Source of the DNA: an uncultured Veillonellaceae bacterium
GTDB taxonomy: Bacteria > Bacillota > Negativicutes > JARBTT01
Direction of reading: 5' to 3'
NCBI GenBank assembly: GCA_963805085.1
Contig: CAWDTA010000002.1
Location: forward strand, 64,001 to 128,000
DNA: 64,000 nt
A program made the position numbers and the translations under genes. Positions 1 through 64,000 of this stretch are shown here, in pieces (position 1 is the first letter of the stretch; every line of letters starts with the position of its first letter). A model generated the notes under the pieces. The model saw only the letters and a list, made by a program, of their open reading frames with translations, had not been told where the DNA came from and did not search any database.

Positions 1-2
1 GT

Positions 3-857
3 CTTGGTCTCACTGTAAAAATCAATGATCATACGAAATTCTTTGCTGGCACGATGGGTAAGCCAGCAACTTTTACACTCAATGATGAGCCAACGACGCT
101 TACCTCGCCCCTAAAGAATGGCGATAGAATCTGTGCGATCAGCGGTATTAATGGTTCTGTGCCCCATGTAAAATTGCAGGATGTGGTCAATGTACCACCA
201 CCATTTAAAATCATTGTAAATGATGAAGATTTCACAATTAAGACCAAAGTATTGGTAAATAGCAAAGAAGTACCACTTGATTATCAATTAAGGGATCGCG
301 ATGAAGTGACCTATCAACAGGTGAAAAAATTAGGCGAAGTTCTCGTAAATATTGGTTATAAACCAACACCACGCCACTTCCATTACAAACTAAATGGTGA
401 AAACACACAGTATAGCGCTTCTCCTACAATTACAGTGAACGAAGAGGAGGCTACGCTTTCAACCTTGATTAATCCCGATGACAGGATCACCTGTATCGAA
501 CCCAAGACCCCAATCCTCGGTAAAATTGTTGATATGGGGAAAATTGATAGTCATATTACGATTAATTTTAACAAAGCAGCCTGTAAAATCCCCACCGCTA
601 ATTGTGCACTAGCTGTCGATGGCATCCCTGCCACATTAAATACGAGCGTAAAAGATGGCAGCTATATCACCTATTCTGTCTCAGAAAAAACAATAACCAT
701 GATTAGTGATGTACTCCTAGGTGCAAAATTTCAGCCACCAAGTGCTTTATCGCATGCCAAAGTAGAAATCCTCTTAAACGGACAACCTGCGGAATATACA
801 GCCCTCGTCAAAAATGGGGACTCCGTTGATGTCATTATCACTACATTGGAACGATAA
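3..857 (+). CDS. C-terminal part of FtsA-like actin-family protein with repeated ubiquitin-like/beta-grasp segments (5'-truncated by window)
   Basis: The frame is open from base 3 (LGLTVKINDHTKFFAGTMGKPA...), so the start lies upstream of the window. Recurrent ..NG/ND..A/V.L...(L/V/I)(K/R)xGDx(I/V) segments resemble the C-terminus of Firmicute FtsA-like proteins. Confidence 0.6.
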   Translation, partial: LGLTVKINDHTKFFAGTMGKPATFTLNDEPTTLTSPLKNGDRICAISGINGSVPHVKLQDVVNVPPPFKIIVNDEDFTIKTKVLVNSKEVPLDYQLRDRDEVTYQQVKKLGEVLVNIGYKPTPRHFHYKLNGENTQYSASPTITVNEEEATLSTLINPDDRITCIEPKTPILGKIVDMGKIDSHITINFNKAACKIPTANCALAVDGIPATLNTSVKDGSYITYSVSEKTITMISDVLLGAKFQPPSALSHAKVEILLNGQPAEYTALVKNGDSVDVIITTLER

Positions 858-951
858 TATAAAAATAGTTTTTCAAGTATGACGCACTTCCTGTTGGCAT
901 ATATATGATTAGTAGCGTATTCAGATGCATAATACAGGGGGTGAATACTTT

Positions 952-1374
952 TTGGCTGAAACGACAATAAAGACGAATACAACAGAGTGTTCTACAGATA
1001 TTACAACCGTCGTTACCGAAGTAGATACAGTAACAGATGCTACTACTACCACTACTACCAATAATCGAAATACTACTACCTGTGAAACAATTGAGGCAGC
1101 AGATGATGAATCAGAAGGCTGTAATCAATGTGGTCATTTTGACCTAAGAAAACTAGCTGAAGAAAGTCATTGTGCTGCTTTCCGTTCTTCTAACATAGCT
1201 GCTGCAACTAATAATTCTGTTATTATTTTTACTATGCGCGTCTTGCAAGAACTAATCATCAAGGAATGTAGAAAAGGCACACTTGACGTAAATACCATTA
1301 CTTCAATTGCTACCTCTATGGGCGATGTTAGTCTTGGTATCAAAGTATATAATAATCAACCATTTGACAGTTAG
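952..1374 (+). CDS. Thr-rich, Cys-containing hypothetical protein
   Basis: SD GGGGGTGA at 937-944 precedes TTG at 952; poly-Thr N-terminal half, CxxC (CNQC); followed by a terminator. Confidence 0.7.
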   Translation: MAETTIKTNTTECSTDITTVVTEVDTVTDATTTTTTNNRNTTTCETIEAADDESEGCNQCGHFDLRKLAEESHCAAFRSSNIAAATNNSVIIFTMRVLQELIIKECRKGTLDVNTITSIATSMGDVSLGIKVYNNQPFDS

Positions 1375-1381
1375 TTAGCTT

Positions 1382-1480
1382 AAAATAGTAAAAGGACGTT
1401 CGCAAATGAGCTGCCCCCCATAGTTAGACCTAAATCTAATTTATGGGGGGCACCTCAAACGAACGTCCTTTTACTATTTT
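1382..1480. terminator. Bidirectional intrinsic terminator (21-bp perfect IR) with an inserted element in its loop
   Basis: AAAATAGTAAAAGGACGTTCG (1382-1402) / CGAACGTCCTTTTACTATTTT (1460-1480), between convergent genes. Confidence 0.85.
1407..1457. mobile_element. 51-bp MITE-like element made of fused IS3/IS150-type terminal IRs
   Basis: TGAGCTGCCCCCCATAGTTAGA...TCTAATTTATGGGGGGCACCTCA with TG...CA ends; resembles TGAACTGCACCCCAAAAGTTAGAC-type IS150-group ends. Confidence 0.6.
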
Positions 1481-1498
1481 ATTTTTTCTTTTGACTAT

Positions 1499-2830
1499 TT
1501 ATTTACTGTTCATATACTTAGCAACTTTTGCAAAGGCAACGGCGCTTGCTGCAATTGTTTTATCAATATCTTCGTCCGTATGCGCACCAGACATGAATGC
1601 TGTTTCAAACTGTGAAGGTGCAAGATAGATGCCTTGTTCTAACATAGACTTAAAGTAAATTTTAAAGGCTGTTAAATCAGATTGTTTGGCAGTTTCATAA
1701 TCGTACACTGCTTTGTCCGTAAAGAACAACCCAAACATCGAACCAGCTTGATGGAATTGTAAGTTAAGACCAGCTTTTTTCGCTTCAGCTTCCATTCCCA
1801 TATTTAATTTTTTCGTGTTTAAGGTAAGAACACGGCTATAATCAGGCTGACCTGGTTCTGGCATTTTGTTGATAATATTTAATGTTGCAATCCCCGCTGT
1901 CATCGCCAATGGATTCCCGCTTAATGTACCTGCCTGATACACTGGACCGGCTGGGGAAATTTGTTCCATGATATCGCGTCTGCCACCATAGGCACCAACT
2001 GGCAAACCACCACCGATGATTTTACCAAGACAAGTCAAGTCCGGTTTGATGCCATACGCTGCTTGGGCACCACCCAATGAAGTACGGAAACCACACATCA
2101 CTTCATCAAAAATAAGTAATACACCATGTGCCTCCGTTATTTTTCTAAGTTCACGTAAGTAACCTTGCTTTGGTAATACTAAGCCCATGTTGCCAGCAAC
2201 CGGCTCAATGATCACAGCGGCAATTTCTTTGCCTGACTCTGCGAGCACACTGCGGATCGCTTCGATATCATTATACGGCACCGTAATCGTATTTTTGGCA
2301 ACGCCAACTGGAACACCAGGGCTATCTGGCACACCAAACGTAGCCAAACCAGAGCCAGCTTTAACTAACAAACTGTCATGATGTCCATGATAGCAGCCTT
2401 CAAATTTCACGATTTTTTCGCGACCAGTATAACCACGCGCCAAACGAAGCGCACTCATGGTCGCTTCTGTACCAGAGTTAACCATACGGATTAATTCCAT
2501 CGATGGCATGATTTCCTGCACCAATTTTGCAAGCTCTGTTTCTAGTACCGTTGGTGCACCATAACTCGTACCAAGCTCGGCCGCCGCTTTGATCGCCTCA
2601 ATTACTTCATCGTGAGCATGACCGACGATCATTGGGCCCCACGAACCTACATAATCAATGTATTCGTTACCATCGATATCATAAATCTTACTTCCCTTTG
2701 CTTTCGCAATAAACGGCGGATTAGAATCTACACTTTTAAAAGAACGAACTGGACTATTTACGCCACCAGGAATATATTGTTTTGCTTCAGCAAACGCTGC
2801 CGCTGATTTTTCTAAATTAAGTTCCATCAT
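1499..2830 (-). CDS. hemL: Glutamate-1-semialdehyde 2,1-aminomutase
   Basis: [37 protein letters not shown] (PLP lysine), [10 protein letters not shown]. Confidence 0.97.
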
Positions 2831-2853
2831 TTCAGCCTCCTAAAGTAGGTCAA

Positions 2854-3831
2854 TTATTTTTCTGCTAACCACCGAGCTGCATCTAAGGCGTGGTATGTAA
2901 TAATGATATCTGCACCAGCGCGTTTCATGCTGGTTAACGTTTCGAGCACAATACGTTTTTCATCAATCCAGCCATTTGCCGCTGCTGCTTTTACCATTGC
3001 ATATTCTCCACTTACATTATAGACTGCGATTGGTAAATGCGTCATATTGCGCACTTGATGGACGATATCAAGATAAGAAAGCGCCGGTTTTACCATAATA
3101 ATATCGGCACCTTCAGCGATATCAAGTGCAACTTCTTTCAGCGCCTCGCGCGCATTGGCTGGATCCATTTGATAGGAACGGCGATCACCAAATTGTGGCG
3201 TAGAATGCGCCGCATCTCTAAATGGGCCATAATAAGCCGAAGCATATTTTACCGCATACGACATGATTGATACATTACTAAACCCGGCGTCATCTAGCGC
3301 TTCACGAATTGCCGCTACGCGACCATCCATCATATCCGATGGTGCAATCATGTCCGCCCCAGCCTCTGCTTGGCTGACTGCGACCTTGGCTAATAGTTTT
3401 AAAGTTGCATCATTTTCTACATACTGATCTTTTAATTGACCACAGTGCCCATGCGTCGTATATTGGCAAAGACAAACATCACCAACAATCACAAGGTCAG
3501 GAAGTTCTGCTTTTATGGCCTGCATCGCTCGTTGCACAGGACTGTTCATATCCCAGGCACTAGAACCGATTTCATCTTTATATTCAGGTAAACCAAAGAC
3601 TTCAACCGCTGGAATACCAAGTTCATAGGCTTCCTTTGCTACTTTTACTGCTTCATCTACGGATAAATGATAACAGCCTGGCAAACTAGAAATTTCTTCT
3701 TTGACCTTTTCACCAGCCACCACAAAGATTGGATACACAAAGTCCTTTGCTGAAATGATCGTTTCACAAACTAAACTACGCACGCCCTCAGAAATACGCA
3801 TACGACGTGGTCTTAATTTTTGCTGATACAT
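2854..3831 (-). CDS. hemB: Porphobilinogen synthase (ALA dehydratase)
   Basis: [14 protein letters not shown] Zn site, [32 protein letters not shown]; SD AGAGGTG 7 nt before ATG 3831. Confidence 0.97.
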
Positions 3832-4007
3832 CAAAAATCACCTCTATATTATTTTACTATAAAAAAAGCACTAAAGATCTATACATAATGGAAATCATCA
3901 GAAAGGAGGATAACTTATCCCCCTCAGGCTGTCAACAAAATAAAATATTTGTGTCGATGATTTAGAAAACATCAAAATCCGCTCCACTTATAAACTAGTA
4001 CAAAGAT

Positions 4008-4140
4008 AGGCTGCCGGTTGGTGAGAAGTGCTCAGATGCTAGGAACAGTAAGGAGTTGTGAAGGAGTCGTACTTTCGTACGTCGACGAGCAGCACCTTGT
4101 CGGAGGGCGCAGATGAGTGCTTATCGCCGACCCGCGGCCT
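4008..4140. repeat. 133-bp GC-richer palindromic MITE-like element overlapping the 3' end of cobA-hemD
   Basis: Imperfect 32-bp terminal IRs AGGCTGCCGGTTGGTGAGAAGTGCTCAGATGC / GCAGATGAGTGCTTATCGCCGACCCGCGGCCT; internal CGTAC-tttc-GTACG hairpin. Confidence 0.65.
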
Positions 4141-5650
4141 GTCTGTCCATAGTTTGTATTGCTTCTACTAGACCTGTAATGGTATAATCTTCGGCAATAA
4201 CCGTTGGTTCAATGCCATGATCAAAACAAGTTTTTGCCGTAATTGGGCCGATGCAAGCTGTTTTTGTTTTACCAATTAAATTTTTCCCATTTTCGCCCAA
4301 CACGCTAAGTAAATTGGTTACGGTCGAAGAACTGGTGAACGTTACTAAGTCAATTTCGTTGTCTTGTAATTTTTTGATTAACGACTCACTGTCTACCTCG
4401 CCAATCACCGTCTGATAAACTGGAGCAACATCAACGATCGCACCCATTTCACGAAGTTTTTCCGGTAATAGTTCACGTGCTTCTTTCGCACGAGGAATTA
4501 AAATTTTCATGCCTTTGTTTATTCTATCTTGTAAGATCTCAATGATACCTTCAGCTCTAAATTCCGCTGGAATCACATCGGCTTTGATGCCATAACCCCG
4601 CAAATGATTTGCAGTTGATACGCCAATTGCCGCAATCTTTGCATTGGAAAGCGCACGGCTATCCAGACCTTTTTCATCCAAACGAGCAAAGAAATGATCA
4701 ACGCCATTTGCGCTCGTAAAAATAAGCCAATGATAACTTGCAATCTTAGCGATTGCGCTGTCGATTGCTTCATAACTATCCGGCAGGGCAATTTTAATCG
4801 CTGGTGCTTCAATACAGCTGGCACCAAGTGCTTCTAATTTATTGGTAAGAACACTCGCTTGTTCTCTGGCCCGCGTAACAAGAATGTTTTTACCAAATAG
4901 CGGACGATTGTCAAACCAAGCTAATTTTTCCCGTAAGTTAACAACATCACCAACAATGAAAATCGCTGGTGGTTTCAAGCCTTGCTTTGCTACATCTTCA
5001 GCTGCACTTCCTACTGTTGTTACTAATACTTGTTGTTCAGGCTTCGTGCCCCAGCGAATAACCGCTGCTGGTGTTTCTGCTGGACGGCCATTTTTTATTA
5101 ATTGCGAGGTAATATGCGGTAAATTTTCTACGCCCATTAAAAACACAAGCGTATCAACCCCTGTTGAAAGTTTATCCCAACGCATGTTGGATTTTCCTTT
5201 CGTCGGATCTTCATGACCAGTGATCACAGCAAAAGAAGTGGCCACTGCCCGATGCGTTACAGGAATACCAGCATAGGCAGGCACAGAAATCGCAGAAGTG
5301 ATTCCTGGCACGATTTCAAAAGGCAAATTGTTTTCTACTAAAAGTAGCGCTTCTTCCCCACCACGACCAAATACAAACGGATCGCCGCCTTTTAAACGCA
5401 CTACTATTTTTCCTTCTTTGGCTTTATCTACTAACAATTGATTGATATCTTCTTGACGCATTGTGTGCTGACTAGAAGCTTTGCCTACATAGATCAGCTC
5501 TACATCTTTACGTGCATTTCGAAGCAATCGATCATCTGCTAAACGATCATACACGATCGTATCAGCAATTTGAATATACTCCCATGCTTTCACACTAATT
5601 AACTTGTAGTCGCCAGGGCCTGCGCCCACTAAATATACCATACCTGCCAT
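4121..5650 (-). CDS. cobA: Fused uroporphyrinogen-III C-methyltransferase / uroporphyrinogen-III synthase (CobA-HemD)
   Basis: LVGAGPGD, RLKGGDPFVFGRGGEE, VPGITSA in the N-terminal half; LVTRA, FTSANGV, FTSSSTV, IGPITA in the HemD half. Confidence 0.95.
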   Translation of the reverse strand: MAGMVYLVGAGPGDYKLISVKAWEYIQIADTIVYDRLADDRLLRNARKDVELIYVGKASSQHTMRQEDINQLLVDKAKEGKIVVRLKGGDPFVFGRGGEEALLLVENNLPFEIVPGITSAISVPAYAGIPVTHRAVATSFAVITGHEDPTKGKSNMRWDKLSTGVDTLVFLMGVENLPHITSQLIKNGRPAETPAAVIRWGTKPEQQVLVTTVGSAAEDVAKQGLKPPAIFIVGDVVNLREKLAWFDNRPLFGKNILVTRAREQASVLTNKLEALGASCIEAPAIKIALPDSYEAIDSAIAKIASYHWLIFTSANGVDHFFARLDEKGLDSRALSNAKIAAIGVSTANHLRGYGIKADVIPAEFRAEGIIEILQDRINKGMKILIPRAKEARELLPEKLREMGAIVDVAPVYQTVIGEVDSESLIKKLQDNEIDLVTFTSSSTVTNLLSVLGENGKNLIGKTKTACIGPITAKTCFDHGIEPTVIAEDYTITGLVEAIQTMDRQAAGRR

Positions 5651-5665
5651 AAAATTTCCTCCTAC

Positions 5666-5699
5666 AAAAAAGTCAGGTGAACAGCTTATCTCACCTGAC
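5666..5699 (-). terminator. Intra-operon stem-loop with U-tract between hemC and cobA-hemD
   Basis: GTCAGGTGA/TCACCTGAC stem followed on the minus strand by T6. Confidence 0.6.
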
Positions 5700-5710
5700 C
5701 CATATATTAT

Positions 5711-6643
5711 TTATTCAGTCATACAACCTAGATCTACCATGATTTTGCGTCCACCTGCGGCAAGCATGCGGCTGGCCAATTGTTCACCAAGCGAAGTTGC
5801 TTCATTACAGCTACCAACGACGCAATCCTTAATCACCGTTTGACCATCAATGGTAGCAATAATTGCCTCCACCGTCAAAGTCTCACCTTCTAGAGTACCA
5901 AACACCCCAACTGGTACTTGACAACCACCTTCGACTGTTTTTAAGAAAGCACGCTCTGCAGTTACAGCATAACGCGTTGCTGGATCATTTAAAAATGACA
6001 ATAGCGTTAACACTTCTGGATCATTTTCTCTCGCCTCAATGGCAAGTGCCCCTTGTCCCACAGCCGGTAAACAGACTTCTTTCGGTAATATTTCCGTAAT
6101 ATGTTCTTCCCAGCCAAGTCGTTTGAGTCCAGCCGCAGCTAACACAATTGCATCCAAGCTGTTAGTTTCTAGCTTTTTCAATCTCGTATCCACGTTACCG
6201 CGCAAATCACGAATGCTCAAATCAGGTCGCGCACTCAGTAATTGCGCTTTTCTTCTCAAACTAGAAGTACCAACTTTAGCCCCTTGTGGTAAATTTTTTA
6301 ACGTCTTATACTTCGGACTAATAATCGCATCGCCTGGATCGACACGTTTGGTAATCGCTGCCAGTGTTAACCCTACTGGCAACTCCGTTGGCATATCCTT
6401 TAAGCTATGCACTGCTAGATCAATGGAACCTTCTAGCATTTCCGTTTCTAATTCTTTTGTAAATAGACCTTTGCCACCGATCTTCGCTAGTGGCACATCC
6501 AGAATCTTATCCCCAGTTGTTGTGATATATTTTATTATAACTTCTAAATTTTTATATTCTTTGCGTAAACAATCCGCAATATGATTGGCTTGCCATAGCG
6601 CTAGCTTACTTCCGCGCGTACCGATAACTATTTTTTCTCTCAC
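5711..6643 (-). CDS. hemC: Hydroxymethylbilane synthase (porphobilinogen deaminase)
   Basis: IGTRGSKLALWQA, GGKGLFTKELE, AVHSLKDMP, GTSSLRR, RGNVDTRL, EGGCQVP. Confidence 0.97.
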   Translation of the reverse strand: MREKIVIGTRGSKLALWQANHIADCLRKEYKNLEVIIKYITTTGDKILDVPLAKIGGKGLFTKELETEMLEGSIDLAVHSLKDMPTELPVGLTLAAITKRVDPGDAIISPKYKTLKNLPQGAKVGTSSLRRKAQLLSARPDLSIRDLRGNVDTRLKKLETNSLDAIVLAAAGLKRLGWEEHITEILPKEVCLPAVGQGALAIEARENDPEVLTLLSFLNDPATRYAVTAERAFLKTVEGGCQVPVGVFGTLEGETLTVEAIIATIDGQTVIKDCVVGSCNEATSLGEQLASRMLAAGGRKIMVDLGCMTE

Positions 6644-7922
6644 TTTTTCTGTTCTCCCCTATTGTATCAAGTTTGAAAAGATCTCGCATCGCATCGATAT
6701 AATACTGTTCATTTCCAGTACCAGCCGCGCTATTGATTTTTACCATTGGCTCCCTAAGCATTTTGCGAATAATCATATGCGACATCTGTTCCATCACTTT
6801 ACGTTCTTCTGGCGTAATATCCGGCAATTTCGCCATTGCCCGTTTCACTTCACGTTGTCTCATCCGCTCCGCTTTATCCGTTAATAGTGCCATTACCGGA
6901 CGGAAAGATAAGTAACGAAATTTATTTACGAGCTCTTCCACTTCTTCCTCTACTATTTTTTCAGCAAGTTCAGCCTCTTGCTCACGAACTTTAATATTTG
7001 AATCAACGACTGCTTCTAAGTCATCAATATTATATAAACTAACGCCTTTAATATCAGCTACTTCTGGCTCAACGTCACGTGGTACGGCGATATCGATGAA
7101 AATAATCGGCTTGCCTTTGCGTTTTGTCATCAGATGCTGCGTATCCCAAGCTTTTACGATATAATGTGGCGCCCCCGTTGAAGTAATCACGATATCCGTA
7201 TTGACCGCACATTGCATTGCATGTTCATTCTTTATCGCTTCGCCATGAAATTTCGCTGCTAAATCTACAGCACGGTCATAGCTACGATTGGATACAAATA
7301 CAGTTTCTACACCATTATCAATCAAATGTCGGGCGGTAAGCTCACCCATTTGCCCTGCCCCCAGTAATAGCACCTTTGAATTTGATAAATCACCAAACAA
7401 GTTCTTTGCCAACTCTACTGCCGCGTAACTAACAGATACTGCACTATAGGCAATTCTCGTTTCTGTACGAACTCTTTTCCCTACTGAAATTGCTCGATGG
7501 AATAATGTATTTAATACGGTACTGGTCGTCCCAGCTTCTTTTGCGATCCAATACCCTTTTTTTACTTGGCTGAGAATCTGGCCTTCACCAATCACCAAAG
7601 AATCTAAACTAGCAGCCACGCGAAATAAATGTTCGATGCATTCTTCATCATAATAATGAAATAAATACGGATCTACATCATCATCGTTACTCGCTAGATC
7701 ATATAGAAATCTCTTTAATACCGATAAAGATTCCTCTGCATCCTCAACAACAACATACAGTTCGCTCCGATTACAAGTCGAGAGAATCACGGCTTCATTA
7801 ATTTCTTCATACTCATCTATATGTCTAAGTCCAGCTTTCACTTTATCCGCCGATAAAGAAAAGCATTCCCGCACTTCTACTGGTGCAGTCTTATGATTTA
7901 GTCCCACAACTACTAATTGCAT
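6606..7922 (-). CDS. hemA: Glutamyl-tRNA reductase
   Basis: GLNHKTAPVEVRE, LSTCNRSELY, GEGQILSQVK, GAGQMG, DIAVPRDVE. Confidence 0.97.
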   Translation of the reverse strand: MQLVVVGLNHKTAPVEVRECFSLSADKVKAGLRHIDEYEEINEAVILSTCNRSELYVVVEDAEESLSVLKRFLYDLASNDDDVDPYLFHYYDEECIEHLFRVAASLDSLVIGEGQILSQVKKGYWIAKEAGTTSTVLNTLFHRAISVGKRVRTETRIAYSAVSVSYAAVELAKNLFGDLSNSKVLLLGAGQMGELTARHLIDNGVETVFVSNRSYDRAVDLAAKFHGEAIKNEHAMQCAVNTDIVITSTGAPHYIVKAWDTQHLMTKRKGKPIIFIDIAVPRDVEPEVADIKGVSLYNIDDLEAVVDSNIKVREQEAELAEKIVEEEVEELVNKFRYLSFRPVMALLTDKAERMRQREVKRAMAKLPDITPEERKVMEQMSHMIIRKMLREPMVKINSAAGTGNEQYYIDAMRDLFKLDTIGENRKSERKNSYRYARK

Positions 7923-8534
7923 GTTTTATTCTTTCCTCCGCCACGCTTAATTCACCTTGTTTTAGTAAATCAAGTATTTCTTTATTCATCGCTTTATTCC
8001 AAAAAGTCTCACGCTCTTGACTGGTCTTTAACTTCGTTTTTATGAAGGAGCGTACGTTTGCCACCAGTTCTAAATATAGTTCATATTCAGTTCCATAGGT
8101 GTCTGCAAGCTCTGCCCGAAGTTGCCGCGACAATGCTGGACTTTTCCACCTGTTGACACTGTAAACAATAAATCACCACGATTTACTTGTGCTGGCACAG
8201 TAAAATCACTGACAGATTCATTATCTACCACATTAACAAGTGAGCCATTTTCCTTTGCCTCTAAAGCGGCTCGTTGATTTACTTCACTATGATCAGTAGC
8301 ACAAATAACAAGAAAATAAGCGTTTAGATCGCCTCGGCTATAATCCATCGCACTATAAATAATATCAGAACGCTCAGCTAACTGAGCCAACTCCTCTATT
8401 AACACTGGACTAATTACCGTAACGATAGCCTTTGCTTTTAATAAAGCCTTGACTTTACGATACGCAACATGGCCTCCACCAATTACAGCACATGGCCTAC
8501 CCTCAATATTAAGATTCACCGGATAAACAGCCAA
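7891..8534 (-). pseudogene. sirC: Precorrin-2 dehydrogenase/sirohydrochlorin ferrochelatase (SirC/Met8-like), split by a 1-nt frameshift (real or sequencing error)
   Basis: YPVNL, IGGGHVAYRK, NVVD, then STGGK|SPALSRQLR, which is restored by adding one A to the A4 run (plus-strand T 8142-8145). Confidence 0.85.
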
Positions 8535-8660
8535 TGCACTTTCACCTCGCCAAATTTAGCCTAGATACACCTTATAATATAATATATCTTTTTTTGATTA
8601 ATTTCCATCATATTTTTCTACAAAAATACAAATTAAATTCTAGACAATTTGCTAAATCGT

Positions 8661-8694
8661 AAAAAAATAAAAGGAGTTGCTTATTAACAACTCC
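8661..8694 (-). terminator. Intrinsic terminator after response regulator
   Basis: GGAGTTG/CAACTCC stem with a minus-strand U-tract. Confidence 0.6.
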
Positions 8695-8703
8695 ACACAC
8701 AGC

Positions 8704-9372
8704 CTATTCTAAAGTCATAATTTTATTTTTAAGGGCATATAAAAGTGCTTGGGTTCTGTCATTAACATTTATTTTACGGAAAATATTCGTTAAATGATTC
8801 TTTACCGTTTTTTCACTGACAAACAACGCCTGCGCAATTTCTTGGTTACTGAATCCTTTTGCAATACAACGCAATACATCCATTTCACGGGCAGTCAATC
8901 TTTCACCGCGACGCTCTTTCCAAATTTCTTCGGCTCTCATGCCTACATCCTCACATTGCACTGCACCAAATAACTTTTCAGCAATTTCTGGATAAACAAA
9001 AGCATTGCCTTCATGCACCATATGAATCGCCTTAATGAGCATCTCTGGCTCTACATCCTTCAATAAATAACCCATTACTCCATTTTTAAGCACTTCAATC
9101 ACGTAATTATCATCATCATGAATTGTAAGCATGATAATTTTGGTTTGCGTTTTTGTCAATTGTAACTGTTTGGCCACCTCAATTCCATTCATAATTGGCA
9201 TGTTCAGATCCAACAGTAAAATATCCGGCTGAAACATCAACGTTTTTGCCAACGTTTCATGGCCATCGACCGCTTCAGCAACTACCTCTAAATCATCTTC
9301 TAAATCTAATACCATACGGATTCCTTGCCTTAATAGTAAGTGATCATCGGCAATTAAAATTTTGATTGACAT
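8704..9372 (-). CDS. NarL/LuxR-family (DegU-like) response regulator
   Basis: ILIADDH, LLDLNMP, GYLLK receiver domain; LTAREMDVL...GFSNQEIA...SEKTVKNH HTH. Confidence 0.93.
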   Translation of the reverse strand: MSIKILIADDHLLLRQGIRMVLDLEDDLEVVAEAVDGHETLAKTLMFQPDILLLDLNMPIMNGIEVAKQLQLTKTQTKIIMLTIHDDDNYVIEVLKNGVMGYLLKDVEPEMLIKAIHMVHEGNAFVYPEIAEKLFGAVQCEDVGMRAEEIWKERRGERLTAREMDVLRCIAKGFSNQEIAQALFVSEKTVKNHLTNIFRKINVNDRTQALLYALKNKIMTLE

Positions 9373-9388
9373 GTTACTTCACTTCTTT

Positions 9389-10753
9389 CTACTTAACAAT
9401 ATTAGCTGTAAGAAAAATCATTACTTCTGTTTCATTTTTACTATTATCTATATTACTGAAGAGGCGACCCAAAATCGGTAAATCTCCTAGAAAAGGAATC
9501 TTATTTATCGTTTTACTTTCTTCACTACCAATCAATCCACCAATAACCATCGTTTCACCATCCTTTAAACGAACAACCGTATCCGCCGAACGTTTATTAA
9601 ATTTATAGGCTTTTAGATCAGCAACATAAGAAGGCGAGCTAACCTCGGTATGTACCGTAGCTGTTATATAGCCATCACGATTGATCCGCGGTGTATACTT
9701 TAAAATAATACCAGCTTCACGATATTGGATGGATGTCGTTGTCGTAGAATTCGTCGTTGCGACTGTTGGTACTGGCACCTCGCCACCAATATTGATCACC
9801 GCTTGTTTGCCATTGATCGCTAAAATATTCGGTTTCGCCAGAATATTCGCCTTTCCATCACTGACAAGCGCATTCAATTTTGCTGCATAATACAGTTCAA
9901 AAGGATGTCCATTAGTTCCGTGCCCAAACTGAATAACGCCTGGTACACTTTCTGAGCCATCTTTCCAGACCCTCGTTACCTTGGTCGTCGGCACTGTCTG
10001 GGTCACATTTTCATAACGATTGGTTGCTGAATTCCATACAGTAGTCGTCGATGTCTCGGTGCTATTTTCATATTCTGGCGTCTGGGGCAATTTTGACCAT
10101 TCCCACTCCACCCCCAGTTTCTTGGCTGCATCTTTATTAATTGCCACAACCTTTGCTTCTAAAGAGACCTGCTGATAGGGAATATCAATGCTATCCAGCA
10201 TTCGGCGTATCTGACTCGCTTCAGCTTCCGTCCCATAAAACAAAAGGGAATTTGTTGCCATATCCACTGACAAACGGCTATGCTCAGAAGCCTTCTCCCC
10301 CGGCTTTTCGGTCTTTACGCATTTAGATAAACTGCCTAACGCGAGTTCTGCTGACTTTAAGACCTCCGCTGGCTCAATATAATTTAAAGAAAAAATATGA
10401 AGGGAGCCAAAATTTTGATTGATAACGTCCCGTCCCCCGACGATGATGACATTGCCAATACACTGATAATACAAGCCTTTGGTTTGTGTAATCAATTCTA
10501 AAGCCGTATCAAAATCAAGCGATTGCAGCTCTATGGTAATTTTACCTGTAATCGAATCATCGACAATGATGTTACGATTACCTAACTTAGCAAGTGAAGT
10601 GAGCACGTCGCGCACCTCAGCATTTACTACATTCAATGATAGCAGTTCGCATTCTTCAGCAAAACTGTACGATTGTCCTATAATATTAGCAAATACTACT
10701 ATCATTACCAATATAATCCATCGTATTGATTTTGACAAATGCAAATCAATCAC
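9389..10753 (-). CDS. Outer-membrane secretin (PilQ/GspD-like)
   Basis: Signal peptide, STN/N-domains (VRDVLTSLAKLGNRNIIVDDSITGKIT), secretin core (QVSLEAKVV, LGVEW, AGIILKYTPRI, DGETMVIGGL, KIPFLGDLPILGRLF). Confidence 0.9.
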   Translation of the reverse strand: MIDLHLSKSIRWIILVMIVVFANIIGQSYSFAEECELLSLNVVNAEVRDVLTSLAKLGNRNIIVDDSITGKITIELQSLDFDTALELITQTKGLYYQCIGNVIIVGGRDVINQNFGSLHIFSLNYIEPAEVLKSAELALGSLSKCVKTEKPGEKASEHSRLSVDMATNSLLFYGTEAEASQIRRMLDSIDIPYQQVSLEAKVVAINKDAAKKLGVEWEWSKLPQTPEYENSTETSTTTVWNSATNRYENVTQTVPTTKVTRVWKDGSESVPGVIQFGHGTNGHPFELYYAAKLNALVSDGKANILAKPNILAINGKQAVINIGGEVPVPTVATTNSTTTTSIQYREAGIILKYTPRINRDGYITATVHTEVSSPSYVADLKAYKFNKRSADTVVRLKDGETMVIGGLIGSEESKTINKIPFLGDLPILGRLFSNIDNSKNETEVMIFLTANIVK

Positions 10754-10975
10754 CGTCCAACCGTTAACATTATAGCTCCGTTTGGTCCATTTACGATTAC
10801 ATTTTTTTCATCAATTCCTACAACTAATGATACCAGTTCAACTCCTTGAACAAAACAGTACGATTGTCCTAAAAAGTGATTGCCACTATACCTGCGAATC
10901 AATCATCGTCCAACCGTTAATGTTATTTCTCCGTTTGGTCCATTTACGATTACATTTTTTTCATTAATTTCTACG
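10630..10975. repeat. Decayed tandem duplication of the pilP-like 3' end plus secretin 5' end
   Basis: About 10744-10822 repeats about 10897-10975 (offset 153 bp). The intervening DNA encodes GQSYCFVQGVELVSL, versus secretin GQSYSFAEECELLSL. Confidence 0.85.
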
Positions 10976-11427
10976 AGTTGGTAAGGGCCAATGAAATCCT
11001 CTAGCAAACATTGTTTACTAACCTCACCATATTCTAAAATAGCAATAAATCGATTGCCACTACCAATGATGCCTGTCACGACTGGCAGTTTCGCCGTCTT
11101 TACTAACGGTGATATTTTTTGTTCTTTGGCTGGTGCTTTCGTTTCTTTCTCCATCGGCATTTCCTCTTTTTCACCGAAACTACGTGGAACCGCAAATGGA
11201 TCTTGCATAATGTTCTGTTCATTACGGTCGACTGTTTGTAACAGTGTACTTTGTACTTTATCTTTCTGTGTGGAAACTTCTATTTGTGCAGCAGCCTCTT
11301 GCTTTACATTGCGCGCCTGCATGAATAATACATAGAATCCCGTCATAATCACCAGAGAAAGTATGACCATCCTTCTATTTTTTGGAACAGCCCAAACATT
11401 TTCTAGTAATTTCAGCAATTCTTTCAT
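10903..11427 (-). CDS. Membrane-anchored PilP-like pilus assembly protein (putative)
   Basis: N-terminal TM helix, DPF motif, VTGIIGSGNRFIAILEY, IGPYQLVEI; directly upstream of a secretin. Start uncertain (11427-11481). Confidence 0.6.
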   Translation of the reverse strand: MKELLKLLENVWAVPKNRRMVILSLVIMTGFYVLFMQARNVKQEAAAQIEVSTQKDKVQSTLLQTVDRNEQNIMQDPFAVPRSFGEKEEMPMEKETKAPAKEQKISPLVKTAKLPVVTGIIGSGNRFIAILEYGEVSKQCLLEDFIGPYQLVEINEKNVIVNGPNGEITLTVGR

Positions 11428-11484
11428 GTTGTTACACACAGCTTCCATAAACTTATATAAAGATACAAATTCTACAAACAAAAG

Positions 11485-11516
11485 AAAAATCCTGTCGTAT
11501 TCCGACAGGATTTTTT
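11485..11516 (-). terminator. Intrinsic terminator after pgi
   Basis: AAAAATCCTGTCG/CGACAGGATTTTT. Confidence 0.8.
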
Positions 11517-11550
11517 ACAATATTACCATTCATTTAAAATCATTGTATTT

Positions 11551-13029
11551 TTAGCCTAATTTACTTTTGATTTCTTGTAAACTAGGTCCCATAATACGTT
11601 TATAAGCTTCTACACCAGGTTGATCGAAAGCATCTACATTTGCTAAATCGCCTTCATACGCTACTGATAATGCCAACATATAGAGAAGTTCGCCTAAATG
11701 GTATGGCGTTAATTCTGGCAAAGTGTAGGTCGCATTGAAACGATTTTCTGAAGCAAGTGCACTCGCATTCGACTGTCTAGCAACTTCTAAGGCTTGGCTC
11801 ATTGGAATGCCAGAGATATCGGATAATTTTTTCACTGTTGGAAATGCATCATCGATAACAGGATCAACATTCCATTTGGCAATCTTGATAAATTGAACAA
11901 TTTTATCCAATGTACCCTCTTGGTGTTGTTGTGTCTGTGCATGCATATCTGTCGTACCTACCGCAACGATTGGCGTTCTACCATAGTTTACAACTTCGCC
12001 TTCTTTATTAAATTTTTTACCTAGTGATTCGGCAAGAAGCTGAATATACCATTCTGAGGTAGATTTTAAATAATCTGCATATGGCATCAAGACTTCACTG
12101 GTTCTACCATATTTCTTCGCCGCGATAAATTTCAAGCTAGCATTGAGCATCGCTGGGTTCTTCCAGATATCTTCACTCTGACAAACTTGATCCATTGCTT
12201 TCGCCCCAGCTAAAAAAGCCTCAATATCAAAGCCAATACAAGCAGCTGTCACTAAACCAACTTCACAGAATACTGTAAATCGTCCACCAACGCCATCGGG
12301 AACACTAAATGTAGGCCAACCTTCATCCGTTGCCAATTTTTTCAGCAATGTCTTATTCTCTTCATTAGGATCTGTTACAGCAACAACTTCGACTTCAATA
12401 TTAGGATATTTTTTCAATGCTTCATAAGCCACCATGAAGTTTGACATCGTATCAAGTGTGCCACCGGATTTAGAAATAACAACCATCATTAAGCGGTAAG
12501 GGCGCTTTTCGCCGTGCGCTTCATTTACTTTCGCATTCGCTACCATATGATTGATTAAATCTGTAGTCCGTCTAGGATCGATATTATTCCCACTAAAATA
12601 TACTTTCGGATAACCATTGCGTTCTTCTGTGGACATGCTGTTCCAGAACTCGCCACAATGCACGTCAAATAACACTTTATTACCTAAGTAAGAACCGCCA
12701 ATTCCAAAAGAAATCACTGCATCCACGCGGTTTTGTATCGACTTAGAAAATTCTTTTAAACGTGCAATGGAAGCCGGTGAATTTAAATTTCCTTCTTTTA
12801 TGTATGGTAATTGACTAAATAACACTTTTTCTGGTTCGCCGTCTTTCGATAAATGACCACGGATCACACCAGTTTCACGCATCACTTTCATTGCTTCATG
12901 CGCTTTTTTGATTGCTTCACTATATTCTTTCAGGTCAGCAGCTGTTACCTTACCGTCCCCAAAAAGATTTTCATAATCAAAACTAAATCCCGATTCTAAA
13001 ACACACTCTTTTTTTGTATTACAACTCAT
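11551..13029 (-). CDS. pgi: Glucose-6-phosphate isomerase
   Basis: GIGGSYLG, ISKSGGTLDT, GVGGRFTV, QLLAESLGK, GTTDMHA, FDQPGVEAYK. Confidence 0.95.
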   Translation of the reverse strand: MSCNTKKECVLESGFSFDYENLFGDGKVTAADLKEYSEAIKKAHEAMKVMRETGVIRGHLSKDGEPEKVLFSQLPYIKEGNLNSPASIARLKEFSKSIQNRVDAVISFGIGGSYLGNKVLFDVHCGEFWNSMSTEERNGYPKVYFSGNNIDPRRTTDLINHMVANAKVNEAHGEKRPYRLMMVVISKSGGTLDTMSNFMVAYEALKKYPNIEVEVVAVTDPNEENKTLLKKLATDEGWPTFSVPDGVGGRFTVFCEVGLVTAACIGFDIEAFLAGAKAMDQVCQSEDIWKNPAMLNASLKFIAAKKYGRTSEVLMPYADYLKSTSEWYIQLLAESLGKKFNKEGEVVNYGRTPIVAVGTTDMHAQTQQHQEGTLDKIVQFIKIAKWNVDPVIDDAFPTVKKLSDISGIPMSQALEVARQSNASALASENRFNATYTLPELTPYHLGELLYMLALSVAYEGDLANVDAFDQPGVEAYKRIMGPSLQEIKSKLG

Positions 13030-13130
13030 GTTTTTAGCACCTTCCTTTTCTTTAAAAGTATAATGAAAACTTATTTTATTATACTAGACTAGCTATATAA
13101 CTTCAAGTAAATACCAAAATCACATAGTAC

Positions 13131-13162
13131 AAGAGCTGTTGGTTGTATCCCAACAGCTCCTT
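13131..13162 (-). terminator. Stem-loop terminator downstream of galU
   Basis: GAGCTGTTGG/CCAACAGCTC stem. Confidence 0.6.
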
Positions 13163-13171
13163 AAACAACTT

Positions 13172-13380
13172 ATACTATAGAAATCAATAGATGATTTGTA
13201 TAAGAAAAATTTTTCAACAAAGGCAATATAGACGAATCCTTATCAGCACTTAGCTTTGAAGGCTCATTGTTTGACCGCAGGGAGTTTGAGCATTCATTGC
13301 GGTCTTTGAATAAATGCTGACTTGGGATTCGTCTTTTGCCGACTTGCTATTTATCGTTACAACTCATCTATATATAGTAT
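13172..13380. repeat. About 210-bp multi-stem palindromic element (MITE/REP-like or structured RNA)
   Basis: Nested IRs: ATACTATA/TATAGTAT, ATAGATGATTTGTA/TACAACTCATCTAT, GGCAA..AGACGAATCC/GGATTCGTCT..TTGCC, TCAGCA/TGCTGA, GACCGCA/TGCGGTC. Confidence 0.65.
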
Positions 13381-13396
13381 TCACATATAACTAATT

Positions 13397-14272
13397 TTAC
13401 TTCAACAACGGCCCCACCGTCTTAGTTAAATACTCTAAAAACTTATCGCGTAGTTCCGGGCGCTTCAACGCATATTCTACCGTAGCTTCTAAATATCCTT
13501 GCTTGTCACCGATATCATAGCGTCTGCCAGAAAAACGATAGGCATAAACTTTTTGAATTGCTGCCAATTGACAAATCGCATCTGTAAGCTGAATTTCATT
13601 GCCACGACCTGGCTCTGTTTTTTCCAGCAGTTCAAAAATTTCTGGTTCTAGAATATACCGTCCAAGCACCGCCAACTGCGATGGCGCTTCTTCTGGCGAT
13701 GGCTTTTCAATCAAATCGAGCGCCTGCCAAACATTTTGTTTGATTGGTTTTGGATTCACGATCCCATAACTAGAAACTTTTTCTTTACTAACTTCCTGCA
13801 CGCCTAAAACAGAACCTTTATAATCTCGATAAACATCCATCAGTTGACGAAGGCAAGGTACCTTAGCATCAACGATATCATCACCAAGCATAACTGCAAA
13901 TGGCTCATTGCCAACAAATTGCTTCGCGCAAAGCACAGCATGTCCCAAGCCTTTTGCTTCTTTCTGACGAATGAAATGTACCGTTATGTTGGAAATCTCC
14001 TCCACCAAGCCCAGTAGTTCATATTTGCCTTGTTCTTTGAGTTGCAATTCTAATTCAACTGAGCGATCAAAATGATCCTCGATCGAACGTTTATTACGCC
14101 CAGTAATGATTAAAATTTCCTCAATGCCAGAAGCAATCGCCTCTTCGATAATATATTGAATTGCTGGTTTATCGACAATTGGTAACATTTCCTTTGGCTG
14201 TGCTTTTGTCGCTGGTAAAAAGCGTGTACCAAGCCCCGCTGCTGGAATAATTGCTTTACGAATTTTTTCCAT
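13397..14272 (-). CDS. galU: UTP-glucose-1-phosphate uridylyltransferase
   Basis: KAIIPAAGLGTRFLPATKAQPKEMLP, GLGHAVLCA, EIQLTDA. Confidence 0.97.
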   Translation of the reverse strand: MEKIRKAIIPAAGLGTRFLPATKAQPKEMLPIVDKPAIQYIIEEAIASGIEEILIITGRNKRSIEDHFDRSVELELQLKEQGKYELLGLVEEISNITVHFIRQKEAKGLGHAVLCAKQFVGNEPFAVMLGDDIVDAKVPCLRQLMDVYRDYKGSVLGVQEVSKEKVSSYGIVNPKPIKQNVWQALDLIEKPSPEEAPSQLAVLGRYILEPEIFELLEKTEPGRGNEIQLTDAICQLAAIQKVYAYRFSGRRYDIGDKQGYLEATVEYALKRPELRDKFLEYLTKTVGPLLK

Positions 14273-14294
14273 AATAGCTCCTTGTAACTTAAGA

Positions 14295-15650
14295 TTAAGC
14301 GTTGATTAACGCTAACAGTTCTTCAGTCTTTTCTTTTAATAGTTTTTCATCTTCACGAGTCTCTACGTTTAAACGAATTACTGGTTCCGTATTGGACATC
14401 CGTAAATTAAACCGCCAGTTTGAATATTCGATGCTGAGACCATCTACTTTCGTCACTTCACCATCTTTACCGTATAGTTGTTCGATTTTTTCAAGCACTG
14501 CTTTGGCATCTTTCACCGTACTATTAATCTCACCACTGATTGGAAAACGCGTCATACGTTCTGCCATTAAAGTCGAGAATGGTTTCCCCGCACGGCAAAT
14601 AAGTTCAAGAACTAAAAGCCAAGTCACCATACCGCTGTCGCAGAAAGAGAAGTCTTTAAAATAATGATGTGCTGACATTTCCCCGCCATACACCGCATCT
14701 TCCTTACGCATCCGCTCTTTAATAAACGCATGCCCACTCTTACACATGATTGGTCTGCCACCAGCTTCTTCTACCAATTCAATCGTATTCCAAATTAAAC
14801 GAGGATCATAAATGATACCTGCGCCTGGATTTTTTCTTAAAAAGGCTTGTGCGATAAATCCTACCATGTAATAGCCTTCGATAAAATCGCCTTTTTCATC
14901 AAACATGAAACAGCGGTCAAAATCACCATCCCAGGCAATCCCTACATCCGCTTTTTGCTCACGCACTACTTTTGCAGTTGCTTCACGATTTTCCGTCAAA
15001 ATTGGGTTTGGCACTCCATTTGGGAAGTTGCCATCTGGTTCATTATTTATTTTGATAAATTCAAATGGTAAATGCTTTTCAAGCTCGTCCAAAATAGGTC
15101 CTGCTGCACCATTCCCCGCATTAACAACAATCTTCAATGGTTTTAAGGCACTGATATCTACATACGTAAGTAAATGTTTAATATAGTCATCTAAAATATC
15201 GACACTTTCTACTGAACCCGCTTTGATTCCTACAATTGGTTCAAAGGTACCAGCCACCGCACGTTCTTCAATCTCTTTCAGACCTGTATCACTGCTAATC
15301 GGGCGAGAACCTTCACGTACAAGTTTCATCCCATTATATTCTTTTGGATTATGACTAGCTGTAATCATAATACCGCCATCTAAATTTAAGTGGGCTGTAG
15401 CAAAATAAATTTGTTCGGTTCCGCACACTCCTATATCAACAACATCACACCCCATGTCATTCAAGCCTAAAACAAGTGCATTCTGCACTGCTTGGCCCGA
15501 CAAACGGATATCATGCCCAACTGCTACTTTTTTAGCTTTAAACATTTCTACATAAGCACGACCGATACGATAGGCTAGCTCTTCATTAATCTCATCCGGA
15601 TATTTTCCCCGAATATCATAGGCTTTAAATGCGCTGCGTTTTAGCTCCAT
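14295..15650 (-). CDS. manB: Phosphomannomutase/phosphoglucomutase (CpsG/ManB type)
   Basis: FKAYDIRG, ITASHNP, DGDFDR, GGEMSAH; SD GGAGA 8 nt before ATG 15650. Confidence 0.9.
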   Translation of the reverse strand: MELKRSAFKAYDIRGKYPDEINEELAYRIGRAYVEMFKAKKVAVGHDIRLSGQAVQNALVLGLNDMGCDVVDIGVCGTEQIYFATAHLNLDGGIMITASHNPKEYNGMKLVREGSRPISSDTGLKEIEERAVAGTFEPIVGIKAGSVESVDILDDYIKHLLTYVDISALKPLKIVVNAGNGAAGPILDELEKHLPFEFIKINNEPDGNFPNGVPNPILTENREATAKVVREQKADVGIAWDGDFDRCFMFDEKGDFIEGYYMVGFIAQAFLRKNPGAGIIYDPRLIWNTIELVEEAGGRPIMCKSGHAFIKERMRKEDAVYGGEMSAHHYFKDFSFCDSGMVTWLLVLELICRAGKPFSTLMAERMTRFPISGEINSTVKDAKAVLEKIEQLYGKDGEVTKVDGLSIEYSNWRFNLRMSNTEPVIRLNVETREDEKLLKEKTEELLALINA

Positions 15651-16411
15651 ACAAATCATCTCCAAACTTATTATATTTTATGAATAGAAGTCGTCTTGAA
15701 AGAAGACTACCTTACCAAACTATGAAACCACTACTAAAGATATTACTGTTTTTGAGATATTTTATTCATATTATAACATTCGTTGTATTAATCTTAAACT
15801 CCTGTAATGGGGTTGTAAAATTTACTATTTTTTTATTTCAAGTACATTATTTTTGTAAACACTCAACCAAAGTCCGCCCACTACTGTGATAAAAATAAAC
15901 CTTCGCACCAACTGCCCCAGGACTAAGCGAACGATAGCAATACATAGATACACAAAAATCTGCCCAAAAATAATTACGATATGCATGCATAGTCGTAAGT
16001 TCATCCCCTATAGTCCACCATTTATCACTTTTTTCAATATGGATAGCACCCCCATATGGAAATAAACGCTCATAGCTATAGAGTATTAAGAGGATTAACT
16101 TAAAATACCTACAAAGCAAAGAAAAAACGACAGCCCCATCCCCTGTTAAATTCTTTGTTTCCCCCTATAGAATCCAATATCCCCTACACTATCCCCCTTA
16201 CCTGGAATCAAAGTTAGAGGAAATTTACAAATACATATGCATATAAGTAGCATTCAATAAAATAAGAAGCATTGGAAAAGATATTATAAAAAACATTATG
16301 AAAAACTGACAACAATATTAGGATTTTGAGGAAAATACTTGCAATTTTAATTATATTATAATATTCTATGAGAGTTAAATAAAATGCTAATTAAAATGGG
16401 AGAACACACAC

Positions 16412-17509
16412 ATGAATCGTACAATAAGTATTATTAAGGCTCTAGGCATTATCACGGTTGTTTATGGACATATAATAAGCAGAGGCAGTTATGCGGGAAT
16501 TTTTTATCTATATCATATGCCACTTTTTTTCTTTATTTCAGGTTATTTGTATAAAGACAAATATAGTACTCAGCTTTTAGTATTTGTGACTAAAAAATTA
16601 AAAGCATTATACCTACCGTATTTAATAATAAGTATTGTTTTTATATTACTAAGAAATTTCTTTATTAAAACTGGAATTTACAGCACCGACCCAACATTTC
16701 CAAACGCAATGCCATACTTTTCGACAGCTCAAGATATTCTTATAAGCATACAAAGTGCTATTAGTTTTACATACTCCGAACCGTTGATAGTAGCCTTATG
16801 GTTCCTTGTTTGTTTATTTAATGTTACAATACTTTTTGCAATAATTAGGTATGTTAGTTTGAAGCTAAACAAAACAAATAATTTGGAAACAACTTTTTTT
16901 ATAGTTATAGTCTGTTTCTTTGTTGGCTTTTATTTCGTCAGACTTAATTACACACTACCAATTCAGTTAGATAATGCATTAATTGCACTTTTCTTTTATT
17001 TTTTAGGTTATATTTATCGGCAACGTGAGGCTATGATAACTTTTCAATGGGCTTTTGCTATTTTAGGATTTTTTGTCCTTAAGCAACTTCATCAATATGG
17101 TTCAATAAATATGCAATTACACCAGTTCGTAGACCCCACTTTCTACGTTTTATGTGGCACGATAGGTATATATATTAATTTTTTACTTGGCAATAAAATA
17201 TCAAATTATAATAATAAGATTATCAAATTATTAGTGTTAATAGGAGAAAATACATTACCGATCTTAATGTTGCATCTCCTATCATTTAAGCTTCTTACTT
17301 GGGTTTTAATATTGTTAAAAATCAACAATATGCTTGATCTCGCTTATGTTTTTCCTGGATTGGTATTAAGAGTAAGCTCTGGAATGCATTTAGCATATAC
17401 ACTAATAGGAGTCGCTTTACCAATCCTATTTTGGTTATTACTAAAACGAGTTGCAAATTTTACTACGACTGCAACTTTAAAAATAAAAAATGAAATAACG
17501 AATAGATAA
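16412..17509 (+). CDS. Acyltransferase-3 family membrane O-acyltransferase
   Basis: IIKALGIITVVYGH, YHMPLFFFISGY, LWFLVCLF; about 10 TM segments; low GC. Confidence 0.88.
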   Translation: MNRTISIIKALGIITVVYGHIISRGSYAGIFYLYHMPLFFFISGYLYKDKYSTQLLVFVTKKLKALYLPYLIISIVFILLRNFFIKTGIYSTDPTFPNAMPYFSTAQDILISIQSAISFTYSEPLIVALWFLVCLFNVTILFAIIRYVSLKLNKTNNLETTFFIVIVCFFVGFYFVRLNYTLPIQLDNALIALFFYFLGYIYRQREAMITFQWAFAILGFFVLKQLHQYGSINMQLHQFVDPTFYVLCGTIGIYINFLLGNKISNYNNKIIKLLVLIGENTLPILMLHLLSFKLLTWVLILLKINNMLDLAYVFPGLVLRVSSGMHLAYTLIGVALPILFWLLLKRVANFTTTATLKIKNEITNR

Positions 17510-17515
17510 TTATAA

Positions 17516-17547
17516 ATCCATCTGATTTTGCAAAAAATCAGATGGAT
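17516..17547 (+). terminator. Terminator after acyltransferase
   Basis: 14-bp perfect IR ATCCATCTGATTTT/AAAATCAGATGGAT. Confidence 0.7.
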
Positions 17548-17650
17548 CATTTGATATATGCGTTCTTCCCTCGAATCTTTATATTTCAAGTGCAGAGTCG
17601 CAAATTTCCGACTATTTGCCAAGCGTTTTTTTATATGACTAGCAAATATA

Positions 17651-17698
17651 AAAATAGAACGTTTACATCTACTTTTATCGATGTAAGCGTTCTATTTT
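17651..17698 (-). terminator. Terminator of the kdg operon
   Basis: AAAATAGAACGTTTACATC/GATGTAAGCGTTCTATTTT. Confidence 0.7.
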
Positions 17699-17786
17699 GC
17701 TTAACTTAATGACATTGCCTCTAGGGGTAGCATATCATATCGCTGGAGACAGCCCCATGTCTCTTAAGCTTAGGGGGTATTTTCTC

Positions 17787-18431
17787 TTATTTTCTAGCAG
17801 CTTTTACTGCTTCAATAAACTTCACGGCAGTATCGGTAATCAATTGATAATCACCAGTTTTTGCACCACCGGTTAAGCTACCACCAGCACCGACCGCTAC
17901 ACAACCAACATCTAACCATTCATGAAGATTCTCTATACTCACGCCACCAGTTGGCATAAGCTGCGCTTGTGGAACAGGACCTTTGATTGCTTTGATCAAT
18001 TTCGTACCAACAATCTCACCTGGGAATATTTTTACGATATCCGCACCAGCTTCCATCGCAGTTAATACGCCTTCAATTGTTGTCGTGCCGGGCATGCAAG
18101 CCACACGGTAACGGTTACAAAGCTTGATCGTCTTTAAGTTGATGGATGGTGAAACTACAAATTCAGCGCCATTTAAGATCGCAATGCGAGCAGTTTCTGG
18201 GTCAAGTACAGTACCTGCACCGATCACTACATTTTCATTATCTTTATATTTATCAACCAGCGTTTTAATCGTTTCATGAGCTCTTGGTGTCGTGAAAGCA
18301 ACTTCAATTGCTGTTACACCCCCAGCGATACAAGCATCAGAAATTTTCACGCCATGCTCAGCATCATCTCCTCTGATGACTGCAACCACACCAACCTCTT
18401 TTATCTTTGCAATTACTTTTTCTTTTTCCAT
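17787..18431 (-). CDS. eda: KDPG/KHG aldolase
   Basis: VAVIR, IEVAFT, GAGTVLD, FVVSP, VKIFPG, MPTGGV. Confidence 0.93.
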   Translation of the reverse strand: MEKEKVIAKIKEVGVVAVIRGDDAEHGVKISDACIAGGVTAIEVAFTTPRAHETIKTLVDKYKDNENVVIGAGTVLDPETARIAILNGAEFVVSPSINLKTIKLCNRYRVACMPGTTTIEGVLTAMEAGADIVKIFPGEIVGTKLIKAIKGPVPQAQLMPTGGVSIENLHEWLDVGCVAVGAGGSLTGGAKTGDYQLITDTAVKFIEAVKAARK

Positions 18432-18472
18432 AATAACATCTCCATATTAAATTAATACTTTATTCCACCATT

Positions 18473-19459
18473 TTAAGCTGTTACTTTGCCAGCCGCAATA
18501 TGTTCTGGTGATTTTTTATTGAAATAATTACACCAGTAGGCAGTGATGATTGGGACGACGATCGAAGTTACAATAACCGCTGTTGCAACAAGCGCCGTAG
18601 CAGCTTGCGCGATTGGTTTAAATTCTGGGCACATTTCCGCAATGATGATTGGATTTGTAACAGCTGCACCTGCGGTAGATGAAGCTGCGAGTCCAGCACC
18701 ACCATGACCACCACCGATATATTTATCCGCTAAGATAAGAGGAATACCAGTCACTACAATAACACCTAAGCCAAGCATAAGTCCAAGTAAACCAGTTTGA
18801 CCAATAACACCTAAATTAATGGTATTACCTAAAGCAAAACCGAAGAAAGGAATCATCGTCATCGAAGCATTGCCAAAGAATGTTCTGAATTCTTTATCTA
18901 AATTACCTAAGATGAAACCAATGACGAAAGGAAGCACTGCACCAATAAACAAACGAGGTTCAAACGAAGCAGCACCCGTACTACCTAAGATCATCATCGT
19001 TACCAATGGACCCGATTCAATCGAAGTTAATACGAAAGCACCAGCTTCTTCTTTGGTACCATATTGTTGCATGATCGAAGCATAAAGACCACCATTTGTC
19101 ATATCCATCGAAGTTACAATAGCAAGTGTCGATAACCCTGCAAAAAAACCTTTTTCAATCATCCCCACTGGCATGAAACTTACACAAATCATACCAACAA
19201 GCCAAGCAACTAAAATCTTTGTTATTACAATAGTACCTGATTTTCTAAGAACAGTACCAGTTGCTTTGATATCAATCCCAGCACCCATACAGAAGAACCA
19301 AACTGAAAGAATTGGCACCGTACCTGTAATTAAACCATTTGTAAAAGAACCAAAATACTTACCTGCATCTGGAGCAAATGTATGACAAAGTGCTCCTAGA
19401 AATAATGGAACTAACATTAAACCACCAGGAATACGTTCAATACCTTGTTTAATTTTCAT
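18473..19459 (-). CDS. kdgT: 2-keto-3-deoxygluconate permease
   Basis: [40 protein letters not shown]. Confidence 0.95.
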
Positions 19460-19511
19460 GTTATTCTCTCCTTAAATGCAAATTATTATAAATATTTAGA
19501 TAATTGCTTTT

Positions 19512-19553
19512 TATAGATAAGGCATCTTGCCAATTGGAGATGCCTTGTCTATA
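19512..19553 (-). terminator. Intra-operon stem-loop between kduD and kdgT
   Basis: TATAGATAAGGCATCT/AGATGCCTTGTCTATA. Confidence 0.5.
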
Positions 19554-19565
19554 CTTTTATAAAGA

Positions 19566-20321
19566 TTAACGAGCCAACCAACCACCGTCTACCGCAATCG
19601 TATACCCTTGCACATAGTTTGCAGCTTCCGAAGCTAAGAAGATAACTGGGCCGCCCAAATCACTTGGCTTACCCCAACGACCTGCTGGAATACGGCCTAA
19701 AATTTCAGCATTGCGCACTTCATCAGCCCGAAGTGCTGCAGTATTATCTGTTGCCATATAACCTGGGGCAATCGCATTGACATTCACGTTATATTTCGCC
19801 CATTCATTTGCTAATATTTTCGTTAGTCCCATTACTCCACTCTTGCTGGAAGTATAGGATGGAACGCGAATCCCGCCTTGGAAAGAAAGCATCGAAGCGA
19901 TGTTGATAATCTTCCCGCCACTTTCTTGTTTCACAAACTGTTTTGCAACCGCTTGTGATAGGAAAAACATGCTTTTTAAATTTATATTCATAACGTCATC
20001 CCAGTCTTTTTCCGTAAACTCCAAGGATTCATTACGACGAATGATCCCAGAGTTATTGACCAGGATGTCAATATGACTAAATTTAGCTACCGCTTGTTCG
20101 ATGATTCCAGCAATTGGCTCTAAGCTACCCAAGTTCGCTTTGATCCCTAAAAATTGACGACCAAGTGCTTTTACCTTTTGCTCTGTTTCTGTATAATCAC
20201 TCGTTGCTACACTAACGATGTCGGCACCTGCTCCAGCCAATGCCAATGCCATGCCTTGACCTAAACCTTTGGTACCACCAGTGACGATTGCAACTTTTCC
20301 TTCTAAGCTAAATAAATTCAT
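19566..20321 (-). CDS. kduD: 2-dehydro-3-deoxy-D-gluconate 5-dehydrogenase (SDR)
   Basis: TGGTKGLG, ASMLSFQGGIRVPSYTSSK, AVDGGWLAR; SD GGGAGG. Confidence 0.95.
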   Translation of the reverse strand: MNLFSLEGKVAIVTGGTKGLGQGMALALAGAGADIVSVATSDYTETEQKVKALGRQFLGIKANLGSLEPIAGIIEQAVAKFSHIDILVNNSGIIRRNESLEFTEKDWDDVMNINLKSMFFLSQAVAKQFVKQESGGKIINIASMLSFQGGIRVPSYTSSKSGVMGLTKILANEWAKYNVNVNAIAPGYMATDNTAALRADEVRNAEILGRIPAGRWGKPSDLGGPVIFLASEAANYVQGYTIAVDGGWLAR

Positions 20322-20336
20322 GCTCTGACCTCCCAA

Positions 20337-21164
20337 TTAACGTAAGTCTTCCATTTTTACAGCATCCATATCATCAAAGACTTGGTTTTCACCAGCCATG
20401 CCCCAGATAAAGGTGTAATTATGTGTAGCTACCCCAGAATGTATGGACCAACTTGGTGAGATTACCGCTTCTTCATTATGCATCACAATATGGCGTGTCT
20501 GTGTTGGTTCGCCCATATAATGCATCACTACATTGTCTTTTGGTAAATCAAAATATAAATAAATTTCTGCACGACGTTCATGTGTATGACATGGCATGCT
20601 ATTCCACATATTGCCTGGTTCTAAAGCTGTCATGCCCATTACCAATTGGCAACTTTCCACACCACCGGGTACAATATATTGATAAAGTTTACGTTCGTTA
20701 GAGTTTTCAAGAGAACCTAAATGTCTTGGCGTAATTGATTTACGTTCAATTTTTTTCGTTGGATATGTCGCATGTGCAGGAGCACTATTGAAATAGAATT
20801 TTGCAGGCTGAGCTGCGCTATTACTACTAAATACAATTTTACGTGCCCCCATACCAATATACAAACCATCCGTTGTGTTAAGCTCATAATTAGTGCCATC
20901 GACTTCAACTTTACCGTTACCACCAATATTAATAATACCGATTTCTCTGCGTTCTAAGAAAAACTCAACCCCCATACCAGCTTCGACTTTTAATTCTTGT
21001 GATTTAATCGGGCATACACTACCTGCAATCATACGATCAACATGACTATAAACCATTTTGATATTATCCTGCTCAAATAAACCTTGAATTAAAAAATTTT
21101 CTCTTAATTCCTCAGTAGTGTACCGTTTTACATCATTAGGATGAATTGCATGTCTAACTTCCAT
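20337..21164 (-). CDS. kduI: 5-dehydro-4-deoxy-D-glucuronate isomerase
   Basis: YSHVDR, FLERREIG, WNSMPCHTHERR, SPSWSIHSG, MAGEN. Confidence 0.96.
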   Translation of the reverse strand: MEVRHAIHPNDVKRYTTEELRENFLIQGLFEQDNIKMVYSHVDRMIAGSVCPIKSQELKVEAGMGVEFFLERREIGIINIGGNGKVEVDGTNYELNTTDGLYIGMGARKIVFSSNSAAQPAKFYFNSAPAHATYPTKKIERKSITPRHLGSLENSNERKLYQYIVPGGVESCQLVMGMTALEPGNMWNSMPCHTHERRAEIYLYFDLPKDNVVMHYMGEPTQTRHIVMHNEEAVISPSWSIHSGVATHNYTFIWGMAGENQVFDDMDAVKMEDLR

Positions 21165-21226
21165 TTTAAAATGGCCCCCTCATAAATTATATATTTTAAA
21201 TTTAATAATAGATCCCAAAGTTTAAT

Positions 21227-22165
21227 TTATTGCTGACTTAAAAATTTTTTCAACCCTGCTACTGTTGGTAAACCGTCATTATCCCCAGGTGACATGATCG
21301 CCAGCGCACCAATTGCAGCCCCACGTTTTACAGCATCTTTTAGATCTAAATCTTCCAATAAGGCACTCACCACACCAACCGCAAAACCATCGCCAGCACC
21401 AACTGTATCTACGATATGATCTACTTTGAATGCCGGTACGGTAAAACTACCTTCCGTAGTTTTTACAAATGCGCCTTTAGAACCAACCTTAATAACCACC
21501 GTTTTGACCCCGGATTTCAAGTAGAAATCAGCGATTGTATCAAGATCATCACTACCAGTTAAAATTTTTCCCTCACTTACGCCAGGTAAAACTATATCGC
21601 ATTTGAAGGCCAGATCATTGATAACATCAATCATTTCTTGCTTATCTTTCCATAATGCTGGACGAAGGTTCGTATCAAAGGAAATTCTGACCTCATGTTT
21701 TCTTGCCGCAGCAATTAATTCATAAATGGTTGCTCTACAGGAGGAAGATAATGCTGGTGGAATACCAGTAATATGCAAATGTTTAATTGTAGACCAATCA
21801 ATCTGAGCAATATCGTTGATATTCATATTGGCGGAAGCGGTATTCTTTCTGAAGTTCACCACTTCAGGATCACCGACTTCTACTTTTGCTTTCAATTGCA
21901 TTCCTGTCATATGCTCATTATCAAACGAAATATAACGATTATCAATTTTATTTTCAGCTAAGAAATTTTTGATATGTTTACCAAATGGATCATTCCCCAA
22001 TTTACTTACATAGGCCACTTTATGTTCTAAGCGCGCCATACCAACAGCAAAGTTGATTTCAGCCCCAGCAACATATCTAGTGAAATGCTCCACATTTTCA
22101 AGTGGTTTTATTTCTTCTGCTACCAACAGTCCCATAGGTTCACCAATCGTAAGTACTTCTATCAT
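21227..22165 (-). CDS. kdgK: 2-dehydro-3-deoxygluconokinase (PfkB family)
   Basis: GAEINFAVG, FDTNLRPALW, DTVGAGDGF; operon context. Confidence 0.9.
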   Translation of the reverse strand: MIEVLTIGEPMGLLVAEEIKPLENVEHFTRYVAGAEINFAVGMARLEHKVAYVSKLGNDPFGKHIKNFLAENKIDNRYISFDNEHMTGMQLKAKVEVGDPEVVNFRKNTASANMNINDIAQIDWSTIKHLHITGIPPALSSSCRATIYELIAAARKHEVRISFDTNLRPALWKDKQEMIDVINDLAFKCDIVLPGVSEGKILTGSDDLDTIADFYLKSGVKTVVIKVGSKGAFVKTTEGSFTVPAFKVDHIVDTVGAGDGFAVGVVSALLEDLDLKDAVKRGAAIGALAIMSPGDNDGLPTVAGLKKFLSQQ

Positions 22166-22247
22166 CTAAATAACCCCCTTAATTTATAAAAGACAAACTG
22201 TCATTTTCACTCTTTAATGAAATTTCTGAATTATATAACTAAATTTT

Positions 22248-22276
22248 ATGAAACAGTTTAGTTTACCGGTTTACAT
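22248..22276. promoter_or_regulatory. Putative LacI-type (KdgR) operator upstream of kdgK
   Basis: GTTTACCGGTTTACAT, a CG-centred imperfect palindrome; shares ACCGnTTTACAT with the site at 23347-23362. Confidence 0.5.
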
Positions 22277-22288
22277 TACACAACCTTT

Positions 22289-23305
22289 TCAGGTTGACCC
22301 GCGAATCACTAGCTCACAGTCCAGCTCAATGAGCCGTGGTGCTGCATTTCTATTGCGATGTAAACGGAACATAAGCCTCTTTACACATTCCTTTCCTACC
22401 TTATAGGAAGGTTGTGAAATAACGGTGATTCCATTTCCTGCCAATTCAGTCCAATCCCAATTATCAATACCGCAAATACCAATATCATCGGGAAATTTCA
22501 AATTGAGTCTTCGCATTGCTTTTACGACATGCAAGGTTGTAACACCATTGGTTGAATAAATTGCTTTTTTCTCAGCACCATTTAGAGTTATAAATCGTTC
22601 TAATAAACGTTCCACAAATTCTTCACTCTTGCTTTCAAGAATATAAGATTGCGGGCTAATTTTTAAGACATCGCGGCAAGCTCTTTCATAAGCACCATAA
22701 CGCCAAATTCTTGTACCAATGTTCCCCAACGGTTCACTGAAAAATCCGACTTTCGTAAAACCACGTTCTTTTAAATGCTCCATTGCTTTTATCGTAGCAT
22801 CAATATCAGCCGTTCGCACTGTATCAAACAAGTTCAACTCAATTGGCCTATCCGCTAAAATAATCGGAATTCCTGTTTGCGCCATTTTTTCTAAGAATTT
22901 ATTATTTTCACCAGTCGTATTAACAATCAAACCTTCAACCCGTTGATCAATCATCGATAATATATATTCACGTTCCTTACGAGGGTCGTCATCAGTGCTC
23001 GTAATCATAACACCATAGCCATACCGATCACAACAATTACTGATGCCTTTCAGTAGTATCGAAGCAAATGGACTGCCAATGTCGGAAACCACTACACCGA
23101 TAATTCTACTTCTCTTTGATTTTAAACTGCGTGCCAAATTGTTTGGACGATAATTCAATTCTTCAATGACCTGAGAAATTTTATGTTTTGACTGTGCTGA
23201 CATAAACTCAAACTTGCCATTTAAATACCTAGAAATCGTAGTCTTTGATACTCCTGCTTTTTCAGCAACATCCACAATGGTAATATTTTTTTCACTCTTT
23301 TCCAT
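22289..23305 (-). CDS. kdgR: LacI-family regulator of the kdg operon
   Basis: TIVDVAEKAGVSKTTISRYLNG, LNYRPNNLARSL, LVIRGST. Confidence 0.85.
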   Translation of the reverse strand: MEKSEKNITIVDVAEKAGVSKTTISRYLNGKFEFMSAQSKHKISQVIEELNYRPNNLARSLKSKRSRIIGVVVSDIGSPFASILLKGISNCCDRYGYGVMITSTDDDPRKEREYILSMIDQRVEGLIVNTTGENNKFLEKMAQTGIPIILADRPIELNLFDTVRTADIDATIKAMEHLKERGFTKVGFFSEPLGNIGTRIWRYGAYERACRDVLKISPQSYILESKSEEFVERLLERFITLNGAEKKAIYSTNGVTTLHVVKAMRRLNLKFPDDIGICGIDNWDWTELAGNGITVISQPSYKVGKECVKRLMFRLHRNRNAAPRLIELDCELVIRGST

Positions 23306-23346
23306 AGTATTAAACTCCTACCAAAGCTAAACTAGAATTCGTTACA

Positions 23347-23362
23347 CTAAACCGTTTTACAT
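23347..23362. promoter_or_regulatory. Putative autoregulatory LacI-type operator
   Basis: CTAAACCGTTTTACAT upstream of kdgR. Confidence 0.45.
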
Positions 23363-23658
23363 AGACTGATAAATTTCTCTTATCTTTTGATAATTCCATT
23401 CTATCTGATTTTTTTCCCATTGTCTAGCACTTTTTGACTATTCAGTTATATGTATAAATAATATTTTTTCAACGTAATCACTACTATTGCTTATGACAAC
23501 CTGTACTAATCTAATCGTTACTTTTTCGTTATAACAATATATTTTTAACTTGTCGATTTTATGTTATAATAATCTCATTAAAGCTAGCTTCGATTCCATC
23601 TTACTCTTATCCCACTTTGAATCCGCATTAGCTGAATTATTATGTTGGAGGTTCATTT

Positions 23659-24021
23659 ATGGAAGCCATACTAAAGCAAATCCTCGGCGAAGTCTCTAAC
23701 CTTTCCTCAAAAATCGATCATATCGACGCTAAAGTTGATACCCTTGGCTCTAAAGTTCAAAGTCTTGATTCTAAAGTTGACAATCTTGATTCTAAAGTTG
23801 AAAGCCTAACTGAAAGAGTAACCCTTGTTGAACAAGGGCAAGTACGCATGGAAAACGTCATGAACACCAACTTTGCTGCTCTCTATGATGCTCGTGAAAT
23901 GCAAAACGAGTTTAACGAACGAATCGAAGCCAAAGTCGACATCCTCAATAGCAAAATTGATACCATCGCCCTCCAAGTCAACCATCATGAACAGCGTTTC
24001 AATCGTTTAAAAAGCATTTAA
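23659..24021 (+). CDS. Small heptad-repeat coiled-coil protein (paralog 1)
   Basis: SD GGAGG; extended -10 TGtTATAAT at 23562-23570; KVDTLGS-KVQSLDS-KVDNLDS-KVESLTE heptads (21-bp period). Confidence 0.85.
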   Translation: MEAILKQILGEVSNLSSKIDHIDAKVDTLGSKVQSLDSKVDNLDSKVESLTERVTLVEQGQVRMENVMNTNFAALYDAREMQNEFNERIEAKVDILNSKIDTIALQVNHHEQRFNRLKSI

Positions 24022-24023
24022 CC

Positions 24024-24065
24024 ATAAAAATCCGCAAATTACAATTGTATTCTGCGGATTTTTTA
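24024..24065. terminator. Bidirectional terminator
   Basis: AAAAATCCGCA/TGCGGATTTTT between convergent genes. Confidence 0.7.
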
Positions 24066-24071
24066 TTTGTC

Positions 24072-24992
24072 TTATTTGATTTTTGCAAAATAATGATAGG
24101 TTCTTGTTAGTCCTTCTGTTAAAGAAATGACAGGTCGCCAAGCCAATCCTTGAATCGCCTTATCATTGGATAACACGGAACGATAAATATCACCCGAACG
24201 CGCTGCTCCATAAGTTGGCCTAACTTCTTTACCGGAAATCTCATTCAACAATTGAGCCATAGCATTGATTGTAACTTCCGTTTTCGTACTCACATTATAT
24301 ACCGTATTACAATGGGTCGTACGCACCGCCTGCCAAATTGCACTCGCAATATCACCAACGTAAATAAAATCTCTCGTTTGATTGCCATCGCCATTGATGG
24401 TGATGCTTTCATCATGGGCAACCTTTTTCGTGAAAATACTAATTACGCCACCCTCGCCACCGTCACCTTGACGTTCACCATACACGTTAGCAAAACGAAG
24501 TGCTACATAGTCAAGTCCATAGAGTTCATGATAGAGCTGTAGATATTTCTCTACAGTTAACTTACTAAGCCCATAAAAAGAAGTCGGTGCAGTTTCAAAG
24601 CTCTCTAAAACCGGTAGCTGCTCAATATCACCATACGTTGCAGCAGTCGTTGCAAATACCACGCGCTTAACCCCAGTTTTACGACATGCTTCCAGTATAT
24701 TGACCGTACCCAGCAGATTGATATTCGCATCAAGCAACGGATCTTTCACTGACACATCCACCATGGTTTGCCCAGCTAGATGAATCACACTATCAAACTG
24801 GCCTTGTTCAAATACAGCCATGACCTCTTTATCACAGATATCCATCTCAATAAAGGCAATATCCTCTGGTATATTTTCTCTTAAGCCAGTATTCAAATTA
24901 TCTAAGACCGTAATTTGGCAATCTTCTTGCATTAACTTTTCTATTACATGGGAACCAATAAAGCCCGCCCCACCAGTTACTAATATTTTCAT
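24072..24992 (-). CDS. galE: NAD-dependent epimerase (UDP-glucose 4-epimerase-like)
   Basis: TGGAGFIGSH, YGLSK, RFANVYGERQ, TRDFIYV. Confidence 0.8.
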   Translation of the reverse strand: MKILVTGGAGFIGSHVIEKLMQEDCQITVLDNLNTGLRENIPEDIAFIEMDICDKEVMAVFEQGQFDSVIHLAGQTMVDVSVKDPLLDANINLLGTVNILEACRKTGVKRVVFATTAATYGDIEQLPVLESFETAPTSFYGLSKLTVEKYLQLYHELYGLDYVALRFANVYGERQGDGGEGGVISIFTKKVAHDESITINGDGNQTRDFIYVGDIASAIWQAVRTTHCNTVYNVSTKTEVTINAMAQLLNEISGKEVRPTYGAARSGDIYRSVLSNDKAIQGLAWRPVISLTEGLTRTYHYFAKIK

Positions 24993-25215
24993 AGCAATCT
25001 CTCCTAAAATTGTTATAGCACTATCTTCATTATCAAATTATTTCTACTTATTTATACCATATTTTTCTGAAAATAGTCTATAAGATACATAAATTAATAA
25101 TTTTTTCTAGAATCAATCCTATAGTATGTTTTCTCATAAATCTCAATTTCACAAAAAAAATAGCAACAATGTCTATATGACCACTGTGCTCTCATGCCAA
25201 ATTGGCTACTCTATA

Positions 25216-25605
25216 TCATTTAATGCGCTTAAAAATAATTTCATCATGTGTTGTAACCTTATTCTCTATTCGTTCTAGCTTTTCTTGCATCAAAACTTGC
25301 CCTTCCGCCAATGCCTGAATCGCTGGTCTTATTTCATTTTCTACAATAAGACTCGTTTTTGTATGCTGCACCTCTAATTTATCTACCTTACCCTCTAATC
25401 TATCTACCTTACCCTCTAATCTATCTACTCTAACTTCTAATCTATCGACTTTGCCTTCTAAGCGATCAAACCGCTCCAAAGTAAACTGTTGAAATGCCAC
25501 CAATTGGTGCTCCATTGCAGCTTGGCGCGTTTCTAAACTATCCAACCGTGTATTTATGTTCTTTAATTCAGATAAAATTTGCGCTAATACCTTTTCCATT
25601 GCCAT
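25216..25605 (-). CDS. Small heptad-repeat coiled-coil protein (paralog 2)
   Basis: SD GAGAGG; about five (DRLEGKV)-type heptads; has its own sigmaA promoter. Confidence 0.85.
   Translation of the reverse strand: MAMEKVLAQILSELKNINTRLDSLETRQAAMEHQLVAFQQFTLERFDRLEGKVDRLEVRVDRLEGKVDRLEGKVDKLEVQHTKTSLIVENEIRPAIQALAEGQVLMQEKLERIENKVTTHDEIIFKRIK
25369..25467. repeat. 21-bp coding tandem repeat
   Basis: Unit close to ACCCTCTAATCTATCTACCTT, 4-5 copies, encoding heptads. Confidence 0.85.
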
Positions 25606-25668
25606 TTTCACCTCTCATTTTGCTTAACTATTAGCAAGCAAAAATCACAATTCGTCTTCTTTACACTT

Positions 25669-25697
25669 ATCATATCAAAACATATCCATAAAGACAA
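25669..25697 (-). promoter_or_regulatory. SigmaA promoter for coiled-coil paralog 2
   Basis: TTGTCT-17 nt-TATGAT with extended TG. Confidence 0.65.
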
Positions 25698-25717
25698 TGG
25701 AAAAGTTATTGCGTATC

Positions 25718-27085
25718 CTACTCATCAAATCTAACAATATCGTCTTCGCCCACATAACTACCATTTTGGATCTCAATGATTTCTAATGGTATTTGTCCTA
25801 GATTTTCTAACCGATGTTTCGCCGTCTGTGGTACAAATATACTCTCGTTTTCATGCACCCAAGTTTCTTTGCCATCAATGGTTACCTTTGCCGTACCGGC
25901 AATGACAATCCAATGCTCACTGCGATGATAATGCATTTGCATACTCAATACCCCCTTGGGCTGCACACGGATTTTTTTCATCTTATATCTCGGACCTTCA
26001 CCAAGCGTAGTAACACTTCCCCAAGGTCGATAAACCGTGGTATGCTCCGTTGCTTCCTTACGTCCACGCTTTTTCAATTCACTAACTACTTCTTTGACCT
26101 TTTGTGACTCACCCTTTTTAGCCACAACAATAACATCATCGGTTTCCACCAACAGTATATCATCTAAGCCAATGCCCGCGATGAGACGATCCCGCCCTAG
26201 GATTAAAGAATCTTTACAATCAATCGCTAAACAATCACCATGCATAGCATTACCACAATCATCCTTTGGTAATACCTCATACATGGCATCCCACGAACCA
26301 ATATCATTCCAGTAACAAGGTAACTCTAATGCAATCACTGCTGTAGCTTTTTCTGCCACGGCGTAATCAATCGAAATATTTGGCATACTGCTAAAATCAG
26401 CCAAGACCTCTGTATAAGATTTTTCTAAACACGTAATAATTTCTGGCTGATATTTTTCAAACTCATTGATCATAAAACCAATCGAAAAAGCAAACATCCC
26501 TGAGTTCCAGAAATAATTTCCCTTTGCTAAATATTCTTCTGCAACCAAGCGTTCTGGCTTTTCTTTAAACGACACTACCTCATAGCCACCGTCATAAACC
26601 TTACCGGTTTCAATATATCCGTAACCAGTTTCTGGTTTATCTGGTTTTATACCAAAAGTAATCAATTTATCATTTGGGGCTATTTTTGCTGCCTGTTTAA
26701 TGGATTTAACAAATAAATCCTCTGCCTTTATCATATGATCTGCTGGTGTAACGAGCAAAACTTCATCATTTGTGCACGCAAGCTCTTCCATACAATACTT
26801 CATTGCCAGAGCAATTGCCGGTGCCGTATTACGAGCTGCAGGCTCTAATACAATATGTGCAGCACTGACATTGCACTCCTCAAGCTCACTTTGTACATGG
26901 TAAACATAATCAGCATTCGTCACAATAATAATATCACTTGGCTGAACTACTGGCAAAAATCGCATAACTGTTTGAGCAAGCAGCGATTTATCATTATTAA
27001 CTTTTAAAAATTGTTTAGGAAAACAACTTCTAGACAATGGAAATAACCGAGTCCCGCCCCCGCCTGCCAATATAACTATCTTCAT
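25718..27085 (-). CDS. manC: Mannose-1-phosphate guanylyltransferase/mannose-6-phosphate isomerase (copy 1)
   Basis: ILAGGGGTRLFPLSR, PKQFL, EPAARNTAPAI, WNSGMF, cupin SMQMHYHRSEHW. Confidence 0.95.
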   Translation of the reverse strand: MKIVILAGGGGTRLFPLSRSCFPKQFLKVNNDKSLLAQTVMRFLPVVQPSDIIIVTNADYVYHVQSELEECNVSAAHIVLEPAARNTAPAIALAMKYCMEELACTNDEVLLVTPADHMIKAEDLFVKSIKQAAKIAPNDKLITFGIKPDKPETGYGYIETGKVYDGGYEVVSFKEKPERLVAEEYLAKGNYFWNSGMFAFSIGFMINEFEKYQPEIITCLEKSYTEVLADFSSMPNISIDYAVAEKATAVIALELPCYWNDIGSWDAMYEVLPKDDCGNAMHGDCLAIDCKDSLILGRDRLIAGIGLDDILLVETDDVIVVAKKGESQKVKEVVSELKKRGRKEATEHTTVYRPWGSVTTLGEGPRYKMKKIRVQPKGVLSMQMHYHRSEHWIVIAGTAKVTIDGKETWVHENESIFVPQTAKHRLENLGQIPLEIIEIQNGSYVGEDDIVRFDE

Positions 27086-27128
27086 CCTATCAATCCTCAA
27101 TTTTGCCTTTTATCAAACCTCTTTTATA

Positions 27129-27881
27129 TTATATTGTTCTCGCTACCAATATGCCTAACCATTCTTGTAAAAAAATATAATTACCCCATAAAGCACCTGC
27201 CGATGGCGCTAATTTATTATAATGAAAAACATGTTTTTTACTTACCATATAATCACTCGGATAAGGTAAGACTTCGATATTTTCTTTATGAAAATTAATC
27301 ACTGACCGCTCCATATGAAAAGCTGAAGTTACTAAAATTGGTTTACTATAACCTTTTTCAATCAATAAGTTATGAACAAATTGTGCATTTTGTCTGGTAT
27401 TTACACTTTGGTCTTCAATCAATATTTTATCTTCTGGTATGCCTAAACTGAGTAGCATTCGCTTACTGATCTGGGCTTCACGCCCCGAATCAGAATACAC
27501 CTGTCCACCACTTAAAATAATCGGCAAATCCAGCTTCTTCTGCAATCTAGCCGCGGTCAATAAACGATTAGCCGCACTCCCACCTAAATTTCCCAGTCCG
27601 TCGACATCCTGTGTATCGGCAGTAGCACCGCCACCTAGCATAATCACTGCGTCTCCAGCTACCTCACTTGGCGGATCATAACGACTCTCCAATGCCCCTA
27701 ATAATATCTCACTTACATACCCTGTACTAAGCAAATAAAAAAGAATCGTAATACTTGCTAACGCTTTAGCGAAGTTACACTCCTGTTTTTTCCACAGCAA
27801 AATAGCCATAACCATAAATGCCACAATAAAAATTCCCGGTGGCAAAAGAAAGCTAGCACCAAATTTAAGTAAGTAGATCAT
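27129..27881 (-). CDS. YdcF/ElyC-like DUF218 protein
   Basis: N-terminal TMs, MLGGG, ILSGG, EDQSVNTRQNA, LVTSAFHMERS. Confidence 0.88.
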   Translation of the reverse strand: MIYLLKFGASFLLPPGIFIVAFMVMAILLWKKQECNFAKALASITILFYLLSTGYVSEILLGALESRYDPPSEVAGDAVIMLGGGATADTQDVDGLGNLGGSAANRLLTAARLQKKLDLPIILSGGQVYSDSGREAQISKRMLLSLGIPEDKILIEDQSVNTRQNAQFVHNLLIEKGYSKPILVTSAFHMERSVINFHKENIEVLPYPSDYMVSKKHVFHYNKLAPSAGALWGNYIFLQEWLGILVARTI

Positions 27882-27990
27882 AACATTACCTCACAAAAAT
27901 ACTATATTGATTAAAATTTTATTCGACCTTTCTATAACCGCTAAAGCATAAATGACAATTATACTATAATACTACATTGAAAAATATTTG

Positions 27991-29055
27991 TTAGTCTGTA
28001 ACGACTTCTTTCTTATTGATGTTTTTTCTTATAAGTGAACCCTTTTTAAGAAATGGTTTTTCTAGGAGGCTCCAAGAAAAAAACGACAACATAAGAACAA
28101 AGATGATAATACTAATTAAACTTAAATATGGTGCTATTTGAAATAAGTTAAAGGAAATGACCATCTGAATTATTGGAAAGTGATATAAATATGTTCCATA
28201 AGATAAATCTCCGTATTTTCTGACAAAACTTATATCTTGAATACAAAATGCAAAATATATTACTAAGATTGCCAAACCTATAGGTTCAATAAAACTCACC
28301 CCATAGTTATTGGATCCTATAATATATGCTATGAGTCCAAAGATTAATATTCTTTGACGATATCTAAAAAAAGTATCAAAAAAATAATATAGTAATGCAC
28401 CAGAAAGAAAATAGGATAGTTGACCAGGCAACTGTCTTGCCAATTCTGCGTAAAAGTTTCTTCCCGTTACTTCCGCAAGATGCAAGAAATATAGTGAATA
28501 TATACAAGAAGCTACATAGATAAATATAATTACAGCGGCCTTATTATATCTACGCATAAAATATGTCAGCATCGGTACAATACAATAAAACATCACTTCA
28601 ATTTTAATTGTCCAAAGAGCACCATTTACAACTGGCATAACCTGATTATTCAAAAATACTCCAGGAAGAGTTGGTTGTAGCATATTCAAAAAAAACAAAT
28701 TTGCACTAAGATATTTGATAAAGCCGAAAGAAAAATACTGTTCAATAGATAACTTGGAAAAAAACACACCTAATATTGCACAAGTAACAACAACCATAAA
28801 ATAGGCTGGATATATTCTGCGAAATCGTTTGGAAAAGTATTCTTTCAAAGAAGCTGAATTTTCATAGCTCATAAAAATCAGAAATCCACTTATAATAAAA
28901 AATCCATCTACTGCCACCCTTGAATTCAAAAACTTAGGAATAAATTCTAGCTTTGTACTTAAACTTAATTCGTACATATGAACCATAACTACCGTAAGTG
29001 CAAAAAATAAACGTAGTATGTCAAAATTATTTTTACGAGGGATTATTATATTCAT
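27991..29055 (-). CDS. Acyltransferase-3 family membrane O-acyltransferase
   Basis: NNFDILRLFFA..V..H, FFIISGFLI, RFRRIYPAY, NGALWTIKIEVMFY, DLSYGTYLYHFP. Confidence 0.9.
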   Translation of the reverse strand: MNIIIPRKNNFDILRLFFALTVVMVHMYELSLSTKLEFIPKFLNSRVAVDGFFIISGFLIFMSYENSASLKEYFSKRFRRIYPAYFMVVVTCAILGVFFSKLSIEQYFSFGFIKYLSANLFFLNMLQPTLPGVFLNNQVMPVVNGALWTIKIEVMFYCIVPMLTYFMRRYNKAAVIIFIYVASCIYSLYFLHLAEVTGRNFYAELARQLPGQLSYFLSGALLYYFFDTFFRYRQRILIFGLIAYIIGSNNYGVSFIEPIGLAILVIYFAFCIQDISFVRKYGDLSYGTYLYHFPIIQMVISFNLFQIAPYLSLISIIIFVLMLSFFSWSLLEKPFLKKGSLIRKNINKKEVVTD

Positions 29056-30420
29056 AAGAGCACCTTTCCTCTAAAATTATATAAATCTAACTAAACTGCT
29101 TCATATATAATTCAAAATAAAGACCTTTTTTCGCTATCAATTCATCATGTGTTCCGTATTCCATCATTCGTCCTCGATCTAGTACAATAATCTGGTCGCA
29201 GTTTCTAACAGTTGATAACCGATGCGCTATCATTATCATTGTCCGACCAGTAGAAATCTCACCTATATTATCCATAATGATGCGTTCTGATTCATAATCT
29301 AAAGCACTCGTTGCCTCATCAAATATGATGATACGAGGATCGACCATAAGTGCTCTCGCAATAGCAATTCTTTGCCTTTGCCCGCCTGAAAGCATAGCCC
29401 CACGCTCTCCCACAACCGTATCATAGCCCTCAGGTAATTCCCTAATAAAAATATCTGCACCACTAATAGTTGCGGCTTTTATAATTTCTTCCATAGATGC
29501 ATCAAATCTAGCCGCCGCAATATTATCTTTTATTGTACCATTAAATAAAAAATTTTCCTGCAGAACAACACCAATTTGTCGTCTAAGCCAAGCTGGTTCA
29601 ACTTGCACTAGATCGACTCCATCAATTAATATCCTACCGGATTCCGGAACATAAAGTCTTTGAATCATTTTGGTAAGCGTACTTTTCCCAGAACCAGACC
29701 TTCCTACAATTCCAACCTTTGTGCCAGCCTTGATTCGCATACTTAGCTGATTAATGACTTCTGCAGAATCCTGACGATAACGAAATAATACTCTGTCAAG
29801 CACTATATCACCACGCAATGTTGGCAATGTTGTACGGTTGGGATTAAACATCGGTTCAGTATTTTCATCTAAAATATCACCTAGTCTGTTTACAGAGACC
29901 ATGACCTGCTGAAAATTTTGCCAAGTATTTACCAATCGCAATACCGGCGCAATCACTTGCCCAGACATCATCTGAAAAGCAATGAGTTCACCGATGCTTA
30001 ATTTCCCCTGCATTACCTGCTCTGACCCAAACCATAAAATTAATAAAATGAAACATTGTTGAATCAAGGTTCCAACATTATCCGCGATATTGCTAATGTT
30101 CGCCGTAGCAAAAGATGCCTTAGCATACTTCACCAATAGTTGTTCCCACCTTTGCAACATGTGATGTTCTGCTGCAAAGGATTTCATTGTTTGTATTCCT
30201 GTAACCGCCTCAATGAGAAAAGTTTGATTTTCCGTACCAGCAATAAATTTATCTTGTAAATACTTACGATAGCTAGGTGTAATCAAAAGGCTGAGGAGGA
30301 TATAAACGCTAATATATAAGTGAGCCACTAAAGCATAAAATGCTCACGAAAAAATGAGCCACCTTAAATAAAATAACCTTTAAAATAGACTTAATGAAGT
30401 TTATTTTGGAGGGATAAAAG

Positions 30421-31854
30421 GTGGTAATCACATTGGAAGACTATGCTGAAATACGCAGGCTTTTTAATTCCGGTATCAGCAAACGCGCCATCGCCAGAAA
30501 GCTTGGTATATCCAGAAATACAGTAGATAAATATTGCCAAGGCGATACGGTTCCGTGGAACAGAAAAATATACACTCGTCAGTCTTCAATCATCAGTGAT
30601 GAAGTAATGGATTTCATTCGCCAATGCTTAGAAGATGATGAACGCGAAGGCATTCGTAAACAGAAGCATACCGCCAAGCGAATATTTGATCGTCTAGTTG
30701 ATGAATGTAACTTTACCGGCGGTGAAAGCACTGTTCGGCGAACTGTCAATCAGCTAAAAGTGCAGGTGCAAAAGCCTTTTATTCCCCTAGAATTTGCTCC
30801 TGGTGAGGCACTTCAAATTGATTGGGGTATTGCTAAAATATATTTAAATGGGCACAAAATGGACATAAATTTGTTTTGTGCTAGACTCTGTTCCAGTGAT
30901 GCGCCTAGCGTTTTTGCTTTTGAAAGGCAAAATGAAGAAAGTTTTCTTGAAGCTTTGGTACGTACCTTCCAGTATTTTGGCGGAATTGCCAGACGTGTAT
31001 TCTTTGATAATGCAAAAGTAGCTGTAAAAGAAGGATTTGGCTCACGTGCTATTAAACAAGCCCGGTATGCAGCTCTTGCAGCGCATTATGGATTTGAAAC
31101 TGTTTTTTGCAATCCAGCGGAAGGGCACGAAAAAGGTTTAGTTGAAGGACTAGTCGGCTGGGCTAGGCGCAACATCTTAGTGCCCATTCCAAAAGTTGAA
31201 AGCCTTGGAGAATTAGATGCTCTGCTCTTAGAGCGGTGTAATACATACCTGAATCACACAGTTAGAGGCAAAACGTCCAATGTTGGAAAGTTGCTTGCAT
31301 TTGAAAAGAATGCGCTGCTGAAAATGCCAAGTTATGTATTTGATACAAGCCGCAGTATTACTACAAATGTAGATAGTTATTGTACTGTTCGTTTTGACAC
31401 GAATAACTATTCTGTACCAATCTCCCATTGCGGTCACGAAGTGGCGGTAAAAGGTTATGGTACAAAAGTTGTAATCTACTACCACAATGCAGTGATTGCC
31501 AAACACAACCGCTGTTATGGCAAGAAACAAACAATTTATGAACTAGCTCATTATCTTCCTCTTCTGGAGAGAAGACCACGTTCTATCTTAAATGCAAAAC
31601 CAGTAAGACATGCTTTACCACAGGATATATTGGAATGGTTAGCTAGTTTACCAGTAAAAGAAATTATGAAAGCATTAAATCTTTGTGTTGAGCTTGGCGT
31701 AAATGCGATTGTAGACGCCAAACGCCAAGGGATACCGCTTGATGCTGTATGCACTAAAAGAGAACCAGCAACTACGATCATTGATAAAATCACCGTGAAA
31801 CCAACGGATTTATCATTGTATGATCGTTTGTTAAGAACAGAGGCTGCCTTATGA
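30421..31854 (+). CDS. istA: IS21 transposase
   Basis: N-terminal HTH (SKRAIARKLGISRNTV), QIDWG, FDNAK, HEKGLVE, VRFDTNNYSVP. Confidence 0.95.
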   Translation: MVITLEDYAEIRRLFNSGISKRAIARKLGISRNTVDKYCQGDTVPWNRKIYTRQSSIISDEVMDFIRQCLEDDEREGIRKQKHTAKRIFDRLVDECNFTGGESTVRRTVNQLKVQVQKPFIPLEFAPGEALQIDWGIAKIYLNGHKMDINLFCARLCSSDAPSVFAFERQNEESFLEALVRTFQYFGGIARRVFFDNAKVAVKEGFGSRAIKQARYAALAAHYGFETVFCNPAEGHEKGLVEGLVGWARRNILVPIPKVESLGELDALLLERCNTYLNHTVRGKTSNVGKLLAFEKNALLKMPSYVFDTSRSITTNVDSYCTVRFDTNNYSVPISHCGHEVAVKGYGTKVVIYYHNAVIAKHNRCYGKKQTIYELAHYLPLLERRPRSILNAKPVRHALPQDILEWLASLPVKEIMKALNLCVELGVNAIVDAKRQGIPLDAVCTKREPATTIIDKITVKPTDLSLYDRLLRTEAAL

Positions 31855-32594
31855 ATAGTACAATTCATGAGAGCATTAAACTATATGCCAAGCTATTAAA
31901 ATTGCCCAGTTTTACGCAATATCAAGATGTGATTCGTCAGCTAAAACCCAATATGGGATTAGATGAAATGCTCTTGGAACTTATGAAAAAAGAATACCAT
32001 TCACGGCAAGACAACCAATTAAAAAGGCGAATTCATACCGCGCATTTTCCTGTAACCAAAACATTGGAAGAACTGAATATGTCTTGCTTCGAAAACATAA
32101 AACCGATATTTGTTCAGCAGTTGGCATCCTGTGACTTTATTAAAAAACGAAGAAATATCATAATGATTGGACCGCCTGGAACCGGTAAAACTCATCTGGC
32201 AATCGGTCTGGGGATGAAAGCCTGTGCATGTGGTTTTCGCGTGATGTTTCGTAGCGCTGCGACTATCTCCACTGAACTTTGTGAAGCCAAAGATGCCTAC
32301 AAACTATCTAAATTAGAAAAGACTATTGAAAAAACAGATTTACTCATACTTGATGAACTATCCTATCTAAGCTTTAACCGCCACCAATCTGATCTACTAT
32401 TTAAGGTCGTTTCAGAGCGCTCTGAGCGAGCTAGTATCATAGTTACCACAAACCTAGAGTTTTCACGTTGGACGGAGATGTTCGAAAATGAAACAATGGT
32501 AGCGGCCCTGGTTGACCGGCTTACATTTCGATCACATTTATTGGATATGAACGGTTCCTCGTACAGAGTAAATCATGCTATTGCTAACGATTAG
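31851..32594 (+). CDS. istB: IS21 AAA+ helper ATPase
   Basis: GPPGTGKTHL, LILDELSY, IVTTNL, DRLTFRS; ATGA overlap with istA. Confidence 0.95.
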   Translation: MNSTIHESIKLYAKLLKLPSFTQYQDVIRQLKPNMGLDEMLLELMKKEYHSRQDNQLKRRIHTAHFPVTKTLEELNMSCFENIKPIFVQQLASCDFIKKRRNIIMIGPPGTGKTHLAIGLGMKACACGFRVMFRSAATISTELCEAKDAYKLSKLEKTIEKTDLLILDELSYLSFNRHQSDLLFKVVSERSERASIIVTTNLEFSRWTEMFENETMVAALVDRLTFRSHLLDMNGSSYRVNHAIAND

Positions 32595-33207
32595 GTGGCT
32601 CAAATATTCATGAGCACAAGTGGTTTAAAATTTCATGAGCGAGTGGCTCACTTTTTCATTGACGTTTATAAGGAGGATATAAAATGGCAATATCAATAGT
32701 GTAATGACACTTAGCGTACTGCTATACATAAACATCACAATCAGATATCCAACCGTAAAAACAGAATCCAAAATCACAGTAAGTGCAGTTCCTGTAATAA
32801 ATTGGCGTATATTTTCTAGCTCCCTCACCCTGGAAACAACATCACCTACTTGCCATTTTCCAAAATATTTTATTGGCAGAGCTGTAATATGTTTAAATAA
32901 CTTAGTACTTAAAAGTACGGGTTGTATGGGTAAAGAGATAACTACGCATAGCGGAAATAAGCAACTGAAATATCGCTACACCAGTCATACCTATGATCAA
33001 AATATCAAGTGTAGCTAGGCTACGATGTACAAGTACTTTATCAATGATCACCTGCGAACGGACTAACCAATCCAAAGGTTTGAAGGATAAAGGAAAACAA
33101 CAAGACCTGCATCCAGAAGCGTCGGTACTGCCAAATAAATGGAACAAACCAGGATAATTTAAATTTTTCATCTTTTATTTTTATAAAATCACGCCGAGTA
33201 AAAAGGA

Positions 33208-33944
33208 TTAATTCCCCACTCCAAGCATTGATAAAACTAGCATATGGAAGAAAAAAAGGTTAATAGATAATAATTTCTTACTTGATAAATATACTATTCT
33301 TCCAATCAAAATATAAAAAATATATACTATCAAGTCTGCAATTCTCTTAAATACCGGATTTAAGGATGATAATAAGATAATAACTATTAACATACAAATC
33401 ATATACCAAGTTGCTTTCGTTGCATCTTGCTTTGTATAATTTAAAAATAATAACTTACCTCTATAAAAAGAGTCCAAGTTACCGACAAAACATCCGGCAT
33501 TCCAAGTGGTCTATTTATTAATAATACTGTATAAAAATAATTAGTAATATCATTCGTTAAATTTCCTAGTGGCATAGCCACCCTGCATAATTCACTAATT
33601 ACAACAGATACATATACCACGAAAAGCGCTAAAATTAGTGTTGGCACGATTCTAAAAAATCTCTTAACAAGAAATTCTCCTCATGTTTCATTAATAGAAA
33701 CATGTGTAATAACAAATCCACTTATCAAAAAGAAAATTAATACTCCTAGATGTCCTCCTCCCTGATATAATTGAAATGGTTTTACAATAAAGTTTTCCCA
33801 TCCAATTTGCAGCTGAGATATTACATGATTATCATATACCCACCATCCGCATAAATGTGCCCAAAGGACCAATAATGGAGCTATTGCACGTAAATAATGA
33901 ATTAATCCAAAAAACTCTTTTTCCACTTTAATATTCCTTCCCAT
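33208..33944 (-). pseudogene. Acyltransferase-3 pseudogene (nonsense codon, frameshift, truncation)
   Basis: YLRAIAPLLVLWAH, GVLIFFLISGFVI, in-frame TGA (33681-33683) before GEFLVKRFFRIVP, then VTWTLFIEVSYY followed by a -1 shift near 33445. Confidence 0.85.
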
Positions 33945-35304
33945 CCAATCTTACAATATCATCTTCCCCTACATAAGTACCATTCTGAACTTCAATAATT
34001 TCCAATATTATTTTCCCTGGATTTTCTAATTGATGTTTAGTAGTCTGCGGAATAAAAACGGACTCATTTTCATGCACCATAATAATCTTATCACCTATCG
34101 TTACCTTGGCCGTCCCAGCAATAACAATCCAATGCTCACTACGATGGTAATGCATTTGTAAGCTAAGCTTTCCATTTGGCTTTACACGTATTTTTTTCAT
34201 TTTATAACGGGGCCCTTCACCAAGCAATGACGTACTGCCCCACGAACGATAAATTGTCGTATGCTCAGATGCTTCCTTACGACCACGTTTCTTCAATTCG
34301 TCTACAATATTCTTTACCTTTTGAGATTCACCTTTTTTTGCAACAACGATAACATCATCTGTCTCTACCAGCAACAAATCATCTAAACCGATCCCTGCGA
34401 TCAATCGGTCTCGTCCCATAATCAAAGAATTACTACAATCGATCGCTATACAATCTCCCTGCATCGCATTTCCATCTTCATCTTTTACTAATATATCATA
34501 CATAGCATCCCATGAGCCTATATCATTCCAATAGCACTTTAATGGAATTACTACTGCTTTTTGGGATTTTTCCGCAATTGCGTAATCAATAGAAATATTA
34601 GGCATATCGTTGAAATTATTTAAAGTTTGTTCATAAGAATCTTCTAAACAAGTCATAATCTCCGGCTGATATTTTCTTAGTTCATCAAACATACATTGAA
34701 TTTTAAAAGCGAACATACCCGAATTCCAAAAATAATTTCCAGCCTGCAAGTACTGCTCTGCCACTACTAGCTCAGGCTTTTCTTTGAAAGAATTTACTTC
34801 ATATCCATTCTCAATAGCCTGCCCTGCTTCAATATATCCATATCCAGTTTCTGGTTTATTTGGTTTTATTCCAAAAGTAACCAGTTTGTTTTTTTCTGCC
34901 AGTTCATTACCAGTATACATACTTTTTATAAATAAATCTTTCGATTTAATTATATGATCTGCTGCCGCTACAATTAATACCTCATCTGTAGAACATCCTA
35001 ATTCATCAACACAATATTTAGCTGCCAAAGCAATCGCTGGTGCCGTATTTTTAGCAACTGGTTCTAAAACAATATGAGCTTCTTCTGCATCACATTCAGC
35101 TAAATCATTTTGTACATGGTACAAATAATCTTTATTTGTAATAATTACAATATCTCTCGCTTCAACAAATGATAAAAATCTCAAAACAGTTTGTGATAAT
35201 AATGATTTATCTCCTTCTAATTTCAAAAATTGTTTTGGAAAACACGTTCTAGATAAAGGAAATAATCGTGTTCCACCGCCCCCAGCCAATATAATTATCT
35301 TCAT
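33928..35304 (-). CDS. manC: Mannose-1-phosphate guanylyltransferase/mannose-6-phosphate isomerase (copy 2)
   Basis: Same motifs as copy 1; colinear paralog. Confidence 0.95.
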   Translation of the reverse strand: MKIIILAGGGGTRLFPLSRTCFPKQFLKLEGDKSLLSQTVLRFLSFVEARDIVIITNKDYLYHVQNDLAECDAEEAHIVLEPVAKNTAPAIALAAKYCVDELGCSTDEVLIVAAADHIIKSKDLFIKSMYTGNELAEKNKLVTFGIKPNKPETGYGYIEAGQAIENGYEVNSFKEKPELVVAEQYLQAGNYFWNSGMFAFKIQCMFDELRKYQPEIMTCLEDSYEQTLNNFNDMPNISIDYAIAEKSQKAVVIPLKCYWNDIGSWDAMYDILVKDEDGNAMQGDCIAIDCSNSLIMGRDRLIAGIGLDDLLLVETDDVIVVAKKGESQKVKNIVDELKKRGRKEASEHTTIYRSWGSTSLLGEGPRYKMKKIRVKPNGKLSLQMHYHRSEHWIVIAGTAKVTIGDKIIMVHENESVFIPQTTKHQLENPGKIILEIIEVQNGTYVGEDDIVRLDGKEY

Positions 35305-35354
35305 TACTAATCAAATTCCTTTCTGTAAAATAGAAAATATATGATCTTCATATC

Positions 35355-36434
35355 TTATTTTAATAGAATATTAAATAATTCTCGCCAATCTTTTGCATAA
35401 GGAGCCTCATATTTAAAATTCACAAAATCGAGATCAATTTTCCCCTTTTCTGCAACTTTTTTTAGTAATTTTGCAAGCTGCTTACTATCATCAGGATGAA
35501 AAAACTTTACATTATGATACCCAACCAAAGTTTCATGGGCAAATGGTAAATCTGAAGCAAAAATCGGCTTTCCTGTTACTGCAAATTCCGACATCGGCAT
35601 TCCCCATGTTTCTAACTTAGACGGAAAAATCAATGCATCAACTTTATTAAAATAATCAAATACAGCCTCACGAGTTTGAAAACCAACAAAAACTAAGCTC
35701 TTTAAATAATTATACTTTTTCACAATTTTTTTTGCATATGCATTTTCCGACCCATCGATTGTGACAAAAACTTTTATTCCAAGATCATCAATCTCTTTTA
35801 ATGCTTCACCAATTACCTCAATATTTTTAAAAATTCTTGGATATATTGGATAAATAAAAGAATTTGGCTCCTTCGTCTCTTTATGCTGAATAAAAACTTT
35901 ATCTATGTTAGGACGAGCAACCACTACATTTTGAATCCTATACATTTTCTTAAACGCATTACGCATCCATTGCTGTTGTACAATTACAGCATCGTTTTTC
36001 CGTATATTAATTGCATATAAGTATTTATAAAACCAGCTAAATAAAGTAAACTTTTTATCCAACAATAAATTTTCTTTTTTTATTTTGCAAAAAGGTGCTG
36101 GATTATGACAGTATACTGCCAATCTTTCACTTTTTACATTTGGTGTCATATCATGCAACGACAACCATAAAAAAGGTTTTATTTTTTTTGATAAAAAATA
36201 AAAATACACATACTCATAATAGCAACGAAAAAACCAACTTTTTTTAGAATTTGGAAATTCAAAAAATTCAAACCGGTCTCTTAACTCTTTTGATACTAAA
36301 TTTTTATCATGCACCAATACGATAACATCAAAGGCATGCGTAAGCTCTTGTAAAAAAGATAAACAGTCCCCTAAAATGGATAACGCACCACCCGATATTA
36401 TATTCACTGCCGATACAACAATCTTACGTTTCAT
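35355..36434 (-). CDS. GT4 glycosyltransferase
   Basis: GGALSIL, FPSKLETWGMPMSE, ASDLPFAHE. Confidence 0.88.
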   Translation of the reverse strand: MKRKIVVSAVNIISGGALSILGDCLSFLQELTHAFDVIVLVHDKNLVSKELRDRFEFFEFPNSKKSWFFRCYYEYVYFYFLSKKIKPFLWLSLHDMTPNVKSERLAVYCHNPAPFCKIKKENLLLDKKFTLFSWFYKYLYAINIRKNDAVIVQQQWMRNAFKKMYRIQNVVVARPNIDKVFIQHKETKEPNSFIYPIYPRIFKNIEVIGEALKEIDDLGIKVFVTIDGSENAYAKKIVKKYNYLKSLVFVGFQTREAVFDYFNKVDALIFPSKLETWGMPMSEFAVTGKPIFASDLPFAHETLVGYHNVKFFHPDDSKQLAKLLKKVAEKGKIDLDFVNFKYEAPYAKDWRELFNILLK

Positions 36435-36458
36435 CCTTTTTATTCACCCACAAACTTT

Positions 36459-37304
36459 TTATGTTCTCCCGCACCAGCGGCAATGCGCCATATTACAGCT
36501 ATGCGTTTCATATCCACGCAAAGCTTGCACCAATCTTCCGATATGCATAGCACTAACCAATCTTTTTAAACGCCGTTTTATCCATTGTTTATTTATTTTC
36601 TTTGCAACAAAATGATCTATATAAACTTTTTTAATTTGATGATTCTCCAATATTTTCTTATACTCATCAAAACATAGAAACACTTGCGAACTATGTCCAT
36701 TCAAATTATAAAAAGCAATAAATTCATCAATATAAGCAATCTTTCTTCCCATTAAAAAAGCTCTTAGAAAAAAATCATAATCAGCAGCAATTTTATATTG
36801 TACATCAAACTGTAACTGCTTCATCAAAGCAGATCGCACCAACATTCCCTGATGCGGACTCATCTCTCCGCTTAAAACTTCACACTCTATTAAAGGTTTA
36901 CCTAATACTGTTTGCAAACCACTTAAACCTTCATCAACACCCCATACTCTTCCACATAAAATGTCAACATTTATATTTTTTTCTAGATATAGCATTACTC
37001 TTTCAATGCTATTAAAATCAACAAGACAATCATCTGAACCTAAAAAGTAAATATACTCCCCAGTTGCGCTCATGATTCCCTTATTCATTGCATCATAAAT
37101 TCCTTCATCATGTTCACTCGCCCAGAAATTAATTGAAAGATCATATTTTTTTAAAATCTCTACCGTCCCATCACTTGACTTTCCATCAATGACAATAAGC
37201 TCTATATCTTTATACGTTTGATTTACAACGCTACAAATAGCTTGTTCAATTGTAGTTACACTGTTATAGCAAACAATAATAACAGAAACTTTCAAATCAT
37301 CCAC
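36459..37304 (-). CDS. GT2 glycosyltransferase (WcaE/WfgS-like, possible fucosyltransferase)
   Basis: VSVIIVCYNS, IDGKSSDGT, GIYDAMNKG, FLGSDD, IAADYDF; adjacent to gmd/fcl. Confidence 0.85.
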   Translation of the reverse strand: MDDLKVSVIIVCYNSVTTIEQAICSVVNQTYKDIELIVIDGKSSDGTVEILKKYDLSINFWASEHDEGIYDAMNKGIMSATGEYIYFLGSDDCLVDFNSIERVMLYLEKNINVDILCGRVWGVDEGLSGLQTVLGKPLIECEVLSGEMSPHQGMLVRSALMKQLQFDVQYKIAADYDFFLRAFLMGRKIAYIDEFIAFYNLNGHSSQVFLCFDEYKKILENHQIKKVYIDHFVAKKINKQWIKRRLKRLVSAMHIGRLVQALRGYETHSCNMAHCRWCGRT

Positions 37305-37381
37305 CTACCAAATCAACGAAAATACCCCTTATAAAATAAAACGCAAAGAAATATCCTAAGCCATTTCTTTACGATTTATTA

Positions 37382-38317
37382 TTAATTCTTTTGCTTATAC
37401 CAGCCATAAGTAAGATTAAGACCTTGCTCTAAATCCACGTTTGCTTTCCAACCTAACGTATTCAAAAATGAAACATCATTAATTTTAATTGGTGTTCCAT
37501 CTGGTTTAGAAGAATCAAAAACCAAATCACCTGTATAGCCCACTACTTTTTTTATTAATTCTGCCAATTCTTTAATTGTTATCCCAATCCCCGTCCCGAT
37601 ATTGACAATTTTTCCACCATCATACTCATTCATCAGGAATACACAAGCACTCGCCAATTCATCTACATAAAGAAATTCGCGCACTGGCGAACCGGTGCCC
37701 CATACAGTAACTGTAGGTTCATTATTTACCTTGGCCTCATGGAATTTTCGAATCAATGCTGGCAATACATGCGAAGATTGCAAATCGAAATTATCGTTAA
37801 TACCATACAAATTTGTTGGCATAACAGAAATATACTTTGTCCCATACTGTTTATTGTATGATTCACATATCTTAATACCAGCGATTTTTGCCAAGGCATA
37901 GGCTTCATTAGTAGGTTCCAAAGAACCTGTTAACAAACTATCTTCCTTAATCGGCTGAGTTGCCATACGTGGATAAATACAAGAACTACCTAAAAACAGC
38001 AGTTTTTTGACACCATTTAAATATGATTGATGAATGATATTAGTCTCGATCATCAGATTAGTATAGATAAATTCAGCAGGTCTAGCCGAATTAGCACCAA
38101 TTCCGCCGACTTTAGCCGCAGATAAAATAACATACTCCGGTTTTTCAATCGCAAAAAATTCTGCTACTGACTGCTGATTCTCTAAATCTAATTCTTGATG
38201 TGTACGCATTACTAGATTCGTATAACCTTGATTTTCTAGTTCTCTTACCATCGCTGAACCAACAAGACCTCTATGTCCAGCAACATAAATTTTAGAATTT
38301 TTATTCATTTTATTCAC
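37382..38317 (-). CDS. fcl: GDP-L-fucose synthase
   Basis: [46 protein letters not shown]. Confidence 0.96.
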
Positions 38318-38324
38318 CCACTAC

Positions 38325-39413
38325 CTATTCATTGTAATTGTGTACTTCAAAACCATGCTTTTCACATAATAAATCACGTTTTGCTGTTGCCAAATCTTCT
38401 TTTACCATCATAGAGCATAGCTCTTGCAATGTGGTTTTCGGCTTCCAGCCTAATTTTTTTTGAGCCTTCGTTGCATCCCCTAACAACAATTCTACCTCTG
38501 TTGGACGAAAATAACGTGGATCAACTTCAACTAAAACATTACCAGTTGCTTTATCAATACCTTTTTCTGCGATGCCTATACCCTGCCAAGAAATTTCTAT
38601 ACCAACTTCTTTAAACGCTAGCTCCACGAATTCTCTAACCTTATGCGTTTCACCAGTTGCAATAACAAAATCTTCAGCATGCTCTTGTTGTAATAACAGC
38701 CACATTGCTTCCACATAATCTTTCGCATAACCCCAGTCCCGTTTCGCACTTAAATTTCCTAGATAAAGCTTATTTTGCAATCCAAGATTAATTCTTGCAA
38801 CAGCTCTAGTAATTTTACGAGTAACAAAAGTTTCACCCCTACGTGGTGATTCGTGATTAAATAAAATACCATTACATGCATAAATGCCATAAGCCTCACG
38901 ATAATTTACTGTAATCCAATAACCATATAATTTCGCAACCGCATATGGGCTACGTGGATAAAACGGAGTAGTCTCTTTTTGTGGAGTTTCTTGTACTAAC
39001 CCATATAGTTCACTTGTAGAAGCTTGATAAAATTTAGTTTTCTTTTCTAATCCTAAAATACGAATAGCTTCAAGAATTCTTAAAGTACCTAATCCATCAG
39101 CATTAGCAGTATACTCTGGTGTCTCAAAAGAAACTTGAACATGACTTTGTGCAGCTAGATTATAAATTTCATCTGGTTGTACCTCTTGAATAATGCGAAT
39201 TAAATTAGCAGAATCAACCATATCCCCATAATGTAAAAAGAAACTTACATTATCCTCATGTTGATCCTTATATAAATGATCAATTCGATCCGTATTAAAT
39301 TGAGATGCACGTCTTTTAATTCCATGGACTTCATAACCTTTTTCCAAAAGAAATTCTGCAAGATATGCTCCATCCTGCCCTGTAATACCCGTAATCAATG
39401 CTTTTTTTTTCAT
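38325..39413 (-). CDS. gmd: GDP-mannose 4,6-dehydratase
   Basis: [50 protein letters not shown]. Confidence 0.97.
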
Positions 39414-39601
39414 AATAATCCCCCTAAAATTTAAAATAACTTATAAAGGTACTTTTCTCAAATAACCTTAATATACTATTATACACAAATCAAATACAAG
39501 AACTACCACCTTTATTTAATTGGCAATGAAATCCCCCCATAATAAATAAAAGAATCCTCCCCAATATAATCACTAACATTTCATAATATATTGCAATATC
39601 A

Positions 39602-40678
39602 CTAAGGAACTAACAATTTAATCACAGGTACTTTTTTAAGAATACAAACAAAGAAAGAACTCAGCAAAGTAATTGCAACTGTTGTTACTGGAATGAATAC
39701 TGCAGGATTATAAGTGTAGCCATTCAACTTAAAACCCAAAATGCCTGAATCAAGTATTGCCATAACTAATAAATGCACAAGATATATACCAAAACTTAAC
39801 TTACTACTAAAATAATTTATGATATTAACAACCACTTTAAATTTATCAATTGATAGATTATTATTAATATAAATAACAACAATAATAAAACTAATAGTCA
39901 TAAAAACAATATTCATGGATAAATAACCGTAAAAAAACTCATCTAAAATTCCATTATTTGATACGGTCATATAATAAGTAGAAATCATAGTAAATAAAAC
40001 ATTACTGACAAACACCAACAGCGCTATTCTATAACATTCAATAGAAACTTTGTACAAACTATCGATATACATACAACGTAATTTATACCCAACAATTAAA
40101 TACCCTAAATAGCCACTACCAAATTCCAAATGAACACCTACTGGATACCCAAATTTAGATAAAAGCGGAAAAACGCAATAAAACCAAAACCAAATGCTAA
40201 TAAAATAATTAATATTTATTTTATTAGCATTACAAATGTAAATATTTATTATTGGTAATATTAAATATATCCCAATAATTGTATAAAGAAACCACAAGTG
40301 ATATGCATTTGATATTTTTCCATTCAAAATATTTTAAAATAAACCTAAAACATCCAAACTTTGATCATTCCAATAGACAAAATACAAACTATATATAATT
40401 GACCACCCAATTAAAGGTATCACTATTTTAATCACTCTTTTATATAAAAAAGCTTTTAAATTATTATAATCAGATTGCTTGCCTAACATTAATGCACCTG
40501 TTAACACAAAGAATAAAGGTACACAAATTCTTGAAATAGAATCATAAAAATTACTAAACCACCACCACTGTTCAGTAATCTCATTATATCTAAAAGCATT
40601 TATACATGCCACATGCTGTAGTATTACTAACATAAAAGCAATCGTTCTAATTAAATCTAAAACAAAAATTCTATTCAT
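39602..40678 (-). pseudogene. Acyltransferase-3 (WecH/YiaH-like) with a single in-frame TAA
   Basis: LDLIRTIAFMLVILQH, RICVPLFFVLTGALML, YHLWFLY, SFGIYLVH; both halves are in the same frame, separated by TAA at 40334-40336. Confidence 0.85.
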
Positions 40679-40824
40679 AAAATACCTACCTAATAAAATT
40701 AGTTGCACTATTTATACCGATTTGCAATATTTTTCGCCAAATCTTGAATTGACATTTTAGAACATTCCTACCCTCCATAGGCCCAAATAACAAGTAACAT
40801 TGCTACGAACCAAAAGGACATACA

Positions 40825-41910
40825 TTAAAAATTTGTTAAAAACCACCTTACTTTTTTTAACATTTCAATTGCTTTATTAGGCAAATTTCTTTTCATAAAA
40901 CGCTTAACTGAATATTTTAAATTAAGTTTTTTCCAATTTACGATTGTTTCAATTACTGTTTTTTCCCTAATGATTCTTATAATTATAGGTGCAGCAATAA
41001 AATTAAATATTTTTTCTTTATCCTCATGCCACTTTTCAATGCCATTTTGAATAGTCCTACGTGCATTATTTTGCACATTCATAACATCATTAAAATCAAT
41101 TTCAACAGGATCTTCTAATGAAAATAAATACCCATTTTCACCATGTTTGATATACTCATTCATTGTTGGTGCATCAATTGCTATTACAGCTTTCCCCATA
41201 GCCATAGCCTCTAAAAATGAAAAGCCAATTCCTTCTGTCAATCGAGGAGCGATATAAATATTATATTTATTCATTTCTGCAATATATTCATTTCTCGTTG
41301 TAAACCACGAACTATATGTTATATTAAATCGTTCCTCATCTACCTTACTTGGTACTAAAAATTTATGTTCCGGATCCATAGCTTTATGAATATGTACTTT
41401 ATTAATTTTTTGACTACCTATGAGATTTTTTATTATTTTCCAATTAAACTCCTCGCGCCGATTCCAAAAAAACAATGAATTTTCTTGTTTTATCACATCT
41501 TGTGGTTTTATATCAAATTTGTAATCCGGAAAATATTGAATATAAAAAGATTGAAATCCCATTTTGCATGTCTTCGCATGCAATGTTCTACTAAAATTAA
41601 CAATTTTAACATTTACGATATCTTGCCAAAATTGCAGTGGTGCTAATATACTTGCATCATACATAGGAATAAAAATAATATTTGTACATTTATCTCTGAT
41701 AGTATTTACTGCTTCCGGATAAATATTTTGCCAAAAAATCACTGCATAATAATTTTCATCAATCTGGCTTACATCTAATGTTTCTCCACTACACCAACTC
41801 ACATCCCATATAACTTCAACAATATATTTTTTCTTTAAAAAATTAATAAAAAACTCACTTGATTTTGTTTTTTGATGATAAGAATGATCTATAAACGCAA
41901 TTTTTTCCAT
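40825..41910 (-). CDS. GT4-like glycosyltransferase
   Basis: APRLTEGIGFSFLEAMAMGKAVI, PTMNEYIKHGENGYL. Confidence 0.85.
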   Translation of the reverse strand: MEKIAFIDHSYHQKTKSSEFFINFLKKKYIVEVIWDVSWCSGETLDVSQIDENYYAVIFWQNIYPEAVNTIRDKCTNIIFIPMYDASILAPLQFWQDIVNVKIVNFSRTLHAKTCKMGFQSFYIQYFPDYKFDIKPQDVIKQENSLFFWNRREEFNWKIIKNLIGSQKINKVHIHKAMDPEHKFLVPSKVDEERFNITYSSWFTTRNEYIAEMNKYNIYIAPRLTEGIGFSFLEAMAMGKAVIAIDAPTMNEYIKHGENGYLFSLEDPVEIDFNDVMNVQNNARRTIQNGIEKWHEDKEKIFNFIAAPIIIRIIREKTVIETIVNWKKLNLKYSVKRFMKRNLPNKAIEMLKKVRWFLTNF

Positions 41911-41933
41911 AAACTTCAACCTTTTTATTTATA

Positions 41934-43046
41934 TTATAATCCAAGACGTTTTCTTTGATAATATTCTACAACACCATATGGCAGAATCATTTTTATCATT
42001 CTACGCCATGACATTCTTTTCTTAACCTCATTCGAAGATACAAAAACATCACGCTTATCAATAAAATTTTTTAATAACCATTGAATTAGATATTGTTTTT
42101 CTATTTTTGTATTCTGCAAATCAGGTATTAATTTACTAAGTATTTCACAAAACTGTTCCCGATTAAACTTATTTTTCCATCTTAATTCTACAAACGCTAA
42201 AGCGTCCTCCTTAGACAAGCCATAGTGATACTCTACTAGAATATTACACATATTGTCAATAGAAACAGCTTGTTGTATTGCTGAAGCTCCAACAATTTCA
42301 TAATAGTAAACAGGATTTTTCACTTCACATCCTATAAAATTATTATCAATTAATTTCAACTGCATTTTAAAATCAGCAGCAATTGTATATTTCTCATCAT
42401 AATAGCCAATTTTTTCATACGCTTCATGAGAAATAAACATCGTTCCATGGTTACATGGACTTAATTCAAAAAATGCCGATCCATCTATAAACTTAGAAAC
42501 ATGTGATCCAATAGGAGTACCATCCTCTTTAACTACTATAGCTTCTCCATAAGAAAAATCAGCTTTATATTCCAACAATGATTGAACAGATTCTTCAATC
42601 GTATTCTTGGAATACCAATCATCAGAATTTAAAATTGCTATAAAATCTCCAGTTGCTAAAGACAGTCCCTTATTCATTGCATTATAAATTCCAGTATCTT
42701 TTTCCGATACATAGTAGTCAATAGCATTTTCATATTTTTTTATAATATCAAGCGTGCCGTCGGTACTACCACCATCAACTACAATATATTCGACATTATT
42801 ATACTTTTGATTGAGGACTGACTGAATCGCTCTTTCAAGTTTAGACGCCCTATTAAAAACTACAGTAATCACACTCACTAACGGTTTTTCTTTGTTTCTT
42901 TCTTTAAATTTTCCTACTAGTCGTAATCCACCTTCTGCCTTTCGTAAATAGTCAGTAAGTGGATATCTTAAATATTTACCACAAACATGATTAACCGCAA
43001 CATTAGATTCATATAATACAATAGATTTCTGCGTGGAATACCCCAT
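41934..43046 (-). CDS. GT2 glycosyltransferase
   Basis: EGGLR, PLVSVITVVFN, VDGGSTDGT, GIYNAMNKG, LNSDD. Confidence 0.88.
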   Translation of the reverse strand: MGYSTQKSIVLYESNVAVNHVCGKYLRYPLTDYLRKAEGGLRLVGKFKERNKEKPLVSVITVVFNRASKLERAIQSVLNQKYNNVEYIVVDGGSTDGTLDIIKKYENAIDYYVSEKDTGIYNAMNKGLSLATGDFIAILNSDDWYSKNTIEESVQSLLEYKADFSYGEAIVVKEDGTPIGSHVSKFIDGSAFFELSPCNHGTMFISHEAYEKIGYYDEKYTIAADFKMQLKLIDNNFIGCEVKNPVYYYEIVGASAIQQAVSIDNMCNILVEYHYGLSKEDALAFVELRWKNKFNREQFCEILSKLIPDLQNTKIEKQYLIQWLLKNFIDKRDVFVSSNEVKKRMSWRRMIKMILPYGVVEYYQRKRLGL

Positions 43047-43085
43047 ACAACAAACAATCCTTTCTTAATTTAGCTCAATATTCCA

Positions 43086-44756
43086 TTATCTTTTTCGCAC
43101 GCTTTCTATTTTACGCTTTAGTGCTTTAATCCACCAAGATATAGTAAACATTTTTTTGCGTTCATTTTTTAACCATTCATGCATTCTAGCCTTCTTTATA
43201 GTGATTCTATTTAGAGTTTTTTGCAACAAATTTTTTTCTTCTTCAATCTTATTTATTCTTTCTTGCAAAGCAATACTTGATTTACGTTCATTTATTAACA
43301 AATCTCGCTCTGATACAAGTTTATCTAACCACTCTTGCATTCCAGCCTTCTCTATGGTGATTCTATTTAAAGTTTCTTGCAACAAATTTTTTTCTTTTTC
43401 AAGTTCATTCATTCTTTGCTGAGAAATAATACTCGATTTGCATAACAACTCCGCTAAAGCACTCCCCACTTCGGGGAATATAGTTGTTACTGGAGGTATA
43501 TCCTTCTGAGTAAATTTAGTTTGTTTTATTAAATCAAAAAACAACTCACCATAACTTGCAGCTTGCCTAGATTGAGCAAAGAACTCCTCGGCACATCTGC
43601 GGCAATTATCTCCTAAAGACCTCACAAATAAAACTTCTGCTAACTTTTCTGCGAATAAACCTGTATCTTTTAAAGGAACTATATATCCAGTTTCACCATT
43701 TAAAATGAAGTCAGGCATCCCTCCAAAATCAAATGCCACCACTGGAGTGCCACAAGCAAAAGACTCTAAAATAATATTTGGTAAGTTATCTTCTAAGGAT
43801 GGTAAAGCAACTACATCCGCAGCTGAATATGCTAAGGCCAATCTTTCATCATTATCAATAAATCCCATGGCGACATAAGGAATATCCAGTTTTCTTAAAT
43901 CTTCTGACTCCTGGCCAAAAGTCAGTATCGCAATTTTTTGTTTTCCAATTGATTCCTTAAGTTCACTTCTTTCTTTTAAATCGTTCATTGCTGCTAACAG
44001 CTCCAAAAATCCTTTTCTACGTTCACCATGATTTTCGGCACCAAATAAAATAACTTTAGTATCTTCTGAAAAGTTAAACGTCTGTTTAGCTTGCTTTTTA
44101 CCATATGGTCTAAAAACATCTAATTCAACAGAATTAGGAATAACTTCAACACGGTTATTTTTAAAAACTGCACTTTTAGTTGCACATTCCGCCAACCACT
44201 TACTCGGTGTAACAACAACTAAATCTTTAGGCATATACTTAACTTTTGCCTCTAAAAGAACTCTTGGAAGATTTAATGTATTTGATTTCATCTGAGGGCA
44301 TTTATTACAATCAACTAAATAACGATCACATCCATGCACATAATGACATGCCCCTGTCATTGGATTTTGATCATGCAATGTCCAAACCAATGGTTTTTTA
44401 ACGTAGTCTAAATCTGCTATTGCCTCTAAAGAAACAAAGCTAGCAATCCAATGTAAATTCACTAAATCATAATCATAAAGTAATTCTCTAAAATCAAAAT
44501 TTAAACTTGGATACATAAAAGAAAGCATTGTACTTCCTTGAAATATATTAGAATAAAAATTTTCTTGAGCAATATTTTCAATTAACAAATTATTAATTTC
44601 AGGCGCATTTATTTGTTTAACATACTCTAAATTTGTTTTTTTATATTTTACAAATAAATCTGCAGCTATGTCCCTTTGCCTTAATGCTTGTCCTAACCGC
44701 AATGCAGCCCGTGCTGCTCCACCATAATCATTAGTACTAAGTAAAGCAACCTTCAC
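43086..44756 (-). CDS. GT4 (WcaC-like) glycosyltransferase with C-terminal duplicated coiled coil and amphipathic tail
   Basis: GGAARAA, NLHW, WTLHD..TGACHY...C..C..CP, DNLPNIILESFACGTPVV; 52-aa-period repeat; TISWWIKALKRK tail. Confidence 0.88.
   Translation of the reverse strand: MKVALLSTNDYGGAARAALRLGQALRQRDIAADLFVKYKKTNLEYVKQINAPEINNLLIENIAQENFYSNIFQGSTMLSFMYPSLNFDFRELLYDYDLVNLHWIASFVSLEAIADLDYVKKPLVWTLHDQNPMTGACHYVHGCDRYLVDCNKCPQMKSNTLNLPRVLLEAKVKYMPKDLVVVTPSKWLAECATKSAVFKNNRVEVIPNSVELDVFRPYGKKQAKQTFNFSEDTKVILFGAENHGERRKGFLELLAAMNDLKERSELKESIGKQKIAILTFGQESEDLRKLDIPYVAMGFIDNDERLALAYSAADVVALPSLEDNLPNIILESFACGTPVVAFDFGGMPDFILNGETGYIVPLKDTGLFAEKLAEVLFVRSLGDNCRRCAEEFFAQSRQAASYGELFFDLIKQTKFTQKDIPPVTTIFPEVGSALAELLCKSSIISQQRMNELEKEKNLLQETLNRITIEKAGMQEWLDKLVSERDLLINERKSSIALQERINKIEEEKNLLQKTLNRITIKKARMHEWLKNERKKMFTISWWIKALKRKIESVRKR
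43171..43439. repeat. Internal direct repeat (about 113 bp, 156-bp period) in coiled-coil coding region
   Basis: 43171-43283 is similar to 43327-43439; both encode KSSI..(Q/E)R.N..E.EKNLLQ.TLNRITI.KA.M.EWL. Confidence 0.85.
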
Positions 44757-44876
44757 TTTATCACCACATCTCCAATTTTATAAAACGCTTATATTTTAAA
44801 TTTTAGTAATTCTTAATTTAATAATCAATCTGCATATTATTTTTTGATTTTTCCATAACTGTAGAATTTAATCTCT

Positions 44877-47069
44877 TTATTCTACGCACCACTTACCTTT
44901 AATTTTATCATTGAGTACCCTTTCCCCATTACTCTCTATTTCCTGCAACGATACTATTTTTTCCATTTCATTTTTTTCTTTTAAAAGCTGAAAAATTTTT
45001 CCTCCACCTGTATAATCAATAGCAATATATGGTACTTGCAATATATTAGCAAACAATACCGAATGAAATCTCATACAAAGATTATATTCTGCTGATTGCA
45101 TATTTTGACTTATACTTTCAATCGTCGATAATTTTCTTTCTATATAATACTCATATCCTTGTAAATATCTTTCGGCGAAAGATAAATTAAAATCTCTATC
45201 GTCATTTCCAATAACAAAATTATGCATAGCATAAAAATGAGGAATTAAATTTTCTTTTTTAATTAAATATATAATATTTTGTGCAAGTCTTTCCTCAAAA
45301 TTTCTTTTAAAAACATCAAATTCTTCTGGACTTTTATTGCCTCTATATTCATATGTTATTTCCCTTAAAAAGCAAGCTAGCTTTCCCTTTTTGGGCTTTA
45401 TATCATTCAATTTATACTTTTTTATAAACTGAACTGCTGGATCGCCAATATTATGCAAATTAAGCTCTGAAATCCCAATTTTTTTAGCATAAATTACAGA
45501 AGCCTCATCTCTCAAATTCACCTCGTTGGCAAATTCTAATATTTCTTTAACAGCTTGTTTTTTATCTTCCGTATACAATGGACCTATACCGCATCCATAA
45601 ACAGTTCTTTTTCTGCTATACTCTTTTGCAATAAAAAATGCCCACTGAATTAAACTCAGTTCTTCTAATTCCATAAGTGGGCCGCCGCCAACAACAACTT
45701 CATCTACTGAAGCACACCATTCAAAATATAGCTGACTATATACAGGAACAACTTTAACATTCCCATCAACATTCAATTCTCTCAAAGTTCGTTCAGTAAT
45801 GAATGGATATAATGAACTTACCCCTATACACAAATCTTTCCCATATTTTCTTTTATAGTCATCAATAACCTGCCCTAATATAGCTTTATCGCCAACAGTT
45901 TCTGTTCCATACCAACCAACAATCAAAATAGTAGGCGCACCAAACTCTTTCATATTTATTACAACATCATTTTTTTTACTTTTGTATGCTTGTATTGAAA
46001 AAAAGTTTTTATATTTATTTTGCTTTTCCAACACTTCTACTAATTGTTGCTTTGGGGCATCATGATAGTCATGAATACATTTTAAACAATATTTTTGTTT
46101 TATTGTTTCAAGTTCAATCAAATTTTTAGAATAAATATTTACGCCTCTATCTTGCAATAAATTTCCTATAACTGGTGATTTAGGTGCACAGTACGCCATA
46201 CCACCATGACAATCTAAATTTATTGCAACCCCATTTTTATATGGACATTCTATAGCTCGCTCTTCCCCCCTCAACATTCTCTTGATATTTCTATATGTAT
46301 TTAAAATCCCCTCATTTTTTTCATAACTATATTCCAATTTACTAAAAAACAGTTCTAGCTGATAAATTTCATCATCAGAAAAATTTCTAATGTACTGTTT
46401 ATTTTCTTCACAATCATTATCTAACCGATTAATGAATTCGCCTATTCTAAATCTACCTTCAATATTTTTTTCTTTCAAAAATAGTAATAATTCATCTAAT
46501 CCCCATACATTTTTTTTGGTCGCCGTGGCTCCAATTGTAAATTGAATTTTATTCTCTTGCAAATAAGAAATCACTTTCATTACTTGCTCAAAATTTCCTT
46601 TACGACCTCTATTTAAATCATGAAAAGTCCTAACACCATCTAATGAAAGCATAATAACAAAAGATTTTTCCTTTTGAAGCGATATACTACGAATTTTATC
46701 AATACTTGCTATAACTTTTTCAGGCGCTAGACAATTTGTAATTAAACTAGTTCCTTTCAAATTAGGCAAAGTCTCCATCGCACATAGAAAATACTCTGAT
46801 AAATCTTCAACTAAAGTAGGCTCGCCACCTGTAATTCCTATATGTTCTATATTTTCAAACAAAGAATCATCTAAAATTTTTTCAAATTCTTTCAGCGACA
46901 AATAAGAGTAATCCTTTTTCTTCCACACATTACACATCACACAAGCTGAATTACAAAAATTATTTACCTGATAATTAATTACTTTTAAATTATTAACTAT
47001 CTGTTTTTCTTGAGGTGTGGCTTTATGAAAATATTTATTACACAAATTTGAAAAAGCTTTTTTTATCAT
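44877..47069 (-). CDS. Radical SAM (with SPASM/twitch-like Cys cluster) fused to polysaccharide pyruvyltransferase (CsaB/WcaK-like)
   Basis: CNSACVMC, ITGGEPTL, SLDG..H..NRG; C..C..C..CLKC; then VGWYGTETVGDKAIL, VGGGPL, GCGIGPL, LRDEAS, GDPA, MRFHSVLFA. Confidence 0.88.
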   Translation of the reverse strand: MIKKAFSNLCNKYFHKATPQEKQIVNNLKVINYQVNNFCNSACVMCNVWKKKDYSYLSLKEFEKILDDSLFENIEHIGITGGEPTLVEDLSEYFLCAMETLPNLKGTSLITNCLAPEKVIASIDKIRSISLQKEKSFVIMLSLDGVRTFHDLNRGRKGNFEQVMKVISYLQENKIQFTIGATATKKNVWGLDELLLFLKEKNIEGRFRIGEFINRLDNDCEENKQYIRNFSDDEIYQLELFFSKLEYSYEKNEGILNTYRNIKRMLRGEERAIECPYKNGVAINLDCHGGMAYCAPKSPVIGNLLQDRGVNIYSKNLIELETIKQKYCLKCIHDYHDAPKQQLVEVLEKQNKYKNFFSIQAYKSKKNDVVINMKEFGAPTILIVGWYGTETVGDKAILGQVIDDYKRKYGKDLCIGVSSLYPFITERTLRELNVDGNVKVVPVYSQLYFEWCASVDEVVVGGGPLMELEELSLIQWAFFIAKEYSRKRTVYGCGIGPLYTEDKKQAVKEILEFANEVNLRDEASVIYAKKIGISELNLHNIGDPAVQFIKKYKLNDIKPKKGKLACFLREITYEYRGNKSPEEFDVFKRNFEERLAQNIIYLIKKENLIPHFYAMHNFVIGNDDRDFNLSFAERYLQGYEYYIERKLSTIESISQNMQSAEYNLCMRFHSVLFANILQVPYIAIDYTGGGKIFQLLKEKNEMEKIVSLQEIESNGERVLNDKIKGKWCVE

Positions 47070-48452
47070 TTATTTAACATCCTTATCTAAAACATCAAAA
47101 TTAGCACTAATATCCATATCAACTAATGCATTTAACTCCACACCATCTTTTCTTTCTAACACCCGAAAAGCAAAACCATTTAACTCTCTTGCATAAAAAA
47201 CTTCTTGATAATCTTCAATACCCACCACACCGCATTTCAAAAAATATACATCTTGTATAAATTTACACACAAAACTAAATTGAACTTTTATTATAGTTCC
47301 AGCCTTTACAAAAGGAATTCCATTTCCAGCTTTTGCAGTTCCACACCCCGTAACTTCTATTCCTGTTTTTGTTTTGATCAACATTCCAAAACGTACATTA
47401 GTGCAATTCTCAAGGAACTTTACTTTATAACTAAAAGTATATCTACGCCCAAAATTCAGTATATTTATAGGAACACCTTTTACCCCTACCATTTTATAAT
47501 CATAGATTTTTGCCTTTTGGTTTTCATATGAAACGACTTCATTTTTAATCAACAATGAATCATCGAAATATTCTTGATCAAAAACCACTTCCTCTTGCGT
47601 TTCCAAATTGAATTCATTAGTTTGTATAACATTTGATTGTTTTTCTTTTGGATTTTCAAAGACAATGTCTTTTTTTTCTTTCAGTTGTTGACGTATTTCC
47701 TTCACTTTTTCTTCGGGAGCAAACAACATTTTCTGATATAAATTAACTACTTTTTCACTTTTTCCTTCTAATAATTTTTCTCCTTGATCAATCCATATTG
47801 CCCTATCGCATAATTCTATAATACTGCTTCCTGAATGAGATACAAATAAAATCGTTTTTCCTTCATTTCTAAATTTATTTATCTTACCAAAACATTTATT
47901 CTGAAATAAATCATCACCAACAGATAATGCCTCATCTATGATAAGAATCTCTGGATCTACGTTAATTGCAACCGAGAATGCTAATCGTACAAACATTCCA
48001 CTCGAATACATTCTTACTGGCTGATAAATAAAATCTCCAATATCCGCAAACTTTACAATTGCATCAACTTTGTTCTTCATTTCTTCATGAGTATATCCCA
48101 TAATTGTTCCGTTTAGATATATATTTTCCATACCAGTCATCTCTGGATTGAAGCCCGCACCCAATTCTAATAACGCAGATATCTTACCACTCGTCTCAAC
48201 AATTCCAGATGTCGGTGTTAGTACATTTGTCAATATTTTTAATAACGTAGATTTTCCTGCTCCATTTTTTCCAATAATACCAATAATTTCACCTTTTTTT
48301 ATTTCAAATGAGATATTGTTTAGCGCATAAAAATTCTTACTATATTTTTTCCAAAACGGATTTAATGATTCTTTTAACCTATCAATTGGTTTATCATATA
48401 ATTTATAAATTTTTGATAAATTATCAACTTTTATTGCAATTTCATTATCCAT
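47070..48452 (-). CDS. wzt: ABC transporter ATPase with C-terminal Wzt_C carbohydrate-binding domain
   Basis: GKNGAGKSTL, LLELGAGF, YSSGMFVRLAF, DEALSVGD, VSHS; about 160-aa beta-rich C-terminal extension. Confidence 0.93.
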   Translation of the reverse strand: MDNEIAIKVDNLSKIYKLYDKPIDRLKESLNPFWKKYSKNFYALNNISFEIKKGEIIGIIGKNGAGKSTLLKILTNVLTPTSGIVETSGKISALLELGAGFNPEMTGMENIYLNGTIMGYTHEEMKNKVDAIVKFADIGDFIYQPVRMYSSGMFVRLAFSVAINVDPEILIIDEALSVGDDLFQNKCFGKINKFRNEGKTILFVSHSGSSIIELCDRAIWIDQGEKLLEGKSEKVVNLYQKMLFAPEEKVKEIRQQLKEKKDIVFENPKEKQSNVIQTNEFNLETQEEVVFDQEYFDDSLLIKNEVVSYENQKAKIYDYKMVGVKGVPINILNFGRRYTFSYKVKFLENCTNVRFGMLIKTKTGIEVTGCGTAKAGNGIPFVKAGTIIKVQFSFVCKFIQDVYFLKCGVVGIEDYQEVFYARELNGFAFRVLERKDGVELNALVDMDISANFDVLDKDVK

Positions 48453-48461
48453 AGTTTCCCC

Positions 48462-49271
48462 CTATAATACATCGGCAAAATGTGGACGTAATTTTTTAAA
48501 TGCAATTCCACCTATGAGCATTATTAATATAGTCACTACCCAATAATATAAAGAAAGCTCTCCATCTTGCCAAAACCATTTTTCATAAATAAACGAATTT
48601 CTATACCCTTCAATAATATAATAGCCTGGATTTAAATACAAAAAAGCAATATATTTTTCTGGTATCGTTTTTAAGCTCCAAAAAATAGGAGTTCCCCAAA
48701 ATCCAAATTGCAATATCATAGCAACAACTTGTCCTATATCTCTTAAGAATACAACTAATGCGGATGTCAACCAAGACAATCCTAAAAGCATACATATCAT
48801 TGCAAAAACATAATACACTACCTGCAAATTATATATTGTTGGCATATACCCATACAAAGCAAACATAAACAGCAAAATCAAAACAAAAAATATATGTACA
48901 ATAAATGCTGAAATAATCTTCACTATAGGTAACAAGCTAACTCTAAATACAACTTTTTTTACAAGATAACTATTTTCCACTATTGAATTTGTCGCCGAAC
49001 TTAAACTATCTGAGATAAAAAACCACGGAAACATTCCACAGACCAGCCATAAAATAAACGGAAAATTATCAACAGGTATAGATTTAAAACCTACTTGGAA
49101 AACAAACCAAAAAATCAGTATAGTAATTGTTGGTTGAATAAATGCCCACATAATGCCTAAATAGGATCCCAAATATCTTTGCTGAAAATCTTTTTTTGTC
49201 AATTCCCATAATAGTCTACGACTTCTTATTATATCAATTACAAATGATAAAAATAACTTTATATATCTCAT
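48462..49271 (-). CDS. wzm: ABC transporter permease
   Basis: KDFQQRYLGSYLGIMWAFIQP, LVKKVVFR, TPIFW, LNP, RPHFADVL. Confidence 0.93.
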   Translation of the reverse strand: MRYIKLFLSFVIDIIRSRRLLWELTKKDFQQRYLGSYLGIMWAFIQPTITILIFWFVFQVGFKSIPVDNFPFILWLVCGMFPWFFISDSLSSATNSIVENSYLVKKVVFRVSLLPIVKIISAFIVHIFFVLILLFMFALYGYMPTIYNLQVVYYVFAMICMLLGLSWLTSALVVFLRDIGQVVAMILQFGFWGTPIFWSLKTIPEKYIAFLYLNPGYYIIEGYRNSFIYEKWFWQDGELSLYYWVVTILIMLIGGIAFKKLRPHFADVL

Positions 49272-49276
49272 TTAAC

Positions 49277-50122
49277 CTATCCTTTTATTTCTTTTAAATA
49301 TCTGACAACCGCATTCTGCCAACTAGGTAATCTATTAAATTCCTTATTATCTAAGCACTCCTTACTCAACCTAGAATTCAATGGTCTCTTTGCTTTCGTT
49401 GGATATGCAGAGCTTGGAATATGATTTACTTTTGTATTATAACCGGCTTGTCTGAATATTTCTTCTGTAAACTTCGCCCAAGAACAAATTCCTTCATTCG
49501 TTGCGTGATAAGTACCATATTTATCGCTAACTGCCATTTCGCATAAAAGCTTAGCTACATCAGCAGTATAGGTAGGGGAACCAATTTGGTCGGCAACGAC
49601 GTTGAGTTCTTGACGCTCTTTTCCTAGTCTAAGCATAGTTTTTACAAAGTTGTTACCATTGATACCAAATACCCAAGAAATTCGCATAATGAAGTGTTTT
49701 TCTAAGATAGCTTTGACTGCATTTTCGCCTTCAAGTTTCGTTTGTCCATAAACGCCAAGCGGGCCTGTTTTGTCATCGACTTCATAGAAATTTTCTCCTG
49801 TACCAGGGAAAACATAATCCGTACTGATATAAATCATTTTCGCATCAATAGCTTTACATACTTTTGCGATATTTTCAGTGCCATTTACATTAACCTTACG
49901 ACACTGTTCCGGTTCATCCTCCGCTTTGTCGACCGCTGTGTAAGCAGAGCAATGAATAACTACATCTGGCTCATAGTTTGTAATAAATTTATTTGTTGCT
50001 TCAAAGTCTGTAATATCAAACTCGGCACGCCCTGCACCTACACAATCAAGATTGCGTACGTTAAGTGCTTTTATCACATCATATCCTAGTTGTCCGTTTA
50101 CGCCAGTTACTAATACTTTCAT
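49277..50122 (-). CDS. rmlD: dTDP-4-dehydrorhamnose reductase
   Basis: VTGVNGQLG, AYTAVDKAE, ISTDYVF, YGQTK, DQIGSPT; probable start ATG 50122. Confidence 0.95.
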   Translation of the reverse strand: MKVLVTGVNGQLGYDVIKALNVRNLDCVGAGRAEFDITDFEATNKFITNYEPDVVIHCSAYTAVDKAEDEPEQCRKVNVNGTENIAKVCKAIDAKMIYISTDYVFPGTGENFYEVDDKTGPLGVYGQTKLEGENAVKAILEKHFIMRISWVFGINGNNFVKTMLRLGKERQELNVVADQIGSPTYTADVAKLLCEMAVSDKYGTYHATNEGICSWAKFTEEIFRQAGYNTKVNHIPSSAYPTKAKRPLNSRLSKECLDNKEFNRLPSWQNAVVRYLKEIKG

Positions 50123-50183
50123 ATAGACACTCCCTGAAAAATAAAATATACGACAAATGGGCGTATATGATACGCCCTTAATT

Positions 50184-51203
50184 TTATCTATTACTATACA
50201 TTTTTTCGTAGTAATCTTGGTATTCACCACTGATGATACGTTCCCACCAGTCTTTATTATCTAAATACCAGCGGATCGTTTTCTTGATGCCTTCATCAAA
50301 TAACGTTGTTGGTGCCCAGCCTAATTCTTTTTGCATTTTTGTTGGATCGATGGCATAACGCCGATCATGCCCTAAACGGTCAGAAACATATTCGATGAGG
50401 CTTTCATCTTTGCCTAATTCACGAAGGATCGTTTTTACTACTTCTAAATTCGTACGTTCGTTATGTCCACCGATATTATATACCTCACCAACTTTACCAT
50501 TATGGATGATCAGGTCAATTGCTGAACAATGATCTTCGACATATAACCAATCACGTACGTTTTTACCAGTGCCATATACAGGCAGCTTTTTATTATTTAA
50601 TGCATTCGCAATCATTAGCGGAATTAACTTTTCGGGAAAATGATATGGTCCATAATTATTAGAACAACGAGAAATCGTCGTTGGCAGTTTATAAGTACGA
50701 TTATAAGCTTGTACCACCAAATCAGCCGATGCCTTGGAAGCTGAATATGGACTAGAAGTATGTAGTGGTGTTTTTTCCGTGAAGAATAACTCTGGTTGAT
50801 CTAATGGAAGATCACCGTAAACTTCATCTGTCGATACTTGATGGTAGCGTTTAATACCGTATTTTTTACAAGCATCAAGTAATACACTCGTACCGATAAC
50901 ATTGGTTTGTAGGAAAATTTCTGGATTTTCAATAGAACGATCCACATGACTTTCTGCCGCAAAGTTAACGATGATATCTGGTTTTTGGGTTTCAAAAAGG
51001 TTATACACAAAAGCTCTATCCGCAATATCACCTTTGACAAAAGTAAAGTTTTGATTATCCATGACTGGTGTTAAAGTTTCCATATTACCAGCATAAGTTA
51101 ATAAATCTAAGCAGATTATTTTATATGTAGGATGTTGTTTGAGCATATAGTGAACAAAGTTACCACCAATAAAACCTGCTCCACCAGTTACAATTATTTT
51201 CAT
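50184..51203 (-). CDS. rmlB: dTDP-glucose 4,6-dehydratase
   Basis: TGGAGFIG, FAAESHVDRS, VSTDEVYG, YSASK, CSNNYGPYHFPEK. Confidence 0.97.
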   Translation of the reverse strand: MKIIVTGGAGFIGGNFVHYMLKQHPTYKIICLDLLTYAGNMETLTPVMDNQNFTFVKGDIADRAFVYNLFETQKPDIIVNFAAESHVDRSIENPEIFLQTNVIGTSVLLDACKKYGIKRYHQVSTDEVYGDLPLDQPELFFTEKTPLHTSSPYSASKASADLVVQAYNRTYKLPTTISRCSNNYGPYHFPEKLIPLMIANALNNKKLPVYGTGKNVRDWLYVEDHCSAIDLIIHNGKVGEVYNIGGHNERTNLEVVKTILRELGKDESLIEYVSDRLGHDRRYAIDPTKMQKELGWAPTTLFDEGIKKTIRWYLDNKDWWERIISGEYQDYYEKMYSNR

Positions 51204-51206
51204 AAT

Positions 51207-51773
51207 TTATTTCGCTCCCTCGTAAACAAAGTTTAAATTGGTACGTTCTTTTAACAATTGTGCATTTTTATCTTTTTCTGAAAGAATAAATTCACCTTCA
51301 CCCCATTCTACTCCGATATCTGGGTCATTGTATAGGATGTTACCATCACATTCTGGTGCATAGTAGTTATCTGCTTTATATTGGACTTCAACATCATCGG
51401 TCAAAGTAACGAAACCATGAGCAAAGCCTCGCGGAATAAATAATTGCTTTTTATTTTCTGCGGATAATTCAACAGCTACCCATTTTTTATACATAGGCGA
51501 ACCTTTTCTAATATCTACAGCAACGTCTAAGATAGCCCCTTTACTGCAACGTAGCATTTTGGCTTGGCACTTTGGATTCAATTGATAATGAAGTCCGCGA
51601 AGCGTACCTTTTTGCGCAGAGAACGATTGGTTATCCTGTACGAAATCACATTCAATTCCCGCTTCCGCTAATTTTGCTTTCGAATAACTTTCCATAAACC
51701 AACCACGATGATCACCGAAGACTTGCGGTTCTATAATATATACATCTTTTAACTTTGTTTCTGTTACTTTCAT
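51207..51773 (-). CDS. rmlC: dTDP-4-dehydrorhamnose 3,5-epimerase
   Basis: FGDHRGWF, QDNQSFS, LRGLHYQ, DVAVDIR, PRGFAHGF. Confidence 0.97.
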   Translation of the reverse strand: MKVTETKLKDVYIIEPQVFGDHRGWFMESYSKAKLAEAGIECDFVQDNQSFSAQKGTLRGLHYQLNPKCQAKMLRCSKGAILDVAVDIRKGSPMYKKWVAVELSAENKKQLFIPRGFAHGFVTLTDDVEVQYKADNYYAPECDGNILYNDPDIGVEWGEGEFILSEKDKNAQLLKERTNLNFVYEGAK

Positions 51774-51786
51774 CTATACTATCCCT

Positions 51787-52662
51787 CTATTTCTCTTTTA
51801 CTAGGTTAATCAAGTATTGCCCATAATCATTTTTCTTTACTGGCTCGGCAAGTTTTAGCACTTGCTCTGCACCAATATGCCCCATCCGGTATGCAATTTC
51901 TTCGATACAAGCTATTTTTAGGCCTTGACGCTGCTCTACTGTTTGCACAAAAGTAGAAGCCTGTAGAAGTGATTCATGCGTTCCTGTATCCAGCCATGCA
52001 TATCCCCTGCCCATTGTTTCCACTCGTAAATTTTTCTGAGCAAGATAGACCTTGTTTACATCGGTAATTTCTAGTTCTCCGCGTGCCGATGGTTTGATAT
52101 TTGCTGCGATATCAACAATTTGATTATCATAGAAATATAGACCAGTTACGGCATAATTTGATTTAGGTTCAGTTGGTTTTTCCTCTAAACTAATAGCTGT
52201 ACCCTGCTTATCAAATTCCACAACGCCATACCGCTCCGGATCTCTAACGTAGTAGGCAAAAACAGTCGCGCCATCCGTATTACTAGTTGCTCTTTGCATT
52301 GCCGATGCTAAAGTATGCCCATAAAAAATATTGTCACCTAAAACAAGTGCACAGCCATCATTGCCGATAAACTCTTTACCGATAATAAAGGCTTGTGCCA
52401 ATCCGTCTGGGCTTGGTTGTACCGCATACTGAATGCTGATGCCCCATTGACTGCCGTCTTGTAATAAAGCTCTAAACAATTCCACATCTTGCGGTGTTGT
52501 GATGACTAAAATATCGTTAATCCCTGCTAAAAGTAAGGTACTCAATGGATAATAAATCATTGGCTTATCATAAATCGGCATCAATTGCTTACTAACGACT
52601 TTTGTTAGTGGATATAACCGAGTTCCTGATCCACCTGCTAGTATAATTCCTTTTTTTATCAT
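51787..52662 (-). CDS. rmlA: Glucose-1-phosphate thymidylyltransferase
   Basis: [48 protein letters not shown]. Confidence 0.97.
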
Positions 52663-52716
52663 TTACTCTCTCTCCCAACACAAAAATTATTACAAATAAC
52701 AAAATATAGTGTTCTG

Positions 52717-54225
52717 CTAGTATGCACCTTTGCTGCCAAACACCACTCTGATTGTTTTAATAAGTAAAATAATATCCTGCCAAACTGACCAGTTTCTAAC
52801 ATACCAAGCATCTAAACGTAATCGACCAGTAAAATTTATTTCATTTCTTCCACTCACTTGCCATAGTCCAGTAATTCCCGGAACGGTTTGGCAAATAGTA
52901 TTGATATAATACCCCATATTCTTTCGCTCCCGAGGCAAATATGGTCTGGGACCAACTAAGCTCATACTTCCCTGTAGCACGTTAATAATCTGAGGCAATT
53001 CATCTAGGCTATATTTTCTCATCCAATTTCCCACTTTAGTTACTCTCGGATCAAAAGTTCGCAGTTTAGCAAATTCAGCCCATTCCTGATGAGCTTCTTC
53101 ATTCTGATTTAAATAATCTTTAAGTACTTTATTACTATTGATATGCATCGTTCTAAATTTATAGCATGAAAAATTTCTTTGTCCTCTTCCAATCCTTCTG
53201 GCAATATGAAATATAGGTCCTTTCGAATCATACTTTATCAAAACTACCAATAAAAAAAGAATTGGTAACACAAAAACAAATATAATACTTCCTATACAGA
53301 TATCAAACAAACGCTTAATAATTTTATTTATTGGCAGCTCTAAATTGTTTTTCGTTTTAAGCATGACCAATCGATCATCAATGAATCGCTCCGCTTCGAT
53401 ATTTGCAACTGGTATGCCAAACAAATCTGGAACAATGGTTAAATTTCTCACATAGGGCTGTACTCTTTGCATGAGAGATATCAGCTTTTCGCGTTCTAAG
53501 CCTGGAGTTGCAAGAATCACATCATTTACCTTACTATCAATAATTGCTTTTTCTAGATTTTCAAACGTTCCTATATGTGGATATTTCTGGATTAACGGAC
53601 GTTCATCATAATAGTCTTCTACCAGTCCAACAATTTTGTAGCCAATACCTGGCTCATTTTCAAATGTTCTAGCAATGATTTCTGCCGTTTTTCCAGCGCC
53701 TACAATGACAACTGGACGTTGCCATAAATTCAAAGTATGCAATATTTTTTTTGAAAATTGCCTAAATACACAAAGATAAAAAAAACTGAGGATCCATAAG
53801 GTCGCCATAAACAAGCGTGAAACAATAGCAGAACTTCCTACTAGATAAGTAATCAGAATAACCAATGCATTCACATAGATACAAGTTTTAAATAAAATTT
53901 CTGCACACTGCCAAAAAGGCATTCTTTTATTATACATATCGCCATAAGCAATAAATAAAATAAAGACAGTAGGAAATATAATATATGCGTAAATATCGCC
54001 GATATAGAGAATTGACGCATTGTTTCCTGACCATAAAACAATAGCAATATTTCTAATACTTTTTGCGCTTATTACTGCACAAATAATTGCAATATAATCT
54101 ACTACAATCAATAAAAATGGTGCTAAATAATAACTTAAATATTCTATTAATTTTTTTTGTTTATTTATTGCAACTGATTTTTCAAAGCCCACTACATACC
54201 TCATCCTCACAACTACTAATAACAC
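52717..54225 (-). CDS. wbaP: Undecaprenyl-phosphate sugar-1-phosphate transferase (WbaP type); start uncertain
   Basis: N-terminal TMs, KRLFDI, YKFRTM, DPRVT, SLDELPQ, MSLVGPRP, PGITGLWQVSGRN. Confidence 0.9.
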   Translation of the reverse strand: MLLVVVRMRYVVGFEKSVAINKQKKLIEYLSYYLAPFLLIVVDYIAIICAVISAKSIRNIAIVLWSGNNASILYIGDIYAYIIFPTVFILFIAYGDMYNKRMPFWQCAEILFKTCIYVNALVILITYLVGSSAIVSRLFMATLWILSFFYLCVFRQFSKKILHTLNLWQRPVVIVGAGKTAEIIARTFENEPGIGYKIVGLVEDYYDERPLIQKYPHIGTFENLEKAIIDSKVNDVILATPGLEREKLISLMQRVQPYVRNLTIVPDLFGIPVANIEAERFIDDRLVMLKTKNNLELPINKIIKRLFDICIGSIIFVFVLPILFLLVVLIKYDSKGPIFHIARRIGRGQRNFSCYKFRTMHINSNKVLKDYLNQNEEAHQEWAEFAKLRTFDPRVTKVGNWMRKYSLDELPQIINVLQGSMSLVGPRPYLPRERKNMGYYINTICQTVPGITGLWQVSGRNEINFTGRLRLDAWYVRNWSVWQDIILLIKTIRVVFGSKGAY

Positions 54226-54238
54226 ACATCAATAATAA

Positions 54239-55147
54239 TTAGCTAAAAAAGTAGCTTTGCCCACTTAGCCTTTTTCTTATATATCTAGGCAAATATTTTT
54301 CATATACACCAAGCCGATAACCTATTAATTTAATAAAATTAACAAAAATCGCTTTTGGAATACTGCCTATTCCCCCATGTGTATACAAATACTTCAGTTG
54401 CTCTTTAACTAGCTTCAAACCTTCACCTTCTGCCCCACCAAATTCTTGGCGAATCCATGGTTCTCTAGCTTGAAAAACACCAATATCAAAATACCTTTTC
54501 AACTCCTGTAATAAGGTATAGTCATGGGAATGATAGGCACAAGCCTCTGCGACGTAAGCAACTTTATGATGCGTAATTAATAACTTAGCACCGACATACA
54601 TATCTTCACTGACAATTACATGCGGAAAATTTCCAACTTCATTTAAAGCAGTAATGCGATAAGCAGCAAACGAATCTGATAAAAACGGTGCTTTTATTTT
54701 CATATTTGCTTTGTCTTCATAAGACTTTACCCTACTCTCACTTGGATAATTAAACAATCTTGCTTGCGCCGCCATAGGCGAAGCTCCAATATGTGGTAAC
54801 TGGCGACCATAACTTGCGGCAACTTTTATATCACTAAACACTTCTATTAGTTGCCGAATACTCTTTGCGTCAAATAGAATCACATCTTGTGTCAAATAGA
54901 CAATGATATCTGTATCCGCTAAATATTCTGCACATTGCCTTCTCGTGTCTCCATGGTTAAAATTTTGCCGTTTTATAGGCAAAATCTCGTAATGATACTT
55001 TCGACCTAAAGCCACTGTATCATCCTCTGAACTAGAATCAGCTATTAATTTTCTATGAATTGGATAATCTTGCATTTCAATACTATTTAAAAGTTTTTCA
55101 AATTTATTCCCAGCATTTAACGTCATAATAACAATTGCTATTTTCAT
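54239..55147 (-). CDS. GT2 rhamnosyltransferase (WbaN/RfbN-like)
   Basis: DSSSEDDT, FNHGDTR, YLTQD, YGRQLP, SEDM, HSHDY, RYFDIG. Confidence 0.8.
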   Translation of the reverse strand: MKIAIVIMTLNAGNKFEKLLNSIEMQDYPIHRKLIADSSSEDDTVALGRKYHYEILPIKRQNFNHGDTRRQCAEYLADTDIIVYLTQDVILFDAKSIRQLIEVFSDIKVAASYGRQLPHIGASPMAAQARLFNYPSESRVKSYEDKANMKIKAPFLSDSFAAYRITALNEVGNFPHVIVSEDMYVGAKLLITHHKVAYVAEACAYHSHDYTLLQELKRYFDIGVFQAREPWIRQEFGGAEGEGLKLVKEQLKYLYTHGGIGSIPKAIFVNFIKLIGYRLGVYEKYLPRYIRKRLSGQSYFFS

Positions 55148-55541
55148 AATTACCCCTATAAGTATTTAACTTAAAATTTAAAATATAACAACCAATTTGT
55201 TATATTCGTATTCTTCCATATAGATCCCTAAAAAAACCACAAATTTCCTCAAAATATACCGGAAATTTGTTTTATTATATCATGTTTTCTTTTTCTGCGA
55301 AACAATTTTACAATATTTATACAATTCCCAATTCTAATACATTTATAAAATCAAATATCTATAAAAATTTGCATAGAATAAGCCTTCACTCTCTAAAATT
55401 TACACGTAAAAACTTATGTCTAATTTATTCTCTAATCTTACTCTTCAGTATTCTTTATCACCTAGATATAAAACAGAGTAATTCAACTGTTTTTAATGAT
55501 ACAATATAACTATTAATAAAGTAACAAAAGAGGTAATGTTT

Positions 55542-55897
55542 ATGACGAATGAACAATTTCGTAATTGGTTTTATCTGAATTAAAAGGAATAAAATCTGAT
55601 GTTTCTGGTGTAAAAACTGAGATAACTGAGATGAATTCTGAAATTACAGATATCAAATCCGATATTTCTGGTATGAAATCCGAAATGTCAGCTATGAAAG
55701 TTCAGCAGCAAGAAAATACCGGAATAATCAAAGCATTGTTACACGATCAGGAAGTTACAAATACTACGCTTGAAAATTTGGAAGTTAACACTGCAACTAA
55801 AGAAGGATTTATTACGCTTAATTCTAAAATTGATGCGCTCAATACGAGAATCTTTCATCAAGAAGCAGAATTGACTAAACTTCGGACAATAAAATAA
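55542..55897 (+). pseudogene. Small heptad-repeat coiled-coil protein (paralog 3) with a 1-nt frameshift near codon 8
   Basis: SD GAGG and ATG 55542 (MTNEQFR) are out of frame with LVLSELKGIKSDVSGVKTEITEMNSEI... starting at 55565; extended -10 TGaTACAAT upstream. Confidence 0.7.
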
Positions 55898-55940
55898 TCA
55901 GCATATTTCTCTATATACCAAATAGCTTCTCCCCATAAAT

Positions 55941-55986
55941 AAAAACAGAGCCTGTACCGATAAACTTGGTACAAACTCTGTTTTTT
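55941..55986. terminator. Hairpin H1 (bidirectional terminator, homologous to H3)
   Basis: AAAAACAGAGCCTGTACC...GGTACAAACTCTGTTTTT. Confidence 0.75.
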
Positions 55987-56694
55987 TTACATTTTACCAT
56001 CAATGACCTTGGCTAAATCAATCAATAAATCAATATACTTCATTTTGATATGTTGATAAATTTCCTGTGCTGTCATTTCATTATATGTATGGGATGTCAT
56101 ATTGCGCTTTTCAAGCATGTCTAACCATAGCTCGGGATCTCTTATTATACCTGCTTGAAACCCCTCGCGAATGCTACTACGTGGACTATTGGCTTCGATT
56201 CCTTCATAAGCTAAATAATGTTTGACTAATTTCCATGCCAATTCATAGGAGAATTCAAACCGTTGAATCGTTCCATCTAAATATAAATCATCTTGATTTG
56301 GGTCTTTCTCCAAAGCCGCTTGTAACTTAGTTAATGCCTTTTTATAATCACAAAGTTTATCTTTTAACTTTGCATCAGTCATCTTTAGCTCTCCCTTCTC
56401 ATTTGTGATGAACAGAATCTGTCCCTCTTGATCAATATACTGTTTTAACTGTAAATTACTCTGTGTATCATAATCTATCAAATCTACTTTATAGGGTAAT
56501 TTGCTATTATATAATTCTTCTTGCAACGTATTTATAATATTATTTCTAAAGCTAATTGCTAGATCAATATCCGATGTTGCCCTAAAATTACCTCTAGCGC
56601 GCGAACCAAAAATCTTTACCCAAGCAATATCATTTTTGTATTTTTTCAAGCTATCCATTAGTATCTGGAAATTGTTATATGACAAACCGAACAT
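55987..56694 (-). CDS. Fused minimal nucleotidyltransferase (MntA-like) and HEPN (HI0074/HepT-like) protein
   Basis: FGSRARG..DIDL and VDLID (MNT); DGTIQRFEFSYELAWK, SPRS, RNMTSHTY (RX4H-x-Y HEPN motif). The promoter position favours ATG 56694 as start. Confidence 0.88.
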   Translation of the reverse strand: MFGLSYNNFQILMDSLKKYKNDIAWVKIFGSRARGNFRATSDIDLAISFRNNIINTLQEELYNSKLPYKVDLIDYDTQSNLQLKQYIDQEGQILFITNEKGELKMTDAKLKDKLCDYKKALTKLQAALEKDPNQDDLYLDGTIQRFEFSYELAWKLVKHYLAYEGIEANSPRSSIREGFQAGIIRDPELWLDMLEKRNMTSHTYNEMTAQEIYQHIKMKYIDLLIDLAKVIDGKM

Positions 56695-56742
56695 ACCTTC
56701 ACCACCAGTTAGCATTTTTGCAAGATATTTAAACTTAACTAA

Positions 56743-56771
56743 AGAATAGGTGATTGTACTAGTAATGTCAA
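56743..56771 (-). promoter_or_regulatory. SigmaA promoter of the MNT-HEPN gene
   Basis: TTGACA-17 nt-TATTCT immediately after hairpin H2. Confidence 0.7.
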
Positions 56772-56777
56772 GCTCCG

Positions 56778-56820
56778 AAAGCAATTAGAGCTTGTAACAG
56801 ATACAAGCTCTAATTGCTTT
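56778..56820. terminator. Hairpin H2, 19-bp perfect IR
   Basis: AAAGCAATTAGAGCTTGTA-acaga-TACAAGCTCTAATTGCTTT. Confidence 0.8.
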
Positions 56821-56830
56821 TATACTAATC

Positions 56831-56988
56831 TTACGCAAAAGCAACTTCGTCAGTGCTTTTAGGATGGCATCAACTACAGTGGTTATTTTTCTCTTTCTGC
56901 TAGTAAAATTTTTCATAGCAATAATCTGATCCATCACTGCTACGATTTGGGCTTTTGTTAAGTCATCTTTAGAATCTGGAATTATAAT
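56831..56988 (-). pseudogene. Truncated, frameshifted second copy of the DUF2922 3' region
   Basis: Aligns to 57706-57864 at roughly 80% identity by eye, with a 1-nt deletion; includes the stop codon. Confidence 0.88.
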
Positions 56989-57001
56989 TAAGTGTCTATC
57001 T

Positions 57002-57259
57002 TTAATTATAATGACCCCTGCAGGATATGATGCTAATCACTTCATCTTTAATAGAATAAATAATTCTATGTTCTAGTGTTATCCGTCTACTCCATAATCC
57101 TGCTAATTCGTGTTTTAATGCTTCTGGTTTACCAATGCCTTGATGACCATTGCGACTAATATCTTCCAGCATGTCATTAATTTTTTTCAGTACTTTTTTA
57201 TCAATTTTCTGCCATTCAAGGTACTCTTTCCAGGCTGTTTCGGTAAATGTAATGTTCAT
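57002..57259 (-). CDS. yoeB: Txe/YoeB family toxin
   Basis: FTETAWKEYLEW, GIGKPEALK, WSRRITLEHRIIY, SCRGHY; ATGA-type overlap with the antitoxin. Confidence 0.93.
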   Translation of the reverse strand: MNITFTETAWKEYLEWQKIDKKVLKKINDMLEDISRNGHQGIGKPEALKHELAGLWSRRITLEHRIIYSIKDEVISIISCRGHYN

Positions 57260-57525
57260 TTTTCCATTGCTCTTAACGCTTCAAAGTCAACAGGCTTTAC
57301 TTTATTATTTTTCAGTTCTTCTATTGATTTCAATAGTTTTTGATAATAATCATCATTGGATCTGATATACATATTCTCAAGCATATTATTATAATTGGCC
57401 TCAGAGATAATAACCACATTTTCATTGTTTTTTCTTGTAACAAAAATTGATTCATGATCATGCGTTGCAGCGTCGCAATACTTTTTAAAATTTTCTCTAA
57501 CTTCGGTGTAATTTGTCGCTATCAT
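57256..57525 (-). CDS. yefM: Phd/YefM family antitoxin
   Basis: NYTEVRENFK, IFVTRK, VVIISE..YN..LE..Y; SD AGGTGG. Confidence 0.9.
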   Translation of the reverse strand: MIATNYTEVRENFKKYCDAATHDHESIFVTRKNNENVVIISEANYNNMLENMYIRSNDDYYQKLLKSIEELKNNKVKPVDFEALRAMEK

Positions 57526-57566
57526 GGGAATACCACCTTTCAATAAAAATTTTCGGCTACATTTAT

Positions 57567-57622
57567 TGTACAAAATTCTGTACGTTTAATATTATTTTAC
57601 AATATTATTGTTCTATTTTCAA
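57567..57622 (-). promoter_or_regulatory. yefM-yoeB promoter with paired TGTACA-type operator hexamers
   Basis: TTGAAA-17 nt-TAAAAT (57622-57594); TGTACA (57567) and TGTACG (57579) lie 12 bp apart, as in the E. coli yefM operator. Confidence 0.7.
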
Positions 57623-57651
57623 TAGATAATATTTGCAATATATTTTCCCAC

Positions 57652-57705
57652 AAAAATACCCCGAGTCTGTACCGTTAGATTTGGCACAAACTCGGGGCTA
57701 TTTTT
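57652..57705 (-). terminator. Hairpin H3 after DUF2922
   Basis: CCCCGAGTCTGTACC...GGCACAAACTCGGGG flanked by A/T tracts. Confidence 0.75.
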
Positions 57706-57918
57706 TTACGCTAAAGCAACTTCGTCAGTGCTTTTGATGATGGCATCAACTACAGTGCTCAGTTTTCCTTTGGTGCTAGTGAAGATTTCTTTGGCAATGA
57801 TCTGATCCATTACTGCTACGACTTGGGCTTTTGTTAAGTCGTCTTTTGGATCTGGCAACACAATGGTTACTTCTTTGCCTTCGTCAGTTTTGAAGACCAT
57901 GTTTAGCTTCTTTGTCAT
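57706..57918 (-). CDS. DUF2922-family protein
   Basis: KKLNMVFKTDEGKEVTIVLPDPKDDLT...VMDQII; SD AAGGAGG. Confidence 0.85.
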   Translation of the reverse strand: MTKKLNMVFKTDEGKEVTIVLPDPKDDLTKAQVVAVMDQIIAKEIFTSTKGKLSTVVDAIIKSTDEVALA

Positions 57919-57955
57919 GTGATTGTCCTCCTTTCATCCTAAATGATTACGGATT

Positions 57956-58180
57956 TTACGCGTTTGCTAATGCGGCTGTGTCTTGACGACTTACAGCTTC
58001 TACTGGGTATTTTTGCAATGCTCCCACTGCTGTACCAACCGTGTAGACATCACTGTCGGCTACGGCTGGGTTTAGGTTACTAAGACTTCTTTGTGCATAA
58101 ACTGCATCACCATTTGCATTCGTTTTCGTTTGCACTTTGATGATGAGCTTTGCGCTTTGACTTGTTTTTGTAACTGCCAT
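57956..58180 (-). CDS. DUF1659-family protein
   Basis: MAV..SAKLIIKVQT...NGDAVY..RSLSNLNP...D..VY.VG.AVG.LQ; SD GAAGGAGG; classic partner of DUF2922. Confidence 0.82.
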   Translation of the reverse strand: MAVTKTSQSAKLIIKVQTKTNANGDAVYAQRSLSNLNPAVADSDVYTVGTAVGALQKYPVEAVSRQDTAALANA

Positions 58181-58302
58181 GCTTATCACCTCCTTCACTC
58201 TAGTACATTCCGTGAAGAAGAGTTTTTAAACATATTTTTAGAAAAAAATAAAATGGCGCAACATATGGCAATATTACCATGCGTTGCACCTAAAATTTTC
58301 AT

Positions 58303-59397
58303 TTATCTTTCTATAAGTAAAGAACCAACCTCATTCATATTCTTCGGGAATTCTACGCCCGCCCCTTGCATAATTTCTACATAGGCGGGATGTAATGGTT
58401 CTTTATAAAAATTTACGAGACTAATTCTTGTTAGCTTTCTGTTTGTGAACTTATCTGGAAACATGAGCGCTGTTGACTGATAACTAATCACCGCGCGTAA
58501 GTTCTCTTCACTATAAAAGGATAATTCCACTGGTTCTATGGATTCAAAGAACTTCATTTGTGGTAATTCTTCTTTATAAAATTTAATCTTATCTACACTG
58601 TCATTTGGATGCGGTTTATAGAAAAGCACTTCATCATCCTTTAGATATTCCACAATGCTTCTCAGTCTGCCAAATTCCTCTTTCAGTGTAAACTTGCCCT
58701 GTTCCACCAAAGGCTGACTCAAGTATAAAATATTATTTTTCCCCATGCCTGGTGAAAATACTTCGCGTTGCTTAAGATCCAACATCGCTGCACCAATCAT
58801 GTCTAGCGTGATTTCATATGTCTGTGGTGAATATCGTTGGAGAAGTTCCGGTTTATACATGTAATCGCCAATACCAGCTTTACTATCACCGGCAGTAGAG
58901 GTATTGATATAGGGACCGTTCTTTATTCCTGACAGCCATTCTATTACATGTATTTTAAATTTATGAAATAACATGTGCGTTGTTGGGCGACGACGATTTT
59001 CATTATAATAAGAATATAATCCATCTTCATATCGATAGAATTCTCGTTTACCAAGAGCACCAACTAATAATTGGTTTTGTACATCAATATCGCTTCCCAA
59101 AAAAATATCATCAATGCCTAGTTTTCCAATAGTACTTTTAACTTCATTTACCTGCTGACGATACGACTGTTCTTTATTCTTTCGTGTCATCCAGGTAATA
59201 AGCGGAAATACTGCTTTATATCCACAGTCAACAGATGACATATATTTCATGACTTTACTATCTTGCCATTTCTCATAACCATGTGGATGAATCAATGCCA
59301 GATAGTTTTCATCCTGATGAAACTTTCCTTTACTCAAAAGAAATGCCGTTAATAAATGAAATGGTGTATTTACGATAAATAAATTTTTCTTAGCCAT
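58303..59397 (-). CDS. Sialyltransferase-like (polysialyltransferase/GT52-like) GT-B glycosyltransferase
   Basis: VNTPFHL, YEDG motif, YLSQP, YKPHP motif, EPVE, SYQSTAL. Confidence 0.7.
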   Translation of the reverse strand: MAKKNLFIVNTPFHLLTAFLLSKGKFHQDENYLALIHPHGYEKWQDSKVMKYMSSVDCGYKAVFPLITWMTRKNKEQSYRQQVNEVKSTIGKLGIDDIFLGSDIDVQNQLLVGALGKREFYRYEDGLYSYYNENRRRPTTHMLFHKFKIHVIEWLSGIKNGPYINTSTAGDSKAGIGDYMYKPELLQRYSPQTYEITLDMIGAAMLDLKQREVFSPGMGKNNILYLSQPLVEQGKFTLKEEFGRLRSIVEYLKDDEVLFYKPHPNDSVDKIKFYKEELPQMKFFESIEPVELSFYSEENLRAVISYQSTALMFPDKFTNRKLTRISLVNFYKEPLHPAYVEIMQGAGVEFPKNMNEVGSLLIER

Positions 59398-60382
59398 CCG
59401 TTTTCCTTTCTTCTACCAAAGCTTTGACCGCATCTAGCATCGCCTCTACGGATAAATCCGACCCTGCCATTAATCGATGTAGATAAAATTCTTTAGGCGC
59501 CCAAGAATTCAAATGCTCTTGCGTATAAACATAAAAAAGTGCCAGCAATGGTATATGTAACGCACAAATTAAATGCATAGTTCCTGTATCCACACTAACA
59601 GCAGCCCGGCAACGTTTCAATACTGCCCCTAGCTGAGGAACCGTCGTCTGATTGGTCAAGTCTATAAACTCTGTACAATTGAGATTATGTAAGGCGTCAA
59701 CATATTGGGCAGCAACTTGCCCCGCTCCAACATATAGAACTTTTTTCCCTTGTTGATTTAACCCCGCAATGAGTTTCACACACGCTTCTACTGGCATGTC
59801 TTTTTCTTTCCGTTTGGTTGTTGTACAAACAGCAATCAGTTCATCACTAGCTTGTAAATTGTATGTTTGCCATAGAAGGTCTACCTTAGCATCCGCTTCC
59901 CGGGAAGGCAAATACATCATTGGCATGGACTTTGATTGCTTGCCTGTATACAATTCCATAAGCGTACTATGTTTGTCCTGCGCATGTGTTCTGCCTCGAT
60001 AATCTATTGAACCGTTATCCAGAAACAGACGAATTAAGCCTGTATTATCGCTATAAATTTTCTTTACACCAAGCAGTTTCGATAATACTATGCCCCGTTC
60101 ATTACCATAGATAACAAATGCAACATCAATCTTATTTTTATACTGTACTTTATATGTATTATAAAAATGCCAGAAGCCACTTAAACCTTTATGTTCACCT
60201 TTTTTATCATAGCAGATGATTTCATCCACGCCATCCATATATTTTGCCACTTCCGCAAATGGTTTGTTGACCATGAAAATGACCTTAGACTCTGGATATT
60301 CTAACTTAATATTTCGGCACAAAGGATCAGTCAGTAGTGTATCACCAAAAAAAGAAGTATTTACTACTAAAAATGTTTTCAT
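59390..60382 (-). CDS. GT9 LPS heptosyltransferase-like
   Basis: SFFGDTLL, DLTNQTT, VSVDTGTMHL. Confidence 0.88.
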   Translation of the reverse strand: MKTFLVVNTSFFGDTLLTDPLCRNIKLEYPESKVIFMVNKPFAEVAKYMDGVDEIICYDKKGEHKGLSGFWHFYNTYKVQYKNKIDVAFVIYGNERGIVLSKLLGVKKIYSDNTGLIRLFLDNGSIDYRGRTHAQDKHSTLMELYTGKQSKSMPMMYLPSREADAKVDLLWQTYNLQASDELIAVCTTTKRKEKDMPVEACVKLIAGLNQQGKKVLYVGAGQVAAQYVDALHNLNCTEFIDLTNQTTVPQLGAVLKRCRAAVSVDTGTMHLICALHIPLLALFYVYTQEHLNSWAPKEFYLHRLMAGSDLSVEAMLDAVKALVEERKTDG

Positions 60383-60396
60383 TTGTTTACCCTTCT

Positions 60397-61392
60397 TTAA
60401 AACTTCGCTGCAAATTTTGTTTTTATATAGCGAGCATACCAGCTAAAACCTTTACTATAAGCACCTTTTTTCAATAAACATTGGGCATAAATTTTCATTT
60501 CTTTATAGTTGTGAGGTAATAAAGGCGGACAATCTTTCCAAGGCGTCAGCTGTTCATATTGGGCATAAATATCCTTGATAAAATCATTGCATACTTTACT
60601 AATCGGCCAGGCAATATTCCAAGGCTTAGGATGAGCAGCAAAGTGTAAAAATATGATTTCTTTCTTTTTTGTATCTACCGTATTAATATAATTATATTTT
60701 TTATCTAAATAATACACTTTACCAGTCAAAATTAAATTTAGTGCATCTTGATCCAAATACCGAAACTTCTCTGGTGTTTCTGATAATGCCTGCATTACTT
60801 TAAATGCAACATCATAGGCATTCCATTTTTTTATATCTATAACCAACATCCCCGCATTAAAGTATGTATGATTCGTTAACTCTAATACCCGATTTCTTTT
60901 TTTCCCTATTAATTCAAAATCAGAAACGGCCGCAATAATATTTTCATTCATCTCTAGTTTTAGCAATGCATCAATTTTACCAACACATACAATATCGGCA
61001 TCTATATAGAAAACTCTTTCTGTATTTTCTAAAAGTAACGGTAATATGAAGCGAAAATACGTCGGAATTGGAAGATGTTCATGAGTTGGTAATTTTTTAA
61101 ACGCTTCAGGATCTATCTCATATAAATGAATCTCTATCTGGAATTTCTCTGCCAACTGTCGAATACCAGCTATATTTTCATCAGATAGTTTTATCGCCAT
61201 CACATAAAAAACTAAAGTTAGCCCTATATTATTTTTACAGATAGATGCAATAGAAGTTGCCATACATCTTGCATATCCATTATCAATTCCATATCCAATT
61301 TGGATTTTTTCTATTTCATGATTTTGCTCATTTGTATAATCAAAATCACTTCTAGATATAACTGATTTTAATAATTGCTCTTTGTAATTCAT
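60397..61392 (-). CDS. GT8 LPS glycosyltransferase
   Basis: TYFRF, YIDADIV, YFNAGMLVID, DQDALN, HFAAHPKPW. Confidence 0.9.
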   Translation of the reverse strand: MNYKEQLLKSVISRSDFDYTNEQNHEIEKIQIGYGIDNGYARCMATSIASICKNNIGLTLVFYVMAIKLSDENIAGIRQLAEKFQIEIHLYEIDPEAFKKLPTHEHLPIPTYFRFILPLLLENTERVFYIDADIVCVGKIDALLKLEMNENIIAAVSDFELIGKKRNRVLELTNHTYFNAGMLVIDIKKWNAYDVAFKVMQALSETPEKFRYLDQDALNLILTGKVYYLDKKYNYINTVDTKKKEIIFLHFAAHPKPWNIAWPISKVCNDFIKDIYAQYEQLTPWKDCPPLLPHNYKEMKIYAQCLLKKGAYSKGFSWYARYIKTKFAAKF

Positions 61393-61411
61393 TTTTTATT
61401 CTTCCTATATA

Positions 61412-62419
61412 TTATTTTGTAGTTAAATATTTATCTTGTATTTTCTTTATACTATACCGCATAAACCAATATATTGCTTTACTATGATTACCTTGATTTA
61501 AATAATATTTAGAAAACATTTTCATTTCTCGATATTTTTTAGGAGTACTTTCTAATTCAAACGCTCTCCATAATGACAATGCTGAATACTTTCTAAAATA
61601 TTTTGCAATAGGATGAAAACACCATTTCTGCCAAGGCTTATTGAATCCATTATAATGTAAAAATATTGTATCTCTAGGAATATCCAATATATTATTAAAT
61701 TCTTTTTTGCTTAAATTACACATGCAATTCCATTTTAAATCAATATATTTCACTTTATGTTCTAAAATAATATTCAATGCGTCTTGATCAAAACATCTAA
61801 ATTCATACGAACGTTTTTGCAATAAATCTAAACATCTTTCCGAAATTTTTTCTTTTTCCCAAAGCTGTAAATCTACAAACAACATTCCAGAATTAAAATA
61901 TTCATTTCCATCCATATTTAGATGTGGATCATTCACTTTATCCACCTTATGATCTTCTACTACACAAGCAATGTTTCCTTCAAAGTCAATATCTAACAAT
62001 TCACTCATTGAATTAACACAAACCATATCTGCATCTAAATATAAAAACCTTTTTGCAATACCTTTTAACTCATTTGGAATTAAGAACCGATAATACGCTG
62101 CTATCGTAAATTGAGCATTATTTAATTTATGAAAAATTTCATCATCAATATAATAAAGTAAAATAATTACATTATACTTTTTAGTAATTTCATCTAATCG
62201 ATTCATATCAGATTGACTTATCCGATTAATAAAAATATGTATAGCCGTCTTAATATGCATATTATTCTCTAATATTGAAGTAATCATTACTCCTAGGGGA
62301 CGCATAAAATTATCACTAATTCCAAACGCAATATGCATTTCAGCTTCTGTTAAAGCAAAATTTGATTTCTGTAAAACTTTTTTATCTAAAATAGTATTAT
62401 CAAAAATTGTTTTATCCAC
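61412..62419 (-). CDS. GT8 LPS glycosyltransferase
   Basis: AYYRF, YLDADMV, YFNSGMLFVD, DQDALN, HYNGFNKPW. Confidence 0.9.
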   Translation of the reverse strand: MDKTIFDNTILDKKVLQKSNFALTEAEMHIAFGISDNFMRPLGVMITSILENNMHIKTAIHIFINRISQSDMNRLDEITKKYNVIILLYYIDDEIFHKLNNAQFTIAAYYRFLIPNELKGIAKRFLYLDADMVCVNSMSELLDIDFEGNIACVVEDHKVDKVNDPHLNMDGNEYFNSGMLFVDLQLWEKEKISERCLDLLQKRSYEFRCFDQDALNIILEHKVKYIDLKWNCMCNLSKKEFNNILDIPRDTIFLHYNGFNKPWQKWCFHPIAKYFRKYSALSLWRAFELESTPKKYREMKMFSKYYLNQGNHSKAIYWFMRYSIKKIQDKYLTTK

Positions 62420-62431
62420 GATATGCCTCCA

Positions 62432-63508
62432 CTAATTTTCGCAAATTTTATCTAAATGTTTTTTACATGCACTAACAACATCGTTTACAATAATTGTACC
62501 TAAACATTTTGGTTCATCACATTTGATTTTAGTCCCGTCACATGGATGACAAAAATAATCTGGTTTTAAACAAGTCGCTTTTTCTGAATATGGTCCCCAC
62601 TTTTCAGGAGATGTACCTCCAAAAACAACTACCATTGGTGTATCAACAGCTGCAGCAATATGCGCTGAACCAGTATCGACTGAAAGAAAAAAATCTGATT
62701 TTTTTAATATGTAACCAAGTTCCGGTAATGTTGTTTTACCACATAAATTATAGATAGGGACATCACTAGTAATAATAAATTCTTCTACAATTTTTTTATC
62801 TGCCTCTGAACCAATAATATAAAATGCAGCATTATAAGCACTCGCTAATTGCTTGATCACTTCTTTAAATTTTTCCAAAGGCCAATCCTTAGTCAAGCAA
62901 CCACTTCGAATACACAGTGCAATTTTCATTTGACAATCTGTTTTTTTTACATACTGCACTAAAATCTCATCAATCTTTTCTTTATTCTCTCTAGGAATAT
63001 CAGGCATTACCATTCTTGCAATGTCATTTCTTCCTGTAAAACGATTAATAAAAATTTCATGATTTTTTGCTTGTAAAGTATGCATAGTATCGTAATCAAT
63101 CCTGATAATGTCTGTATAAAATAACTTTAAATAAATATTTCTAAAGGCAATTTTTTCAAAGCCAACACGTTTAGGAATTCCTGCTAACCATGCAATCATA
63201 GCAGAACGCGGTTTATTATCTAGTACAATACAAAGATCAAACTTATGCACTTTCAATTCATCTGCAGTCTGCCTAATTTCAGAGAATGAGCCTTGATGCG
63301 TATAATTATAAAGGATCACTTCATCTATCAAAGGATGGCTTCTAACAATTTGCTGCGTCAATGGTTTTACTAATATTGTTATCTTTGCATTTGGATATGC
63401 TTTTTTTAACAAATATACTCCACTTGTCGCTATAATTGTATCACCTATTTTTCTTAACCCTATAACAAGGATATTTCTATAACTATTATGTTTCATATTC
63501 TTGTACAC
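62432..63508 (-). CDS. GT9 LPS heptosyltransferase-like
   Basis: RKIGDTI, KDWP, NLCGKTTL, SVDTGSAHIAAA, FGGT.P.KWGP. Confidence 0.9.
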   Translation of the reverse strand: MYKNMKHNSYRNILVIGLRKIGDTIIATSGVYLLKKAYPNAKITILVKPLTQQIVRSHPLIDEVILYNYTHQGSFSEIRQTADELKVHKFDLCIVLDNKPRSAMIAWLAGIPKRVGFEKIAFRNIYLKLFYTDIIRIDYDTMHTLQAKNHEIFINRFTGRNDIARMVMPDIPRENKEKIDEILVQYVKKTDCQMKIALCIRSGCLTKDWPLEKFKEVIKQLASAYNAAFYIIGSEADKKIVEEFIITSDVPIYNLCGKTTLPELGYILKKSDFFLSVDTGSAHIAAAVDTPMVVVFGGTSPEKWGPYSEKATCLKPDYFCHPCDGTKIKCDEPKCLGTIIVNDVVSACKKHLDKICEN

Positions 63509-63532
63509 TCCAAAATAGCCTCATACTTACAT

Positions 63533-64000
63533 TTATTCTTGCCAATATAAATATGGATACTTCTCAATAAAATCATCTATACAATCTATTTTCAGACTTT
63601 TTAATGTAATAAACTCAAATTCATTCACTTTGCCTTTTGCTTTAAAAGTATAAATTAAACTTCTTTCTCTAATACAATTCTTCACATATTCTTCTGTATA
63701 TTCTTGTGAAGCTAAATTAGGCTCTCCTTCAACAGTCGCATTTATTTTTGCCATAATTCTTTTAATTCCACCTAAATAAGAGAAATGCCATCCTCCATTT
63801 TTTAGAGCTGGAAGCTTTCTTCGCAAGTCTCTAAGTTTTTGCGGAGTATTCATATTCTTATATAAAGATATAACACTACCATACCATTTATCATAACTTT
63901 TTGCGTTCATATAGTAGTAAAATAAATCCTGCTGGCATACGATAGGCATCTTTTCTAAAAATTTCCTTACACTTACTCTTTTTAAATAACAATCAGCATA
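63533..64000 (-). CDS. GT17-like (beta-1,4-N-acetylglucosaminyltransferase family) C-terminal part, truncated by window
   Basis: Frame open to base 64000; FYYYMN, WYGS, GGWHFSYLGG motif. Confidence 0.7.
   Translation of the reverse strand, partial: YADCYLKRVSVRKFLEKMPIVCQQDLFYYYMNAKSYDKWYGSVISLYKNMNTPQKLRDLRRKLPALKNGGWHFSYLGGIKRIMAKINATVEGEPNLASQEYTEEYVKNCIRERSLIYTFKAKGKVNEFEFITLKSLKIDCIDDFIEKYPYLYWQE

Follow-up and report, generated by a model that had tools for sequence, protein, structure and literature searches.

A widespread radical SAM–pyruvyltransferase fusion encoded beside wzt and its possible role in O-antigen capping

What might an enzyme that joins a radical SAM domain to a polysaccharide pyruvyltransferase be doing directly beside the exporter of a bacterial surface glycan? 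The question is raised by one gene in the window, by which we mean the whole stretch of 64,000 nucleotides analysed here, taken from a contig of an uncultured Veillonellaceae bacterium. An earlier note, made from the sequence, had suggested that this fusion installs the cap that licenses export. In the following, we examine the two halves of the protein, the family to which it belongs and its gene neighborhood, and then weigh the cap against other possible products.

Two predicted enzymes in one reading frame

The fusion gene (44877..47069, minus strand) is an uninterrupted open reading frame with an ATG start, encoding 730 residues, and both of its Pfam domains (Radical_SAM and PS_pyruv_trans) score above their cut-offs within this single frame. 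Modeled with AF2 as a single chain, the protein reaches a mean pLDDT of 90.3 and a pTM of 0.89. The gene follows wzt without a gap: at 47067..47072 (minus strand) the wzt stop abuts the ATG of the fusion (TAAATG), the minus strand around this junction reading ...GATAAGGATGTTAAATAAATGATAAAA, and a Shine-Dalgarno-like element (AAGGA) lies 10 nt ahead of the start. A scan for promoters and terminators gave counts no higher than chance. The earlier note had described the single 730-residue frame with both domains, this abutment, a CxxxCxxC motif and a complete CsaB/WcaK-type pyruvyltransferase, and each of these descriptions holds, the latter two as detailed below.

The radical SAM core (residues 34-182; 46524..46970, minus strand) matches Pfam Radical_SAM (PF04055) with 57 bits (cut-off 29.5). 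Its SAM-cluster motif is present as C39-x3-C43-x2-C46 (46932-46955), and the three cysteines are invariant in 35/35 aligned sequences, as are G81-G82-E83-P84, S142, D144 and G145 of the core. Beyond it lies a twitch-like segment (46077..46247, minus strand), recognized by its invariant cysteines and by superposition on BlsE and anSME. It contains C275, C294, C328 and C331, likewise found in 35/35 aligned homologs, with G289 four residues before C294. These extra cysteines, which the earlier note had called C-terminal, are real but sit between the two domains and not at the C terminus of the protein; as a set of four, they are consistent with one auxiliary cluster. The best NCBIfam match of this half is a twitch family (56.5 bits, below the cut-off of 170), and the Pfam SPASM profile has no match in the 730-residue protein.

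Among solved structures, the half resembles SkfB, BlsE, anSME, MoaA and viperin, all with Z scores of 19-23 and a partial TIM-barrel fold. BlsE (PDB 7vob) fits best, with a Z score of 21.9 and an rmsd of 3.3 Å over 285 residues (model residues 26-339), and is also found by sequence profile (E 1.9e-11), while anSME superposes on model residues 27-351. BlsE is a radical SAM cytosylglucuronate decarboxylase and thus acts on a sugar. However, it shares only 15-16% identity with the fusion, lacks a fused transferase and works on a nucleoside sugar; the similarity seen is one of fold. The N-terminal half is best explained as a BlsE/anSME-like radical SAM domain carrying a predicted SAM cluster and one predicted auxiliary Fe-S cluster.

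The C-terminal half (residues 381-691; 44997..45929, minus strand) was assigned by Pfam, NCBIfam and hhalign. Pfam PS_pyruv_trans (PF04230) matches residues 424-686 with 83.6 bits (cut-off 25.3) and covers profile positions 33-278 of 280. Compared with a CsaB equivalog from a Paenibacillus genome, this half aligns over 294 columns (hhalign probability 99.2%, E 2.3e-19), and R148, R306, H308 and K328 of CsaB fall on R520, R667, H669 and K691, which are all invariant in the family alignments. Mutagenesis described in sections of PMC10435577 ascribes PEP binding to R148, H308 and K328 (plus R306). The enzyme is placed in the same Pfam family as CsaB of Paenibacillus alvei, a ketal-pyruvyltransferase, with PEP-binding residues common to both. 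On the other hand, their identity is only 19%, CsaB lacks a radical SAM partner, and the fusion scores 76.6 bits against the CsaB equivalog (TIGR03609), below its cut-off of 213.1, so that it is not a CsaB ortholog. At the acceptor site, Y14 of CsaB aligns with the conserved Y387, whereas the fusion has W386 and T389 in place of Y13 and F16. Pvg1p, a solved pyruvyltransferase, showed no sequence link to this half at E <= 10, whether the query was one sequence or a profile of 34, and was not found with the whole-protein profile at E <= 1; it is also absent among the Foldseek and VIA matches listed, which has no bearing on the fold. We consider a CsaB-like, PEP-dependent pyruvyltransferase to be the best explanation of the predicted C-terminal domain, and judged by their conserved residues both halves look catalytically competent.

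A widespread family and its GT4 partner

The rSAM-PvT fusion (radical SAM plus pyruvyltransferase) is a widespread, uncharacterized family. Across 185,579 species-representative genomes, 407 of the 490 pattern-matched stretches encode a relative, and the family spans at least eight phyla, with hundreds of species from Bacillota, Bacteroidota, Planctomycetota, Verrucomicrobiota, Cyanobacteria, Chloroflexota and Proteobacteria. The best 120 near-length matches (679-885 residues) cover 91-100% of the query, and a precomputed column lists both Pfam domains for 118 of them, P0016 and P0082 being listed with PF04230 only. Such two-domain coverage among near-length homologs far exceeds chance, and in an Atlas cluster of 339 members both domains occur in 98-99%. 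Pairs of separate rSAM and PvT genes are a minority (164 short matches; genome G032 has one such pair), and the suspicion raised beforehand, that homologs might mostly be two separate genes, is not supported, as the best 120 near-length matches cover both halves.

These data also speak to whether the fusion could be an artefact of assembly or annotation, or could contain one dead half serving as a scaffold. The occurrence of split forms (the 164 short matches and G032) and the CsaB equivalog score far under its cut-off lend this idea something, yet the query coverage of the best near-length matches, the uninterrupted frame, the invariant catalytic residues in both halves and the pTM of the one-chain model all argue against it, making it highly improbable. 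An assembly artefact in particular was rejected on the uninterrupted frame, the full-length homologs and the invariant residues.

We know of no chemistry or phenotype for any member of the rSAM-PvT family. The literature searched, to which the 2019 terminator census by Mann, Kimber and Whitfield in Glycobiology does not belong, yielded no description of the fusion; that census may already list the architecture among its predicted terminators. The word "radical" has 0 occurrences in a 2019 review on pyruvylation (PMC6801904).

The tightest partner of the fusion is a GT4 glycosyltransferase, encoded in the window by the gene that follows (43086..44756, minus strand; 556 residues, assigned by Pfam). 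A GT4 homolog lies downstream of the fusion in 63/80 loci; it is the very next gene in 51 loci, in 46 of which the gap is at most 50 nt, and it is part of the same polypeptide in 6 loci and in 35/35 of the longer homologs. These longer proteins (1304-3535 residues) are built as rSAM-PvT-GT4-TPR-GT2, some of them also with a methyltransferase. Even where rSAM and PvT are separate genes, the GT4 is retained. The conserved unit is a triad of rSAM, PvT and downstream GT4.

The GT4 of the window carries a tail (residues 446-556; nt 43089-43421) with a heptad pattern and a basic amphipathic stretch at its end. C-terminal extensions of about 100-240 residues past a core of about 410 residues are found in the window and in five related loci (L001, L002, L003, L009 and L071), and these tails are similar, basic and variable in length, whereas GT4 partners outside Bacillota and Cyanobacteria mostly have no tail (median 418 residues). 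A crude heptad test gave 33 windows for the tail of our GT4, against a shuffled mean of 2.35 but only just more than the highest shuffled count (32). The score was also positive for the tails of L001 and L071 and not positive for those of L002, L003 and L009. The fusion is located directly between wzt and a GT4 with such a tail in the window as well as in the nearest relatives. Terminators are placed on coiled-coil ruler proteins in the literature (portions of PMC11231755).

Linkage to Wzt and the surrounding cluster

Upstream of the fusion, wzt (47070..48452, minus strand) encodes an ABC ATPase (ABC_tran) with a C-terminal Wzt_C domain (residues 308-435; nt 47148-47531) that scores 80 bits against a cut-off of 30.4 and is the single Wzt_C match in the genome. 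It is preceded by wzm (48462..49271, minus strand), an ABC-2 permease assigned by Pfam ABC2_membrane. A Wzt-type gene is present in 51/80 fusion loci and, among the 55 evaluable loci (those in which the fusion has 5 kb or more of flanking sequence on each side), within 10 kb in 41. The linked genes mostly lie upstream on the strand of the fusion (48 of them; 21 within 100 nt). Wzt_C is matched at E <= 1e-3 in 44/51 linked Wzt proteins, 27 of which exceed the gathering score, and five of the six major clades of the family tree contain Wzt-linked members. An absence of linkage to Wzt_C, which the earlier note had named as a result that would refute its proposal, was thus not observed. As a control, 0/3 standalone PS_pyruv_trans genes in five genomes lie within 1.4 Mb of any Wzt_C; four of these five genomes have no Wzt_C other than that next to the fusion.

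The linkage has its exceptions. No wzt was found within 10 kb in 14/55 evaluable loci, for ten of which the whole genome was checked for Wzt_C. In one of these genomes, a Wzt_C is found on the contig of the fusion, 16 kb upstream of it; in three, Wzt_C is confined to other contigs; five have a single Wzt_C outside the fetched locus; and one, an Alteromonas, has no Wzt_C. Two loci (L062 and L004) show a Wzx-type flippase one to two genes upstream of the fusion, and the split-gene version in G032 lies in a cluster of nonulosonic-acid and Maf-like genes, without a wzt in 20 kb. Given the Wzx-type clusters, the G032 cluster and the genome without Wzt_C, the module is not restricted to caps read by Wzt. 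Furthermore, the C-domains of the Wzt proteins beside the fusion have a median identity of 15% as opposed to 57% for the NBD, and across phyla no column is conserved at >= 90%, so that nothing points to a cap pocket common to them. A sequence search with the C-domain of our Wzt found no relative in the PDB; homology therefore gives no guide to cap specificity.

The remainder of the cluster (assigned by Pfam, all on the minus strand) comprises a proximal part (49277..55147) with rmlD, rmlB, rmlC and rmlA (49277-52662), an initiating phosphoglycosyl transferase with Bac_transf (52717-54225) and a GT2 (54239-55147), and a distal part (33928..43046) with a GT2 (41934-43046), a GT4-like gene (40825-41919), a split acyltransferase-3 (39602-40708), gmd (38325-39413), an fcl-like gene (37382-38317), a second GT2 (36459-37304), a further GT4 (35355-36434) and manC (33928-35304). 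In agreement with what had been claimed beforehand, Pfam, applied to ORFs of >= 120 residues between 33.9 and 55.1 kb, detects no methyltransferase or kinase domain in the cluster. Among 50 Wzt-linked loci, 25 have no small modifying enzyme from five genes upstream to three downstream, whereas in 19 a methyl- or sulfotransferase is also present and could serve there as the actual terminator.

A terminal cap, a decoration or a soluble donor

At roughly even odds (about 0.5), we favor the reading that the GT4 and the rSAM-PvT fusion together build a non-reducing cap that is read by the LPS O-antigen transporter of the window. The fusion would then be a bifunctional cytoplasmic enzyme, forming one unit with the downstream GT4, and the triad would complete an undecaprenyl-linked polymer at its non-reducing terminus. 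The GT4, kept off the membrane by its coiled-coil-like tail, would add the last sugar; the pyruvyltransferase half would place a PEP-derived pyruvyl group on that sugar; and the radical SAM half might remodel the sugar or its pyruvyl adduct by hydrogen abstraction. The capped product would halt elongation and provide the epitope that the C-terminal domain of Wzt must bind before Wzm/Wzt exports the chain. The domains, their intact catalytic motifs, the conserved triad and the Wzt_C linkage are observed; that the group is terminal, how the steps are ordered, that Wzt recognizes the product and that a radical reaction takes place are inferred. The original proposal of the fusion as cap installer is partly supported: the fused homologs, the Wzt_C linkage and the PEP-binding residues stand in its favor, whereas the triad, the Wzx-type and Wzt_C-less loci and the unconserved Wzt C-domains qualify it. 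The GT4, overlooked in the earlier note, is the bearer of the ruler-like tail. Oxidation, epimerization and decarboxylation, the radical reactions put forward in that note, would all be candidates; the structure closest in fold, BlsE, is that of a sugar decarboxylase.

The order of genes in the E. coli O9a cluster is wzm-wzt-terminator-GT4. The terminator of E. coli O9a and Klebsiella O3, WbdD, is a kinase-methyltransferase that adds a non-reducing cap whose recognition by the Wzt carbohydrate-binding module (CBM) is needed for export, and it works with a GT4-type polymerase via a coiled-coil ruler (parts of PMC11231755 and PMC3482155). The two systems differ in that WbdD combines a kinase, a SAM methyltransferase and its own coiled coil, whereas the window pairs rSAM and PvT with a coiled-coil-like tail on the GT4, in a cap role that we only propose. 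A precedent for terminal pyruvate on an ABC-transporter-dependent O antigen is offered by WbbZ of Klebsiella pneumoniae O1b, which in vitro places pyruvate on the non-reducing end (PMC10629545). However, WbbZ is a standalone enzyme without a radical SAM domain, its transporter has no CBM and, according to the same portions of PMC11231755, its pyruvate is dispensable for export and chain length.

The strongest challenge to the cap is that the triad could make a non-terminal decoration, namely a pyruvylated and further modified side-branch sugar in each repeat unit or in the primer region, with the adjacency to wzt being a matter of operon layout and Wzt_C reading something else. Most characterized pyruvyltransferases do decorate repeat units on lipid-linked intermediates (sections of PMC6801904), and beside the Wzx-type flippases of L062 and L004 the module must act on a repeat unit; however, the last sugar of a repeat unit in a Wzx pathway is a non-reducing end too, so that these loci also fit a maker of terminal sugars. 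The genome without Wzt_C, the nonulosonic-acid cluster without wzt, the unconserved Wzt C-domains and the 19/50 linked loci with their own methyl- or sulfotransferase point the same way as the decoration. Against it stand a linkage to Wzt_C far above that of standalone pyruvyltransferases (0/3), the position of the fusion directly between wzt and a tail-bearing GT4, and a cluster in the window that offers no other terminator candidate although its Wzt has a CBM. On balance, we regard such a decoration as fairly unlikely.

Alternatively, the polymer may not be the substrate at all, and the fusion may act on a soluble activated sugar, turning an enolpyruvyl or pyruvyl adduct by radical C-C or C-O chemistry into a PEP-derived acidic donor that the GT4 transfers. 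BlsE, whose fold is the nearest among solved structures, has a sugar nucleoside as its substrate (parts of PMC3715490), PolH converts 3'-enolpyruvyl-UMP by a radical reaction (excerpts of PMC5365060), an obligate co-inherited GT4 is what a novel donor would need and GDP-sugar genes recur nearby. Nonetheless, we consider this unlikely, as CsaB and WcfO, which are characterized pyruvyltransferases of the family, require lipid-PP-linked acceptors (passages of PMC6801904), and the clustering of neighbors shows no nucleotidyltransferase specifically co-inherited with the triad.

Returning to the terminal cap, a bolder version of it would be a new cap class, in which an enolpyruvyl group or ketal on the last sugar undergoes radical bond making or breaking and is read by Wzt in at least five phyla. 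We hold this version to be decidedly unlikely; if it were true, O-antigen termination and export control would for the first time involve a radical SAM step. Candidate radical steps would be a PolH-like C-C cyclization to a higher-carbon acidic sugar, a BlsE-like decarboxylation or a reductive opening to a lactyl ether. The enolpyruvyl transferase PolA/NikO of the octosyl acid pathway is MurA-like and not a member of PS_pyruv_trans. In that pathway, the radical SAM enzyme PolH/NikJ takes a PEP-derived adduct on a sugar hydroxyl as its substrate and forms a new C-C bond (parts of PMC5365060). The likeness to the fusion is a functional analogy only, and the two enzymes are separate and work on a nucleotide, not on a glycan.

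The papers considered name few caps for ABC-transporter-dependent glycans, namely methyl, methyl-phosphate and Kdo, next to the non-essential pyruvate (PMC10629545 and sections of PMC11231755). To these, the family would add a cap that depends on radical SAM chemistry and derives from PEP, or at the least a new way of modifying a terminal sugar. For radical SAM enzymes that act on carbohydrates, the reaction would be of a new type. It also points to a likely new surface epitope and offers a testable link between one enzyme and an export checkpoint. In WbbB of Klebsiella O12 and in the O4 and O7 terminators, the terminator, the ruler and the polymerase GT modules are joined in one protein, with caps that include Kdo (portions of PMC11231755), and the fusion relatives of 1304-3535 residues share this all-in-one layout. 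The terminator modules of WbbB and the O4/O7 proteins belong to other families (GT99 and GT137 glycosyltransferases or kinase/methyltransferase), and the fusion relatives have TPR repeats in place of a coiled coil. These natural rSAM-PvT-GT4-TPR-GT2 mega-enzymes could serve as single-protein models for polymerization plus termination.

The fusion and its two halves

A single ORF of 730 aa with an ATG start (44877..47069, minus strand) joins a radical SAM (rSAM) domain to a pyruvyltransferase (PvT) domain, as the earlier note had read it; Pfam places Radical_SAM at residues 34-182 and PS_pyruv_trans at residues 424-686, both scoring above their curated cut-offs. In the minus-strand sequence, the ATG indeed directly follows the wzt stop codon, and an AAGGA element lies 10 nt upstream of it. 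The Wzt encoded immediately upstream matches ABC_tran and the carbohydrate-binding module (CBM) Wzt_C, and is itself preceded by the Wzm permease (Pfam). The AlphaFold model of the whole fusion is a confident single body (mean pLDDT 90.3, pTM 0.89).

In an alignment of 35 sequences that are 40-54% identical to the fusion, the invariant residues include the SAM-cluster cysteines (C39, C43, and C46) as well as G81-G82-E83-P84, S142, D144, and G145. Of the extra cysteines formerly described as SPASM/twitch-like, four (C275, C294, C328, and C331) are invariant and, going by the alignment, would fit one auxiliary Fe-S cluster of the twitch-like kind rather than a two-cluster SPASM, while Pfam SPASM has no match in the protein. 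All its NCBIfam radical SAM matches fall far under their cut-offs. Among the four solved enzymes that superpose best on the N half is BlsE, a radical SAM enzyme with a sugar nucleoside substrate (Z 21.9, rmsd 3.3 Å, 285 residues, model residues 26-339). The others are anSME (Z 20.4, rmsd 3.2 Å), SkfB (Z 22.8, yet rmsd 8.4 Å), and MoaA.

The C half is modeled as a GT-B fold, with UDP-GlcNAc 2-epimerases at Z about 21; a sequence search found no solved structure for it. Compared with a bona fide CsaB from a Paenibacillus genome (TIGR03609, 274 bits), a 34-sequence profile of this half aligns over 294 columns (probability 99.2%, E 2.3e-19). Invariant R520, R667, H669, and K691 fall on CsaB R148, R306, H308, and K328, respectively. 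PMC10435577 describes R148, H308, and K328 as critical for PEP binding by mutagenesis and predicts a PEP-site role for R306 from docking; by this correspondence, the PEP site of the fusion is intact. On the acceptor side, CsaB Y14 aligns with a conserved tyrosine (Y387), whereas W386 and T389 replace CsaB Y13 and F16. The fusion is not a CsaB orthologue, since it scores well under the CsaB equivalog cut-off.

A widespread family and its glycosyltransferase partner

The architecture is real rather than two genes joined by chance of assembly: the best 120 near-length matches (679-885 aa, 91-100% query coverage) all span both halves, and both domains occur in 98-99% of the members of a 339-member ESM Atlas cluster. 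Of 490 stretches matched by the search patterns across 185,579 species-representative genomes, 407 code for a relative. The 80 loci retained represent Bacillota, Bacteroidota, Planctomycetota, Verrucomicrobiota, Chloroflexota, Cyanobacteria, Proteobacteria, and Thermodesulfobacteriota. Split forms are a minority: 164 short matches reach E <= 1e-10, and many of them come from short contigs. Some rSAM-only and PvT-only pairs share one value for the longest contig and may therefore be neighbors on a single contig. Databases list the proteins under the generic names 'polysaccharide pyruvyl transferase family protein' and 'radical SAM protein'. The literature searched holds no description of the architecture; a 2019 census of termination chemistries, outside that search, may mention it.

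As the most constant neighbor, a homologue of the window's GT4 glycosyltransferase (43086..44756) occurs in 63/80 loci. It is the +1 gene in 51 of them, with a gap of at most 50 nt in 46 of these and an overlap in 28; the gaps are lower bounds because the most upstream ORF starts were used. In six further loci, it is part of the fusion polypeptide, and in three it appears as split ORFs. Five loci without a counted GT4 have no downstream sequence available, and L033, L035, and L074 have no such partner. GT4 domains occur in all 35 homologues of 1304-3535 aa; TPR repeats are found in most of these, and several contain GT2, methyltransferase, or sulfotransferase modules as well. Given this constancy, the GT4 fusions, and the order rSAM, PvT, GT4 retained in the split-gene version, the conserved unit is a triad of rSAM, PvT, and GT4.

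The GT4 partners of the window and its nearest relatives (L001, L002, L003, L009, and L071) have ruler-like C-terminal extensions of widely variable length with similar basic ends. By a crude heptad score, coiled-coil character is supported in L001, L071, and the window, where the score barely exceeds the shuffled maximum, and is not supported in L002, L003, and L009. The tails end in a basic motif like Ser-x-Ser-Trp-Lys-x-Thr-Lys-Pro-Leu-Arg (43089-43170 in the window), which may be a membrane-binding or partner-recruiting helix. Near residues 128-154, the partner family conserves His-Asp ... Gly-x-Cys-x-Tyr ... Cys ... Cys-x-x-Cys-Pro (alignment A3), possibly a metal site.

Some Sporomusaceae/Anaerospora versions (L015 9584-12151, P0006, and P0010) are about 840-855 aa long; their N-terminal piece matches the C-methyltransferase C-terminal domain (PF08484), and no wzt is nearby. 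As a lead only, an 81-member ESM Atlas cluster (rank 5, score only 0.77), commonest in Myxococcota, fuses Radical_SAM, SPASM, and GT4 and could be another radical SAM-glycosyltransferase architecture.

Transporter linkage and a proposed role at the glycan end

Linkage of the homologues to Wzt_C, whose absence the earlier note had named as a refutation, is found in most loci. A Wzt-type ATPase gene is present in 51 of the 80, including 41 of the 55 with at least 5 kb on both sides of the fusion; it lies upstream on the same strand in 48 and less than 100 nt away in 21. All 51 proteins measure 395-465 aa; 44 match Wzt_C at E <= 1e-3 (27 above and 17 below the gathering score), and seven do not. 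As a control, five genomes with large contigs were inspected: 1.4-3.3 Mb separate each of their three standalone pyruvyltransferase genes from any Wzt_C, and in four of the five, the sole Wzt_C is the fusion-adjacent one. In the window's genome, too, there is just one Wzt_C.

PMC11231755, PMC9445017, and PMC3482155 describe systems in which a non-reducing-end cap halts elongation, the Wzt CBM must bind this cap prior to export, and a ruler protein with a coiled coil carries or recruits the terminator. Direct observations here are the triad, its linkage to the transporter, and the competent motifs of both halves; by analogy, we infer the terminal position, step order, Wzt recognition, and radical chemistry. 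The tailed GT4 would add the last sugar, the PvT half would modify it using PEP, the rSAM half would remodel that product, and Wzt_C would read the result. Precedents are PolH, a radical SAM enzyme whose substrate is a sugar adduct derived from PEP (PMC5365060), and WbbZ for terminal pyruvate on an O antigen (PMC10629545).

Several observations speak against the cap model. No wzt is nearby in 14 of the 55 evaluable loci, and a Wzx-type flippase lies 1-2 genes upstream of the fusion in L062 and L004. Ten genomes of the wzt-less group were checked: in one, a Wzt_C lies on the same contig, 16 kb upstream; three carry Wzt_C on other contigs only; five have a single Wzt_C outside the fetched locus; and one Alteromonas genome has none. 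On the family tree, 13-14 changes of the Wzt label are required (at least 11 forced); five of the six major clades include Wzt-linked members, and the giant-fusion clade of Verrucomicrobiota has none. The fusion-adjacent Wzt C-domains are highly divergent (median 15% identity, no column conserved at >=90%), only those of L001 and L009 resembling the window's (50-52%). In G032, a relative of the window's organism, the triad belongs to a cluster of nonulosonic-acid and Maf-like character. Both contexts would be accommodated if the triad added and modified a non-reducing terminal sugar on a lipid-linked glycan; this sugar would then cap the polymer in ABC-type pathways and end a repeat unit in Wzx-type pathways.

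In G032, the split triad (L088, G032:C1:394000-413900) stands among NeuB, a CMP-sugar transferase, DegT, GNAT, an MptE-like (Maf-type) protein, and a methyltransferase, and is possibly part of a nonulosonic-acid or flagellin glycosylation island.

The stretch between wzt and the fusion repeatedly encodes small modifying enzymes, namely sulfotransferases, methyltransferases, PhyH dioxygenases, hexapeptide acyltransferases, and a 313-aa family without Pfam match. A methyl- or sulfotransferase lies up to five genes upstream or three downstream in 19 of 50 Wzt-linked loci, and 25 have none of these enzymes. Sulfotransferase genes, often with a PhyH-type dioxygenase, lie a few genes from the fusion in L008, L017, L024, L026, L028, L032, L034, L036, L044, L047, L055, L061, L062, L066, and L074, both with and without wzt, and may further decorate the same terminal sugar. 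The about-313-aa family (neighbor cluster 6, 12 loci, among them L010, L011, L013, L014, L018, L073, and L076) is often directly upstream of the fusion.

The O-antigen cluster of the window

GT9 heptosyltransferases, GT8 enzymes, and a secretin show that the window's organism is a diderm with LPS. The glycan cluster (minus strand, from 55147 down to 33928; Pfam) comprises an initiating phosphoglycosyl transferase, rmlABCD, wzm, wzt, the fusion, the tailed GT4, other enzymes of the GT2 and GT4 families, gmd, an fcl-like gene, and manC, and looks like an O-antigen locus that depends on an ABC transporter equipped with a CBM. Pfam finds no methyltransferase or kinase within it, in agreement with the earlier note, and the triad is its only candidate terminator. 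Only one of 40 relatives of the organism (G032, with a split pair of adjacent genes) has a match, and the sole same-genus genome (84% complete) has none. This patchy occurrence and the low GC of the cluster (0.27-0.33 versus 0.38-0.43 in the flank) fit a horizontally exchanged O-antigen locus.

Within the cluster, an Acyl_transf_3 O-acyltransferase (39602-40708, minus strand) is split into ORFs of 124 aa (profile 4-101) and 241 aa (120-323) and probably represents a broken gene. An IS21-type pair (Mu-transposase-like, 30421-31854; IstB, 31851-32594) lies next to an ABC exporter ORF at the distal edge of the glycan region (29087-32594 in all); this ORF matches only ABC_membrane profile positions 153-274, the last part of the profile, suggesting shortening by the insertion. 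Between the O-antigen cluster and the LPS-core genes lies a gene for a 265-aa nucleotidyltransferase (Polbeta/NTP_transf_2) with an NTase_sub_bind/HepT-like domain (55987-56784, minus strand), a toxin-antitoxin-like make-up. A polysialyltransferase-family (PF07388) protein (58303-59397, minus strand) adjoins the GT9 and GT8 LPS-core glycosyltransferases.
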